DNA of 32,000 nucleotides from contig OY969938.1 in the NCBI GenBank assembly GCA_963704755.1, positions 4,140,001 to 4,172,000 of the forward strand, read 5' to 3'. The notes under the pieces were generated by a model. It was not told the origin of the DNA and made no database searches. It saw only the letters and a list, made by a program, of their open reading frames with translations. A program made the position numbers and the translations under genes. This document shows positions 1-32,000 of this stretch, piece after piece (the stretch's first letter is position 1; the number at the start of each line of letters is the position of its first letter). This DNA comes from an uncultured Chloroflexia bacterium (GTDB lineage Bacteria > Chloroflexota > Anaerolineae > Anaerolineales > Anaerolineaceae).

Positions 1-874
1 CCTGGGCGCCTTCAAGAATGTAATACTCGCGCCCGATCAGCTTGCCGGAACGGATGAAGAAGACTTGCACACAGGCTTCGCCATCGTCGCGGGCCATGGC
101 GATTACATCCGAATCGATCTGGTCGTCGGAAATGACTTTTTGCTTCTCGACCACCCGTTCGATGGCCTGGATCTGGTCGCGTAGGGCGGCGGCGCGCTCG
201 AAGCGCAGCTCTTCGGAAGCCTGGGCCATTTCACCCTGCAGGCGCTCGACGATCACACCGGTGCGGCCTTCCAGGAAATCGCACAGGTCCAGGATCATCC
301 GCCGGTAGGCAGCCTGCTGGATGGCGCCGATGCACGGCCCGGTGCACAACTTGATATCGTAGTACAGGCAGGGGCGCGCGTCCTGGCCGGTGATTTCCCG
401 GTCGCAGGTCAGGTAGGGAAAGATGTGCCGCAGTACGTCCAGGGTCTGGTGGACGGCCCACACACTCGTGTAGGGGCCAAAATAGCGCGAGCCGTCTTTG
501 ACCATCTGGCGGGTGACGGTCACTTTGGGGAAGGGGTCGTTCAGGTGGACTTTGATATAGGGGTAACGTTTGTCGTCTTTAAGGCGGATGTTATAACGCG
601 GGCGATGCTTCTTGATCAGGTTCATTTCCAGGATCAAGGCTTCCAACTCCGAACCGACCACAATCCACTCGAGATCGACGATATGCTCCACCAGTTTACG
701 GGTCTTGAAATCGCCCTCGTGGTTCGAGTGGAAATAAGAACGCACCCGGTTCTTCAGGTTGATCGCCTTGCCCACGTAGATCACCTGGCCACGGTCGTTC
801 TTCATAATATAACAGCCGGGTTTATCGGGCAGGGTGCTGAGAATACCTCTAATGTGTTCGCTAATATCAGGCAT
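1..874 (-). CDS. uvrC: Excinuclease ABC subunit C (UvrC), N-terminal part; the 3' end lies beyond the window edge
   Basis: Absent from the ORF track because it has no stop in the window. My reverse-strand translation from the ATG (complement of 872-874) reads MPDISEHIRGILSTLPDKPGCYIMKNDRGQVIYVGKAINLKNRVRSYF...ELEALILEMNLIKKHRPRYNIRLKDDKRYPYIKV...CLYYDIKLCTGPCIG...LRFERAAALRDQIQAIE. This matches the GIY-YIG nuclease domain, the Cys-rich segment and the UVR motif of UvrC. The frame stays open to position 1. Confidence 0.9.
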   Translation of the reverse strand, partial: MPDISEHIRGILSTLPDKPGCYIMKNDRGQVIYVGKAINLKNRVRSYFHSNHEGDFKTRKLVEHIVDLEWIVVGSELEALILEMNLIKKHRPRYNIRLKDDKRYPYIKVHLNDPFPKVTVTRQMVKDGSRYFGPYTSVWAVHQTLDVLRHIFPYLTCDREITGQDARPCLYYDIKLCTGPCIGAIQQAAYRRMILDLCDFLEGRTGVIVERLQGEMAQASEELRFERAAALRDQIQAIERVVEKQKVISDDQIDSDVIAMARDDGEACVQVFFIRSGKLIGREYYILEGAQ

Positions 875-943
875 ATGTTCTATTATAAAGGAAAGCGGCG
901 AAAATTTCGACCGCCTGGACGATGCGGATGGACTCGAAGTATG

Positions 944-992
944 TTATGGGGTATTTGGGGGCTTGCTGCGCAAGCCCCCAAATACCCCATAA
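944..992. repeat. Perfect 23-bp-stem palindrome (3-nt loop) in the divergent uvrC/oxidoreductase intergenic region
   Basis: The left arm ttatggggtatttgggggcttgc (944-966) is the exact reverse complement of gcaagcccccaaataccccataa (970-992). The loop is tgc. Confidence 0.85.
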
Positions 993-1040
993 TTAAAAAC
1001 ATTTTAGCGCTCTCGACTATGCTTTCGGGCCGCCTGCTCT

Positions 1041-1046
1041 TATAAT
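1041..1046 (+). promoter_or_regulatory. Candidate -10 box (TATAAT) for the oxidoreductase operon
   Basis: Exact TATAAT about 35 nt upstream of the ATG at 1081. No convincing -35 hexamer was found. Confidence 0.3.
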
Positions 1047-1080
1047 GAGCGGTGTACACCCGTCTCAAGGAACCCAAAAT

Positions 1081-3291
1081 ATGAAACAACTTTTACAATA
1101 CATGCGCAACGGAACGACCGTCGTCGAGGAAGTGCCTGCGCCGCAGGTCCGCCCAGGGATGGCCCTGGTGCAGACCGCCGCCTCGCTGGTCTCGGCCGGC
1201 ACCGAGCGCATGCTGGTCGAATTTGCCGAGAAAAACCTGGTCGATAAAGCCCGCTCGCGGCCCGACCTGGTCCGCCAGGTGCTGGACAAAGCCCGTCGAG
1301 AGGGGATCCTTTCGACGATCGAGTCGACGTTCAACCGCCTGGACCAACCCATGGCATTGGGTTATTCCTCGGCCGGCGTCATTGTGGACGTGGGCCGCGG
1401 GCTGGAGGGGTTCAAGCCCGGTGACCGGGTGGCCTGCGCCGGGGGCGGGTACGCCGTCCACGCCGAGTACGAAGTGGTGCCGCAAAATTTACTGGCCCAT
1501 TTGCCCGGACCGGTCGATTTCGAATCGGGGGCTTTTGCTACCCTGGGGGCGATTGCCTTGCAAGGGTTCCGCCAGGCCGGGACTCAGGTGGGCGAGCGGG
1601 TGGCCGTGATCGGCCTGGGTCTGCTGGGCCTGCTGGCGGTGGAGATTGCCCAGGCGGCCGGCTGCCAGGTATTTGGGGTGGATACCAACCCCCAGCGCGT
1701 AAAGCTGGCAGCCCAATTAGGCGCGACCGCGGTGATCCGGGAAGGCGCCGAGGAGAGCGGGCGCAGTTATTCGCAGGGGCGCGGCTTCGACGCCGTGCTC
1801 ATTTGCGCCGATACGGCCTCAGACGACCCGGTCAAACTGGCCGGGGAGCTGGCCCGCGATCGGGCCGCGATCGTGGCCATCGGCGCGGTCGGGCTGGACA
1901 TTCCGCGCAAGATTTATTACGAAAAAGAGCTGAACCTGGTGGTCTCCCGCTCCTACGGCCCGGGCCGCTACGACCCAGGGTACGAAGAGGGCGGCAAAGA
2001 TTATCCCTACGGGTTCGTGCGCTGGACCGAGGGCCGCAATATCCAGGCCATTGTCGATTTGATGGCGGCCAGCAAGATGGACGTGAAGCCCCTGATCAGC
2101 CACCGCTTCCCCATCAAGCAAGCCGCCCAGGCCTACGAGCTGATCACCGGCAAACAGGGCGAGCCTTTCCTGGGTGTTCTTTTGACCTATCCGCATGAGG
2201 AAACAGCCGAGCCACCCAGCCGCAAAGTAGCTACCGGCCTATCCGGGGGCAACATCGCGGCAACACCGGCCAGCGGGTTGGGGGTGCTGGGGGCCGGGAA
2301 TTACGCTAACGCCGTTTTCCTGCCGGCGGTGCAAAAAGTGGGCGGGCTGACCCGGGTGGGCATCGCCACGGCCGGCGGGCTGACCGCCCGGCACGCAGCC
2401 CAACGCTATGGTTTTGCCTATGCCGCCACCGACGAAGACGAAATCCTGCAAGACGAGCGCATCCAGGCGGTGGCCATCCTGACCCGCCACAATCAGCACG
2501 CCCGACAGGTGGTAACGGCTTTGCAAGCCGGCAAGCACGTATTTTGTGAGAAGCCCCTGGCGATTTACCCGGGAGAATTGGCTCAAATTCGGACCGAGCT
2601 GGAAAAATCGAACGGATTGATCCTGATGGAAGGCTTCAACCGGCGCTTCGCGCCTTTTTCGCTCAAACTGGCCGAGTTTTTCAAGGGTCGCAGCGAGCCG
2701 ATGATGGTCCACTACCGGGTCAACGCCGGCTATTTGCCGTTGACCCTCTGGCATCACGATCCGGACCAGGGCGGCGGGCGGATCATCGGTGAGGGCTGCC
2801 ATTTCATCGATTATTTGACCTTCCTGATCGGGGCAGCGCCGCTTTCGGTGCGCACGCTGGGCTTACCGGACGGCGGCCGCTACCACGAAGATAACGTGGT
2901 CATGGAATTCCGTTATCCGGACGGCTCGCTGGGCACGGTCAGCTACCTGGCCAACGGGGACAAAAGTTTCCCCAAGGAACGGGTGGAGGTCTTCTGCGGG
3001 GGGCGGGCAGCCGCGCTGGACGACTTCCGCAGCCTGGAACTGGCTCAAAACGGCCGGCGCAGCCGGCAGGTTGCGCGCCTGCGCCAGGATAAAGGCCACC
3101 GGGCCGGCTGGCAGGCTTTTGTGACCGCAGTGACCGAGGGCGGCCGGCCACCCATCCCCTACGAGCAATTGTTCGGCGTGACCCAGGCTGCCTTTGCGGC
3201 GCTGGACTCGCTCCACAGTGGGGCGGAAGAAACAATCGCGTTCGAAAAAGCGGACGATGAACCTGGCGACACTGCTCAAAGCCGCGGCTGA
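1081..3291 (+). CDS. Bi-domain oxidoreductase: N-terminal zinc-type alcohol dehydrogenase/MDR domain fused to a C-terminal Gfo/Idh/MocA NAD(P)-binding oxidoreductase
   Basis: ORF 1045-3291; I prefer the ATG at 1081 (MKQLLQYMRNG). The N-terminal half has an MDR-like Rossmann motif (VAVIGLGLLGLLAV). The C-terminal half is Gfo/Idh/MocA-like (GVLGAGNYANAVFLPA...EKPLA...GFNRRF). This fusion is typical of polysaccharide loci. Confidence 0.85.
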   Translation: MKQLLQYMRNGTTVVEEVPAPQVRPGMALVQTAASLVSAGTERMLVEFAEKNLVDKARSRPDLVRQVLDKARREGILSTIESTFNRLDQPMALGYSSAGVIVDVGRGLEGFKPGDRVACAGGGYAVHAEYEVVPQNLLAHLPGPVDFESGAFATLGAIALQGFRQAGTQVGERVAVIGLGLLGLLAVEIAQAAGCQVFGVDTNPQRVKLAAQLGATAVIREGAEESGRSYSQGRGFDAVLICADTASDDPVKLAGELARDRAAIVAIGAVGLDIPRKIYYEKELNLVVSRSYGPGRYDPGYEEGGKDYPYGFVRWTEGRNIQAIVDLMAASKMDVKPLISHRFPIKQAAQAYELITGKQGEPFLGVLLTYPHEETAEPPSRKVATGLSGGNIAATPASGLGVLGAGNYANAVFLPAVQKVGGLTRVGIATAGGLTARHAAQRYGFAYAATDEDEILQDERIQAVAILTRHNQHARQVVTALQAGKHVFCEKPLAIYPGELAQIRTELEKSNGLILMEGFNRRFAPFSLKLAEFFKGRSEPMMVHYRVNAGYLPLTLWHHDPDQGGGRIIGEGCHFIDYLTFLIGAAPLSVRTLGLPDGGRYHEDNVVMEFRYPDGSLGTVSYLANGDKSFPKERVEVFCGGRAAALDDFRSLELAQNGRRSRQVARLRQDKGHRAGWQAFVTAVTEGGRPPIPYEQLFGVTQAAFAALDSLHSGAEETIAFEKADDEPGDTAQSRG

Positions 3292-5206
3292 AATCGGCCC
3301 CGGCCAGATCAGCCAGGTGTTGATCTACCGGGCCGGCCTGGCCACGGGGATCTATCGCCGGCTCACCCCGGTCGGGGGTAACCCCGCGGCCGTGACCGTC
3401 CCGGCGCGCCTGGATATCTTCGATTTGCCGGAACGTGCGGCGCTTGTCGCGCAATTGGCAGCCTTTGACCCGCAGGGGACTACGGCGGCTTGCCGCCAGG
3501 CAGACGAAATCCTGGCCGGGCGGGTAAACCTGTTCGGCGGGGTGCCGGCTGTCCTGGATCTGGCGCCGCCCGGCGCTGATGTCCACTGGAGCCAGGCCGA
3601 TGCGCAGGTGACCGGCGACGTCAAGCTAATCTGGGAGCCGGCCCGCCTGGGCTGGGCTTTCACCTTGGGACGAGCCTACCGCCTCACTGGCCGAGAGGAA
3701 TACGGGGAAGGCTTCTGGCGCTATTGGGAAGACTTTCAGGCGGCCAACCCGGTCAACTGTGGGCCAAACTGGGCCTCGGCCCAGGAGGTGGCCCTGCGGC
3801 TGATCGCCCTGGCTTTTGTCGGGCAGGTCTTCGCCGGATCACCCCATTCGACCGATGAACGGATGCAGGCTTTGCGCCGTTCGCTGGCGGAACATGCCGC
3901 GCGGATTCCGGTTACGCTGGCCTACGCGCGCGCTCAAAACAATAATCACCTGATCAGTGAGGCGGCCGGGATGTTCCTGGCCGGCCATTTGCTGCCGGAT
4001 CACCCCCAGGCGGGCCGCTGGCAGCGGCTGGGCTGGCGCTGGTTCAACCGGGCTATACAAAGCCAGGTCGAGGATGACGGCACTTATATCCAGCAATCGC
4101 TGGCCTATCACCGCCTGGTGCTGCACCTGGCGCTGCTGGTCCGGCGGGTGGCCGGGCTGGAAGGCAGGCAATTTCCCGAAGCCACCCGGCGGAAACTGGA
4201 GGCGGCTACGCGCTGGCTGCTGGCTCAGGTAGACCCGCTCAGCGGGCAGGCGCCTAACCTGGGCCATAATGACGGCACCCAACTTTTGCCGCTGACCGGC
4301 CTGGATTATGGCGATTATCGCCCAGTGGCCCAGGCGGCTTCCATAGCTTTTTTGGGCCAACCCTGCCTGCCGGGCGGAAACTGGGATGAGCTGGCGGCCT
4401 GGCTGGGATTGTCAGCGATCGGTGGAGAACGGCTTGAACTACCTGTGGAAAGCCCGGCGGTGCGCCGGCTGGGGAATGCCCACGAGTGGGCCACCCTGCG
4501 GGCCAGGCATTATACCTCGCGCCCGGGGCAGGCCGACCAGTTGCAGGTGGAGCTGTGGCACGAGGGGGTCAATGTGCTGATCGACCCGGGCACGTATGCC
4601 TATAACCTGCCCGAACCCTGGGAGAATGGCCTGGCGCTGGCCGAGGTCCACAATGCACCCATGCTGGCCGGGTGCCAGCCGATGCGGCGGGCGGGCAAAT
4701 TCACCTGGCTGGATTGGGACCAGGCCGCCTGGTTGGAGGAAGAGGGACAGCCGGGAAAGCGCCTGGCGGCATTACGGTTCGGCTATGCCCATTATGGCGT
4801 GGCCCAGCGGCGCACACTGGAGTGGCTGGCGGAGGGTTCCTGGCGGATTGCGGACCGGCTGGTGGGTAACGGCCGGCAAGATATACAGCTCACCTGGCTG
4901 CTGCCGGACGGCGATTGGCAGATCGAGGGGAACATCCTGTGGGTCCGCCTGGCGACCTGTCAGGTGCGGCTGAGTGCGGCTTGTGCCGAGACTACAATGA
5001 GCATTCATCTGGTGCGGGCCGGTGAGACGCTTTACGGCGAACCAATGGGGGATGAGCGCCTGGGCTGGACCTCGCCGACCTACGCGAAGAAGGTACCGGC
5101 GCTGGCGTTTTGTGTCCGAATGAATTCTGCCTTACCGCTGGAGATTGTGACAGGCGTGGAGATGAAGAGATTAGAGAGGAGAGAAGAGAGAATAGTTGAG
5201 GAATAA
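3257..5206 (+). CDS. Heparinase II/III-like (alginate-lyase-fold) protein
   Basis: ORF 3194-5206; I prefer the ATG at 3257 (MNLATLLKAA), which overlaps the upstream stop by 35 nt. Family-typical motifs are AQNNNHLISEAAG, LAYHRLVLHLALL, PNLGHNDG and VELWHEGVNVLIDPGTYAY. The last ~15 codons (KRLERREERIVEE) lie inside a repeat-derived sequence (see findings). Confidence 0.75.
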   Translation: MNLATLLKAAAEIGPGQISQVLIYRAGLATGIYRRLTPVGGNPAAVTVPARLDIFDLPERAALVAQLAAFDPQGTTAACRQADEILAGRVNLFGGVPAVLDLAPPGADVHWSQADAQVTGDVKLIWEPARLGWAFTLGRAYRLTGREEYGEGFWRYWEDFQAANPVNCGPNWASAQEVALRLIALAFVGQVFAGSPHSTDERMQALRRSLAEHAARIPVTLAYARAQNNNHLISEAAGMFLAGHLLPDHPQAGRWQRLGWRWFNRAIQSQVEDDGTYIQQSLAYHRLVLHLALLVRRVAGLEGRQFPEATRRKLEAATRWLLAQVDPLSGQAPNLGHNDGTQLLPLTGLDYGDYRPVAQAASIAFLGQPCLPGGNWDELAAWLGLSAIGGERLELPVESPAVRRLGNAHEWATLRARHYTSRPGQADQLQVELWHEGVNVLIDPGTYAYNLPEPWENGLALAEVHNAPMLAGCQPMRRAGKFTWLDWDQAAWLEEEGQPGKRLAALRFGYAHYGVAQRRTLEWLAEGSWRIADRLVGNGRQDIQLTWLLPDGDWQIEGNILWVRLATCQVRLSAACAETTMSIHLVRAGETLYGEPMGDERLGWTSPTYAKKVPALAFCVRMNSALPLEIVTGVEMKRLERREERIVEE

Positions 5207-5209
5207 GGC

Positions 5210-5401
5210 GATGAGGCAACGAGTGGATGAGGCAACGAGTGGATGAGCCAGCGAGTGGATGAGGCAACGAGTGGATGAGGCAACGAGTGGATGAGGCAAC
5301 GAGTGGATGAGGCAACGAGTGGATGGGGGAAAGAGTGGATGAGGCAACGAGTGGATGGGGCAACGAGTGGATGAGGCAACGAGTCGACGAGGCAACGAGG
5401 G
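5210..5401. repeat. Tandem repeat, 12 contiguous copies of the 16-bp unit GATGAGGCAACGAGTG
   Basis: Counted unit by unit: 5210-5225, 5226-5241, and so on to 5386-5401. Units 3, 8, 10, 11 and 12 carry point variants. The array starts 4 nt after the heparinase-like stop codon. Confidence 0.95.
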
Positions 5402-5473
5402 CATGAGGGGAAGAGGTTGAGGACGGGCATGTAGGTTAAAAAAAAGGGAATGAAAAAAGCCCACCCCATTGTT

Positions 5474-5778
5474 CGGCCCGGTCTCCAGACCGAGGCCGCT
5501 CTTCTGCATTTATCCATCAATTCGCCTGGTTAATTACCGTGTATCCATTTTTTTTCTTTCCTATTTTTTCAAAGAACGGCATCATAGTGGTGCATTCCGG
5601 ATGTGCCTGGGTGGGCCAGCGGCCTGGCTAGTCTACTCAACCAAAGTCGGGATGTCAGTCTTCAAATGCACCCTTGTATGGTGCTCTTTCAAAAAAATCT
5701 TCTCTGCGATCTCTGCGCCTCAGCGGTGGATATTCCTGTCCGGCACCGAAGAGCGGCCTCGGTCTGGAGACCGGGCCG
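5474..5778. repeat. 305-bp element bounded by perfect 31-bp inverted repeats (MITE-like or long hairpin)
   Basis: cggcccggtctccagaccgaggccgctcttc (5474-5504) is the exact reverse complement of gaagagcggcctcggtctggagaccgggccg (5748-5778). The 243-bp interior has T-rich and A-rich runs and no credible ORF. Confidence 0.8.
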
Positions 5779-5848
5779 ATCCGCTTTCAACCAATCCTTT
5801 TTTTGTGAATTCCATGGCTCCAGGTTTTTCGCTACCCGTGGCCAAGGC

Positions 5849-6030
5849 GTAGGTTGGGTTCGGGCTCAATTATGGCCCATGTTAATGAAATGCTTTTTTC
5901 TTATCCAGGACTTGCCCGGAACCCAACAATTGCGACAATCACATAAGATGTTGGGTTCCGGGCAAGTCCTGGAATGTTACGCGAACGGATTCTTTGCCGG
6001 TGTTCTGAATGAGCCCGCAACCCAACCTAC
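5849..6030. repeat. Nested double-hairpin element of the GTAGGTTGGGTT repeat family
   Basis: The outer arms are gtaggttgggttcgggctca (5849-5868) and tgagcccgcaacccaacctac (6010-6030), differing by one indel. The inner arms are a perfect 25-bp inverted repeat, tccaggacttgcccggaacccaaca (5904-5928) and tgttgggttccgggcaagtcctgga (5949-5973). Confidence 0.8.
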
Positions 6031-6205
6031 TTTCTGTGTCTCCGCGCTTTTTTCAACGCTTATTTAAGGCTGGACCGTAACGGTGCGTTCCGGGCACGCC
6101 GATTTGGGCGTTTGCCCCAATGGTTTACCGGCGTCGGGGAAGTCCAGCCCTCAAACGCACCCTACGCCGGCGCCCGGCCTAAAAAGACTAATTCTCTTTT
6201 CCCTT

Positions 6206-6265
6206 GTTGCCTCATCGACTTATTGCCTATTTTCTAACCTCTATTCTCCATTTTCCTCTTATCCC
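6206..6265. repeat. Inverted, diverged copy of the sequence at 5164-5220 (tandem-repeat unit plus purine-rich flank)
   Basis: gttgcctcatcgacttattgcc (6206-) matches the reverse complement of 5199-5220 (gttgcctcatcgccttattcct) at about 19 of 22 positions by eye. A pyrimidine-rich tract follows that mirrors the purine-rich 5164-5198. Confidence 0.5.
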
Positions 6266-6290
6266 CCCCTTTCTCGGTTAAAATTCAAGC

Positions 6291-7502
6291 ATGCATATTT
6301 TGCTTATCCACCAGGCGTTTGCGGCCCTGGACGAAGCGGGGGGGACCCGTCACTACGAAATGGCCCGCTTCCTGGTCTCCCGCGGACACACCGTTACCAT
6401 CATCGCCAGCCCGATCAGCTATTTGAGCGGGAAAAGCCGGGACGAAAAACGTCCCTGGATGGAGGTGCAGCACCCCGAGCCGGGGATTACTATCCTGAGA
6501 ACATACACTTACCCGGCCCTGCATCGTAGTTTTATCCACCGCGTGTTCAGTTTTGTCAGCTTCATGGTGTCCTCTTTCCTGGCCGGGCTGAGGGTGCGTA
6601 AAGTGGACCTGGTGTGGGGCACGTCCCCACCGATCTTTCAAGGCATCACTGCCTGGATACTGGCCCGTCTGAAACGGGCCAGGTTCTTGTTCGAGGTCCG
6701 CGACCTGTGGCCGGCCTTTGCCGTCGCGGTAGGCGTCCTGAAAAACCCGTTTCTGATCCGTATTTCGCTGATGCTGGAGCGGTTCTTGTATCAACGGGCG
6801 GACCGGCTGGTGGTGAACTCGCCCGGCTACATCCAGCACGTGCTCGAGCATGGCGCCAAAAAGGTCGATCTGATCCCCAACGGCGCCGACCCGGACATGT
6901 TTTCGCTGGACGTATCCGGCGAGGGCTTTCGCGATCAGTGGCAGCTAGGCCAATGTTTTGTGGCCATGTATGCCGGCGCGCATGGGATTTCCAATGACCT
7001 GGGCGTGATTTTGCAGGCGGCCAATATCCTGCGCGGGCAGGAAGGAATCCGCTTTGCCCTGGTAGGAGACGGCAAAGAGAAAGCGGCGCTGCAAAAACAG
7101 GCTCAGGCTTTGGGCCTGACCAACGTGGTCTTTGTCCCTTCGGTGCCAAAAAACGAAATGGCCGGGGTCATGGCAGCCGCGGATGCCTGTATCGCCATCC
7201 TCAAGCCGCTGGAGTTGTACAAGACGACTTATCCCAATAAGGTCTTCGATTATATGGCCGCCGGGAAACCGGTCCTTTTAGTGATTGATGGGGTGATCCG
7301 TGAAGTGGTAGAATCATGCAAAGCTGGAATTGCCGTTCCCCCCGGAGACGCACAAAAACTCGCTGATGCGGTCATGAAACTGGCGCACGATCCGGCTTTG
7401 GGGCGGGAAATGGGAAGAGCGGGCCGCAAGGCTATTGAAGAAACCTATAACCGCAGCCATTTTTCAGTTCAATTTGCAGAATTATTGGAAGAAATGAGGT
7501 GA
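6291..7502 (+). CDS. Glycosyltransferase family 4 (WbuB/WcaI-like)
   Basis: 403-aa ORF. The N-terminus MHILLIHQAFAALDEAGGTRHYEMARFLVSRGHTVTII is typical of GT4 WbuB-like enzymes. The C-terminal half is GT-B-like (ALVGDGKEK...NKVFDYMAAGKPVL). Confidence 0.85.
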   Translation: MHILLIHQAFAALDEAGGTRHYEMARFLVSRGHTVTIIASPISYLSGKSRDEKRPWMEVQHPEPGITILRTYTYPALHRSFIHRVFSFVSFMVSSFLAGLRVRKVDLVWGTSPPIFQGITAWILARLKRARFLFEVRDLWPAFAVAVGVLKNPFLIRISLMLERFLYQRADRLVVNSPGYIQHVLEHGAKKVDLIPNGADPDMFSLDVSGEGFRDQWQLGQCFVAMYAGAHGISNDLGVILQAANILRGQEGIRFALVGDGKEKAALQKQAQALGLTNVVFVPSVPKNEMAGVMAAADACIAILKPLELYKTTYPNKVFDYMAAGKPVLLVIDGVIREVVESCKAGIAVPPGDAQKLADAVMKLAHDPALGREMGRAGRKAIEETYNRSHFSVQFAELLEEMR

Positions 7503-7505
7503 ATC

Positions 7506-8216
<711 letters not shown>

Positions 8217-8222
8217 GCCGGC

Positions 8223-9980
8223 GTGTTCCGTCGATCTCTGCTCTGGCGCCTGGCTATCCCCTTTATTTTGTTAGTGCTGGTTACGATCGGTGGGGTGACC
8301 CTGTATTACTCTTCGTACATCCAGCAAATCTACCTGGATAATTTGCGGAATAACCTGCACACCCAGGCTAATCTGCTGGCCATCGATGCAGCGCCTTTGC
8401 TGGTGCAAGGCGCGCCTTATACTAGTTTGCAAAATCTGGCTGCCGAAGCCAACCTGGCGTCCGGGGCGCGCATCACCGTCATCCTTCCCGATGGACAGGT
8501 GGTGGCCGAATCCTCCACTGACCCGTCCGGGATGGAGAATCACTCGGACCGGCCGGAAGTGCAACAAGCCCTGACCGGGGAAGAAGGCGTGTCGATCCGC
8601 CTGAGCAATACCCTGCAAAGCCGCTATTACTACCTGGCCATCCCGGTGTACAGCGGCGGAAAAATCGTGGGAATCGTGCGGGTGTCCAACTCGTTGGCTG
8701 CGGTAGATGCCGACGTGTATTCATTGCAGCGCACGATTCTGACCAACGGCGTCATCGTCATCCTGCTGTTCATTATCGTTTCGTTTATCGTCGCCGAACT
8801 GGCGATCGCACCGTTACGCAACCTGGCCAACCAGGTAGCGCAGATCGGCAACGGCGGACCACCGCCCGACTTACATGTCAACCGCAAAGACGAAGTTGGC
8901 CGGCTGGGATTGGCGATCACCAATATCGCCCAGCAATTGAAAACCCAGATCGAGGATTATCGCGAAGAGCGCGGCAAGCTCGAGGCGGTATTGAATCATA
9001 TGACCGATGCGGTGCTGATCGTCGATTCGAAAGGCACCGTTGGGATGGTCAATCCGGCGGCCGAGCGCCTGTTCAAGATCCGCGCCAATGAGGCGTTGGG
9101 TAAATCTATGGTGGAAGTCGTACGCCAGCACCAGTTGGTCGATTTATGGCGCGAATCAACGGCTTCGGATAAGCAGCAGATTGTGACCATCGAGACGGCA
9201 CCCGACCGGCTGTTTGTCCAGGCGATTGCCACTCCCCTGGATAATGCTTTGACGGGCAGTTCCTTGCTGGTTTTCCAGGATTTGACCCGCGTCCGCAAAC
9301 TGGAAACCGTGCGGCGCGATTTCATCAGCAACGTCTCACACGAGCTGCGTACCCCGCTGGCCTCGCTCAAAGCGTTGACGGAGACGCTGCACGAAGGGGC
9401 GTTGGAAGATCCGCCAGCGGCACGGCGGTTCTTGACCCGCATGGATAACGAGATCGACAACATGACCCAGTTGGTCCGTGAGTTGTTGGAGCTTTCACGG
9501 ATCGAGTCAGGCCGGGCCCCGCTCAACCGCCAATCGATTTCACCACACAAACTGATCAACGGCGCCGTGGAGCGGATGCTGCTCCAGGCCGAACGGGCCG
9601 GCTTATCTTTAACTGCCCAGGCCAGCGAAGATCTGCCGATGGTGATGGCCGATGCGGAACGAATCGAGCAGGTGTTGGTCAATTTGATCCACAATGCGAT
9701 CAAGTTTACCCCGCCCAGTGGAAAGATCGAAGCGCGGGCATATCAAGATGGCAACCGGGTGGTTTTCGCCGTGCAGGATACCGGGGTGGGGATCGATGCG
9801 GATGCGCTTTCGCGCATTTTCGAGCGTTTTTATAAAGCGGACCAATCTCGTTCCGGCGGGGGCACCGGGTTGGGTCTGTCGATTGCGCGCCACACCATCG
9901 AGGCGCACAGCGGACGCATCTGGGTCGAAAGTGAAGTGAACCAGGGCAGTACGTTCTATTTCTCGTTGCCTTTATTCTAG
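8223..9980 (+). CDS. Sensor histidine kinase (TM - periplasmic domain - TM - HAMP - PAS - HisKA - HATPase_c), PhoR/PnpS-like
   Basis: GTG start 6 nt after the regulator stop. H-box FISNVSHELRTPLASL, N-box LVNLIHNAIKFT, G-boxes DTGVGI and GGTGLGLSI. The sensor domain contains HSDRPEVQQAL. Confidence 0.9.
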   Translation: MFRRSLLWRLAIPFILLVLVTIGGVTLYYSSYIQQIYLDNLRNNLHTQANLLAIDAAPLLVQGAPYTSLQNLAAEANLASGARITVILPDGQVVAESSTDPSGMENHSDRPEVQQALTGEEGVSIRLSNTLQSRYYYLAIPVYSGGKIVGIVRVSNSLAAVDADVYSLQRTILTNGVIVILLFIIVSFIVAELAIAPLRNLANQVAQIGNGGPPPDLHVNRKDEVGRLGLAITNIAQQLKTQIEDYREERGKLEAVLNHMTDAVLIVDSKGTVGMVNPAAERLFKIRANEALGKSMVEVVRQHQLVDLWRESTASDKQQIVTIETAPDRLFVQAIATPLDNALTGSSLLVFQDLTRVRKLETVRRDFISNVSHELRTPLASLKALTETLHEGALEDPPAARRFLTRMDNEIDNMTQLVRELLELSRIESGRAPLNRQSISPHKLINGAVERMLLQAERAGLSLTAQASEDLPMVMADAERIEQVLVNLIHNAIKFTPPSGKIEARAYQDGNRVVFAVQDTGVGIDADALSRIFERFYKADQSRSGGGTGLGLSIARHTIEAHSGRIWVESEVNQGSTFYFSLPLF

Positions 9981-10262
9981 ATTGGATTTTTTACGGGTGG
10001 GGTGATGATTCGCCGTTCAGATTGAGGCCGGCAGGGTGAAAAAATGGTCACCCCCTGGGTGAGCGGCAAAGTGATTTATGACGTATGGACAACGTGCATT
10101 TTGACCGTTTCGACGGGGTACGGTTCAGCCTACACTGTAGGTGATTACGGATAATCTATATTCCATTTGTGCAATTTTATAACTTATTCAATCTGGCGGG
10201 AACTTCTGGTATAAGCCTAAGTAGTTTCGGAATGATTTACCTTCTCAGGGAGGGAGGGCCGT

Positions 10263-11646
10263 ATGGATCAAAGTGTTGTCACTCTTTCTCAATGGCAATT
10301 TGCCATAACTTCGGTCTATCACTTTTTCTTCGTACCGCTTACGTTAGGTCTCTCGGTACTGGTAGCCATTATGGAGACCATCTACGTCAGCACCGGCAAC
10401 GAAGTCTACAAGCGGATGACCAAATTCTGGGGAAAGCTATTCATCATCAATTTTGCCATGGGGGTGGTGACGGGTATCGTTCAGGAATTCCAATTCGGGA
10501 TGAACTGGTCGGAATACTCCCGCTACGTGGGCGATATTTTCGGCGCACCGCTGGCTATCGAGGCTTTGCTGGCCTTCTTCCTTGAGTTCCACCTTCCTGG
10601 GATTATGGATCTTCGGTTGGGACCGCCTGGGGAAGCGGCTGCATTTGACAGCCATGTGGATGGTGGCCATTGGTTCGAATATCTCGGCCTTTTGGATCCT
10701 GGTGGCCAATTCGTTCATGCAATCCCCGGTCGGATATACCCAGGATGCCGGGCACCTGGTGATGACGAATTTCTCGGCCCTGCTGACCAACCCCTACGTG
10801 TGGGATGAATTTCCACACACCATTTTTTCTGGCCTTTCCACGGCCTCGTTCTTCATCCTGGGCATCAGCGCTTATCACCTGATCCGCAAGCACCATGAAA
10901 ACCTGTTCAAGCGCTCGTTCCAAATGGCCAGTGTAGCCGGTGTGTTGGCGGTGCTGCTGGTTATTCTGGTGGGGCATTCTCAAGCGCAGCGCATGGTGCA
11001 GGTTCAGCCAATGAAGATTGCCGCGGCCGAAGGATTGTTCGATACCGAGAACCCGGCCTCGTTCTCGCTGCTGACCATCGTCAACCAGAAGACGATGAGC
11101 GACATTATCTCGATCCGGATCCCGTACGCCTTGAGCTTGCTGGCTTATAACCGCCTGACCGGCGAGGTCAAAGGGATCAACGAGCTGCAAGCCGCGTACC
11201 AGGCTGAATATGGCCCGGGTAATTACGTGCCCAATATTACGGTGACGTACTGGTCCTTCCGCATCATGGTCGGCGCGGGCTTCTTGATGCTGCTGCTGGT
11301 GGCTTACGCCCTGTACCGGGTGATGCGCAACCAGTTGAAACCGAATATGAAATTCTTGAGTTTGTTCCCGCTCGCCATGGCGCTGCCTTACCTGGCGAAC
11401 ATATTCGGCTGGCTGTTGACCGAGATGGGCCGGCAACCCTGGGTGGTCTATGGCTTATTGCGTACCTCGGACGCGGTCTCGCCAAACCTGACGGCCGGGA
11501 TGGTGCTGACCAGCCTGATCGGGTTCACCCTGGTGTACGGCGCCTTGATGGCTGCCGATGTCTATCTGCTGGCCAAGAGCGCCCGCTCCGGGCCGGACCC
11601 TGAAACCGCTGCGGCGGAACTGATCGAAAAGAATGATTGGGAATAG
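10263..11646 (+). pseudogene. cydA: Cytochrome bd oxidase subunit I, reading frame broken by one extra nucleotide near 10587 (true pseudogene or sequence error)
   Basis: ORF 10263-10808 gives canonical CydA up to ...[14 protein letters not shown] and then becomes nonsense. The +1 frame from 10588 continues [50 protein letters not shown]... to the stop at 11646. Removing one T from gagTtcc restores ...FFLESTFLGLW..., the conserved CydA junction. The SD sequence GGGAGGGAGG lies before the ATG at 10263. Confidence 0.85.
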
Positions 11647-11655
11647 GAGGCTGTC

Positions 11656-12672
11656 ATGGATCTCAATACACTCTGGTTTATCCTGATCGCGGTTCTATTC
11701 ATCGGCTATTTCGTCCTGGAAGGTTTCGATCTGGGGGTTGGCATTCTGCTGCCCTTCCTGGGCAAAGACGATACCCAGCGGCGGATGATCATCAATACCA
11801 TCGGGCCGCACTGGGATGGCAATGAGGTCTGGCTGATCACGGCCGGCGGGGCTATGTTCGCGGCTTTCCCGGGCTGGTATGCTACCCTGTTCAGCGGGTT
11901 TTACCTGGCCCTGTTCCTGATGCTGATCGCGCTGATCTTTCGCGGGATTGCCCTGGAGTTCCGTTCCCGCGACGATAACCCGCTCTGGCGCAGCTTTTGG
12001 GATTGGGCCATTTGCATTGGCAGCCTCGTGCCGGCTTTGCTGTGGGGTGTGGCGTTTGCGAACTTCCTGCACGGTGTGCCGATCGATGCCAACCACATTT
12101 ATGTGGGCACCTTCTGGAATTTGATCAATGTATATGCCATTCTGGCCGGTTTGGTCACCCTGACCGGGTTCATTTTCAACGGGGCGATCTTCCTGACCCT
12201 CAAGGTGGGCGAGCCGGTGTTAAGTGCAGCCGAGAAAGCCGCCCGGGTTGTGTTCTATTTCACCGGTGCGGCCCTGATTGCCACCATTGTGGCGACTTAC
12301 TTCTTTACCGATATTATCGAAAAATTGGGTGTGAACCCCGGCCCGGTCCCGATCGGCGGGGTGCTGGCCCTGGCGGCCGTGGGCTGGCTGGTGTATCAGA
12401 AACGCTATGGCTGGGCTTACCTGCTCAACGTGCTGGGTGTGGTTTTGACCACCGCAACCGTCTTCATGATGCTGTATCCGCAGGTGCTGGTTTCCAGCCT
12501 GGACCCCACCTACAGCCTGACGATCTACAATGTCGCTTCCGGCCCGGTGACACTGCACACGATGTCGATCGTGGCCTTGATCTTCGTGCCGATCGTCCTG
12601 GTGTACCAGGGCTGGAGCTATTGGGTCTTCCGCAAACGCATCACGGGTAACCCGGAAGAGCTGCATTATTAG
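11656..12672 (+). CDS. cydB: Cytochrome bd oxidase subunit II
   Basis: 338 aa. MDLNTLWFILIAVLFIGYFVLEGFDLGVGILLPFLGKDDTQRRMIINTIGPHWDGNEVWLITAGGAMFAAFPGWYA is the canonical CydB N-terminus. AGGAGG lies upstream, and the gene starts 9 nt after the cydA stop. Confidence 0.9.
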   Translation: MDLNTLWFILIAVLFIGYFVLEGFDLGVGILLPFLGKDDTQRRMIINTIGPHWDGNEVWLITAGGAMFAAFPGWYATLFSGFYLALFLMLIALIFRGIALEFRSRDDNPLWRSFWDWAICIGSLVPALLWGVAFANFLHGVPIDANHIYVGTFWNLINVYAILAGLVTLTGFIFNGAIFLTLKVGEPVLSAAEKAARVVFYFTGAALIATIVATYFFTDIIEKLGVNPGPVPIGGVLALAAVGWLVYQKRYGWAYLLNVLGVVLTTATVFMMLYPQVLVSSLDPTYSLTIYNVASGPVTLHTMSIVALIFVPIVLVYQGWSYWVFRKRITGNPEELHY

Positions 12673-12691
12673 GATGAAAGAATCCCCCCAA

Positions 12692-12719
12692 CCCCCCTTG
12701 AAAAAGGGGGGTGTTTTTA
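12692..12719 (+). terminator. Rho-independent terminator after cydB
   Basis: 8-bp G/C stem cccccctt (12692-12699) / aagggggg (12704-12711) with a GAAA loop, followed by tgttttta. Confidence 0.75.
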
Positions 12720-12722
12720 TAA

Positions 12723-13090
12723 AGCTGTTAGCGGTTAGCTATTGGCAATTAGCCCGTAGGGTGGGTGGAGGGCTCGAAAATAACACAGACAAATCACCGG
12801 TTGGCGTCGTGATCCGGGCTTTGCCCGTAACCCACCGGGGGGTCGGTGCCGGCGACCGAGGTCGCGGCAACAAAAACGCGAAGCCCCACCTGCGTGGGGC
12901 TCAACCCGGCGTGGGCCACTTTTTGTGGCCCGGCTTTCGAAACCAAAGGATGTGTGTTGGGTTACGGGCTGAGCCTGGTAAAACAAAATGCCCTTCTGTG
13001 TGCCGGCGCCAGAATGGAGCCCGCAACCCAACCTACGAGCTAATTGCTAATCGCCAATAGCTAAAAGCTAAAAGCTAACTGCTAACAGCT
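12723..13090. mobile_element. ~370-bp non-coding MITE-like composite bounded by terminal inverted repeats and built from three short repeat modules (X, Y, Z)
   Basis: The left terminus agctgttagcggttagctattggcaattagc (12723-12753) is the imperfect reverse complement of gctaattgctaatcgccaatagcta...gctaactgctaacagct (13039-13090). Module X (about 12756-12836) recurs at about 15060-15138. Module Y (12851-12940) recurs at 14900-14985, with a fragment at 13105-13126. Module Z (12953-13036) belongs to the GTAGGTTGGGTT hairpin family seen at 5849-6030. No transposase is present. Confidence 0.6.
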
Positions 13091-13134
13091 CGCAGCCGGC
13101 TTTGGCCGCTTTTTGTGGCCCGGCTTATGAAAAC

Positions 13135-14100
13135 TTATGGGACAATAACGATCCGTTTTCCATGTTCCTTCAGGTCCCAAACTTTTTCAATGTCTTTCAG
13201 GGGATACTTTACAAGGTCTGCCCTTAATTGACCTTTTTTTATCATATCCCAGATAAGCTGGGCGCCTTCAGCCTGGGCCTGCGGTGGAGTCTGTGAAATC
13301 ATTCCGTAAATCTCAAGGCCTGAAGTCAACAGGCTTTGACCCGAGAGTTGTGCAGTCCATCCTGCCAATCCTCCGATCAGAACGAAACGGGTTCTTCTAC
13401 CTGGTACACCGATTGTAGTTGGAGTAAAGGTGTTGATGATCACTTCTGCCGGGTGGCCCCAGAGATAGTCGAGGATCACATCGTAGCCTTTTCCCGCCTC
13501 TTTTTTTATGGCTTTCGCTAATTCTTCATCCGGCTGGTTAAGGTTAATAAAAGCATCTGCGCCGAACTCCTTTAGCTTTTCTCCTGATTCCGGATTTCTT
13601 CCTGTTCCGATAATCCGTCCAGCGCCAAGATGCTTTGCAACCTGTACGGCAAGCATCCCTGAAACGCTTGTAGCGCCGTTAATCAATACCGTTTCACCCG
13701 ATTGGAGCTTTGCAACATATCTAAGCGGCCCGAGAGAACTCAATGCAGCGGATGGGATCACGGCTGCTTGCTCTGCGGTTATTCCTTCGGGAATTGGAGT
13801 GGCGGACGCCTTTGGTATCGCTACCCTTTCCGCCATAGAACCGTATGGGGGCTTTATCCCTCTAAAACTCACCAGGGTCCCATCTTCTAGAGAACCTATA
13901 CCACCGTAACCAACAACAGCCGGTAAAACTGGATAAAATTGTTTGCTGGCAAAGTGAATACCCGCTGAAAGCGCTTTGACAGCATAATCCAATATGACTG
14001 CCACTACCTTAACTGCAACATCACCGTCATTTAAAATGGGGTCAGGGAAATCTTCATACTTTGGGATATCTCCCAGGTTATTGATAACTGCTGCTTTCAT
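13135..14100 (-). CDS. Zinc-type/quinone oxidoreductase of the MDR superfamily (Qor-like)
   Basis: ORF 13135-14136. I prefer the ATG at 14100 (MKAAVINNLGD) because GAGGAGG lies 6 nt upstream. Nucleotide-binding motif: INGATSVSGMLAVQVAKHLGAGRIIGTGRN. GC content is visibly lower than in flanking host genes. Confidence 0.85.
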   Translation of the reverse strand: MKAAVINNLGDIPKYEDFPDPILNDGDVAVKVVAVILDYAVKALSAGIHFASKQFYPVLPAVVGYGGIGSLEDGTLVSFRGIKPPYGSMAERVAIPKASATPIPEGITAEQAAVIPSAALSSLGPLRYVAKLQSGETVLINGATSVSGMLAVQVAKHLGAGRIIGTGRNPESGEKLKEFGADAFINLNQPDEELAKAIKKEAGKGYDVILDYLWGHPAEVIINTFTPTTIGVPGRRTRFVLIGGLAGWTAQLSGQSLLTSGLEIYGMISQTPPQAQAEGAQLIWDMIKKGQLRADLVKYPLKDIEKVWDLKEHGKRIVIVP

Positions 14101-14172
14101 TTGAACCTCCTCGAGAAACTCGATAAATTCACTCAAATGTGTTAAAAATGAGACACCAACCTCCTGTATAAA

Positions 14173-14212
14173 CCGGAGATGTCTCCGGATTATTGTAATA
14201 GGAGAGTTCTCC
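14173..14212. promoter_or_regulatory. Two GGAGA-NN-TCTCC palindromes in the divergent qor/tetR intergenic region (candidate TetR operators)
   Basis: ccggagatgtctccgg (14173-14188) has 7-bp arms. ggagagttctcc (14201-14212) has 5-bp arms. Both share the same core and lie between the divergent starts at 14100 and 14261. Confidence 0.4.
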
Positions 14213-14260
14213 GTTTGTCAATGGTGATATAAATAATTTTTAGGGGCGGGAGTTGATATC

Positions 14261-14884
14261 GTGAAAGAATTGGAAGATGCCAATGCCAGGATTGAACGCC
14301 GCGATGCTGCAGAAAATCGTCAGCGAATATTGGATGCGGCGCAAAAACTTTTTGAGCAATACGGCGTTGAGCATACCAGTATGAATCAAATTGCGATCGA
14401 GGCACAAGTCGGTCCCGGGACCCTGTATCGCCGCTACAGGAATAAAAGCGAGTTATATTTTGATTTAAAAAAAGACAATATTGCTCAACTTTTCCATGAG
14501 ATCGAGAAATATTTGATAGACCACCAGGCCGATCCGCCTGATCGGCGATTGAAAGAAGTGCTCAGATTATTTATCTATTCTCGTGACAAAAATATCCAGT
14601 TATTGTCGGGATTTGAGGTCAGCACATTCGAAAAAAAACCGACTACCATCATGCAAACCCCGTTATACAATAAATTGTATGAAATTATCGTCAAATTATT
14701 CAGCGAGATGACTGCATGTGAACAGAACGAACCGAACAACGTGTTTAGGGCTGATATGTTGCTATATGCGTTATTAAAAGGTGACTCCTATCTATTTCAA
14801 AAGAATGTACGCGGTCATTCACCAGAATCGTTTTTGGAACAGCTTTGCCTGACATTTTTTCCGGTGTGCGTCGATACAGATTAG
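14261..14884 (+). CDS. TetR/AcrR-family transcriptional regulator
   Basis: GTG start. The N-terminal HTH reads RQRILDAAQKLFEQYGVEHTSMNQIAIEAQVGPGTLYRRYRNKSELYFDL. The gene is divergent from the oxidoreductase. Confidence 0.85.
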   Translation: MKELEDANARIERRDAAENRQRILDAAQKLFEQYGVEHTSMNQIAIEAQVGPGTLYRRYRNKSELYFDLKKDNIAQLFHEIEKYLIDHQADPPDRRLKEVLRLFIYSRDKNIQLLSGFEVSTFEKKPTTIMQTPLYNKLYEIIVKLFSEMTACEQNEPNNVFRADMLLYALLKGDSYLFQKNVRGHSPESFLEQLCLTFFPVCVDTD

Positions 14885-14899
14885 CAGTTAGCCGGCGTT

Positions 14900-14985
14900 G
14901 GCGACCGAGGTCGCAGCAACAAGTACTCGAAGCCCCACCTGCGTGGGTCTCAACCCGGCAGGGGGAGCTTTTTGTGGCCAAGCTT
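14900..14985. repeat. Module Y repeat, second copy, direct orientation relative to 12851-12940
   Basis: ggcgaccgaggtcgcAgcaacaa..cgaagccccacctgcgtgggTctcaacccggc...ctttttgtggcc aligns with 12851-12940. It contains two small hairpins (gcgacc/ggtcgc and ccccac/gtgggg). Confidence 0.75.
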
Positions 14986-15059
14986 CTTATAATTCACCAA
15001 ATTTCTCAATGAGCCCTCCACATATATTACATGTACAAAGCTAATTGCTAACATCTCGA

Positions 15060-15138
15060 AGCGTGGATGCAGGGCTCGAAAATAGCGCCGGCATATCACA
15101 AGTTGGAATTACCATCTGGATCTTGGCCGTAACCCACC
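15060..15138. repeat. Module X repeat, second copy (first copy about 12756-12836)
   Basis: Shared blocks gggctcgaaaata, atcac..gttgg and gccgtaacccacc occur in the same order. It is preceded by gctaattgctaac (15040-), which resembles the MITE terminus at 13039. Confidence 0.65.
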
Positions 15139-15276
15139 ATCTGGCGGGTAATCACCCGCATCCCGGTCTTCTTCGATCAGAAAGTAGTGGCGTTTCTAAT
15201 GGAGCGTTGAAAAGCAAGCTCAGTCGGGAGACCATCCCGAACGACAAGCGAGGAGACCACACAAATCAATTTTGAT

Positions 15277-16143
15277 TCATATCGATTTACATAGCTCAGA
15301 ATTAGTTTTTGCTAACCTATTTATCGCCATCAGATAGGTCTCATGTATTAGGTTTGGTTTATCTTTTTTTAAATTTCCGAGAGTAATATAATTATTTCCT
15401 GTAGTCATTTCAAGAGTTCCATCTGAGAGGATTTGCAGAAAATCAAAATATCGATCCTTCAATGACACCATTTTAAATTTTCTATTTGGAGCAGAAAAAA
15501 ATGATCTAATATTATAAGTAGATGAATAGAACAAAGAATCGCTTATTTCAAACAATTCTTTATTGTTTTTCGCCGCAACACCATGATCGCTACGAAATTG
15601 ATAGATTTTCCATTCTGATACCCCAGCATTAATAAGATAAGTTGCAATATTTTTCAAATCACCGTGATTGATTTTAGACACCACCGTAGTAGCTTTCAAA
15701 ATAATACCAGAATCCCGTAAGACCGAAAAAATATTATCCACTTTCTTAAAATGATCCTTTGGCCTTGACATTTGCATATTGATTTCTTCAGTTGAACCAT
15801 CCAAAGGGAGCGAAAGTCTATCTACCTTTGAACTTAATAAAAAAGCCAACCATTCTTTATCGATTAATGAACCATTGGTCATTACTGTTGTAAAAAGTTT
15901 GCTTTTAACTGAATATAAGATCGCTTCAGGAATCCAAGGAACAAGCAAAGGCTCCCCCGTAAATGTGATTCGATTAGCGCCTAATAAAATAAGTTTGTCG
16001 ATTATTTGTTTTGCTTCCTCAAAGGACGTAATATTGTCATCAGTTGAGTAACGATAACAATATTTGCATGCATAGTTGCATTTGCTTGTGACGTACCAAC
16101 AGACGTGGTTAGCGTGTATAGCAGAGGGTAATTGTTCAATCAT
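15277..16143 (-). CDS. Radical SAM enzyme, viperin-like (possible prokaryotic viperin, pVip)
   Basis: 288 aa with about 30-35% GC. CX3CX2C motif in VCWYVTSKCNYACKYCY. By eye it aligns along its length with human viperin as I remember it: FTRQCNYKCGFCFH / EEAK / INFSGGEPF vs ITFTGEPLL / SNGSLI vs TNGSLI / FKINSVIN vs LKATTVVSKIN / RWKVFQ vs EWKIYQ / MKDSYLILDEY vs LKDRYFDFLQI. There are no extra Cys clusters, so no SPASM domain. Confidence 0.8.
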   Translation of the reverse strand: MIEQLPSAIHANHVCWYVTSKCNYACKYCYRYSTDDNITSFEEAKQIIDKLILLGANRITFTGEPLLVPWIPEAILYSVKSKLFTTVMTNGSLIDKEWLAFLLSSKVDRLSLPLDGSTEEINMQMSRPKDHFKKVDNIFSVLRDSGIILKATTVVSKINHGDLKNIATYLINAGVSEWKIYQFRSDHGVAAKNNKELFEISDSLFYSSTYNIRSFFSAPNRKFKMVSLKDRYFDFLQILSDGTLEMTTGNNYITLGNLKKDKPNLIHETYLMAINRLAKTNSELCKSI

Positions 16144-16187
16144 CTTTCATTTCCAAATTTCAGACATTCGCCGATCTTAAAATAAAT

Positions 16188-17579
16188 TTATGGTAAAATA
16201 GGGAATAATATATGATTGGTTATAATTGTAAAAATAGCGCTTGTCAATGCAATAAATATACTAATAAAACTTAAAAGTAGGAGCAACAAATCTATTGTGC
16301 GTTGGTTGTTGCTAATTTTTCTTTGTGCTACCAAAGTAATTTTCTCATCGAGCAAACGCATCTTTTTATAGATGGTTTCTGCTCTATCAGGCAAATTCAT
16401 TTCCTTAGAGAGGTTATCTAAAAATTCCAATGAGAATCCATGAATAATGAAAGCAGTAATATCTCCTGTTTTCTCTAACTCTAGTATAAGGTTTTTCAAT
16501 TCAATAGCGACTGTAATGTCATCATTAAAGGTAGTCGAGGAATATTCTGATACAAAGCGTTCAATAATTGAGTTTAGTGTATGAGTGAATATTAATTGCG
16601 CATTTAATAGTTCGCAAATTATTTTTATGTTATTAACCAATATTGTCAACTCATTTATACGCCAGTAATCGGGTAGCACAATTAGGGCTGCATTGTTGTC
16701 ACAAATAAATAACTCATCGTCTTTATAAGACAACGAGTTACATATCACGCGATCAGAATAATTCTTGTTATACTCTCCAAACCATTTCGCCGAGTTTAAT
16801 ATACCTAATAATTCTTTTTTGGAGCCATCAGTTAGGTCACCACTTTCAAAACAATCCTCAACTTTGCTTCCTTCGAAATCGCTAGGGTTTACGACTAAAA
16901 AGCGGAAAGGCCTTCCATGTGGAATTATTGAATCGCGTGCATTAAGATCACAGGTAGTTAATTTGATACGTTTAAGAAAATAATTGGATTTATTTATGGT
17001 TACAAAGAACTCTGAAATATCAAAAATAAGCTTTCGAAAAAAGCTATCTAAGTATTGTTGAAGTTTTTGCATTATCAAAATGAATTCATTTGCTTCAAAA
17101 ACATTATGGCTATTTTCAGGATCGCGAAAGCTGAAACTAATTGACATAACACCATTACGAAATAAATTTAGACCTATGTTTTCATACTGAAATAGAGGCT
17201 TGCTTGTATCAGGGACGTCAAGACTGATGGTCGATGCATTAATCGTTAATCCTTTATCATAATCGAATCCATTTATTCCTTCTTTCAATTCATACAATGT
17301 AGGCATATATTGGTCGTAAAAAACAGGTGAAAAAATGTTCTTTCCACCGTTTTGAATAACCTTTTCTTTTGTTTTTTGAAGCAAATCTCCACCGGAATTA
17401 GACGTTTTTGGTATAAATGATCCGATCTTTATGCTGTTTCTCGAAAGGCTCCCCCATACATCAAAAAACATTCTGTTGTTAGATCTCATTGATCTAAATT
17501 TGTCCAATGAAGAATCTTTAACGAAGATACCGAAATCAAATGCATACATGAACGTAATGTTGAATTTTGAATATTTCAT
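16188..17579 (-). CDS. 463-aa orphan protein: large soluble N-terminal region, helical stalk, C-terminal hydrophobic anchor
   Basis: Long uninterrupted ORF in about 30% GC DNA, where random stops are frequent. GGGGTGG lies 4-5 nt before the ATG. It ends 44 bp upstream of the radical SAM gene on the same strand. The C-terminus IDLLLLLLSFISIFIALTSAIFTIITNHILFPILP is one long or two short TM segments. I recognise no catalytic motif. Confidence 0.75.
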   Translation of the reverse strand: MKYSKFNITFMYAFDFGIFVKDSSLDKFRSMRSNNRMFFDVWGSLSRNSIKIGSFIPKTSNSGGDLLQKTKEKVIQNGGKNIFSPVFYDQYMPTLYELKEGINGFDYDKGLTINASTISLDVPDTSKPLFQYENIGLNLFRNGVMSISFSFRDPENSHNVFEANEFILIMQKLQQYLDSFFRKLIFDISEFFVTINKSNYFLKRIKLTTCDLNARDSIIPHGRPFRFLVVNPSDFEGSKVEDCFESGDLTDGSKKELLGILNSAKWFGEYNKNYSDRVICNSLSYKDDELFICDNNAALIVLPDYWRINELTILVNNIKIICELLNAQLIFTHTLNSIIERFVSEYSSTTFNDDITVAIELKNLILELEKTGDITAFIIHGFSLEFLDNLSKEMNLPDRAETIYKKMRLLDEKITLVAQRKISNNQRTIDLLLLLLSFISIFIALTSAIFTIITNHILFPILP

Positions 17580-17610
17580 ATTCCACCCCTATTCAAAACT
17601 TGATAAAAAG

Positions 17611-17616
17611 ATTATA
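17611..17616 (-). promoter_or_regulatory. Candidate -10 box for the orphan/radical-SAM operon
   Basis: The complement reads ttgTATAAT, about 32 nt upstream of the ATG at 17579, within a 270-bp AT-rich leader. The -35 is weak (ttctaa). Confidence 0.3.
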
Positions 17617-17864
17617 CAATAAATTTTTGAGTTAGAATTCTTGGAAATTACTTTGAATAAGATTTGGTTGATCCAAATCCAATAGAAGCATATTGTATTA
17701 GATTTTAATGACCCTTCGAAGCTGTCTTTGTTATAGCAAAAATTGGTTTAATGATAAAAAGATTTATCAATGGAAAACATTTGATCTCCTGTCAAGCGGC
17801 TCGCTTTACCTTTTGAGGGCGAAGATTTAGAATAGTTTATCCTTTTTAATCAGTGGAGTTGACT

Positions 17865-18299
17865 ATGGGTAAGGGTTTCGAAAAACACATCATCGAAGCG
17901 GAGAACGCGCCGCAGGCTATTGGACCCTATTCGGTGGGGGTGATGGCCAGGCACTTCTTGTTTACGGCCGGCCAACTTGGCATCGATCCGGCCAGCGGGG
18001 CGATCGTCGAAGGTGGCATCGAGGCGGAAACCCGCCAGGCATTTACCAACCTGAAGGCCGTCCTGGAAGCAGCCGGCACTTCCCTGGCGAATGTGGTCAA
18101 GACGACCGTTTTCTTGCAGGATATCAATGAGTTTGGCAAGATGAACGAGGTCTACGCCGAGTTCATCGAAGGCGATTACCCGGCTCGTTCCGCTTTTCAA
18201 GTAGCGGCGCTGCCTAAGGGTGGCCGGGTCGAGATCGAAGCGGTCGCCCTGGTCCCTTCAACGGACCACCATCACCATCATCATCACGACCACGATTAG
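17865..18299 (+). CDS. ridA: RidA/YjgF/UK114-family reactive-intermediate deaminase with a C-terminal poly-His tail
   Basis: ORF 17853-18299. I prefer the ATG at 17865, with GGAG 8 nt upstream. PYSVGVMARHFLFTAGQLGIDPASG...TTVFLQDINEFGKMNEVYAEF...PARSAFQVAALPKGGRVEIEAVA is classic RidA. The tail is STDHHHHHHHDHD. Confidence 0.85.
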   Translation: MGKGFEKHIIEAENAPQAIGPYSVGVMARHFLFTAGQLGIDPASGAIVEGGIEAETRQAFTNLKAVLEAAGTSLANVVKTTVFLQDINEFGKMNEVYAEFIEGDYPARSAFQVAALPKGGRVEIEAVALVPSTDHHHHHHHDHD

Positions 18300-18317
18300 G
18301 CGCTCAGGCAGGCAGTT

Positions 18318-18998
18318 ATGGCCGCTGAATTGATCCTTCTGGTCGATGATGAGCCCAGCATTATCGAACTGGTGCGTCTGTACCTGGAACGCGAAGGATA
18401 CCGCACGCTCTCAACCGGGGATGGCCTGGCTGCGTTGGTCTCGATCGAAACGAATAAGCCCGCATTGGTTGTCCTGGACGTGATGCTGCCCGGGTTGGAC
18501 GGGCTGGAAGTCTGCCGGCGGATCCGGGCGAAGGACAACCAGGTGGGCATCATCATGCTGACCGCCCGTGATGATGACATCGACAAGATCATTGGGCTGG
18601 AGCTAGGCGCGGATGACTACCTGACCAAGCCGTTCAACCCGCGTGAGCTGGTCGCCAGGGTCAAGGCGGTTTTGCGACGGAACGGGGCAGCTTCACTTGC
18701 CCAGTCAGGCAGCTTGCAGTTTAGTGACCTGGCTATCGACCCCGAACGGCGGGAGGTTCGCGTGGCCGGGCGCTTGATCGAATTACGCACCCAGGAATTC
18801 GAGGTGCTGCTGGCCCTGGTGCAAAACCAGGGCAAAGTGCTGTCGCGCGAACAACTGCTCAACCTGGCCTGGGGGTACGATTTTTTCGGCCAGACCCGAA
18901 CGGTAGACGTCCACATTGCCCAAATCCGCCGCAAATTGAACGGAAGCCAGTTGAGAATCGAAACGGTGACCGGGATCGGGTATAAGCTGGTAAAGTAA
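18318..18998 (+). CDS. OmpR-family response regulator
   Basis: Receiver domain: ILLVDDE and ALVVLDVMLPGLDG. Winged helix: RTVDVHIAQIRRKL...IETVTGIGYKL. Confidence 0.9.
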   Translation: MAAELILLVDDEPSIIELVRLYLEREGYRTLSTGDGLAALVSIETNKPALVVLDVMLPGLDGLEVCRRIRAKDNQVGIIMLTARDDDIDKIIGLELGADDYLTKPFNPRELVARVKAVLRRNGAASLAQSGSLQFSDLAIDPERREVRVAGRLIELRTQEFEVLLALVQNQGKVLSREQLLNLAWGYDFFGQTRTVDVHIAQIRRKLNGSQLRIETVTGIGYKLVK

Positions 18999-20413
18999 TG
19001 TTCAAATCGCTGCGAAGCCGGTTGTGGTTGAGCTATGCTGCCATTATCCTGATCGTGCTGGTCTCCTTTACGGCAGCGATCACCATCACCCTGTTTTCCA
19101 GTCCCTATATTTATCGCAACACGGTCGCCCAGATGGAGATCAACCTGACGTCCCTGGCCGCCCAGGCCGGACAAAACCCGGATGCTTCGCCCGCGACGGA
19201 AGCAGTGCTGCAAACAGCCAGCCAGCAAAACGGCTTCCGCTACCTGATCATCTCGCCGGCCAAAAAAGTTCTGCTGGATACGAGCAGCGAGCCCAGCCTG
19301 GCTTTGCTGCGCATTCGGGTCAAGACGCTGCTTTCCAACGATGCCTACATCGCCGGCTTTTTGCGTGACAACCAGTTGCATATCTGGCTTTTCGCCGGCC
19401 GCAAGCTGGAGAATGGCAACTGGCTGATCGCCACCGAGATCAAGCCCAAACTGGTGCTGTTCAACGTGCTCAAGGACGAGGTATTCGGCCCACTAATTCT
19501 TACAGGCACCGGCAGCCTGTTCCTGGCGATTTTTGTGGCCTGGCTGATGGCGCAGCAAATCTCGGCGCCGCTGAGAAAACTGGCTCGCGGCACGCAGATG
19601 ATCGCCGCCGGGCGTTATCCCCAACTAGAAGAAAAAGGGCCGCTGGAGGTCCATCAACTGGCCCAGGCCTTCAACCGGATGAGCCGCCAGGTGCAGCAGA
19701 GCCAGCAGTCCCAGCGTGATTTTTTGGCCAACGTCTCGCACGAATTGAAAACCCCGCTGACCTCGATCCAGGGTTTCGCCCAGGCCATCCAGGATGGGGC
19801 AGTCAAGGACCCTGAGGCCTTGCAGCAGGCGGCCGGGGTGATTGCTGTTGAAGCGACCCGCATGCACCGCCTGGTCATGGACCTGCTGGCGCTGACCCGC
19901 CTGGAATCGGGCACGGCCGACCTGGTGGAGGAGCCGGTAGATTTAAATTTGCTGCTGCAATCGATTCTGGATAAATTTTCCCTCCAGGCCGAAAAAGCCG
20001 GGATTAAACTGGCAGGCGAGCTCAATGCTCTTCCGGAAACGGTCGGAGATGGTGACCGCTTGGTACAGGTATTTAGTAATTTGGTGGATAACGCGTTAAA
20101 ATATAGCCGTCCTGGTGGAACGGTTATATTGCGGGCGAGGTCAGCGAATGATGATATATTTGTCTCCGTCGTGGATGACGGGATAGGCATCAGCCCGGAA
20201 GAACAGAAAAGGATCTTCGAGCGGTTCTACCAGGTGGACCGGTCCCGTAAAGGCGGGACGGGCCGTGGTGTTGGGCTGGGTTTGGCCATCGCGCAGCAAA
20301 TTATCCTGGCCCACCATGGCGATATTCAGTTAGAAAGTGCTCCCGGTCAAGGCAGCACGTTTATCATCCATTTACCGGTCCAAAAATCCCCATCCCAGGT
20401 GAAAAAGGTTTGA
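18998..20413 (+). CDS. Sensor histidine kinase (2 TM, HAMP, HisKA, HATPase_c)
   Basis: The ATG overlaps the regulator stop (TAATG). H-box FLANVSHELKTPLTSIQGF, N-box FSNLVDNALKYS, G-boxes DDGIGI and GVGLGLAIA. Confidence 0.9.
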   Translation: MFKSLRSRLWLSYAAIILIVLVSFTAAITITLFSSPYIYRNTVAQMEINLTSLAAQAGQNPDASPATEAVLQTASQQNGFRYLIISPAKKVLLDTSSEPSLALLRIRVKTLLSNDAYIAGFLRDNQLHIWLFAGRKLENGNWLIATEIKPKLVLFNVLKDEVFGPLILTGTGSLFLAIFVAWLMAQQISAPLRKLARGTQMIAAGRYPQLEEKGPLEVHQLAQAFNRMSRQVQQSQQSQRDFLANVSHELKTPLTSIQGFAQAIQDGAVKDPEALQQAAGVIAVEATRMHRLVMDLLALTRLESGTADLVEEPVDLNLLLQSILDKFSLQAEKAGIKLAGELNALPETVGDGDRLVQVFSNLVDNALKYSRPGGTVILRARSANDDIFVSVVDDGIGISPEEQKRIFERFYQVDRSRKGGTGRGVGLGLAIAQQIILAHHGDIQLESAPGQGSTFIIHLPVQKSPSQVKKV

Positions 20414-21423
20414 AAATAGAAACGCCGCTCCAATCTGCAACCGTCAGTGTTATTGTGCCTTGCCTGAACGAAGCCAAAACAATCGGCCTGCTCTTGGAGG
20501 CAGTTTACCAGCAGACTTACCCGCGCTCTCTGCTCGAGGTGGTGATTGTCGATGGCCGGTCCACCGATGACACCCGTGGGGCTATCGGGCGTTTTTGCAG
20601 CGAGCACCAGGATTTGGCCATCAAAGTGGTCGATACCCCCCGCCGGGTCATTCCGGCGGCCCTGAACCTGGCTATCGCCGAGTCGCAGGGCGAAATCATC
20701 GTCCGCCTGGACGGTCATTCGATCCCGAATGCGGATTATGTCGAGCGTTCCGTGGCAGGGCTGCAGGCCGGGAAGGGCGATAACGTGGGCGGGGTCTGGA
20801 AGATCCGCCCGGGCAGCCCCTCCTGGATTGGGCGCTCGATCGCCGCGGCGGCCAGCCACCGCCTGGGGGTAGGGGACGCACAGTACCGCTACGCCACCCA
20901 GCCTGGCCTGGTGGATACGGTGCCGTTTGGGGCTTTTTATCGCCAGGTGGTGGAGCGGTTGGGTGGATTTGACGAAAGCTTGCTGACGAACGAAGATTAC
21001 GAGTTCAACACCCGCCTGCGCCAGTCGGGAGGAAAGGTTTACCTGGATCCGCTTATCCAGTCCAGGTACTTTTCGCGGCCGGGTTTGAGTGCGCTGGCGC
21101 GCCAATACTGGCGCTACGGATTCTGGAAATGGCGCATGCTGCGCCGGTACCCAAGTACACTGCGCTGGCGGCAGGCGCTGCCGCCGGTTTTCGTGGCCGG
21201 CACGATTGGGCTGGCCCTTCTGGCGGTGTTCTGGGTATGGGCGCGCTGGCTGCTGCTGGCCGATTTGGTTGCGTATAGCCTTGTTCTGTTTGCCGGCTCA
21301 TTTTTTACTGCGGTGAGAGCGAAAGACCCCGGCCTGGTCATTGGCCTGCCGTTGGCGATCGCCACGATGCATTTTTCTTGGGGGGCCGGCTTTTTAGCCA
21401 GCATCTTTCGTACTCGGGGATAA
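20410..21423 (+). CDS. Glycosyltransferase family 2 (ExoA-like) with C-terminal TM segments
   Basis: The TTG start overlaps the kinase stop (TTGA). VSVIVPCLNEAKTIGLLLEAVYQQTYP...EVVIVDGRSTDDT is a GT2 signature; an NEDYEF motif is also present. Confidence 0.8.
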   Translation: MKIETPLQSATVSVIVPCLNEAKTIGLLLEAVYQQTYPRSLLEVVIVDGRSTDDTRGAIGRFCSEHQDLAIKVVDTPRRVIPAALNLAIAESQGEIIVRLDGHSIPNADYVERSVAGLQAGKGDNVGGVWKIRPGSPSWIGRSIAAAASHRLGVGDAQYRYATQPGLVDTVPFGAFYRQVVERLGGFDESLLTNEDYEFNTRLRQSGGKVYLDPLIQSRYFSRPGLSALARQYWRYGFWKWRMLRRYPSTLRWRQALPPVFVAGTIGLALLAVFWVWARWLLLADLVAYSLVLFAGSFFTAVRAKDPGLVIGLPLAIATMHFSWGAGFLASIFRTRG

Positions 21424-21443
21424 TCTGGGATAATAAAACCAAT

Positions 21444-22868
21444 ATGGATTCGACAACCTCAACGCCTAAACACACCGTCCGGCTGCGCACGGCCGAACGG
21501 CGTTCCACTCTGTTAGCAGGGGATTTCATAATTGCGGTACTTTCGTTATTACTGGCCCTGTATATCTGGTCCAAAGGACCAGAATGGCTAAACTTTTCCT
21601 GGGCTTTCCTCAAGGAGCGCGTGCCGTTTTGGTTTTATCTGCTGCCGTTCCTGTGGATGCTGCTGCTAAGTGAAACCTATAACCCGCGCCACCTGACCTC
21701 GCGGGACCAGACCTACCGTTCGATCAGTATGGCCGCCGGGGTCAGTGTTGTTATTTATCTGTTTTTCTTCTTCCTGGCTGAACCGAACTCTTTGCCGCGG
21801 CGGGGAGTGGCTGCCTTTATTGTGGCGGTGTTCCTGCTGACCTTGTTATGGCGTTTGATCTATATCAAGACATTCACCGCCCCATTATTTATGCGCCGTG
21901 TTTTGATCGTGGGCGCCGGACGCTCCGGTACGGTCCTGGCAAATGTCGTCCACGGCTTATGGCCGCCACCTTTTCACCTGGTCGGCCTGATCGATGATGA
22001 TCCGGAGAAGATCGGCACAGAAGTTGCCGAATCGCCAGTATTGGGCAACAATGATCAACTATTCGAGTTGATCCAGGAGCATGATGTGACCGATTTGGTC
22101 TTCGCCATCACCGGTGCGATGAGCCACAAGCTATCTCAAAACCTGTTGATTGCCGAAGAGCAGGGCATCGAAGTCACTTCGATGGCGGCGTTATATGAGG
22201 AACTCCTCGGACGGATACCGATTTCGCTGTTACAGCCGGATTGGGTGTTGCGCTCCTTCGTCGATCAGGCTCACATGGGCGGCTTTTTTGAATTAAGCAA
22301 ACGCCTGATGGATATCGTGGGCGGGCTGGTCGGCTGCCTGGTTCTGGCGGTCACGATCGTGATTTTTGGCCCGTTGATCGTCCTGGACTCGGGTAAGCCT
22401 ATTTTTTATGAGCAGATCCGCCTGGGGCGTAACGGGAAGCCGTATAATATGCTCAAGTTCCGTACGATGAAACAGGATGCCGAGAAAGATGGCGTGGCGC
22501 GCCCGGCTTCGGTCAACGATGAACGGGCAACCCGCGTGGGCCGCTTTTTACGCAAAACGCACCTGGACGAGCTGCCCCAGGTAATCAATGTCCTCAAGGG
22601 CGAAATGAGCCTGGTAGGACCACGTTCCGAGCGCCCGGAGCTGGTAGAAGAATTACAGATACACATCCCGTTTTATCGGGCCCGTTTGTTCGTCAAACCC
22701 GGCCTGACCGGTTGGGCTCAAATTAATTATGGCTATGCCTCCAACGTCGCCATGAATTCAATCAAGCTTGAATACGACCTATACTATATCAAGCGCCGCA
22801 ACCTGTTTCTCGATCTCGCCGTAATTTTTAGAACGGTTTGGACTGTCGTCGGGCTGCGGGGAAGATAA
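21444..22868 (+). CDS. Polyprenyl-phosphate glycosyl-1-phosphate transferase (WbaP/EpsB-type initiating sugar transferase)
   Basis: ORF 21378-22868. I prefer the ATG at 21444, which avoids overlapping the upstream gene. N-terminal TM helices and a central Rossmann-like VLIVGAGRSG are present. The C-terminal bacterial sugar transferase domain reads KPIFYEQIRLGRNGKPYNMLKFRTM...RVGRFLRKTHLDELPQVINVLKGEMSLVGPRSERPE. Confidence 0.85.
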   Translation: MDSTTSTPKHTVRLRTAERRSTLLAGDFIIAVLSLLLALYIWSKGPEWLNFSWAFLKERVPFWFYLLPFLWMLLLSETYNPRHLTSRDQTYRSISMAAGVSVVIYLFFFFLAEPNSLPRRGVAAFIVAVFLLTLLWRLIYIKTFTAPLFMRRVLIVGAGRSGTVLANVVHGLWPPPFHLVGLIDDDPEKIGTEVAESPVLGNNDQLFELIQEHDVTDLVFAITGAMSHKLSQNLLIAEEQGIEVTSMAALYEELLGRIPISLLQPDWVLRSFVDQAHMGGFFELSKRLMDIVGGLVGCLVLAVTIVIFGPLIVLDSGKPIFYEQIRLGRNGKPYNMLKFRTMKQDAEKDGVARPASVNDERATRVGRFLRKTHLDELPQVINVLKGEMSLVGPRSERPELVEELQIHIPFYRARLFVKPGLTGWAQINYGYASNVAMNSIKLEYDLYYIKRRNLFLDLAVIFRTVWTVVGLRGR

Positions 22869-22871
22869 GGA

Positions 22872-24764
22872 ATGAAAGCGAAGCCAAACATACCTAATCG
22901 GTACATTTTCGCCGGTGACATTGTACTGATCGTAGTTTCGATTTTAGGCGCATTTGTCTTGCGCTTCGAACTCGGCTCGCTGTTCTTTAGCTATTTACCG
23001 GTAGCATACACCATGATCGCCGCCTCGCTGGTGATCAAACCGGTTGTGTATTACCTGTTTGGCCTGTACCGGCGCATGTGGCTGTACGCCAGTGTGGAAG
23101 AGCTGCGCCTGATCGTAGTGGCGGTGACGACCGCTTCTATCCTGGTCAGCCTGGTGATGATGTTTATTTTCGTGCGTGGCTGGACCGGGGCTTACATTCG
23201 TTCGGTGCTGGTCATCGACTGGCTGCTGTCCCTCTTCCTGGTGGGCGGCATCCGCCTGACGATGCGTTTGCTGGCCGAATTCGGTAATCAGGGCAACGAC
23301 TTCAACGCCGGGCGGAGAATCAAGCGGGTGCTGATCGTAGGCGCCGGGGACGCCGGTGCGCTGGTGGTCCGCGAGCTGCAAAAGAACCAGCAATTGAACT
23401 TGCAGCCGATCGGCTTCCTGGACGATAACCCGATTAAACAAAAACAACAGATCCACGGCATCCCGGTAGTCGGCACGCTGAACGACCTGACCCGCGTACT
23501 GGAGCGTCAGCCGGTCGATGAAGTCATTATTGCCATTCCCAGCGCGCCGGGGCGGGTGGTCCGCCTGGTGGCAGACGTAGCCCGGCTGAAGAACGTCTCC
23601 TTCCGGACCATGCCGGGGATCTATGAGCTCCTGGGCGGCCAGGTAAGTGTCAACCGCCTGCGCGAAGTGGACATTTCGGACTTATTACGCCGCCAGCCGG
23701 CCCGCATGCAGGATGAATTGATCGGCGCGGCTTTGTCCGAGAAAGTCGTGCTGGTCACCGGGGCAGGCGGGTCGATTGGCCGGGAATTGTGCCGCCAGAT
23801 CGCCCGCTGGAACCCGAGCAGGCTGGTTATGCTGGGGCATGGCGAAAACAGTATTTTCGAGGCCCTGGTGGAACTGAAAGATGCTTTTCCCAACCTGGAG
23901 ATCAAGCCGGTCATTTGCGATATCCGTGACCGGGCTCGAATGGATGTCATTTTTTGCGAGCACAACCCGCAGGTAGTTTTCCACGCCGCCGCCCATAAGC
24001 ACGTACCTTTGATGGAGGTCAACATCGAGGAGGCGGTCACCAATAACGTGATGGGTACCCGCAACCTGGTGGAAGTCTGCCTGGACCATGATGTCGATCG
24101 TCTGGTCATGATTTCCACCGACAAGGCCATCCGCCCGGCCAATATCATGGGCGCCACCAAGCGCCTGGCCGAAATGCTGGTCATCGATGCGGCCGTCCGC
24201 ACCGGGCGGCAGTATTCGGTGGTGCGCTTCGGCAACGTGTTGGGTAGTCGGGGCAGCGTGGTGCCGTTATTCAAGCAGCAGATCGCCCGCGGCGGCCCGA
24301 TCACCATTACCCATCCGGACATGAAGCGCTATTTCATGACCATCCCGGAAGCGGTTTACCTGGTGTTGCACGCCGCCCGTATGGGCGGTGGAGCCGAGAC
24401 CTATGTGCTCAACATGGGCCAACAGGTACGCATCCTCGACCTGGCCGAGGACTTGATCCGCCTTTCCGGCCTGGAACCGGGCAAGGATATCGAGATCGTC
24501 TTTACAGGCATACGACCGGGCGAAAAGTTGAGCGAAGACCTGTGGGACGAAGGCTTCCAGTTCAAGGCCACCGACCACCCGGATATCTTCCGCCTGGAAA
24601 ACACGGAGCCCTTCGACCACAACCGCCTGATCAGCCTGGTGGACGAACTGGTCAAGCTGGCGCAGGAAGGCGGCTTCCAGGAGATCATCGACCTGATGGA
24701 TGCCAGTATCCCCGGCGCAATTGTTGGCGCTACTCCTTCCCCCGAAATCACTTCGATCATCTAA
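22872..24764 (+). CDS. Membrane-bound nucleotide-sugar 4,6-dehydratase/epimerase (CapD/WbpM/PglF family)
   Basis: Four N-terminal TM helices and two Rossmann motifs (VLIVGAGDAGALV, VLVTGAGGSIGREL). STDKA and MGATKRLAE match the family's catalytic pattern. Confidence 0.85.
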   Translation: MKAKPNIPNRYIFAGDIVLIVVSILGAFVLRFELGSLFFSYLPVAYTMIAASLVIKPVVYYLFGLYRRMWLYASVEELRLIVVAVTTASILVSLVMMFIFVRGWTGAYIRSVLVIDWLLSLFLVGGIRLTMRLLAEFGNQGNDFNAGRRIKRVLIVGAGDAGALVVRELQKNQQLNLQPIGFLDDNPIKQKQQIHGIPVVGTLNDLTRVLERQPVDEVIIAIPSAPGRVVRLVADVARLKNVSFRTMPGIYELLGGQVSVNRLREVDISDLLRRQPARMQDELIGAALSEKVVLVTGAGGSIGRELCRQIARWNPSRLVMLGHGENSIFEALVELKDAFPNLEIKPVICDIRDRARMDVIFCEHNPQVVFHAAAHKHVPLMEVNIEEAVTNNVMGTRNLVEVCLDHDVDRLVMISTDKAIRPANIMGATKRLAEMLVIDAAVRTGRQYSVVRFGNVLGSRGSVVPLFKQQIARGGPITITHPDMKRYFMTIPEAVYLVLHAARMGGGAETYVLNMGQQVRILDLAEDLIRLSGLEPGKDIEIVFTGIRPGEKLSEDLWDEGFQFKATDHPDIFRLENTEPFDHNRLISLVDELVKLAQEGGFQEIIDLMDASIPGAIVGATPSPEITSII

Positions 24765-25753
24765 TGACTATCCTCGATGCACAACAATGGACGGCTTTTC
24801 TGACGAGCCGCCCACAAACTCACATTTTACAAACCTCGGCCTGGGGCGAATTCAAGGCCGGCTTCGGCTGGAAGCCGGTGCGCGTACAGGCCGGGGAGAG
24901 TGGTGCGCAGATCCTGCTGCGCAGGCTGCCGTTGGGGTTGAGTTTTGCCTATATTCCCAAGGGGCCCCTGGGAGACGATTGGCAGGCCCTGTGGCCCGAG
25001 ATTGACCGGGTGTGCCGGCAGAACCGGGCGATATTTTTGAAGATCGAGCCGGATGCCTGGGAAGGCGCTGCAGGCCACCTGGCACCTGCCCTGGCGGGTT
25101 TTATCCCGGCCAGGCCGGTACAGCCTTACCGCACTGTTTTGATCGATTTGAGCGGCTCGGAGGAGGATTGGTTGGCGCGGATGAAACAGAAGACCCGGTA
25201 CAACATCCGCCTGGCCCAACGCAAAGAAGTGGTTGTGCAGCCTTCCAGCGATATCGCTGCTTTTCAGCGGATGATGCAGGTCACCGGGGCGCGGGACGGC
25301 TTTGGTGTTCACAGTCTGGAGTATTACCAAAAGGCATACCGGGCCTTCACCGAAACAGACAACGTGGCTTTGCTGATGGCCGAATACCAGGGCCAACTCC
25401 TGGCCGGGTTAATGGTTTTCGCGGCTGGCCAGACGGCCTGGTATTTTTACGGCGCGTCCACCAACGAAGAGCGCAACCGCATGCCGACCTATTTGCTGCA
25501 ATTTGAAGCCATGCGCTGGGCAGCCGCACGCGGCTGCCTGACTTATGACTTATGGGGCATCCCGGACCTGGACGAACAGGAACTGGAAGCCCATTTTAGC
25601 GAGCACGGAGATGGCCTATGGGGCGTGTACCGTTTCAAACGCGGCTTTGGCGGCGAGATCTTCCGCACGGCCGGCGCTTGGGATAAAGTCTATTTCCCGG
25701 CCCTCTACCGCCTGTATCTTATGTATTTACGCCGAAGGGGGAGTGAGGAATAA
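24764..25753 (+). CDS. FemAB-family aminoacyl/peptidyl transferase (FemX-like), copy 1
   Basis: The ATG overlaps the CapD stop (TAATG). MTILDAQQWTAFLTSRPQTHILQTSAWGEFKAGFGW...WLARMKQKTRYNIRLAQRKEV...NRMPTYLLQFEAMRWAAARGCLTYDLWGI is typical of the FemAB family. The 24542 start in the ORF track is an out-of-gene extension. Confidence 0.8.
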   Translation: MTILDAQQWTAFLTSRPQTHILQTSAWGEFKAGFGWKPVRVQAGESGAQILLRRLPLGLSFAYIPKGPLGDDWQALWPEIDRVCRQNRAIFLKIEPDAWEGAAGHLAPALAGFIPARPVQPYRTVLIDLSGSEEDWLARMKQKTRYNIRLAQRKEVVVQPSSDIAAFQRMMQVTGARDGFGVHSLEYYQKAYRAFTETDNVALLMAEYQGQLLAGLMVFAAGQTAWYFYGASTNEERNRMPTYLLQFEAMRWAAARGCLTYDLWGIPDLDEQELEAHFSEHGDGLWGVYRFKRGFGGEIFRTAGAWDKVYFPALYRLYLMYLRRRGSEE

Positions 25754-26265
25754 TGGCAAGCGGGTATTGTTTTCAATGCGGCCAGCGGCTGGAGCCGGCC
25801 TTGCAGGAGGGCAGGCTGCGCCAGGCCTGCCCTGTTTGTGGCTGGGTCTATTACCCCCAGTTGAAGGTCTCAGCTGCGGCACTGGTGGAGAAAGATGGCA
25901 AGATCCTGCTGGTGCGCCGTAAGCAGGAACCCTGGGCGGGCTGCTGGTATCTGCCGGCCGGCTACGTGGAAGCCGACGAAGACCCGATCCTGGCTGCCGG
26001 GCGGGAACTGCGCGAGGAGACCGGTCTGTCTGCGATTGCTGAGGAGGTTTTCGGCCTGTATTATTTTGACGACGACCCGCGCGGGAACGGCCTTCTGATT
26101 GTGTACCGCTGCGCTTACCAGGGCGGTGAACCCTGCGCCAGCCCGGAAACCGAGCAGGGTGACTTTTTCGCGGTCGAAACTTTGCCGGTTCCGCTGGCCG
26201 GCGCCGGTCACGAGCGTGCCGTCAGGGACTGGTGCGCGGCCCACAGGCAATCTTCGCCATGCTAG
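25753..26265 (+). CDS. Nudix hydrolase with N-terminal zinc-ribbon
   Basis: The ATG overlaps the upstream stop (TAATG). Zinc ribbon: CFQCGQ...CPVCGW. Nudix box: GYVEADEDPILAAGRELREETGL, fitting GX5EX7REUXEEXGU. Confidence 0.85.
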   Translation: MASGYCFQCGQRLEPALQEGRLRQACPVCGWVYYPQLKVSAAALVEKDGKILLVRRKQEPWAGCWYLPAGYVEADEDPILAAGRELREETGLSAIAEEVFGLYYFDDDPRGNGLLIVYRCAYQGGEPCASPETEQGDFFAVETLPVPLAGAGHERAVRDWCAAHRQSSPC

Positions 26266-27371
26266 AGATTACACCCGATCCCCAAAGCTGGAACGAGCTG
26301 GTCGCCGGCCTGCCGGGCGGCCATGTGCTGCAAACCAGCCAGTGGGCCCAGGTCAAAGCAGCCGGCGGCTGGGATGCCCATTACCTGACCTGGCCCGGAG
26401 ATGGCGGCCAGACCATTGCCGCTGCGCTGGTGTTGGAGCGGGCTTTGAGTCTACGCGGTCTGCACACCGGGCTGAAGGTTTTATACATCCCACGTGGCCC
26501 CTTGCTGGATTGGTCCAACCCGGACCTGCGCAGGCAGGTGCTGGACGATATTCAGGCTTTTGCGCGCCGGCGCCGGGCGATCTTCATCAAAATCGACCCG
26601 GAAGTGGTGATTGGCCGAGGCATCCCCGGCAGCGAAAACGACGTACTCGACCCGACCGGGCAGGCGCTCAGCGCTGAATTGAACGCTCGCGGCTGGACTT
26701 TTTCACCCGATCAGATCCAGTTTCGCAACACCGCCATGCTCGACCTGGACGGGGGCGAGGCGGACTGGCTGGCGCGGATGAAACAAAAGACACGCTACAA
26801 TATCCGCCTGGCCGAGCGGAAAGGCGTTAGCGTCCGTAAAGGTGGGCCGCAGGATTTCCCCCTGCTTTACCGCATGTACGCCGAGACATCCCTGCGCGAT
26901 GGGTTTGTGATCCGCCCGGAGAGTTATTACACCCACGTCTGGCAGGCTTTTTCCGTGGCCGGTATGGCCGACGCGTTGATCGCTGAGGCGGAAGGTGAAG
27001 CGATCGCCGGCTTGTTCCTGTTCCATTTGCGCGAGCGGGCCTGGTATTTGTACGGCATGTCGCGCAACGAACACCGAGAACGCATGCCCAATTATTTACT
27101 CCAATGGGAAGCCATGCGCCTGGCCAGCCAGTGCGGGGCTAACGTCTATGATTTGTGGGGCGCGCCGGACGAGTTTGACGAGAGCGATTCGATGTGGGGC
27201 GTATTCCGATTCAAAGATGGGCTGGGCGCCAGAGTCGTGCGCACCCTGGGCGCCTGGGATTTCCCCGTCCGCCCGGTTCTTTACCGGATGTACACACGGG
27301 TTTTACCCGAAATATTGAATGTCATGCGCCGGCGGGGAAGACAACGCACCCGCCAGGAGGTAACGATATGA
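26259..27371 (+). CDS. FemAB-family aminoacyl/peptidyl transferase, copy 2
   Basis: I prefer the ATG at 26259 (MLEITPDPQSWNELV), a 7-nt overlap with the Nudix stop. It is paralogous to copy 1: HVLQTSQWAQVKAAGGW, WLARMKQKTRYNIRLAERKGV, ERMPNYLLQWEAMRLASQCGANVYDLWG. Confidence 0.8.
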   Translation: MLEITPDPQSWNELVAGLPGGHVLQTSQWAQVKAAGGWDAHYLTWPGDGGQTIAAALVLERALSLRGLHTGLKVLYIPRGPLLDWSNPDLRRQVLDDIQAFARRRRAIFIKIDPEVVIGRGIPGSENDVLDPTGQALSAELNARGWTFSPDQIQFRNTAMLDLDGGEADWLARMKQKTRYNIRLAERKGVSVRKGGPQDFPLLYRMYAETSLRDGFVIRPESYYTHVWQAFSVAGMADALIAEAEGEAIAGLFLFHLRERAWYLYGMSRNEHRERMPNYLLQWEAMRLASQCGANVYDLWGAPDEFDESDSMWGVFRFKDGLGARVVRTLGAWDFPVRPVLYRMYTRVLPEILNVMRRRGRQRTRQEVTI

Positions 27372-28345
27372 TACCGCGGATTCGCATCGCTCATTTACCC
27401 ACCCCCGTTGAAGCCATGCCGCGCCTGACGGCTGCCCTGGGTGGGCCGCGTCTGTGGGTCAAGCGAGATGATCAGACCGGCTTGGCCTTTGGCGGAAACA
27501 AAACCCGTAAACTGGAGTACGTACTGGCTGAAGCCCAGGCGAACGGGGCTAAAACCCTGGTCACGATTGGCTCGGTGCAGTCCAATCACTGCCGCCAAAC
27601 GGCGGCCCTGGCAGCTCGCTATGGCCTGGAGTGTATTTTGGTCCTTTCGGATGATGGCGGCCTCTCCCTGGAAGAATTGGGCGGAAACCGTTTTCTGGAT
27701 GACCTGTTCGGCGCCGAGATCGTGCGCACGACGCACGACGAGCGCGATGCTGTCCTTCAGCAGACATTCAACCAGGCCTGGACGGAGGGCCGGCGGCCGT
27801 ATTTGATCCCGATGGGGGCTTCGATGCCGATCGGCGCGGTCGCTTATGCGATGGCCTTTGCAGAATTTTTAGTGCAGGATACGCCGGTGGATTGGATCGT
27901 CTTCCCTTCTTCCTCGGCAGGGACCCAGGCCGGCCTGGTGGTCGGTGCACGTAAAGCCGGCTGGCCGGGCAAGGTACTGGGCATCAGCGTGGACCACCCG
28001 GCTGAAACGCTGCGCGGGATGGTGGCTTCTCTGGCAACCCAGACGGCCGACCGGATGGACCTGAAATATGGCTTCCTCCCCGATGACATCCTGGTCAACG
28101 ATGAATACCTGGGAGCCGGGTATGCCAAAATGGACGAGCCGGAAATCGAAGCGATCCGCCTGTTTGCCCGCACCGAAGGCCTGGTGCTGGACCCGGTCTA
28201 CACCGGCCGGGCCGCCGCGGGACTGATCGGGCTGATCCGCCAGGGGTATTTCAACCCGCACGAGCGGATCCTGTTCTGGCACACCGGCGGAACCCCGGCT
28301 TTGTTTGCGCCCGAATATTTAGAAAAGATCGCCCATTCAAAATAA
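27368..28345 (+). CDS. PLP-dependent D-cysteine desulfhydrase / ACC deaminase-family enzyme
   Basis: The ATG overlaps the upstream stop (ATGA), and AGGAGG lies 8 nt upstream. PTPVEAMPRL...LWVKRDDQTGLAFGGNKTRKLEYVLAEAQANGAKTLVTIGSVQSNHCRQTAALAA closely resembles E. coli DcyD, including the PLP lysine context GGNK.RKLE. Confidence 0.8.
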   Translation: MIPRIRIAHLPTPVEAMPRLTAALGGPRLWVKRDDQTGLAFGGNKTRKLEYVLAEAQANGAKTLVTIGSVQSNHCRQTAALAARYGLECILVLSDDGGLSLEELGGNRFLDDLFGAEIVRTTHDERDAVLQQTFNQAWTEGRRPYLIPMGASMPIGAVAYAMAFAEFLVQDTPVDWIVFPSSSAGTQAGLVVGARKAGWPGKVLGISVDHPAETLRGMVASLATQTADRMDLKYGFLPDDILVNDEYLGAGYAKMDEPEIEAIRLFARTEGLVLDPVYTGRAAAGLIGLIRQGYFNPHERILFWHTGGTPALFAPEYLEKIAHSK

Positions 28346-28360
28346 GCGGAAATTAGAGGT

Positions 28361-28407
28361 AGTTTTATTGTTTTTCGCTTACGCAGCAAGCGAAAAACAA
28401 TAAAACT
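28361..28407. terminator. Bidirectional terminator hairpin between convergent genes
   Basis: Perfect 20-bp stem agttttattgtttttcgctt (28361-28380) / aagcgaaaaacaataaaact (28388-28407) with a 7-nt loop. T-runs and A-runs lie within the arms on both strands. Confidence 0.8.
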
Positions 28408-28412
28408 AACAT

Positions 28413-30536
28413 TTAAGGAGCTGCGACCGGCTTCCAGGCCGCCCCAAAATCAAAGGCTTTGTCGGTGGTCAGGCGAATACGGTTCGCGCCATTGATGGTG
28501 GCGATGTAAATATCGTGGTTCTTGCCATCCGGCCAGTCTTCGAAGGCCATCCAGTTACCGTCCGGTGATACGGAAACCTGGGCGATCGGGCCAATATCCG
28601 GTTGGCCTTTAGCCGGGATGCGGGTTGACTTGACCGTATTGCGGTCCTCATAGCGCAGGGCATACAGACTGGGGATACCGGAATCGACGCTCATCTCGCT
28701 GAAGAGAATGATATTGCCATCCATCGTCCAGGCAGGCCAGTTATCGTTGACTTCACCGCTGAGCGAAAAACGACTCTGGAATTGGCCGGTATCGGACATA
28801 ATCCAGATTTGCGAGTAGACCGAGGTATACACGTAGGCAATCTGGGATCCGGTGGGCGACCAGGCCGGGTATTTTTCCGGGTAAGGCGTGGAAGTAATCT
28901 GCATCAGGCTGTTGTCGTTGAGGTTGAAGACGTAAATATCCGGGTTACCCGCGCGAGTGGACGTGAAAGCGATCCGGTTGCCATCCGGAGACCAGGCCGG
29001 GTCGAAATCTGGGGCCGGGCTGGGCGGCACCGGCAGTGGAAAAGGCTCGCCTTTGTTGGCGACGTCCAAAATGTAAATCTTGGCGCTGTCGTAAAAGTCC
29101 TGGCGGCCGGTGCAGGGGGTGATAAAGGCGATTTTCTGCCCGTCCGGCGACCAGGTCGGTTCACAGGCGCCATCCGGCATATTGGTGAGCGGGTGCTGCT
29201 GGCTGCCATCCACGTTCATCAACCAGACCTGCATGTTGCCGGTTCGATCGGATGAAAAGGCAATCTGTCCGCCTCCGCCGATAGGGGTGGGGGATGGACT
29301 GGCGGTAAATACCGGCGCTGCGGTCAGGGAAGGCTGCGCGTCGGTCGTCAGGCTGGGCTGGACAGGCACCGAGGCGGTTTGATCGGTCTGGCTGGCCGTG
29401 CTTAATCCGGGCAGGGTGACCGTTGGCAGGTTGGTTGCGGTAGGCGTACTGGTGGGTAACCCCAGGAAAGCCAACTGGCTCAGGGCCGGATAATGGCCCT
29501 GGTTCAGGTACAGGTAAGCCGCTGCGGTAATGATGACCAGCAGCAAGATGGGCACCAGCACATTGTTCCGGCGCTGGCGGGCGCGGGAATGCGTGGAGCG
29601 GTGATTGATCGGCATATAATTGCCATCGTCGAGCAGGTCATCTTGCAGGGTGGTCAGGCGGGGCTGCGATGCCTCCTCACCGGGAGGCGGAGGCGGTATC
29701 GTGGGAAACACACCGGTGTTGGGGCTGATATTGCCGGCTTCGAGCAGCGATTTTTTATATTGCTCGGCGGTCTGGAAGCGTTTTTCAGGATCCACTTCCA
29801 GGGATTTTTCGATAATGTTGGCGATCTTGCGACTGGTTTTAGGAGCCAGTTCGCGAATGGGGGTCAAATCCGTCTTACCCGTTGCGCGGGCCAGGCTGTC
29901 TTCCGGAATGGTGCCGGTCAGGCAGGCGTACAGCGTCGCGCCGAGCGAATAGATATCGGTACGCGGGTCGGTTGGAGCGGTGCCGTATTGTTCGGGGGGA
30001 GAATACCCGGGGGTCATCGCCCTGGCGCCGGTGGTGGTTTGCTGGTGGCCGATCATGACCTTGGCCAGGCCGAAATCGACCAACGAGATCTGGCCCTGCG
30101 GGGTAATTTTGATATTTCCTGGTTTAATATCCCGGTGGATGATGGGCGGCGTGCGGGTGTGCAGGTAAGTCAGGGCGTCGCAAATGGCCGAGCCGATCAG
30201 TATCACTTCCGACTCGGGCAAGGTCTCGCAGCGCTCGATGCGCTGGCGCAGGTCCTCGCCATCGATGTAATCCATGATCAGATACTGGCCCTGCCCAGGA
30301 ATCGTAAAATAATCGCCGACCCGGGGCAGATAAGGATGCCTTAAACTAGCAAGGATGTTCGCTTCTCTTTGGAATTGGCGTGAATACTCGTCTGTAAGGA
30401 AAAGGTTCTCCTTGACCGCTACGAATATTCCTAAATTCTCATCCGTTGCTTTATAGACAGCCCCCATCCCACCCTGGCCCAGGATGGATACTATTTTGTA
30501 GCGGTTTGAGAGGACAGTCCCTGGTGCGAGCGCCAT
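28413..30536 (-). CDS. Hanks-type Ser/Thr protein kinase - TM - Thr/Pro linker - TolB-like (PD40) beta-propeller
   Basis: Kinase motifs: GQGGMGAVYKA, VAVK, HRDIKPGNI, DFG, TPGYSPPEQ. TM segment: VLVPILLLVIITAAAYLYL. Repeated PD40 signatures: FSSDRTGNMQVWLMNVDGS, WSPDGQKIAF, WSPDGNRIAFTSTRAGNPDIYVF, WSPTGSQIAYV, VSPDGNWMAF. Confidence 0.9.
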   Translation of the reverse strand: MALAPGTVLSNRYKIVSILGQGGMGAVYKATDENLGIFVAVKENLFLTDEYSRQFQREANILASLRHPYLPRVGDYFTIPGQGQYLIMDYIDGEDLRQRIERCETLPESEVILIGSAICDALTYLHTRTPPIIHRDIKPGNIKITPQGQISLVDFGLAKVMIGHQQTTTGARAMTPGYSPPEQYGTAPTDPRTDIYSLGATLYACLTGTIPEDSLARATGKTDLTPIRELAPKTSRKIANIIEKSLEVDPEKRFQTAEQYKKSLLEAGNISPNTGVFPTIPPPPPGEEASQPRLTTLQDDLLDDGNYMPINHRSTHSRARQRRNNVLVPILLLVIITAAAYLYLNQGHYPALSQLAFLGLPTSTPTATNLPTVTLPGLSTASQTDQTASVPVQPSLTTDAQPSLTAAPVFTASPSPTPIGGGGQIAFSSDRTGNMQVWLMNVDGSQQHPLTNMPDGACEPTWSPDGQKIAFITPCTGRQDFYDSAKIYILDVANKGEPFPLPVPPSPAPDFDPAWSPDGNRIAFTSTRAGNPDIYVFNLNDNSLMQITSTPYPEKYPAWSPTGSQIAYVYTSVYSQIWIMSDTGQFQSRFSLSGEVNDNWPAWTMDGNIILFSEMSVDSGIPSLYALRYEDRNTVKSTRIPAKGQPDIGPIAQVSVSPDGNWMAFEDWPDGKNHDIYIATINGANRIRLTTDKAFDFGAAWKPVAAP

Positions 30537-30780
30537 TGTATTTGATTGTACTCAATATAAAAAGGATACGCAACGAGTTTGATCTCGGATCCCAGTAGTT
30601 AGCAAAAATGATAGGTTAATGCTTGGTCAAACCAAAGATCAAAAAGACAGGCAAAAAAGTGAACGGAACAGTCTGCCGCAAATAAATTATTGGGATATGC
30701 TGACCGCTCTAGCCGTTCGAGAAATTTAGGATATACATATCCCCGGTCGATATTATAATCCATGGTGCGATAAATTGACG

Positions 30781-30789
30781 TGCTATAAT
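30781..30789 (+). promoter_or_regulatory. Candidate extended -10 promoter (TGCTATAAT)
   Basis: Exact TGnTATAAT 34 nt upstream of the ATG at 30823, in an AT-rich divergent intergenic region. Confidence 0.4.
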
Positions 30790-30822
30790 CACCTTCAGTA
30801 ATTTTCAGGTATTCGTTCTAAC

Positions 30823-31881
30823 ATGAACCTCGATATTCGCACTGCAGTTCAAACAACTTTTATCATTCTGCTGGTCATTGCATTTCTCAGCATATTCGTC
30901 GGTATCCGGACGATTCGTTCCGGCCGGAAACTTTTATATTATCGCAAGCGCCGTGAACGGACGAACCAGGGTTGGCGGGCAGTCTTGATGGCTTTTGTTT
31001 TGGTGGGGGTCAGTATTGCCGTACGCCGCTATGCTGAGCCGGTTGCTTACCGATATTTTCCGCCGACGGCAACCGTTACCCAGACGCCCACTATCACCCT
31101 GACGCCGACGATTACCCTGACGCCGACCATTACCCTGACGCCGACCATTACGTTGACGCCCGAGTTCTCCTCTACGCCCCAACTCCCGACCGATATTGCC
31201 GGTGAAATTGTCACGACCGTAACTCCGAATCCGGATGCTGTCTTCAGCGCGGTGGTGCTATCCAAGGATATCGATGACAACTTCCAACCGATCGACCCGG
31301 CGACCGAATTCGATAACCCGGTTGGCACGCTGTACGGAACCTTCAGTTACAACAACATGACCGAAGGGTCCCAGTGGACGGTGATTTGGGTCCGTATGGC
31401 GGACCGGGCCGTCATTTGTTCCGAGTCCAACCCTTGGGACGGGAGCACCGGTGGGTATGGCTATGTCGAATGCAGCCCTGATTCGGATCAGTGGATGCCA
31501 GGCGAGTACCAGGTGCAAATCTTTGTCGGCACCCAATGGTCGAGCTCGGGTGAATTTTCGGTGCTGGGCGAGCCGCCCACCCCGACGATTACGCAAACCC
31601 CCACGCGTACGCCGACCACTTCGCCAACCATTACGCTAACTCCCAGCATCACCCCCACACCCAGCATTACGTCTACGGCCAGCCTTACTCTGACACCCAG
31701 CGACACGGTGACGCGTACCCCGACCCGGACGTTAACGCCGTCCCGGACGCCGACACCTACCCTGACCCGCACCCCGACCAACACCTATACTCCCAGCCGG
31801 ACGCCGACCATCACGCGCACGCCTACCAAAACGGCCACCCCGCGCCCGTCCGATACGCGCTGGCCCTCGCCAACGCCTTAA
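30823..31881 (+). CDS. Membrane-anchored protein with Thr/Pro-rich repeat linkers flanking a small globular domain
   Basis: Two N-terminal hydrophobic helices, then (TPTITL)x4, a ~150-aa non-repetitive domain containing 2 Cys, then a long TP-rich tail (TRTPT, TPSRTPT). Coding is supported by the length and the in-frame 18-bp repeats. Confidence 0.65.
   Translation: MNLDIRTAVQTTFIILLVIAFLSIFVGIRTIRSGRKLLYYRKRRERTNQGWRAVLMAFVLVGVSIAVRRYAEPVAYRYFPPTATVTQTPTITLTPTITLTPTITLTPTITLTPEFSSTPQLPTDIAGEIVTTVTPNPDAVFSAVVLSKDIDDNFQPIDPATEFDNPVGTLYGTFSYNNMTEGSQWTVIWVRMADRAVICSESNPWDGSTGGYGYVECSPDSDQWMPGEYQVQIFVGTQWSSSGEFSVLGEPPTPTITQTPTRTPTTSPTITLTPSITPTPSITSTASLTLTPSDTVTRTPTRTLTPSRTPTPTLTRTPTNTYTPSRTPTITRTPTKTATPRPSDTRWPSPTP
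31084..31155 (+). repeat. In-frame 18-bp tandem repeat x4 (ACGCCGACCATTACCCTG) encoding TPTITL
   Basis: Units at 31084-31101, 31102-31119, 31120-31137 and 31138-31155, with synonymous or near-synonymous variants. Confidence 0.9.
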
Positions 31882-31939
31882 TTTTGGCTTTTTATATATC
31901 AGGATTCATTGTGACTGCTCAGCCTGGCGGGGAAAAAAA

Positions 31940-31992
31940 CCGAATTTGAGGTGCATGCGGGGGCTCCGCCCCCGCATGCACCTCAAATTCGG
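31940..31992. terminator. Perfect 24-bp-stem hairpin downstream of the T/P-repeat gene (terminator or REP-like palindrome)
   Basis: ccgaatttgaggtgcatgcggggg (31940-31963) is the exact reverse complement of cccccgcatgcacctcaaattcgg (31969-31992). The loop is ctccg. An A7 run precedes it, and no clear T-run follows. Confidence 0.6.
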
Positions 31993-32000
31993 GAACTTCT

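Follow-up and report, generated by a model that had tools for sequence, protein, structure and literature searches.

Viperins, a textbook immune enzyme common to bacteria and humans, are thought to act either alone or with a kinase, and form with MoaA, the GTP 3′,8-cyclase, a pair of sister families that both act on NTPs. To our knowledge, the characterised prokaryotic viperins require no partner. Their linkage to kinases is known, and the GGE SAM-binding motif serves as a criterion for assigning viperins (bioRxiv 10.1101/2023.09.13.557418); in structure 6Q2P, the pocket centred on CTP is lined by K220, N222 and K247 (PMC11970327). A second system to which the present locus can be compared is the CRISPR-associated CorA protein, for which SAM-AMP acts as the gating signal and whose obligate companion is a degrading phosphodiesterase (PMC10600005; Chi et al, 2023). 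The two-gene module analysed here resembles each of them in part, and we found no description of it in the searchable literature.

The module lies in a stretch of 32,000 nucleotides from an uncultured Chloroflexia bacterium, hereafter the window, on an island (15277–17852) of 32.3% G+C, compared to 58.7% at 1–13000 and 57.9% at 17853–32000. The preliminary description of this DNA had called the segment AT-rich from hand counts, which are exact (15/60 G+C at 16201–16260 against 47/60 at 1141–1200), and the difference from the ~58% flanks stands; the left flank, though, is already down to 46% from ~13000 on, over one gene each of the ADH_zinc_N and TetR types. ORF calling confirmed two intact, co-oriented minus-strand genes, one for a 288-aa radical SAM enzyme of a viperin-like sister lineage (15277–16143, minus strand) and one for a 463-aa protein of an unannotated family, hereafter the partner (16188–17579, minus strand). 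They are separated by a 44-bp spacer (16144–16187, minus strand), inside which no terminator-like site is predicted, and are probably co-transcribed. The stop codon of the enzyme gene (15277–15279) directly adjoins a non-coding stretch that contains, at the left border, the repeat mosaic reported earlier (14893–15138, unstranded). This mosaic is real, since its two segments recur permuted at 12737–12936: 14893–14985 matches 12844–12936 at 84%, and 15039–15138 matches 12737–12836 at 71%, with blastn giving 87.5% over 80 nt for the left-border repeat. The Pfam scan of ten flanking ORFs (10582–22868) returned housekeeping families only (CydAB, ADH, TetR, RidA and a two-component system), with no integrase or transposase, as previously stated, and no EEP, NUDIX or known defence neighbour. 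Direct repeats and attachment-like sites were looked for in the island flanks and none was found, and the whole window contains no tRNA and no Rfam match. The composition of the island, 32% G+C within a 58% genome, suggests a foreign, horizontally acquired insert.

Viperins (NF038283, TIGR04278; PDB 6Q2P, 5VSL, 6B4C, 9DFU) are the family closest to the window enzyme. Like them, it is a radical SAM partial barrel of ~290 aa (Pfam Radical_SAM, E = 1.6e-21) with an N-terminal CxxxCxxC motif (C22-x3-C26-x2-C29, read as C22-N-Y-A-C26-K-Y-C29) whose cysteines are invariant in the alignment, and with neither an auxiliary-cluster domain nor a SPASM domain; the C-terminal cysteine triad of the MoaA type (CxxCx13C) is absent from it. 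It also has the WK motif and two lysines, K150 and K179, which align with viperin K220 and K247 and are conserved in the window clade, i.e. the window and the related loci L001 and L002, in which the partner is 28–33% and the enzyme ~41% identical. We take K220 and K247 to bind the triphosphate in the viperin pocket. The best NCBIfam match of the window enzyme is viperin_w_prok with 93.6 bits (the L002 orthologue reaches 107 bits on the viperin model), well above the 50.5 bits obtained on MoaA, for which the cut-off is 284 bits, so that the enzyme is nearer to viperins than to this housekeeping family, the grouping that would have spoken against the earlier assignment. A phmmer search against the PDB gave viperins as the top nine matches (2.9e-15 to 6.2e-11), and Foldseek gave viperins as the top 19 (3.7e-9 to 1.1e-7) from a model built on a two-sequence alignment, with a pLDDT of only 66.

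The earlier “viperin-like” assignment has to be qualified in that the enzyme does not belong to the canonical viperins. Its 93.6 bits fall below the curated cut-off of 180 for NF038283, its 49.4 bits below that of 450 for TIGR04278, and motifs invariant in viperins are lost. Using mouse viperin numbering, transferred through the offset of the 5VSL construct, the N-Phi-H position (N77, H79) reads C-W-Y in each of the three clade members, in contrast to N-[WYL]-H in 11/11 reference prokaryotic viperins, these references being viperin-like by motif inspection, without scoring on the curated model. The GGE site is F-T-G-E-P with a one-residue deletion in 3/3 clade members instead of the G-G-E-P of all references, throughout the clade T or S stands at N222 and E at R245, and the viperin C-terminal tail (R-G-G-x-Y-x-W or Y-x-S-R-Y), which closes the barrel, has no equivalent in the window enzyme, which ends in a predicted helix (263–287). 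N77, H79, R245 and the tail are presumably functional positions in viperins. Neighbour-joining unites the window clade with the 11 presumed prokaryotic viperins in 100/100 bootstraps, and rooting on MoaA leaves these 11 monophyletic without the window clade in 91/100, a placement that is indicative only because the method is distance-based and a single true MoaA serves as root. Judged by sequence, predicted fold and phylogeny taken together, viperins are the nearest relatives of the window enzyme, which forms a sister lineage to them.

The partner is predicted to comprise ~430 cytosolic residues followed by one C-terminal transmembrane helix (residues ~431–449), with almost no external segment beyond it. 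The membrane anchor proposed earlier is thus retained in the prediction, but the protein is not an orphan: it matches nothing in Pfam (E up to 1) or NCBIfam, and a HMMER scan of 1.84 billion clusters recovered 66 cluster representatives, which makes the family rare. The C-terminal transmembrane helix is present in 57/57 family members and is the single one in nearly all, a second being possible in P0008 and P0013; the family residues K80, H221, G259, W266, Y270, E289, W306, H380, F382 and E393 are all kept in the window protein. The AlphaFold2 model (pLDDT 81.7, pTM 0.82) ends in a 63-residue helix (396–458). The fold search proposed in the preliminary description returned CorA for all top seven PDB matches, with weak scores (E = 0.018–0.057, probability 0.63–0.92, TM-scores 0.19–0.34) and nothing below E = 1e-3. 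CorA-like HMMs, the sole recurrent PADLOC family, match 4/57 family members (best 4e-4), and a partner-family profile run against PDB sequences gave noise (e.g. catenin, E = 0.04) and no CorA. Where CorA has two transmembrane helices, the window partner has one; it also lacks the GMN motif and has no Pfam CorA match, and the case for homology consists of the HMM and Foldseek signals, both weak. The family shows a weak but recurrent CorA-like resemblance in these models. Members of the family surfaced solely in the full HMMER scan: the word-indexed protein search missed them, returning the window proteins themselves, one relative at 41% (P0003), one SPASM protein and nothing else. The partner was absent from the plasmid collection searched with the window protein and P0007, from the phage collection searched with P0007, and from BFVD.

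In 12/12 distinct readable loci, those with a long enough flank (the window, L001, L002, L005, L006, L009, L052, L053, L054, L060, L061 and L062), a radical SAM gene adjoins the partner-family gene in the same orientation, and the partner family is thus always tied to a radical SAM gene in the loci examined (n = 12). The metagenome scan contributed three of the loci found and the viral scans one. The intergenic gap is −5 to +44 bp in 9 of the 11 loci measured, and both gene orders occur. Synteny in unrelated genomes, which had been put forward as a check, is therefore observed, with L001 and L002 carrying the same pair as the window; the fixed association with a viperin-like enzyme stands for these three loci of the window clade but does not extend to the nine others, in which the enzyme is MoaA-like. 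The latter enzymes score 223–563 bits on the MoaA-like clade HMM. Like MoaA, they retain the R-x-S-x-x-G motif (9/12 modules); unlike MoaA, they remain under the equivalog cut-offs (170–192 bits for L005 and L006), 5/9 are without the auxiliary-cluster cysteine triad, no MoaC or MoaB gene is adjacent, and they sit in mobile or defence contexts. A derivation of the window enzyme from these MoaA-like enzymes was rejected, as the window clade reaches 17–25 bits on their HMM and 119–137 bits on the prokaryotic-viperin HMM. In the nine MoaA-type pairs, partner distances are correlated with enzyme distances (r = 0.79, Mantel p ~2e-4), which, with the 12/12 pairing, rejects chance adjacency. Scanning genomes with the enzyme alignment yielded 41 loci with radical SAM genes, several of them viperin-like. 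Identity did not exceed 34% in any of these, the window's own genome was not among them, and the partner was present in 0/41; the constant ~460-aa membrane protein thus sets the window lineage apart from viperins. These observations bear on the simplest reading of the locus, that of an ordinary stand-alone prokaryotic viperin with an unrelated membrane-protein gene adjoining by chance. The PADLOC pVip match (E = 6.8e-30) speaks for it, and automatic pipelines may therefore call the gene a prokaryotic viperin. We nonetheless consider this reading highly improbable: adjacency holds in 12/12 loci, whichever of the two enzyme lineages and gene orders is present, the two proteins co-diverge, and the enzyme scores under the curated viperin cut-off and falls outside the group of 11 presumed prokaryotic viperins in the tree.

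The neighbours of the related loci are of several kinds. Genes for nucleotide or phosphoester chemistry include an EEP gene in three loci (L053, L060 and that of P0014), a NUDIX gene in L052 that follows the partner at a distance of 10 bp, and, in L002, a thymidylate kinase with a nucleoside deoxyribosyltransferase. Among genes of the defence type, L061 has an XhoI and N6_Mtase/Eco57I type II restriction–modification pair, an NYN gene and an HTH-peptidase M78 regulator, another such regulator is found in L060, a PIN gene in L006/L007, and a protein with Gasdermin_protease/Trypsin_2 Pfam matches in L062, beside a 255-aa gene whose identity as a gasdermin was unconfirmed by sequence comparison. 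Mobile-element genes include an integrase (L053), IS66 (L005) and a TrwB-like conjugative coupling protein on an IMG/VR contig (L054). The expectation that relatives would lie near defence genes is supported by several of these loci, the window copy itself being set among housekeeping genes; the PADLOC search of ten neighbours in L002–L053 gave no significant defence match (best E = 2e-4 to 5e-4).

This mixture also leaves some room for a non-immune module with an accessory role in metabolism or competition, for instance one that makes a modified nucleoside or cofactor and includes a membrane-associated protein for export or self-resistance, or else one that serves the maintenance (addiction) of mobile elements. 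BlsE, AbmM and MoaA, which act in nucleoside-antibiotic and cofactor pathways, are among the structural matches of the enzyme, the contexts are those of mobile elements in general and go beyond defence genes, and a defence neighbour is missing at the window copy. Such a role appears distinctly unlikely to us, since the pair comes without further biosynthetic genes (no MoaC, MoaB, tailoring enzyme or transporter accompanies it), a single-pass protein is atypical as an exporter, and the two-gene unit is kept across very distant hosts, at 39–59% G+C. Restriction–modification, gasdermin-protease-domain and HTH-M78 neighbours are moreover typical of defence islands.

The constant pairing in 12/12 loci, several of them with mobile-element or defence neighbours, makes it probable that this is an undescribed anti-virus module. 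Our favoured explanation, held with modest confidence, is a horizontally acquired operon of a conserved, hitherto undescribed module in which a nucleotide-type radical SAM enzyme is coupled to a tail-anchored membrane protein belonging to a new family, and which most likely acts against phages, by abortive infection. Its resemblance to known immune systems lies in the architecture. As in CBASS, Pycsar and Thoeris, a presumably nucleotide-transforming enzyme is joined to a membrane-targeting protein, often through overlapping genes on islands; unlike them, it relies on the radical SAM class and on an unrelated partner family, with no sensor domain found. As in type III CRISPR systems with CorA (with NrN, DEDD or a SAM-AMP lyase), the partner has a large soluble N-terminal domain, a C-terminal membrane segment and a resemblance to CorA, its enzyme handles SAM and, presumably, a nucleotide, and a third gene of the phosphoesterase type, here EEP or NUDIX, is frequent and could remove a signal. 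There is, however, no Cas10 and no CRISPR, and the radical SAM enzyme would be the putative generator.

In the mechanism that we propose for this defence module, the enzyme would act on a nucleotide by radical chemistry that depends on SAM and the [4Fe-4S] cluster. It retains the viperin-like barrel and the lysines aligning with K220 and K247, but the residues defining the CTP-to-ddhCTP reaction are altered, and its substrate or product is therefore probably unlike that of canonical viperins. The product would target the partner's large cytosolic domain or work jointly with it; the putative architecture is CorA-like, comprising an alpha/beta head and a stalk formed by a long helix, besides the C-terminal transmembrane helix. 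The partner would then breach the membrane so that infection is stopped. In the relatives, the EEP phosphoesterase or NUDIX protein would remove the nucleotide product, and the HTH-peptidase M78 repressors would control expression. More specifically, a second messenger made by the radical SAM enzyme from a nucleotide, possibly together with SAM, could gate the CorA-like effector, with EEP or NUDIX as off-switch; we put this forward as a tentative version, on balance an unlikely one. Radical SAM enzymes are slow and oxygen-sensitive, hence awkward as signal generators, which counts against the explanation we favour, and no infection-sensor domain is evident in the module.

The roles of the two proteins could also be reversed, the enzyme being the effector, through chain-terminating or toxic nucleotide analogues, and the partner a sensor, activator or anchor that detects phage entry or envelope stress and switches the enzyme on or positions it at the membrane. 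Among characterised proteins, viperins are the closest to the enzyme, the thymidylate kinase in L002 resembles the known viperin–kinase linkage, another likeness to viperins, the overlapping or tightly spaced genes fit a stoichiometric complex, and a single helix with almost no external segment would suit an anchor better than a channel. The changes at N77, H79, GGE, N222, R245 and the C-terminal tail in 3/3 clade members nevertheless make ddhNTP synthesis by the window clade doubtful, the chemistry known for the MoaA-like type, found in most modules, yields no chain terminators, and characterised prokaryotic viperins are not known to need a partner, which the 41 loci of the genome scan lack. 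We regard the reversed arrangement as possible but improbable.

A viperin sister lineage that in each locus read is coupled to a large membrane protein from an unannotated family is added to what is known of these enzymes, as is the association of the same membrane-protein family elsewhere with MoaA-like enzymes, and the module may form a bridge between housekeeping MoaA and antiviral viperin. If it is a defence system, it would represent a new enzyme–effector combination and extend the CorA-type membrane effector beyond CRISPR, and the enzyme may make a novel molecule derived from a nucleotide, either a signal or an antiviral analogue, of possible pharmacological interest. If the second-messenger version is correct, this would be the first immune pathway with a messenger made by a radical SAM enzyme, a CRISPR-independent counterpart of the SAM-AMP/CorA pathway, and an evolutionary link among MoaA, viperin and immune signalling. 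The module can be tested directly with two genes.

Upstream of the pair, the AT-rich leader described earlier as ~270 bp long measures 273 bp (17580–17852, minus strand) and is an intergenic region shared divergently with a RidA-family gene starting at 17853 (plus strand); G+C is 0.38 in the 17501–18000 bin. Its TATAAT box, a −10-like hexamer in the extended −10 form (17616–17611, minus strand) within TGTATAAT, lies 32 nt 5′ of the partner ATG. As a generic promoter scan found 12 sites against 12.1 expected from shuffles, i.e. no enrichment, the candidate promoter at this box is plausible at most. Direct reading of the sequence also revealed a GGGGTGG Shine–Dalgarno-like run (17583–17589, minus strand), 3 nt 5′ of the ATG at 17579.

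The enzyme gene (288-aa radical SAM protein, 15277-16143) and the partner gene (463 aa, 16188-17579) are intact ORFs on the minus strand, and the ORF calls bear out the co-orientation and 44-bp spacing given in the preliminary description. The G+C content is 32.3% across 15277-17852 versus 58.7% and 57.9% in the flanks, with an intermediate value (46%) already from ~13000 onward to the left of the AT-rich pair; the earlier hand counts of 15/60 (16201-16260) and 47/60 (1141-1200) proved exact on recount. The pair is a foreign two-gene unit in the window. Its AT-rich leader, 273 bp long, carries TGTATAAT, in which the previously noted TATAAT is indeed found (17616-17611, minus strand, 32 nt upstream of the ATG), and a ribosome-binding-like run, GGGGTGG, can be read at 17589-17583 on the same strand. 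A promoter in this leader is no more than plausible from the sequence, because a generic promoter scan gave no enrichment versus shuffles.

The partner has no match in Pfam, NCBIfam or PDB sequences, and a word-indexed protein search returned the self-match alone. It is nevertheless not the orphan it was first taken for: when 1.84 billion cluster representatives were scanned in full with HMMER, 66 relatives emerged at E <= 1e-3 (21 at <= 1e-10), most of them 440-570 aa long and aligning end to end at 15-28% identity, and the partner therefore belongs to a real, unannotated family. The window protein has all the family motifs, i.e. GGKxIW[ST], LRxFRxGxLS, a conserved His and GxLNxAxWYxxY, as well as GYRxDEIYxTD, YW and HGFTR. 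The proposed membrane anchor corresponds to a predicted C-terminal hydrophobic helix common to 57/57 long members and single in nearly every one, and the partner is, as read from these sequences, a predicted tail-anchored protein of a new family. Its AlphaFold2 model, built from 25 family sequences, is confident (pLDDT 81.7, pTM 0.82). It displays several long helices besides an alpha/beta head, and its terminal helix (396-458, 63 residues) ends in the membrane segment. The top seven Foldseek matches in the PDB are CorA magnesium channels, weak at E = 0.018-0.057 (probability 0.63-0.92, TM-scores 0.19-0.34), and CRISPR-type 'CorA-like' HMMs, the sole recurrent PADLOC family, match 4/57 members (best E 4e-4). 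However, we found neither a Pfam CorA match nor a GMN motif, CorA was absent from a profile search of PDB sequences with the partner family, and CorA has two transmembrane helices whereas the partner has one. The 'CorA-like' resemblance is thus a lead, not membership, homology being unproven.

We then compared the loci of partner-family genes. A co-oriented radical SAM gene adjoins the partner gene in 12/12 distinct loci, all those with readable flanks, so that the pairing recurs elsewhere. The partner precedes a viperin-like enzyme of ~290 aa in the window, L001 and L002, and follows a MoaA-like enzyme of 353-422 aa in L005, L006 (with L007 and L008), L009, L052, L053, L054, L060, L061 and L062. 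The intergenic gap is -5 to +44 bp in 9 of the 11 loci measured, with a 4-5 bp gene overlap in three of these nine. The window clade (enzymes of the window, L001 and L002) scores 119-137 bits on the prokaryotic-viperin HMM; the HMM of the MoaA-like clade gives it only 17-25 bits, and the MoaA-like enzymes 223-563 bits. The latter obtain 170-192 bits on MoaA equivalogs, under the cut-offs, and five of the nine (L009, L053, L054, L061, L062) are devoid of the auxiliary-cluster cysteines. These opposite HMM scores indicate that one partner family has recruited two enzyme lineages. Partner and enzyme distances co-vary among the nine MoaA-type pairs (r = 0.79, Mantel p ~2e-4), and no partner was present in the 41 loci from a genome scan with the enzyme alignment. 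Adjacency is thus invariant over the 12 loci and the two genes co-diverge; that they lie together by chance is most improbable. We also note that the C-terminal CxxC...C, which would hold the MoaA auxiliary cluster, is present in the L005, L006 and L060 enzymes, and that R-x-S-x-x-G is retained in all partner-linked MoaA-like enzymes compared.

The enzyme displays the cluster motif C22-x3-C26-x2-C29 (Pfam Radical_SAM 1.6e-21), and all measures place it nearest to viperin among named families, in line with its initial designation as viperin-like rather than housekeeping: it matches PADLOC pVip at 6.8e-30 and scores highest among NCBIfam models on viperin_w_prok (93.6 bits; next family 69 bits, MoaA 50 bits). 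Its nine best matches among solved structures by sequence are viperins, the alignment reaching residue 237, and so are the 19 best Foldseek matches of its moderate model (pLDDT 66), MoaA ranking 37th; on plasmids, the closest matches carry the PGAP annotation 'viperin family antiviral radical SAM protein' (28-30% identity). In a neighbour-joining tree (distance method) rooted on a true MoaA (L029), the window clade is sister to prokaryotic viperins in 100/100 bootstraps, and these are monophyletic without it in 91/100. The window clade would therefore represent a new viperin sister lineage. It is rare: 185,579 species genomes scanned with the enzyme's two motif patterns gave nothing above 34% identity, and a 5.8-billion-protein index held a single relative, P0003 (41% identity).

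Assignment as a canonical viperin was rejected on curated cut-offs (93.6 vs 180 bits and 49 vs 450 bits). Viperin residues N77, H79 and R245 have assigned functional roles. We compared the enzyme and its L001 and L002 orthologues with 11 presumed prokaryotic viperins from genome loci, picked by motif inspection alone and not by the curated model. Where viperins have an invariant N-x-H, GGE, K-[IV]-N-T and R-W-K, the window clade has C-W-Y, T-GE (one residue deleted), K-x-[TS]-T and E-W-K, and it lacks the C-terminal RGG-x-Y-x-W tail, whereas the lysines matching K220 and K247 are retained. GGE and CxxxCxxC as criteria for viperins, as well as the function of the beta-8 loop, are documented (bioRxiv 10.1101/2023.09.13.557418), as are the pocket residues K220, N222 and K247 (PMC11970327). 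Judged from these motifs, the enzyme is a viperin-side radical SAM protein with a predicted altered active-site periphery.

In related loci the pair lies in mobile and variable DNA, and recognised defence genes occur in several of them. L061 carries an HTH_3/peptidase M78 protein, NYN and a restriction-modification pair (N6_Mtase/Eco57I and XhoI). In L062, a Gasdermin_protease/EAD1/Trypsin_2 protein occurs together with another trypsin-like protease, and L009 encodes a UvrD-like ATPase that matches GajB and NERD-UvrD weakly. L006 and L007 have a PIN gene, L005 has IS66, L053 a phage-type integrase, and L054, an IMG/VR contig, a TrwB-like coupling protein. In the window, the neighbours are housekeeping genes (Pfam, ten ORFs): CydAB, zinc-type dehydrogenase, TetR, RidA, glycosyltransferases, plus an OmpR-type regulator and its histidine kinase.

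Nucleotide-processing accessory genes recur near the pair. EEP (Exo_endo_phos) genes lie beside it in L053 (upstream, 327-1091), L060 (downstream, 7238-8029) and the P0014 locus, perhaps as a facultative third component; motifs common to the proteins of L053 and L060 are GPDG..W..H.KG and N[VA]H.FP.H.F. In L052, a NUDIX gene (2818-3327) starts 10 bp past the partner stop codon on the same strand, followed further downstream by a 258-aa gene with a weak PADLOC 'SAVED_TM effector' match (E = 5e-4). In L002, three genes (2801-5501) run convergently to the viperin-like pair: one of 277 aa without annotation, one for thymidylate kinase and one for a nucleoside 2-deoxyribosyltransferase-methyltransferase fusion. 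They may form a nucleotide-modification cassette. The fused HTH_3/peptidase M78 protein (~350-360 aa; L060 2290-3378, upstream of the pair, and L061 1-463) may regulate the module, with a possible resemblance to CapH/CapP-type control of other defence operons.

On balance, we favour the pair as a putative defence module of two functionally coupled proteins. The enzyme would act on a nucleotide, and its product, via the partner's cytosolic domain, would cause membrane damage and abortive infection; EEP or NUDIX enzymes could remove the product, and HTH-M78 proteins would act as regulators. The CRISPR CorA effector, which binds SAM-AMP and has an obligate link to a degrading phosphodiesterase (PMC10600005), is the nearest precedent for such a mechanism. 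The main rival reverses the roles, the enzyme being a viperin-type effector and the partner a sensor or anchor; we hold it to be less probable, and an accessory function of the pair outside immunity to be unlikely. On the boldest reading, a radical SAM enzyme might make an immune signal. The combination of a nucleotide-transforming enzyme and a membrane protein in defence islands is already known in kind; new here is the viperin sister lineage combined with a new partner family. Kinases are the sole partners reported in a viperin survey (bioRxiv 10.1101/2023.09.13.557418), and, as the preliminary description supposed, such a pair is apparently undescribed in the literature open to full-text search, which omits many subscription papers.

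The enzyme-gene stop codon directly adjoins non-coding DNA, and the repeat mosaic reported there is real: 14893-14985 recurs at 12844-12936 and 15039-15138 at 12737-12836, in permuted order (84% identity over 93 nt and 71% over 100 nt). The two mosaic copies (12723-13133 and 14893-15138), together with hairpin-like units (CCGGC...TTTTTGTGGCC, at 12906, 13096 and 14955), flank the ADH-TetR segment of intermediate G+C (46%), and may represent an intergenic dispersed element or else the recombination scar of a composite insertion beside the AT-rich pair. As stated earlier, no integrase or transposase occurs, in this case among ten flanking ORFs covered by a Pfam scan, and tRNA and Rfam searches of the window gave no match. 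The RidA (Ribonuc_L-PSP) protein (17853-18299), whose start codon lies 273 bp from the divergent partner gene, has a His-rich C-terminal tail, HHHHHHHDHD. Elsewhere, a tandem array of ~13 or more copies of the 16-nt unit GATGAGGCAACGAGTG (5162-5449) is strongly skewed towards G and A (GC skew 0.38 over 5001-5500) and closely followed by a perfect 32-nt inverted repeat (5473-5504/5748-5779, arms 243 nt apart). Two paralogous coding pairs share 76-78% identity: 25140-25521/26737-27124, resembling a tandem gene duplication ~1.6 kb apart, and 7651-7862/18466-18680, two OmpR-type response regulators. Degenerate 18-nt (6-codon) repeats, ACG- and CCG-rich, at 31062-31833 within ORF 30823-31881 probably encode a Pro/Thr-rich linker or repeat protein.

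Follow-up and report, generated by a model that had tools for sequence, protein, structure and literature searches.

A viperin-related radical SAM protein predicted to lie outside the viperin family, paired with a putative membrane-anchored partner in a rare low-GC cassette

Our analysis of a 32,000-nt stretch of DNA (referred to as the window) revealed a gene for a compact radical SAM enzyme. Among characterised families, viperin comes closest to it in profile comparison, in PDB sequence search and in predicted fold. Family cutoffs, a tree and residue comparisons nevertheless place the enzyme outside the pVip/viperin family, in a small clade within a larger uncharacterised sister family. It is encoded with a 463-aa protein that is predicted to be membrane-anchored, and the two genes appear to form a very rare, horizontally acquired cassette. 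Tentatively, and with a confidence that stops a little short of calling it probable, we suggest that the enzyme uses radical chemistry on a phosphorylated substrate of nucleoside type, held in an altered pocket, and that it acts together with the membrane partner, with phage defence as a possible role.

The two-gene cassette and the membrane partner

The cassette is 2.6 kb in size. Its elements are as follows:

15250..17850, no strand: cassette of foreign composition that carries no genes but these two (GC 32.4%, compared with 58.3% elsewhere in the window; sharp edges)
15277..16143, minus strand: radical SAM gene (ORF with ATG start, 288 aa; single [4Fe-4S]/SAM core and viperin-like fold, predicted)
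16144..16187, minus strand: spacer of 44 nt separating the two genes; no terminator-like site in it
16188..17579, minus strand: partner gene (ORF, 463 aa; large cytoplasmic part and C-terminal membrane anchor, predicted)
16194..16304, minus strand: hydrophobic C-terminal tail of the partner, residues 426-462, with R/K residues before it (Kyte-Doolittle)
17580..17852, minus strand: AT-rich non-coding leader (~29% GC) upstream of the partner gene, presumed to be the promoter region

The homologous pair at the clade locus L001 is also foreign (49% vs 64% GC). A promoter and terminator scan did no better than one of shuffled sequence; promoter-like matches in the leader were no commoner than in the shuffled controls, and therefore no promoter site was assigned. 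Interspersed repeats adjoin the cassette. The flanks and the rest of the window carry genes for a TetR regulator, an alcohol dehydrogenase, RidA, two-component systems, cytochrome bd and polysaccharide functions, the last of these being separated from the cassette by regulatory genes of normal GC content. No Rfam family, tRNA or recognisable defence gene was found within the 32-kb window, and no nucleotide kinase adjoins the pair.

The bulk of the partner is predicted to be cytoplasmic with the C-terminus anchored in the membrane, and the protein appears to be co-inherited with the enzyme. Its tail is the only stretch above 1.6 in the Kyte-Doolittle scan and is conserved in L001 and in a second clade locus, L002. 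A partner homologue lies directly upstream of the radical SAM gene in three of the four clade lineages (the window, L001 and L002). The L002 homologue, likewise of 463 aa, is conserved over its full length (30% identity to the window protein, E about 1e-55); that of L001 is partial (33% identity, E=9e-46) and was found only by direct comparison. The L002-type pair recurs in 4 sequencing runs, and a word-indexed search for partner homologues among 5.8 billion proteins returned only the L002-type cluster, P0153. No partner remnant was found in L003 or L004, which represent the P0006 lineage, and the enzyme occurs there without it. The partner is therefore not obligatory. Neither the conserved 463-aa protein nor the foreign low-GC pair had figured in the original prediction.

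The partner had no match in Pfam, NCBIfam or PHROG, nor in a PDB profile search at E<=10, and nothing consistent across the three homologues was obtained from Pfam, NCBIfam, PADLOC and PHROGs. Its AF2 model, built from a two-sequence alignment, was unreliable (pLDDT 39.7), and a Foldseek search with it gave nothing below E=0.3. As the fold could not be modelled, any role proposed for the partner is a guess. A PADLOC lead to a CorA-like membrane effector was rejected: the match was present in only one of the three homologues (E=0.007, 70 residues), the protein has a single hydrophobic stretch and no GMN where CorA would have a pair of C-terminal helices and a GMN loop, and the CorA matches in Foldseek had E>1 on the unreliable model.

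The radical SAM enzyme and its likeness to viperin

The ORF of 288 aa at 15277-16143 is real, with an ATG start on the minus strand, as had been claimed. PF04055 (E=1.6e-21) was the sole Pfam model above its cutoff, and Fer4_12 stayed below threshold (17.8 vs 22 bits). As its translation shows, the enzyme carries the elements required for binding of a [4Fe-4S] cluster and of SAM. The motifs discussed below are:

16093..16101, minus strand: C15-W16-Y17, replacing viperin N77-aromatic-H79 on strand beta1 (alignment columns)
16057..16080, minus strand: CX3CX2C cluster-binding motif C22-N-Y-A-C26-K-Y-C29 (translation)
15943..15963, minus strand: FTGEPLL, residues 61-67, the SAM-binding 'GGE' motif minus its first Gly (translation and alignment)
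15679..15696, minus strand: K150-A-T152-T-V-V, equivalent to viperin K220-I-N222-S-V with Asn changed to Thr/Ser (alignment)
15595..15615, minus strand: E177-W-K179-I-Y-Q-F, residues 177-183, equivalent to viperin RWKVFQ with Arg245 changed to Glu (alignment)
15439..15459, minus strand: K229-D-R-Y-F-D-F235, with F235 at the viperin Y302 position (MAFFT and hhalign agree)

C22, C26 and C29 are invariant both in the 68-sequence tree alignment and in the 66-sequence alignment A1, and in the 108-sequence alignment A5 C22 is conserved only to at least 90%. The C15-W16-Y17 motif begins seven residues ahead of the first cluster Cys, as N-aromatic-H does in viperin, and no indel separates it from the cluster cysteines in the alignment. 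The enzyme has exactly five cysteines (15, 22, 26, 29 and 285), as predicted: three in the cluster motif and two others in a compact protein with no SPASM/twitch cysteines. Five are too few for an auxiliary Fe-S cluster. Outside the cluster motif only C15 is conserved, and C285, the sole cysteine after residue 29, is not.

The predicted replacement of GGEP by TGEP was also borne out. At the SAM-binding GGE(P) motif the enzyme reads FT-GEP, the first Gly being gone, and the region has a pLDDT of 96-98 in the AF2 model of the enzyme (92.7 overall). The loss of this Gly is genuine and conserved rather than an error: FTGEPLL is present in 4/4 clade members, and GG(E/D) is kept in 62/62 other aligned relatives, viperins and outgroups. 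The change had been taken as the main anomaly of the protein, but it proved to be just one of about nine clade-specific departures. The viperin motif order that had been proposed stood in part: CNYxCxxC, EEAK (residues 42-45), TGEP, TNGSLI (residues 89-94) and WKIYQ are present, but the assignments of the KINSV-like and KD.Y motifs need qualification. Viperin KINSV aligns with K150-A-T-T-V, where the Asn is lost, and not with the literal SKINH at 156-160, and the literal match KDRY (residues 229-232) is three residues out of register with viperin KDSY. The register that places F235 at Y302 was anchored on the invariant hairpin Gly242.

The resemblance of the enzyme to viperin is, by sequence comparison, far beyond what chance would give. 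The top NCBIfam match was the pVip model NF038283 (E=1.1e-26), and the PADLOC pVip model matched with E=6.8e-30 and 102 bits, a score that was not set against the PADLOC threshold. A profile of the clade matched PDB viperins with E=2e-29 to 5e-23, the next family being SkfB at 7e-12, and hhalign of the clade against five pVips gave a probability of 99.9% (E=2.5e-33). Foldseek comparison of the enzyme model with CTP-bound viperins gave TM-scores of 0.74-0.80 in both directions; for 6Q2P, 9DFN and 5VSL, TMq was 0.75-0.77, TMt 0.74-0.80 and rmsd 2.4-2.9 A. No non-viperin radical SAM family gave a better profile match; such a match would have told against the original prediction.

The viperins (pVip; NF038283/TIGR04278; PDB 5VSL, 6Q2P, 7N7H, 7N7I, 9DFN) and the window enzyme are both ~280 aa long and have a single CX3CX2C cluster and a common partial-barrel fold with a C-terminal beta-hairpin region (TM 0.74-0.80). 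Common motifs are EEAK, (S/T)NGSLI, K-x-x-(S/T)-V and W-K-x-(F/Y)-Q. In the alignment, viperin K120 (K/R), R194, H201, K220, W246, K247 and Q250 are kept. The equivalents of K120, R194, K220 and K247 are R58 (K in the other clade members), R127, K150 and K179. These four viperin residues bind phosphate in the mouse viperin-CTP structure (PDB 6Q2P); for all such role statements, the quantity measured here is the conservation of the columns. The window enzyme pairs with the tail-anchored 463-aa protein, either in place of a nucleotide kinase or alongside one.

The wider sister family and the separation from the viperins

Membership of the viperin family, and with it the proposed placement among the pVips, was not upheld, and we conclude from scores, tree and residues that the enzyme is not a viperin. 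It reached 93.6 bits with NF038283, about half of the curated cutoff of 180, and 49.4 bits with TIGR04278, whose cutoff is 450. In the calibration of NF038283, three PGAP-annotated pVips scored 270-302 bits, the wider family 86-171, and the clade members P0005 and P0006 107-111. The alignment of NF038283 to the enzyme ends at position 207 of the 281 in the model. A simple neighbour-joining tree was built with 100 bootstraps and with five pVips, two partial eukaryotic viperins and two outgroups as references. The viperins were monophyletic in 95/100 bootstraps and the window clade in 89/100, and the window clade grouped with the viperins in 0/100.

The pocket appears to be rebuilt as well. Residues that are invariant in the seven reference viperins (where the columns are covered) are replaced in the window enzyme: N77 by C, N222 by T, R245 by E, Y302 by F, and E-x-N by V-x-L. 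At the N77 position all 7 viperins have N and all 4 clade members C; at H79, 6 of the 7 viperins have H and every clade member has Y. All 7 viperins and 38 of 53 wider-family sequences share N222, but the 4 clade members have T or S there, while the Lys at viperin K220 is kept in the clade (K150). At R245 the 7 viperins all carry R, 38 of 53 wider-family sequences carry R or K, and the 4 clade members all carry E, with the adjacent W and K kept. The change from Arg245 to Glu reverses the charge at a further phosphate-binding position of viperin, so that the substrate could be no triphosphate at all. The pVip E-x-N segment lies before the K-D-S-Y strand, and its E215 and N217 (numbering of the Nostoc pVip, the first sequence of alignment A6) align with V226 and L228. 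Replacements at E177, T152, F235, V226 and L228 are invariant or near-invariant within the clade.

The C-terminal RGG-x-Y-x-W tail, present in four of five PGAP/GenBank pVips, is absent in all clade members, which end shortly past the last helix. The hairpin of the window enzyme (DGTLEMTTGNNYITLGN) is longer than the pVip beta8 loop and aligned poorly with it. In that loop of viperin, the nucleobase-binding residues are Asn in prokaryotes or Cys314/Lys319 (Shomar et al., bioRxiv 10.1101/2023.09.13.557418).

Alignment and tree place the enzyme in a clade of four protein clusters within a larger uncharacterised viperin-sister family, which we call 'VCW'. Within the clade, the catalytic motifs and many further residues are invariant across the four lineages at only ~40% identity. 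Relatives of the enzyme at E<1e-30 came to only 10 representatives among 1.84 billion. Neither the enzyme alignment (A2) nor the partner alignment (A3) had any match when searched against 185,579 genomes, 241 M metagenome records and 2.9 M viral contigs. The 'VCW' family comprises P0007-P0152, whose PGAP name is only 'radical SAM protein' (e.g. WP_106894703.1 on the E. coli plasmid NZ_CP027324.1). It shares with the window clade the Cys at the viperin N77 position, the compact size and an end-to-end alignment, and the closest sister of the clade lies within it (76/100 bootstraps in a first tree run, which contained NaN distances). Most of the 'VCW' family keeps GGEP, K-I-N, R-W-K and the Tyr equivalent to Y302, whereas the window clade does not. 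The Gly deletion, T152, E177, F235 and the 463-aa partner are found in the window clade alone.

The genes that accompany the 'VCW' enzymes are a deoxynucleoside kinase and NudI, a dCMP kinase and hpt, or genes for N-terminally anchored membrane proteins. On E. coli plasmids, the radical SAM gene with the deoxynucleoside kinase and NudI adjoins toxin-antitoxin genes; on NZ_CP027324.1 this operon spans 116684-118694. A Parabacteroides locus has dCMP kinase, radical SAM, dehydrogenase and hpt genes, with GDP-sugar genes adjoining. In other cases, members of the wider family are accompanied by nucleotide kinases, Nudix hydrolases or SIR2 domains, and fusions to PfkB, cytidylyltransferase(-like), SIR2_2 and T1RH-like domains were found. 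Within the clade itself, genes for a thymidylate kinase and for a nucleoside deoxyribosyltransferase-methyltransferase fusion lie close to the L002 pair, and an AAA_18 kinase-like gene lies close to the enzyme gene in L003/L004. The upstream membrane proteins of L007 (294 aa) and L010 (386 aa) were considered as remote homologues of the partner and rejected, as the comparison found no homology; a Nudix-box-like segment in them had no Pfam support.

Possible substrate, role and alternatives

On the reading that we tentatively favour, the enzyme would cleave SAM to a 5'-deoxyadenosyl radical and with it take a hydrogen from a small phosphorylated molecule, the likeliest candidate being a nucleotide or something similar. 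Such a substrate is suggested because four of the five basic residues that hold the NTP phosphates in viperin are kept (K/R58, R127, K150, K179) and because links or fusions to nucleotide enzymes recur in the wider family. On these residues and gene contexts, calling it a 'nucleotide-modifying' enzyme is plausible. The enzyme probably does not make a canonical ddhNTP (3'-deoxy-3',4'-didehydro-NTP) by the viperin route, because the pocket is remodelled: Asn77 to Cys, His79 to Tyr, Asn222 to Thr, Arg245 to Glu and Tyr302 to Phe, with E-x-N and the RGG-x-Y-x-W tail lost and the GGE loop short of one Gly. The partner may tether or regulate the enzyme, or act on its product at the membrane. The biological role would most likely be conflict-related (anti-phage), as suggested by the foreign composition, the extreme patchiness and the associations of the family.

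Viperins, which are among the few immune enzymes common to humans and bacteria, make natural antiviral chain terminators. With the scaffold and the hold on phosphate retained but the pocket rebuilt, a sister lineage may make a different modified nucleotide, and so possibly a new antiviral or signalling molecule. The window clade is extremely rare, with four protein clusters known, and its general importance is therefore uncertain. Lenient defence-annotation models may well tag such genes 'pVip', and the case of the window marks where this label stops being justified. Two leads arise, namely the conserved membrane partner and the wider family on E. coli plasmids with its radical SAM, deoxynucleoside kinase and NudI genes, the latter being more tractable.

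A bolder version of the favoured reading, which we consider unlikely, is that the pair is a new two-component conflict system with a different radical chemistry on a nucleotide, that the tail-anchored protein, not seen before, is its sensor or effector, and that 'VCW' is an unrecognised second viperin-type branch of immunity. Hydrogen could then, for example, be abstracted and afterwards returned from the conserved Cys15, at the position of viperin Asn77, giving an epimerised or reduced, not a dehydrated, nucleotide. The 'VCW' family, including the E. coli plasmid operons with deoxynucleoside kinase and NudI, would make other antiviral nucleotides. A defence enzyme that has been described as pVip-related but phylogenetically distinct by its authors is Ophion OpnA, part of an anti-jumbo-phage system of radical SAM, PHP and PRTase proteins (bioRxiv 10.1101/2025.09.30.679545). 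It works with partner proteins in defence, and is likened to the window enzyme here by its description. Unlike OpnA-OpnB-OpnC, the window enzyme has no PHP or PRTase gene nearby, the neighbours being the 463-aa partner, TetR, alcohol dehydrogenase and RidA.

About as unlikely is a role in tailoring, either of the cell envelope or of a natural product of the nucleotide-sugar or nucleoside type, with radical chemistry of the BlsE/DesII type, the partner serving in export or assembly and no immune system being involved. BlsE (cytosylglucuronate decarboxylase) and DesII are indeed among the sequence and fold matches, but they are far weaker than the viperins (E=1e-10 vs 2e-29; TM about 0.6, rmsd 6-8 A). 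Fusions in the wider family to the PfkB sugar/nucleoside kinase and a cytidylyltransferase-like domain, the GDP-sugar genes adjoining the Parabacteroides locus, and the polysaccharide genes in a window with no defence genes nearby are consistent with such a role. However, the pair forms a foreign two-gene cassette set off from the polysaccharide genes by regulatory genes of normal GC content, and no glycosyltransferase or transporter accompanies it in L001 or L002.

That the enzyme modifies a peptide or protein, possibly the partner, as radical SAM enzymes of the RiPP or effector-maturing kind do, is decidedly unlikely. The partner protein is encoded immediately upstream in three lineages, and a reported precedent is the HXS system (PMC13128918), in which a defence effector is matured by a radical SAM enzyme; yet the P0006 lineage has no partner. 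The RiPP maturase SkfB gave the best Foldseek E-value, SuiB was also high, and many SPASM-family models were among the secondary matches, but SkfB and SuiB match as part of much larger proteins, with TMt about 0.5 as against 0.74-0.80 for the viperins. No peptide-recognition domain was found, nor any small ORF common to the window, L001, L002 and L003, and the cysteine count leaves none for an auxiliary cluster, with only C15 conserved beyond the cluster motif. The twitch/SPASM enzymes (SkfB, SuiB, anSME, MftC, TIGR04053) and MoaA share with the window enzyme the radical SAM core and a beta-hairpin opening the C-terminal domain, whereas the window enzyme is ~100 aa shorter, has no auxiliary-cluster cysteines and scores 7e-12 or worse with them against 2e-29 with viperins. 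MoaA (GTP 3',8-cyclase) itself was rejected, as TIGR02666 gave 50.5 bits against a cutoff of 284 and there are no C-terminal cysteines for a second cluster.

It is quite improbable that the enzyme is a divergent pVip which dehydrates CTP, UTP or GTP to chain-terminating ddhNTPs, with the GGE and other changes being neutral drift. Viperin is the best match by every method, the enzyme retains the W-K-x-x-Q motif and basic residues at four phosphate-binding positions, and the L002 thymidylate kinase is similar, though weakly (27-29%), to the kinases adjoining true pVips. The score of 93.6 bits is nevertheless far from the 270-302 of true pVips and below the cutoff, the enzyme never grouped with the well-supported viperin clade, and the replacements at N77, H79, N222, R245, Y302 and E-x-N are joined by the absence of the RGG-x-Y-x-W tail. 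As the substitutions are invariant within the clade, they point to selection for a different pocket rather than to drift.

A decaying or non-functional mobile-element remnant with no current role is highly improbable: the composition is very foreign, interspersed repeats lie beside the cassette and no promoter could be assigned, but both ORFs are intact, the catalytic motifs and many other residues have stayed invariant over the four divergent lineages, and the partner is conserved full length between the window and L002.

A radical SAM enzyme with a viperin fold that is not a viperin

The ORF of 288 aa proposed at 15277-16143 is real. Its product has a viperin fold and a single cluster.

Genes of the cassette
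15277-16143, minus strand: radical SAM ORF, 288 aa
16188-17579, minus strand: partner ORF, 463 aa, directly upstream of the radical SAM gene

Six motifs of the original prediction were located in the translation in the same order: C22-N-Y-A-C26-K-Y-C29, EEAK, FTGEPLL, TNGSLI, EWKIYQF, and KDRY. Only the radical SAM core passed the Pfam cutoff (PF04055, E=1.6e-21), and Fer4_12 fell below threshold (17.8 vs. 22 bits). The protein contains only five cysteines (15, 22, 26, 29, and 285), so an auxiliary Fe-S cluster is excluded, as had been anticipated. FTGEPLL is present in all four members of the clade (the window protein, P0005, P0006, and P0002/L001), and GG(E/D) is kept by the 62 other aligned sequences. 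The missing Gly of the "GGE" motif, also noticed beforehand, is thus genuine and not a sequencing slip.

Viperin is the nearest characterised family by every method, as had been predicted, and no non-viperin profile matched better. The prokaryotic viperin (pVip) model NF038283 was the top NCBIfam match, the PADLOC pVip models gave 99–102 bits, and the top PDB matches of the single sequence were viperins only. With the clade profile, viperins in PDB were matched at E=2e-29 to 5e-23 and the next family, SkfB, at 7e-12. The AF2 model was of high confidence (pLDDT 92.7, pTM 0.90) and matched CTP-bound viperins with TM 0.74–0.80 in both directions (rmsd 2.4–2.9 Å). SkfB and SuiB matched it as fragments of larger proteins only (TMt about 0.5).

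The viperin-like assignment therefore stood for profile, PDB, and fold, but viperin family membership fails. On NF038283, for which the curated cutoff is 180 bits, the window protein reached 93.6 and was aligned no further than model position 207 of 281. Three PGAP-annotated plasmid pVips scored 270–302 bits on this model and covered its whole length, relatives from the wider family of viperin-sister radical SAM proteins 86–171, and P0005 and P0006 107–111. When an HMM was made locally out of five pVips, it ranked the groups alike: pVips 437–503 bits, eukaryotic viperin fragments 188–202, the wider family 75–170, the window protein 99, and SPASM outgroups about 55. In a neighbour-joining tree (100 bootstraps), whose simple method and small reference set make the placement supporting and not decisive evidence, viperins were monophyletic in 95 replicates, the window clade was so in 89, and the two were joined in none. 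In an earlier neighbour-joining run, 76 of 100 replicates placed wider-family proteins next to the window clade as its sister.

The substrate pocket

Residues are numbered as in mouse viperin, with the offset taken from the HMMER alignment to 5VSL (chain residue 40 = Cys84). We take K120, R194, K220, R245, and K247 to bind the triphosphate in mouse viperin-CTP (PDB 6Q2P), and N77, H79, and Y302 presumably line the substrate pocket there. The window protein keeps K120 (as R58, where its clade relatives have K), E127, the N-G of TNG, D182, R194 (R127), H201 (H131), K220 (K150), W246, K247 (K179), and Q250. In contrast, five residues found in 7/7 viperin references are changed: N77 to C15, N222 to T152 (S/T across the clade), R245 to E177 (a charge reversal), and Y302 to F235, with G125 deleted. 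H79 (6/7 references) is Y17.

MAFFT and a profile-profile alignment by hhalign (probability 99.9%, E=2.5e-33) gave the same Y302/F235 register, both anchored on the invariant hairpin Gly, and both aligned V226 and L228 with the viperin-invariant E-x-N. The proposed KD.Y equivalent, KDRY, is therefore literally present but three residues off register with the viperin KDSY. Full-length pVips have an RGG-x-Y-x-W C-terminus, whereas the window clade lacks it and ends soon after the last helix. The pocket replacements are invariant in the clade despite only about 40% identity among its members, which argues for a selected, different pocket over decay. A docking description puts S124, K220, N222, and K247 inside the viperin pocket (PMC11970327).

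The partner, the wider family, and possible function

The partner is conserved and adjacent to the enzyme gene, and no terminator-like site was found in the 44-nt spacer between them. Its sole hydrophobic stretch is formed by the C-terminal 37 residues, with basic residues before it, so the protein is predicted to be mostly cytoplasmic and tail-anchored. A homologue, also of 463 aa, lies directly upstream of P0005 at locus L002 (30% identity, E about 1e-55), a type of locus found in four sequencing runs. L001 has a partial homologue upstream of the enzyme gene (33% identity, E=9e-46), and the P0006 lineage (L003/L004) is without one. Among the conserved blocks are GGKNIFS, LFR-G-x-x-SI-x-FSF, YK-x-x-E-x-F-x-CD-x5-IVLP-x-YW, ELLN-x-QL, EK-x-GD, and HGF. 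Searches against Pfam, NCBIfam, PADLOC, PHROGs, and PDB gave no consistent match, and structure prediction gave no usable model. The four independent assemblies of the L002-type locus (L002, L022, L023, and L024) all end 240–330 nt upstream of the partner gene, a sign that a repeat or mobile element may begin at that point.

The clade is tiny and extremely rare: when 1.84 billion cluster representatives were searched exhaustively with HMMER, 10 proteins matched at E<1e-30. Beyond it, the wider family is large, with proteins of 250–310 aa that carry V-C-W-x-I-T before the cluster, K-I-N-T-V-V, and R-W-K-x-F-Q-F, and are named only "radical SAM protein" by NCBI. All 66 members tested matched the pVip model, the best at 171 bits. 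Members of this family occur in association with nucleotide enzymes. In two conjugative plasmids of E. coli the gene heads an operon, with toxin-antitoxin genes adjoining.

Operons of radical SAM, deoxynucleoside kinase, and NudI genes
L012 4968-6978: E. coli plasmid NZ_CP027324.1
L018 3968-5965: NZ_CP045714.1

The operon's radical SAM protein scored 86 bits on the pVip model, under the cutoff, and the three genes resemble a viperin-like nucleotide system that has yet to be studied, in a host that is tractable. On a Parabacteroides plasmid, the gene has a (d)CMP kinase on one side and a dehydrogenase plus hypoxanthine phosphoribosyltransferase on the other. Fusions were found to PfkB kinase, cytidylyltransferase-like, SIR2_2, and type I restriction HindI-like domains. 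P0123 (756 aa) and P0090 (559 aa) hold the fusions to SIR2_2 and the HindI-like C-terminal domain, modules typical of defence proteins. Further members have a membrane protein, unrelated to the 463-aa partner, directly upstream. Those at L007 878-1762 and L010 362-1522 have N-terminal helices and share "WWLAPG-x-H...E", which is Nudix-box-like, without Pfam support. True pVips of cyanobacterial plasmids adjoin deoxynucleoside/thymidylate kinases, as expected.

Our preferred reading, held tentatively as a whole, is as follows. The substrate would be of a phosphorylated nucleoside type, because four basic residues are retained and because of the wider-family gene contexts. Chemistry or substrate would differ from those of viperin, since the pocket is remodelled, especially by the R245 to E reversal and by the Cys that takes the place of N77. 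Enzyme and partner would be functionally coupled at the membrane, and the pair may have a conflict-related role. A tailoring enzyme for a nucleotide-sugar or natural product is a less probable explanation, and an enzyme modifying a peptide or protein is unlikely. A plain divergent pVip, with the fold in its favour and the sub-cutoff score and the tree against it, is likewise improbable. The invariance of the replacements makes a dead remnant very improbable.

The enzyme is built on the known viperin scaffold, but its pocket and its partner are new. Among the papers searched, none describes this family or the enzyme-partner pairing. The closest precedent in concept is Ophion OpnA, a radical SAM enzyme "pVip-related but distinct" (bioRxiv 10.1101/2025.09.30.679545), whose partners differ from the 463-aa protein. 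A second branch of viperin-like chemistry is an attractive idea, easiest to test via the E. coli plasmid operons.

The low-GC cassette and its surroundings

The two genes and a 273-nt leader form a sharp-edged block of foreign composition (32.4% GC, against a background of 58.3%). At L001 the pair has 49% GC beside a gene of 64%. At least two high-GC hosts have thus acquired the cassette from an outside source. At L002, a thymidylate kinase and a fusion of nucleoside 2-deoxyribosyltransferase and methyltransferase are convergent to the pair. This cluster (2840-5540, also in L022) further has a 277-aa protein ending C-x4-C-x2-C-x5-C. It resembles a nucleotide- or DNA-modification set, which could act together with the pair or independently of it. 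At L003, an AAA_18 kinase-like gene is in the vicinity. In the window, the pair has no kinase next to it, and the 32 kb contain no recognisable defence gene.

Other features of the window
13135-14136, minus strand: zinc-type alcohol dehydrogenase, 47% GC
14261-14884, plus strand: TetR regulator, 41.5% GC
10263-10808: cytochrome bd subunit I ORF, Pfam profile positions 1-108
10582-11646: cytochrome bd subunit I ORF, Pfam profile positions 101-418

The alcohol dehydrogenase and TetR genes (13135-14884) are intermediate in GC between cassette and backbone. They are flanked by two copies of a non-coding interspersed repeat (12723-13132 and 14893-15138; blocks 71–84% identical, in permuted order), the second lying between TetR and the radical SAM 3′ end, and may represent an insertion of their own, of older date, with the repeats on either side. 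The repeat has GC-rich hairpins followed by T-runs and no match in Rfam. Inverted arms of 31 nt, made up of AGCTAAA-like heptamers, enclose copy 1. The long "ORFs" within both copies are probably just repeat sequence. A RidA/L-PSP family protein (17853-18299) adjoins the cassette and ends in a natural His-rich tail, HHHHHHHDHD. Cytochrome bd subunit I (10263-11646) is split over two overlapping ORFs in different frames covering profile positions 1-108 and 101-418, which indicates a frameshift near 10590, due to a sequencing error or to the gene being a pseudogene.

What the first reader, a model, noticed from the sequence alone, without database searches (positions are those of the whole stretch)
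16188..17579. Orphan 463-aa protein with CorA/RMD1-like topology but none of their motifs
The first ~420 residues are soluble and Asn/Lys/Ile-rich. A predicted helical stalk follows (…LPDRAETIYKKMRLLDEKITLVAQRKISNNQR). The protein ends in a ~30-residue hydrophobic segment (IDLLLLLLSFISIFIALTSAIFTIITNHILFP). A large cytoplasmic domain, a stalk helix and C-terminal TM segments recall CorA-type channels and DUF155/RMD1 proteins, but I see no GMN motif or other signature. A 1.4 kb open frame in ~30% GC DNA is very unlikely to be chance. It is a plausible pore-forming or membrane-disrupting effector, or a membrane-localised sensor.
Basis: inference. Interest (0 to 1): 0.7.

Follow-up and report, generated by a model that had tools for sequence, protein, structure and literature searches.

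The report
Membrane protein paired with radical-SAM enzyme
This is a real gene for a membrane-anchored protein from an unnamed but conserved family that almost always sits next to a nucleotide-type radical SAM enzyme, and the mobile two-gene cassette looks like an undescribed anti-virus system.

Summary
The 463-aa ORF (16188-17579, minus strand) is real. It lies with a 288-aa radical SAM (rSAM) gene in a sharply bounded 2.6-kb island of 27-37% GC inside a 58% GC genome. It is not an orphan. An exhaustive HMMER search found 66 related clusters, mostly 440-570 aa, aligned end to end. They share the motifs GGKxIWS, LRxFRxGxLS, GILNxAxWY, GYRxDEIYxTD, DYW and HGFTR. Nearly all end in one C-terminal transmembrane (TM) helix, and none has a post-TM GMN motif. 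No Pfam, NCBIfam, PHROG, PADLOC or PDB sequence family covers it.

AlphaFold2 models (pLDDT 82) give an alpha/beta-plus-helical domain and one 66-residue stalk-plus-TM helix. The best PDB fold matches are all CorA, but they are weak (E about 0.03, TM-score 0.2-0.34).

The main result is gene context. In 15 of 18 informative loci the adjacent same-strand gene is an rSAM. It is MoaA-derived in 12 loci and viperin-like in the window and its two closest relatives. One subfamily pairs with a uridine-kinase-like protein instead. Several loci lie beside recombinases, transposases, WYL/NB-ARC genes or a PADLOC defence candidate.

My best reading (about 0.4) is an anti-phage cassette. The rSAM would make a modified nucleotide that controls a CorA-like membrane effector. 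The sensor, maturase-substrate and transport readings are not excluded.

The parts
16188..17579 (-). Gene for the 463-aa tail-anchored membrane protein ('X'), a member of an unnamed conserved family
   Evidence: ORF. Family of 66 clusters. 24-sequence alignment A1 with invariant P93, Y270, H380 and F382, and near-invariant K80, R138, H221, D288, E289 and W306. AF2 model with pLDDT 81.9 and pTM 0.81.
16395..17579 (-). Cytoplasmic alpha/beta-plus-helical domain (residues 1-395) carrying all the conserved motifs (GGKxIWS, LRxFRxGxLS, GILNxAxWY, GYRxDEIYxTD, DYW, HGFTR)
   Evidence: Alignment. Secondary structure. There is no N-terminal hydrophobic segment. K+R is enriched before the TM helix relative to after it across 57 members, 2.5 versus 1.35.
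16299..16394 (-). Stalk part (residues 396-427) of the single long helix that continues into the membrane segment
   Evidence: In the AF2 model H396-461 is one continuous helix with pLDDT 88-94. The same is seen in the C-terminal-half model.
16197..16298 (-). Single C-terminal transmembrane helix (residues about 428-461), with no GMN and no second TM
   Evidence: Hydropathy. Nearly every full-length family member has one C-terminal hydrophobic segment, two may have a second, and none has a post-TM GMN.
15277..16143 (-). Partner gene: 288-aa viperin-like radical SAM enzyme, 44 nt downstream on the same strand
   Evidence: Pfam Radical_SAM E 1.6e-21. PADLOC pVip E 6.8e-30. NCBIfam viperin_w_prok 93.6 bits, below the 180-bit cut-off. 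Orthologues of 41-42% identity sit in the same position in L001 and L014.
16057..16080 (-). CxxxCxxC [4Fe-4S]/SAM motif of the partner (CNYACKYC, residues 22-29)
   Evidence: Motif scan.
17580..17850 (-). AT-rich upstream region of the cassette, with TATAAT (17611-17616) and a Shine-Dalgarno-like AGGGGTGG (17583-17590)
   Evidence: Sequence read directly. The generic promoter scan was not enriched over shuffles, so the promoter is inferred only.
15280..17880 (.). Low-GC island (27-37% GC) holding only the two genes, with sharp edges against 48-63% GC flanks. It is probably a horizontally acquired cassette.
   Evidence: Composition profiles.

Best explanation
The ORF encodes a tail-anchored inner-membrane protein. 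It has a large cytoplasmic domain, a long stalk helix and one TM helix, with a remotely CorA-like fold. It is the constant component of a mobile two-gene cassette. The other gene is always a nucleotide-directed enzyme: a MoaA-derived radical SAM in most lineages, a viperin-like radical SAM in this window, and a uridine-kinase-like protein in one subfamily.

The most likely function is anti-phage or conflict defence. On infection the radical SAM enzyme converts a nucleoside triphosphate into a modified nucleotide. That product binds the conserved Lys/Arg/His/Asp-Glu/aromatic cluster of the cytoplasmic domain. The oligomeric stalk-TM bundle then opens or disrupts the membrane, which collapses ion gradients and aborts the infection. 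This would be analogous to SAM-AMP acting on CRISPR-associated CorA, or to cyclic nucleotides acting on CBASS/Pycsar TM effectors.

Shown here: the gene is real; the family exists; the architecture holds; the rSAM pairing is conserved; the cassette looks horizontally acquired. Inferred: the defence role, ligand gating, oligomerisation and membrane damage.
For: 1. Conserved pairing. 15 of 18 informative loci have an rSAM as the immediate same-strand neighbour, often overlapping by 4-8 nt.
- Window, L001 and L014: viperin-like rSAM downstream.
- L003-L007, L011-L013, L018, L021, L022 and L025: MoaA-like rSAM with CNFxCFFC upstream.
- The pairing holds down to family members at only E 1e-8 to the query.

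2. The partners are of the nucleotide-acting clade. pVip is the best PADLOC hit. Viperin or MoaA is the best NCBIfam hit, always below the equivalog cut-off. One subfamily pairs instead with a PRK/uridine-kinase P-loop protein. L014 has a thymidylate kinase nearby.

3. Mobility and defence context.
- The window cassette is a 2.6-kb island of 27-37% GC in a 58% GC genome.
- L012 sits next to PADLOC candidate PDC-S18 (E 3e-61) and a HerA-like ATPase, with a serine recombinase nearby.
- L008 sits next to a WYL regulator, an NB-ARC-TPR protein and a transposase.
- L005 and L013 have integrase-type genes; only the L005 one was confirmed by Pfam. L018 has an IS66 transposase.
- The Gordonia locus lies inside an IMG/VR provirus call.

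4. Effector-like architecture. There is one continuous 66-residue stalk+TM helix. CorA structures are the only recurring PDB fold match. The conserved charged and aromatic residues all lie in the soluble domain.

5. Precedent. CRISPR-associated CorA binds SAM-AMP and needs its TM domain for immunity (PMC10600005).
Against: - No experiment supports any step.
- The CorA fold match is not statistically significant: no Foldseek hit reaches E<=0.001, and TM-scores are 0.2-0.34.
- Profile-profile tests against E. coli CorA and against the CRISPR CorA1 clade fail.
- The protein has one TM helix and lacks GMN. The TM sequence is not conserved and has few polar residues, about 2.5 per 19-residue core. 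That fits an anchor or non-specific membrane disruption better than a selective channel.
- In the window itself the flanks are housekeeping genes, not a defence island.
- The family is absent from the phage and plasmid collections searched.
- In known signalling systems the signal generator is the conserved part and the effectors vary. Here the membrane protein is constant and the enzyme varies, which fits a 'sensor' role equally well.
- P0069 occurs without any enzyme partner.
Confidence: 0.4

Rival explanations
1. Sensor/regulator model. The membrane protein detects an infection-related membrane or envelope event, or tethers the enzyme at the membrane, and switches on the radical SAM. The radical SAM is the real effector and makes a chain-terminating or otherwise toxic nucleotide, as viperins do.
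For: The window partner's best matches are viperin models, and pVips are effectors in their own right (established knowledge of prokaryotic viperins). The membrane protein is the constant module while the enzyme type is swapped between MoaA-like, viperin-like and kinase, as expected for a conserved sensor with exchangeable effectors. The TM helix is poorly conserved and anchor-like. Tight or overlapping gene junctions suggest a physical complex.
Against: The partners score below the viperin and MoaA equivalog cut-offs, and only the N-terminal rSAM core of the viperin profile is matched (positions 3-207 of 281), so ddhNTP synthesis is not implied. Most MoaA-like partners have lost the auxiliary-cluster cysteines. 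The large, highly conserved cytoplasmic domain with Lys/Arg/His/Asp-Glu motifs looks more like a ligand-binding or catalytic module than a membrane-event sensor, because it has essentially no extracytoplasmic part.
Confidence: 0.25
2. Maturase-substrate model. The radical SAM post-translationally modifies the membrane protein, for example at one of the invariant residues Y270, H380 or F382, to make it active. The precedent is the HXS defence system, in which rSAM enzymes mature the effector HxsA.
For: Strict adjacency and likely translational coupling. Invariant aromatic and His residues in X. A precedent exists for an rSAM-matured anti-phage effector (PMC13128918). Weak HxsC-family hits appear among many others for the MoaA-like partners.
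Against: The partners lack SPASM/twitch or peptide-recognition domains. Their best matches are the nucleotide-acting MoaA and viperin models, not peptide maturases. One subfamily replaces the rSAM with a nucleoside/nucleotide-kinase-like protein, which points to a small-molecule nucleotide.
Confidence: 0.1
3. Housekeeping model. The pair is a divergent cofactor-biosynthesis (MoaA-type) enzyme plus a CorA-like metal or metabolite transporter.
For: MoaA is the best NCBIfam match for most partners at 125-171 bits. CorA is the only recurring fold match. The window flanks are housekeeping genes.
Against: There is no GMN, only one TM helix and no CorA HMM match. MoaA scores are far below the cut-offs. 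The auxiliary-cluster cysteines are lost in 9 of 12 partners and the C-terminal Gly-Gly tail in all. No moaB/C/D/E genes are adjacent in any locus. The family is rare and patchy, with 66 clusters among 1.84 billion representatives. The window copy sits in a foreign-GC island, and other copies sit beside mobile or defence genes.
Confidence: 0.07
4. The ORF is a chance open frame or a decaying pseudogene in AT-rich DNA.
For: None beyond the AT-rich composition.
Against: Chance probability is about 2.5e-16. There are full-length homologues with conserved motifs across phyla and conserved synteny. The AF2 model is confident.
Confidence: 0.01

Closest known systems
CRISPR type III-associated CorA effectors (SAM-AMP-activated; PADLOC PDLC01174)
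   Same: Similar size (about 450-530 aa). A large N-terminal cytoplasmic domain joined by long helices to a C-terminal membrane part. Genetically coupled to an enzyme that makes a SAM- or nucleotide-derived small molecule. Weak PADLOC hits in 2 of 24 members, located at the conserved beta-hairpin. Conserved Arg and acidic-pair motifs in the soluble domain of both (PMC10600005).
   Different: The CRISPR CorA1 clade keeps GF(W/F)GMN and two TM helices, whereas this family has one TM and no GMN. There are no cas10, NrN or SAM-lyase neighbours. Profile-profile comparison is not significant, E 0.19. The partner is a radical SAM enzyme, not a Cas10 cyclase.
Canonical CorA/MIT Mg2+/Co2+ channels (Pfam PF01544; T. 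maritima, E. coli and C. jejuni structures)
   Same: They are the only recurring structural match, covering 160-320 aligned columns. The element order is the same: beta-sheet/helix domain, long helices, and a stalk helix continuous with the first TM.
   Different: E>=0.03 and TM-score 0.2-0.34. There is no Pfam or hhalign signal, no GMN and no second TM. This family has an extra N-terminal region of about 200 residues.
Prokaryotic viperins (pVip), for the partner gene
   Same: pVip is the best PADLOC match, E 6.8e-30, and the best NCBIfam match is viperin_w_prok. Size is about 290 aa. One relative has a nucleotide-kinase neighbour.
   Different: The score of 93.6 bits is below the 180-bit cut-off, and only profile positions 3-207 of 281 are matched. 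The residues before the cluster motif read C-W-Y, where viperins have N-x-H as I recall it (from memory, not tested). pVips are described as single-gene or kinase-linked systems, not as paired with a membrane protein.
MoaA (GTP 3',8-cyclase), for the partner gene in most relatives
   Same: Best NCBIfam hit at 125-171 bits. R17, CxxxCxxC, GGEP, TNG, K160/N162 and R264 are conserved.
   Different: Scores are below the cut-offs of 231-325 bits. The auxiliary-cluster cysteines are lost in 9 of 12 and the C-terminal Gly-Gly in all. N-terminal extensions of 20-90 aa are present. No moa operon is adjacent.
CBASS / Pycsar nucleotide-signal plus TM-effector operons
   Same: A two-gene logic of a nucleotide-transforming enzyme next to a membrane protein, found in mobile or defence contexts.
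   Different: The enzyme is a radical SAM, not a CD-NTase or cyclase. The membrane protein is unrelated in sequence, with no PADLOC hit to those effectors.
DUF155 / RMD1 (Pfam PF02582)
   Different: No Pfam hit at E<=0.1 for any of 24 members. The fold comparison could not be run because no AlphaFold DB library was available.
HXS system (rSAM-matured periplasmic effector)
   Same: An anti-phage system in which rSAM enzymes are genetically coupled to a non-enzymatic effector protein (PMC13128918).
   Different: HXS has four genes, HxsB/C are peptide-modifying rSAMs, and the effector is a secreted His-Xaa-Ser repeat protein. None of these features is present here.

Membership tests
CorA/MIT channel family (PF01544) | G-M-N motif at the end of TM1 | tested here: not met
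   No G[MVI]N follows the hydrophobic segment in the query or in any of about 65 relatives.
CorA/MIT channel family (PF01544) | Two C-terminal TM helices | tested here: not met
   One hydrophobic segment in the query and in nearly all relatives.
CorA/MIT channel family (PF01544) | Match to the family HMM or profile | tested here: not met
   No Pfam hit at E<=0.1 for 24 members. hhalign of A1 against E. coli CorA gives E 0.2.
CorA/MIT channel family (PF01544) | Cytoplasmic alpha/beta domain plus a long stalk helix continuous with the pore helix (fold) | tested here: inconclusive
   The top 6 and top 8 Foldseek PDB hits of two models are all CorA, with probability up to 0.90. However, E is 0.03-0.6 and TM-score 0.2-0.34.
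CorA/MIT channel family (PF01544) | Homopentameric funnel | not testable with these tools
   No multimer prediction was available.
CRISPR-associated CorA (PADLOC PDLC01174 / CorA1 clade) | Match to the family HMM or profile | tested here: inconclusive
   PADLOC E 0.0072 (13.3 bits) over residues 87-158. Two of 24 members hit at E 0.003-0.007. hhalign against a CorA1 alignment rebuilt from an OCR'd supplement gives E 0.19 at the same hairpin.
CRISPR-associated CorA (PADLOC PDLC01174 / CorA1 clade) | Encoded with type III cas genes and an NrN or SAM-AMP lyase | tested here: not met
   No cas or DHH genes in the window or in any related locus.
DUF155 / RMD1 (PF02582) | Match to the Pfam HMM | tested here: not met
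   No hit at E<=0.1 for 24 members.
DUF155 / RMD1 (PF02582) | Shared fold | not testable with these tools
   No solved DUF155 structure appeared among the PDB hits, and no AlphaFold DB library was available.
Viperin / pVip (partner gene 15277-16143) | Score above the curated family cut-off, including the C-terminal substrate-binding extension | tested here: not met
   NF038283 scores 93.6 bits against a 180-bit cut-off, matching profile positions 3-207 of 281. TIGR04278 scores 49 bits against 450. PADLOC pVip E 6.8e-30 shows it is the nearest defence family.
Radical SAM superfamily (partner gene) | CxxxCxxC cluster motif and the Radical_SAM domain | tested here: met
   CNYACKYC at residues 22-29. 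PF04055 at 77.6 bits against a 29.5-bit cut-off.
MoaA GTP 3',8-cyclase (partner genes in relatives) | Score above the cut-off, C-terminal auxiliary [4Fe-4S] cysteines and the Gly-Gly tail | tested here: not met
   125-171 bits against cut-offs of 231-325. The auxiliary cysteines are absent in 9 of 12 and the GG tail is absent in all.
Any system catalogued in PADLOC-DB v2.0.0 | HMM hit of the membrane protein to a catalogued defence or candidate protein | tested here: not met
   Only the weak CorA hit and scattered single hits at E>0.007.
New family defined here (X) | Full-length alignment with the motifs GGK, LRxFRxGxLS, GILNxAxWY, (Y/F)(R/K)xDE, DYW and HGF(T/S), plus one C-terminal TM | tested here: met
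   The query carries GGKNIFS, LNLFRNGVMS, GILNSAKWF, YKDDELF, DYW and HGFS, plus the TM helix.

The most novel reading that the evidence does not exclude
A radical SAM enzyme acts as the signal generator of an immune pathway. On infection it converts an NTP into a radical-derived nucleotide, such as a ddhNTP-like or cyclised purine nucleotide. That nucleotide serves as a second messenger that gates a single-TM, GMN-less, CorA-fold oligomeric membrane effector. This would be a new class of nucleotide immune signal and a new minimal version of the CorA architecture.
Probability: 0.2. Interest if true: 0.9.

Novelty: new variant of a known kind. Interest (0 to 1): 0.66.

Why it matters
If the cassette is a defence system, it adds a third enzymatic route to nucleotide-based immunity: radical SAM chemistry, beside CD-NTase/cyclase and Cas10/TIR chemistry. 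It would also link viperin- and MoaA-type enzymes to a membrane effector for the first time.

It would show that the CorA-like scaffold can work with a single TM helix and no GMN filter. It gives a name and a testable partner to a family of at least 66 protein clusters that no current library annotates.

In practice, annotation pipelines probably label the partner here as 'pVip' or 'radical SAM' and ignore the obligatory neighbour. Recognising the pair changes how such loci should be read.

Tried and rejected
Searches and tests that gave nothing:
- The word-indexed homology search found only the protein itself. The alignment-seeded repeat saturated its candidate cap and returned 3 proteins.
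- Pfam, NCBIfam and PHROGs gave nothing for the query. Pfam gave nothing for 24 family members, and NCBIfam gave nothing for three further members.
- PDB sequence and profile searches gave only noise.
- BFVD viral structures gave no meaningful match, probability <0.1 for nearly all hits.
- hhalign of A1 against E. coli CorA gave E 0.2.
- hhalign of A1 against a CRISPR CorA1 alignment rebuilt from the OCR'd supplement gave E 0.19. The OCR errors weaken this test.
- The test for internal duplication (N-half against C-half) was negative.
- tblastn of three family members against the phage and plasmid collections gave no match.
- IMG/VR scans gave only the Gordonia locus, identical to L007, and nothing for the window subfamily.
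- The exact look-up of the window protein's contig found it not on record.
- There were no tRNA or Rfam features to mark an integration site.
- The promoter scan was not enriched over shuffles.
- Four literature searches for rSAM plus CorA, membrane or MoaA-like defence pairs found no description of this pair. A fifth found the unrelated HXS system.

Readings rejected: chance ORF; canonical CorA transporter; bona fide viperin or MoaA partner; CRISPR accessory gene.
Full report
**The observation.** The window holds an ATG-initiated ORF of 463 codons at 16188..17579 on the minus strand.
- The protein is rich in L, I, S, F, N and K.
- The local DNA is 27-37% GC. At that composition a stop-free run of 463 codons has a chance probability of about 2.5e-16.
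- A purine-rich AGGGGTGG lies 3 nt upstream of the ATG, and a TATAAT hexamer lies 31 nt upstream.
- Hydropathy shows a single hydrophobic stretch, residues about 426-462, and nothing else membrane-like.

**The setting in the window.** The ORF and a 288-aa ORF 44 nt downstream on the same strand (15277..16143) are the only genes in a 2.6-kb block of 27-37% GC. The block has sharp edges against 48-63% GC flanks. The rest of the window encodes cytochrome bd, a Zn-dehydrogenase, a TetR regulator, RidA, two two-component systems, polysaccharide-synthesis enzymes, FemAB-type transferases and a Ser/Thr kinase. There are no cas genes or known defence genes. The pair therefore looks like a small, horizontally acquired cassette inserted among housekeeping genes.

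**The protein is not an orphan.**
- The word-indexed search returned only the protein itself.
- The exhaustive HMMER scan of 1.84 billion cluster representatives returned 66 proteins at E<=1e-3, 21 of them at E<=1e-10. Most are 440-570 aa and align from about residue 5 to about residue 450.
- A 24-sequence alignment (A1) has invariant P93, Y270, H380 and F382. Near-invariant are K80, F87, R138, G143, H221, G259, L261, D288, E289, W306 and L416.
- These residues lie in the motifs GGKxIWS, LRxFRxGxLS, GILNxAxWYxxY, GYRxDEIYxTD, DYW and HGFTRxFL.
- Nearly every full-length member ends in one hydrophobic helix, and none has a G-M-N after it.
- K+R is enriched before the helix relative to after it, and the tail beyond the helix is short. 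This places the large domain in the cytoplasm.
- The family has no Pfam, NCBIfam, PHROG or PDB sequence match.
- The only library signal is a weak PADLOC 'CorA-like' hit in 2 of 24 members, E 0.003-0.007.

**The fold.**
- An AlphaFold2 model built on A1 is confident: mean pLDDT 81.9, pTM 0.81.
- It shows mixed beta-strands and helices through residue about 300, then helices 309-345, 351-372 and 381-393, and one continuous helix 396-461.
- Against the PDB, the six best Foldseek hits are all CorA. E is 0.03-0.1, probability reaches 0.84, and 260-320 columns align, but TM-scores are only 0.2-0.34.
- A second, independent model of residues 205-463 (pLDDT 82.2) again gives CorA as its eight best hits, from T. 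maritima, E. coli and C. jejuni. Best E is 0.035 with probability 0.90.
- Viral structures give nothing.
- Profile-profile comparisons with E. coli CorA and with an alignment of the CRISPR CorA1 clade are not significant. The CorA1 alignment was rebuilt from the OCR'd supplement of PMC10600005.
- That clade keeps GF(W/F)GMN and two TM helices.
- My conclusion is that a CorA-like architecture is a reasonable description. Membership of the CorA family is not supported, because the GMN, two-TM and HMM criteria were all tested and failed.

**The decisive evidence is gene context.** I could inspect 18 independent loci that carry a family member with enough flanking DNA.

| Loci | Adjacent gene |
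|---|---|
| Window, L001, L014 (the closest relatives, 28-33% identical) | 282-291-aa radical SAM directly downstream, 41-51% identical among themselves |
| L003 Kribbella, L004 Solirubrobacterales, L005 Kineosporia, L006 Acidimicrobiia, L007 Gordonia, and metagenome contigs L011, L012, L013, L018, L021, L022, L025 | 366-436-aa radical SAM (CNFxCFFC) directly upstream on the same strand, with gaps of a few to 47 nt or overlaps of 4-8 nt |
| L019 | 486-aa protein with a kinase-like N-terminal region and a PRK/uridine-kinase P-loop domain; no rSAM |
| L008 | No enzyme partner |
| L009 | No enzyme partner; X is split into two ORFs |

The pairing holds even for members that match the query only at E 1e-8 to 1e-7. 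In total, 15 of 18 loci have an adjacent rSAM.

**What the partners are.**
- The window rSAM has the CNYACKYC cluster motif.
- Its best PADLOC match is pVip at E 6.8e-30. Its best NCBIfam match is viperin_w_prok, at 93.6 bits against a 180-bit cut-off. Only the rSAM core of that profile is matched, positions 3-207 of 281.
- The upstream-type partners match MoaA best, at 125-171 bits against cut-offs of 231-325.
- Aligned with E. coli MoaA, they keep R17, the cluster motif, GGEP, TNG, K160/N162 and R264. Nine of 12 have lost the auxiliary-cluster cysteines and all lack the Gly-Gly tail. They carry a conserved EG(P/A)YALRLSA motif instead.
- Both partner types therefore belong to the nucleotide-triphosphate-acting branch of the superfamily, but neither is an orthologue of the characterised enzyme.
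- The third partner type is also a nucleoside/nucleotide-kinase-like protein, and L014 has a thymidylate kinase nearby. Everything points to a nucleotide-derived small molecule as the currency of the system.

**Mobility and neighbourhood.**
- L012 carries the pair next to PADLOC candidate PDC-S18 (E 3e-61) and a HerA/mad8-like ATPase. HTH/ImmA-like genes, a trypsin-like protease and a serine recombinase are also there.
- L008 lies between a WYL regulator and an NB-ARC-TPR protein, with a transposase nearby.
- L005 and L013 have integrase-type genes; only the L005 one was confirmed by Pfam. L018 has an IS66 transposase.
- L022 has a GHKL-ATPase gene upstream.
- The Gordonia locus lies at the end of an IMG/VR provirus call.
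- The family is rare, and it is absent from the phage and plasmid collections searched.

**Mechanism.** I commit to the following as most likely, at about 0.4. The cassette is a conflict or anti-phage system in which the radical SAM enzyme turns an NTP into a modified nucleotide. The cytoplasmic domain of the membrane protein binds that product. Its conserved K/R/H/D-E/aromatic residues all lie in the soluble part. The protein then transmits the signal through the stalk helix to an oligomeric TM bundle that leaks ions or disrupts the membrane.

The closest working analogue is CRISPR-associated CorA. It binds SAM-AMP and needs its TM domain for immunity (PMC10600005).
- Shown: the gene, the family, the architecture, the pairing, and an island that looks horizontally acquired.
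- Inferred: the defence role, ligand binding, oligomerisation and membrane damage.

**Rival mechanisms.**
- Sensor model, 0.25. The membrane protein is a sensor or tether that controls a viperin-like effector enzyme. This is favoured by the constant membrane protein with swapped enzymes, and by the poorly conserved, apolar TM helix.
- Maturase model, 0.1. The rSAM modifies the membrane protein, as HxsB/C mature HxsA (PMC13128918).
- Housekeeping model, 0.07. A cofactor or transport pair, disfavoured by the lost MoaA features, the absent moa genes, rarity and the mobile context.
- Chance ORF. Excluded.

**Comparison with the known, and novelty.**
- The protein works like, but is not a member of, the CorA family or the CRISPR-CorA family.
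- The partner resembles viperin and MoaA but is not a member of either.
- The two-gene logic of a nucleotide enzyme plus a TM protein is that of CBASS, Pycsar and type III-CorA.
- PADLOC-DB v2 (2023) has no model for the membrane protein. Five full-text literature searches found no description of an rSAM paired with such a protein.
- I rate it a new variant of a known kind.
- The most novel reading not excluded is that a radical SAM enzyme is an immune second-messenger synthase. I give that a probability of about 0.2.

**Limits.**
- All functional statements are inferences from sequence, models and context.
- The Foldseek evidence is below conventional significance.
- The CorA1 comparison used OCR-damaged sequences.
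- The locus sample of 18 is small and partly chosen by me.
- No AlphaFold DB search, multimer modelling or HHpred run was available.
- The source organism of the window was not identified.

Noticed in passing
window 12723-13090 and 14893-15140: A MITE-like repeat. The first copy has 31-53-nt inverted-repeat ends. A second, partial copy is 71-84% identical and shares the exact 19-mer GAAGCCCCACCTGCGTGGG. The two copies bracket the Zn-dehydrogenase/TetR segment, which has intermediate GC (40-52%), and the second copy abuts the low-GC cassette. No Rfam match.
   Followed up: partly
window 17853-18299 (+): The RidA/L-PSP family protein ends in a natural His-rich tail, HHHHHHHDHD.
   Followed up: no
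L003-L007, L011-L013, L018, L021, L022, L025 (upstream genes): The MoaA-derived radical SAM partners keep MoaA's nucleotide-contact residues. Nine of 12 have lost the auxiliary [4Fe-4S] cysteines, and all carry a conserved EG(P/A)YALRLSA motif and N-terminal extensions. This is an uncharacterised MoaA offshoot in its own right.
   Followed up: partly
L014 2801-5501 (-): Next to the closest full-length relative of the cassette lie three genes. One is a 277-aa protein with an EndoIII-like C-terminal Cys cluster by eye (no Pfam hit). The others are a thymidylate kinase and a nucleoside 2-deoxyribosyltransferase-methyltransferase fusion. Together they form a nucleotide or DNA-modification cluster whose relation to the cassette is unknown.
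   Followed up: partly
L012 1425-3487 (-) and 8658-11302 (+): PADLOC candidate PDC-S18 (E 3e-61) and a HerA/mad8-like ATPase lie directly beside the rSAM-X pair. An HTH/ImmA-like pair, a trypsin-like protease (similar to the protease domain of RT-Protease_XI) and a serine recombinase are also present. This looks like a small mobile defence island.
   Followed up: partly
L019 5001-7867 (+): In the P0020/P0029/P0058 subfamily the rSAM is replaced. The overlapping downstream gene encodes a 486-aa protein whose N-terminal 280 aa look protein-kinase- or Kdo-kinase-like by eye. Its C-terminal part is a PRK/uridine-kinase P-loop domain.
   Followed up: partly
L013 327-1094 (+) and the P0015 contig (no DNA held): An endonuclease/exonuclease/phosphatase (EEP)-type gene lies next to the pair on the P0015 contig (Pfam Exo_endo_phos). 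In L013 the neighbouring 255-aa ORF looks EEP-like by eye only. This may be a third component in some lineages.
   Followed up: no
L009 1098-2451 (+): The family member here is split into overlapping 361-aa and 103-aa ORFs that both match the family profile. This is a likely frameshift, either a pseudogene or an assembly error.
   Followed up: no
L007 = L017 (Gordonia oryzae NZ_RKMH01000002.1, 301373-314488): The Gordonia copy of the cassette is 100% identical to the end of an 81.9-kb IMG/VR provirus prediction. In that genome it may therefore be prophage-borne.
   Followed up: partly
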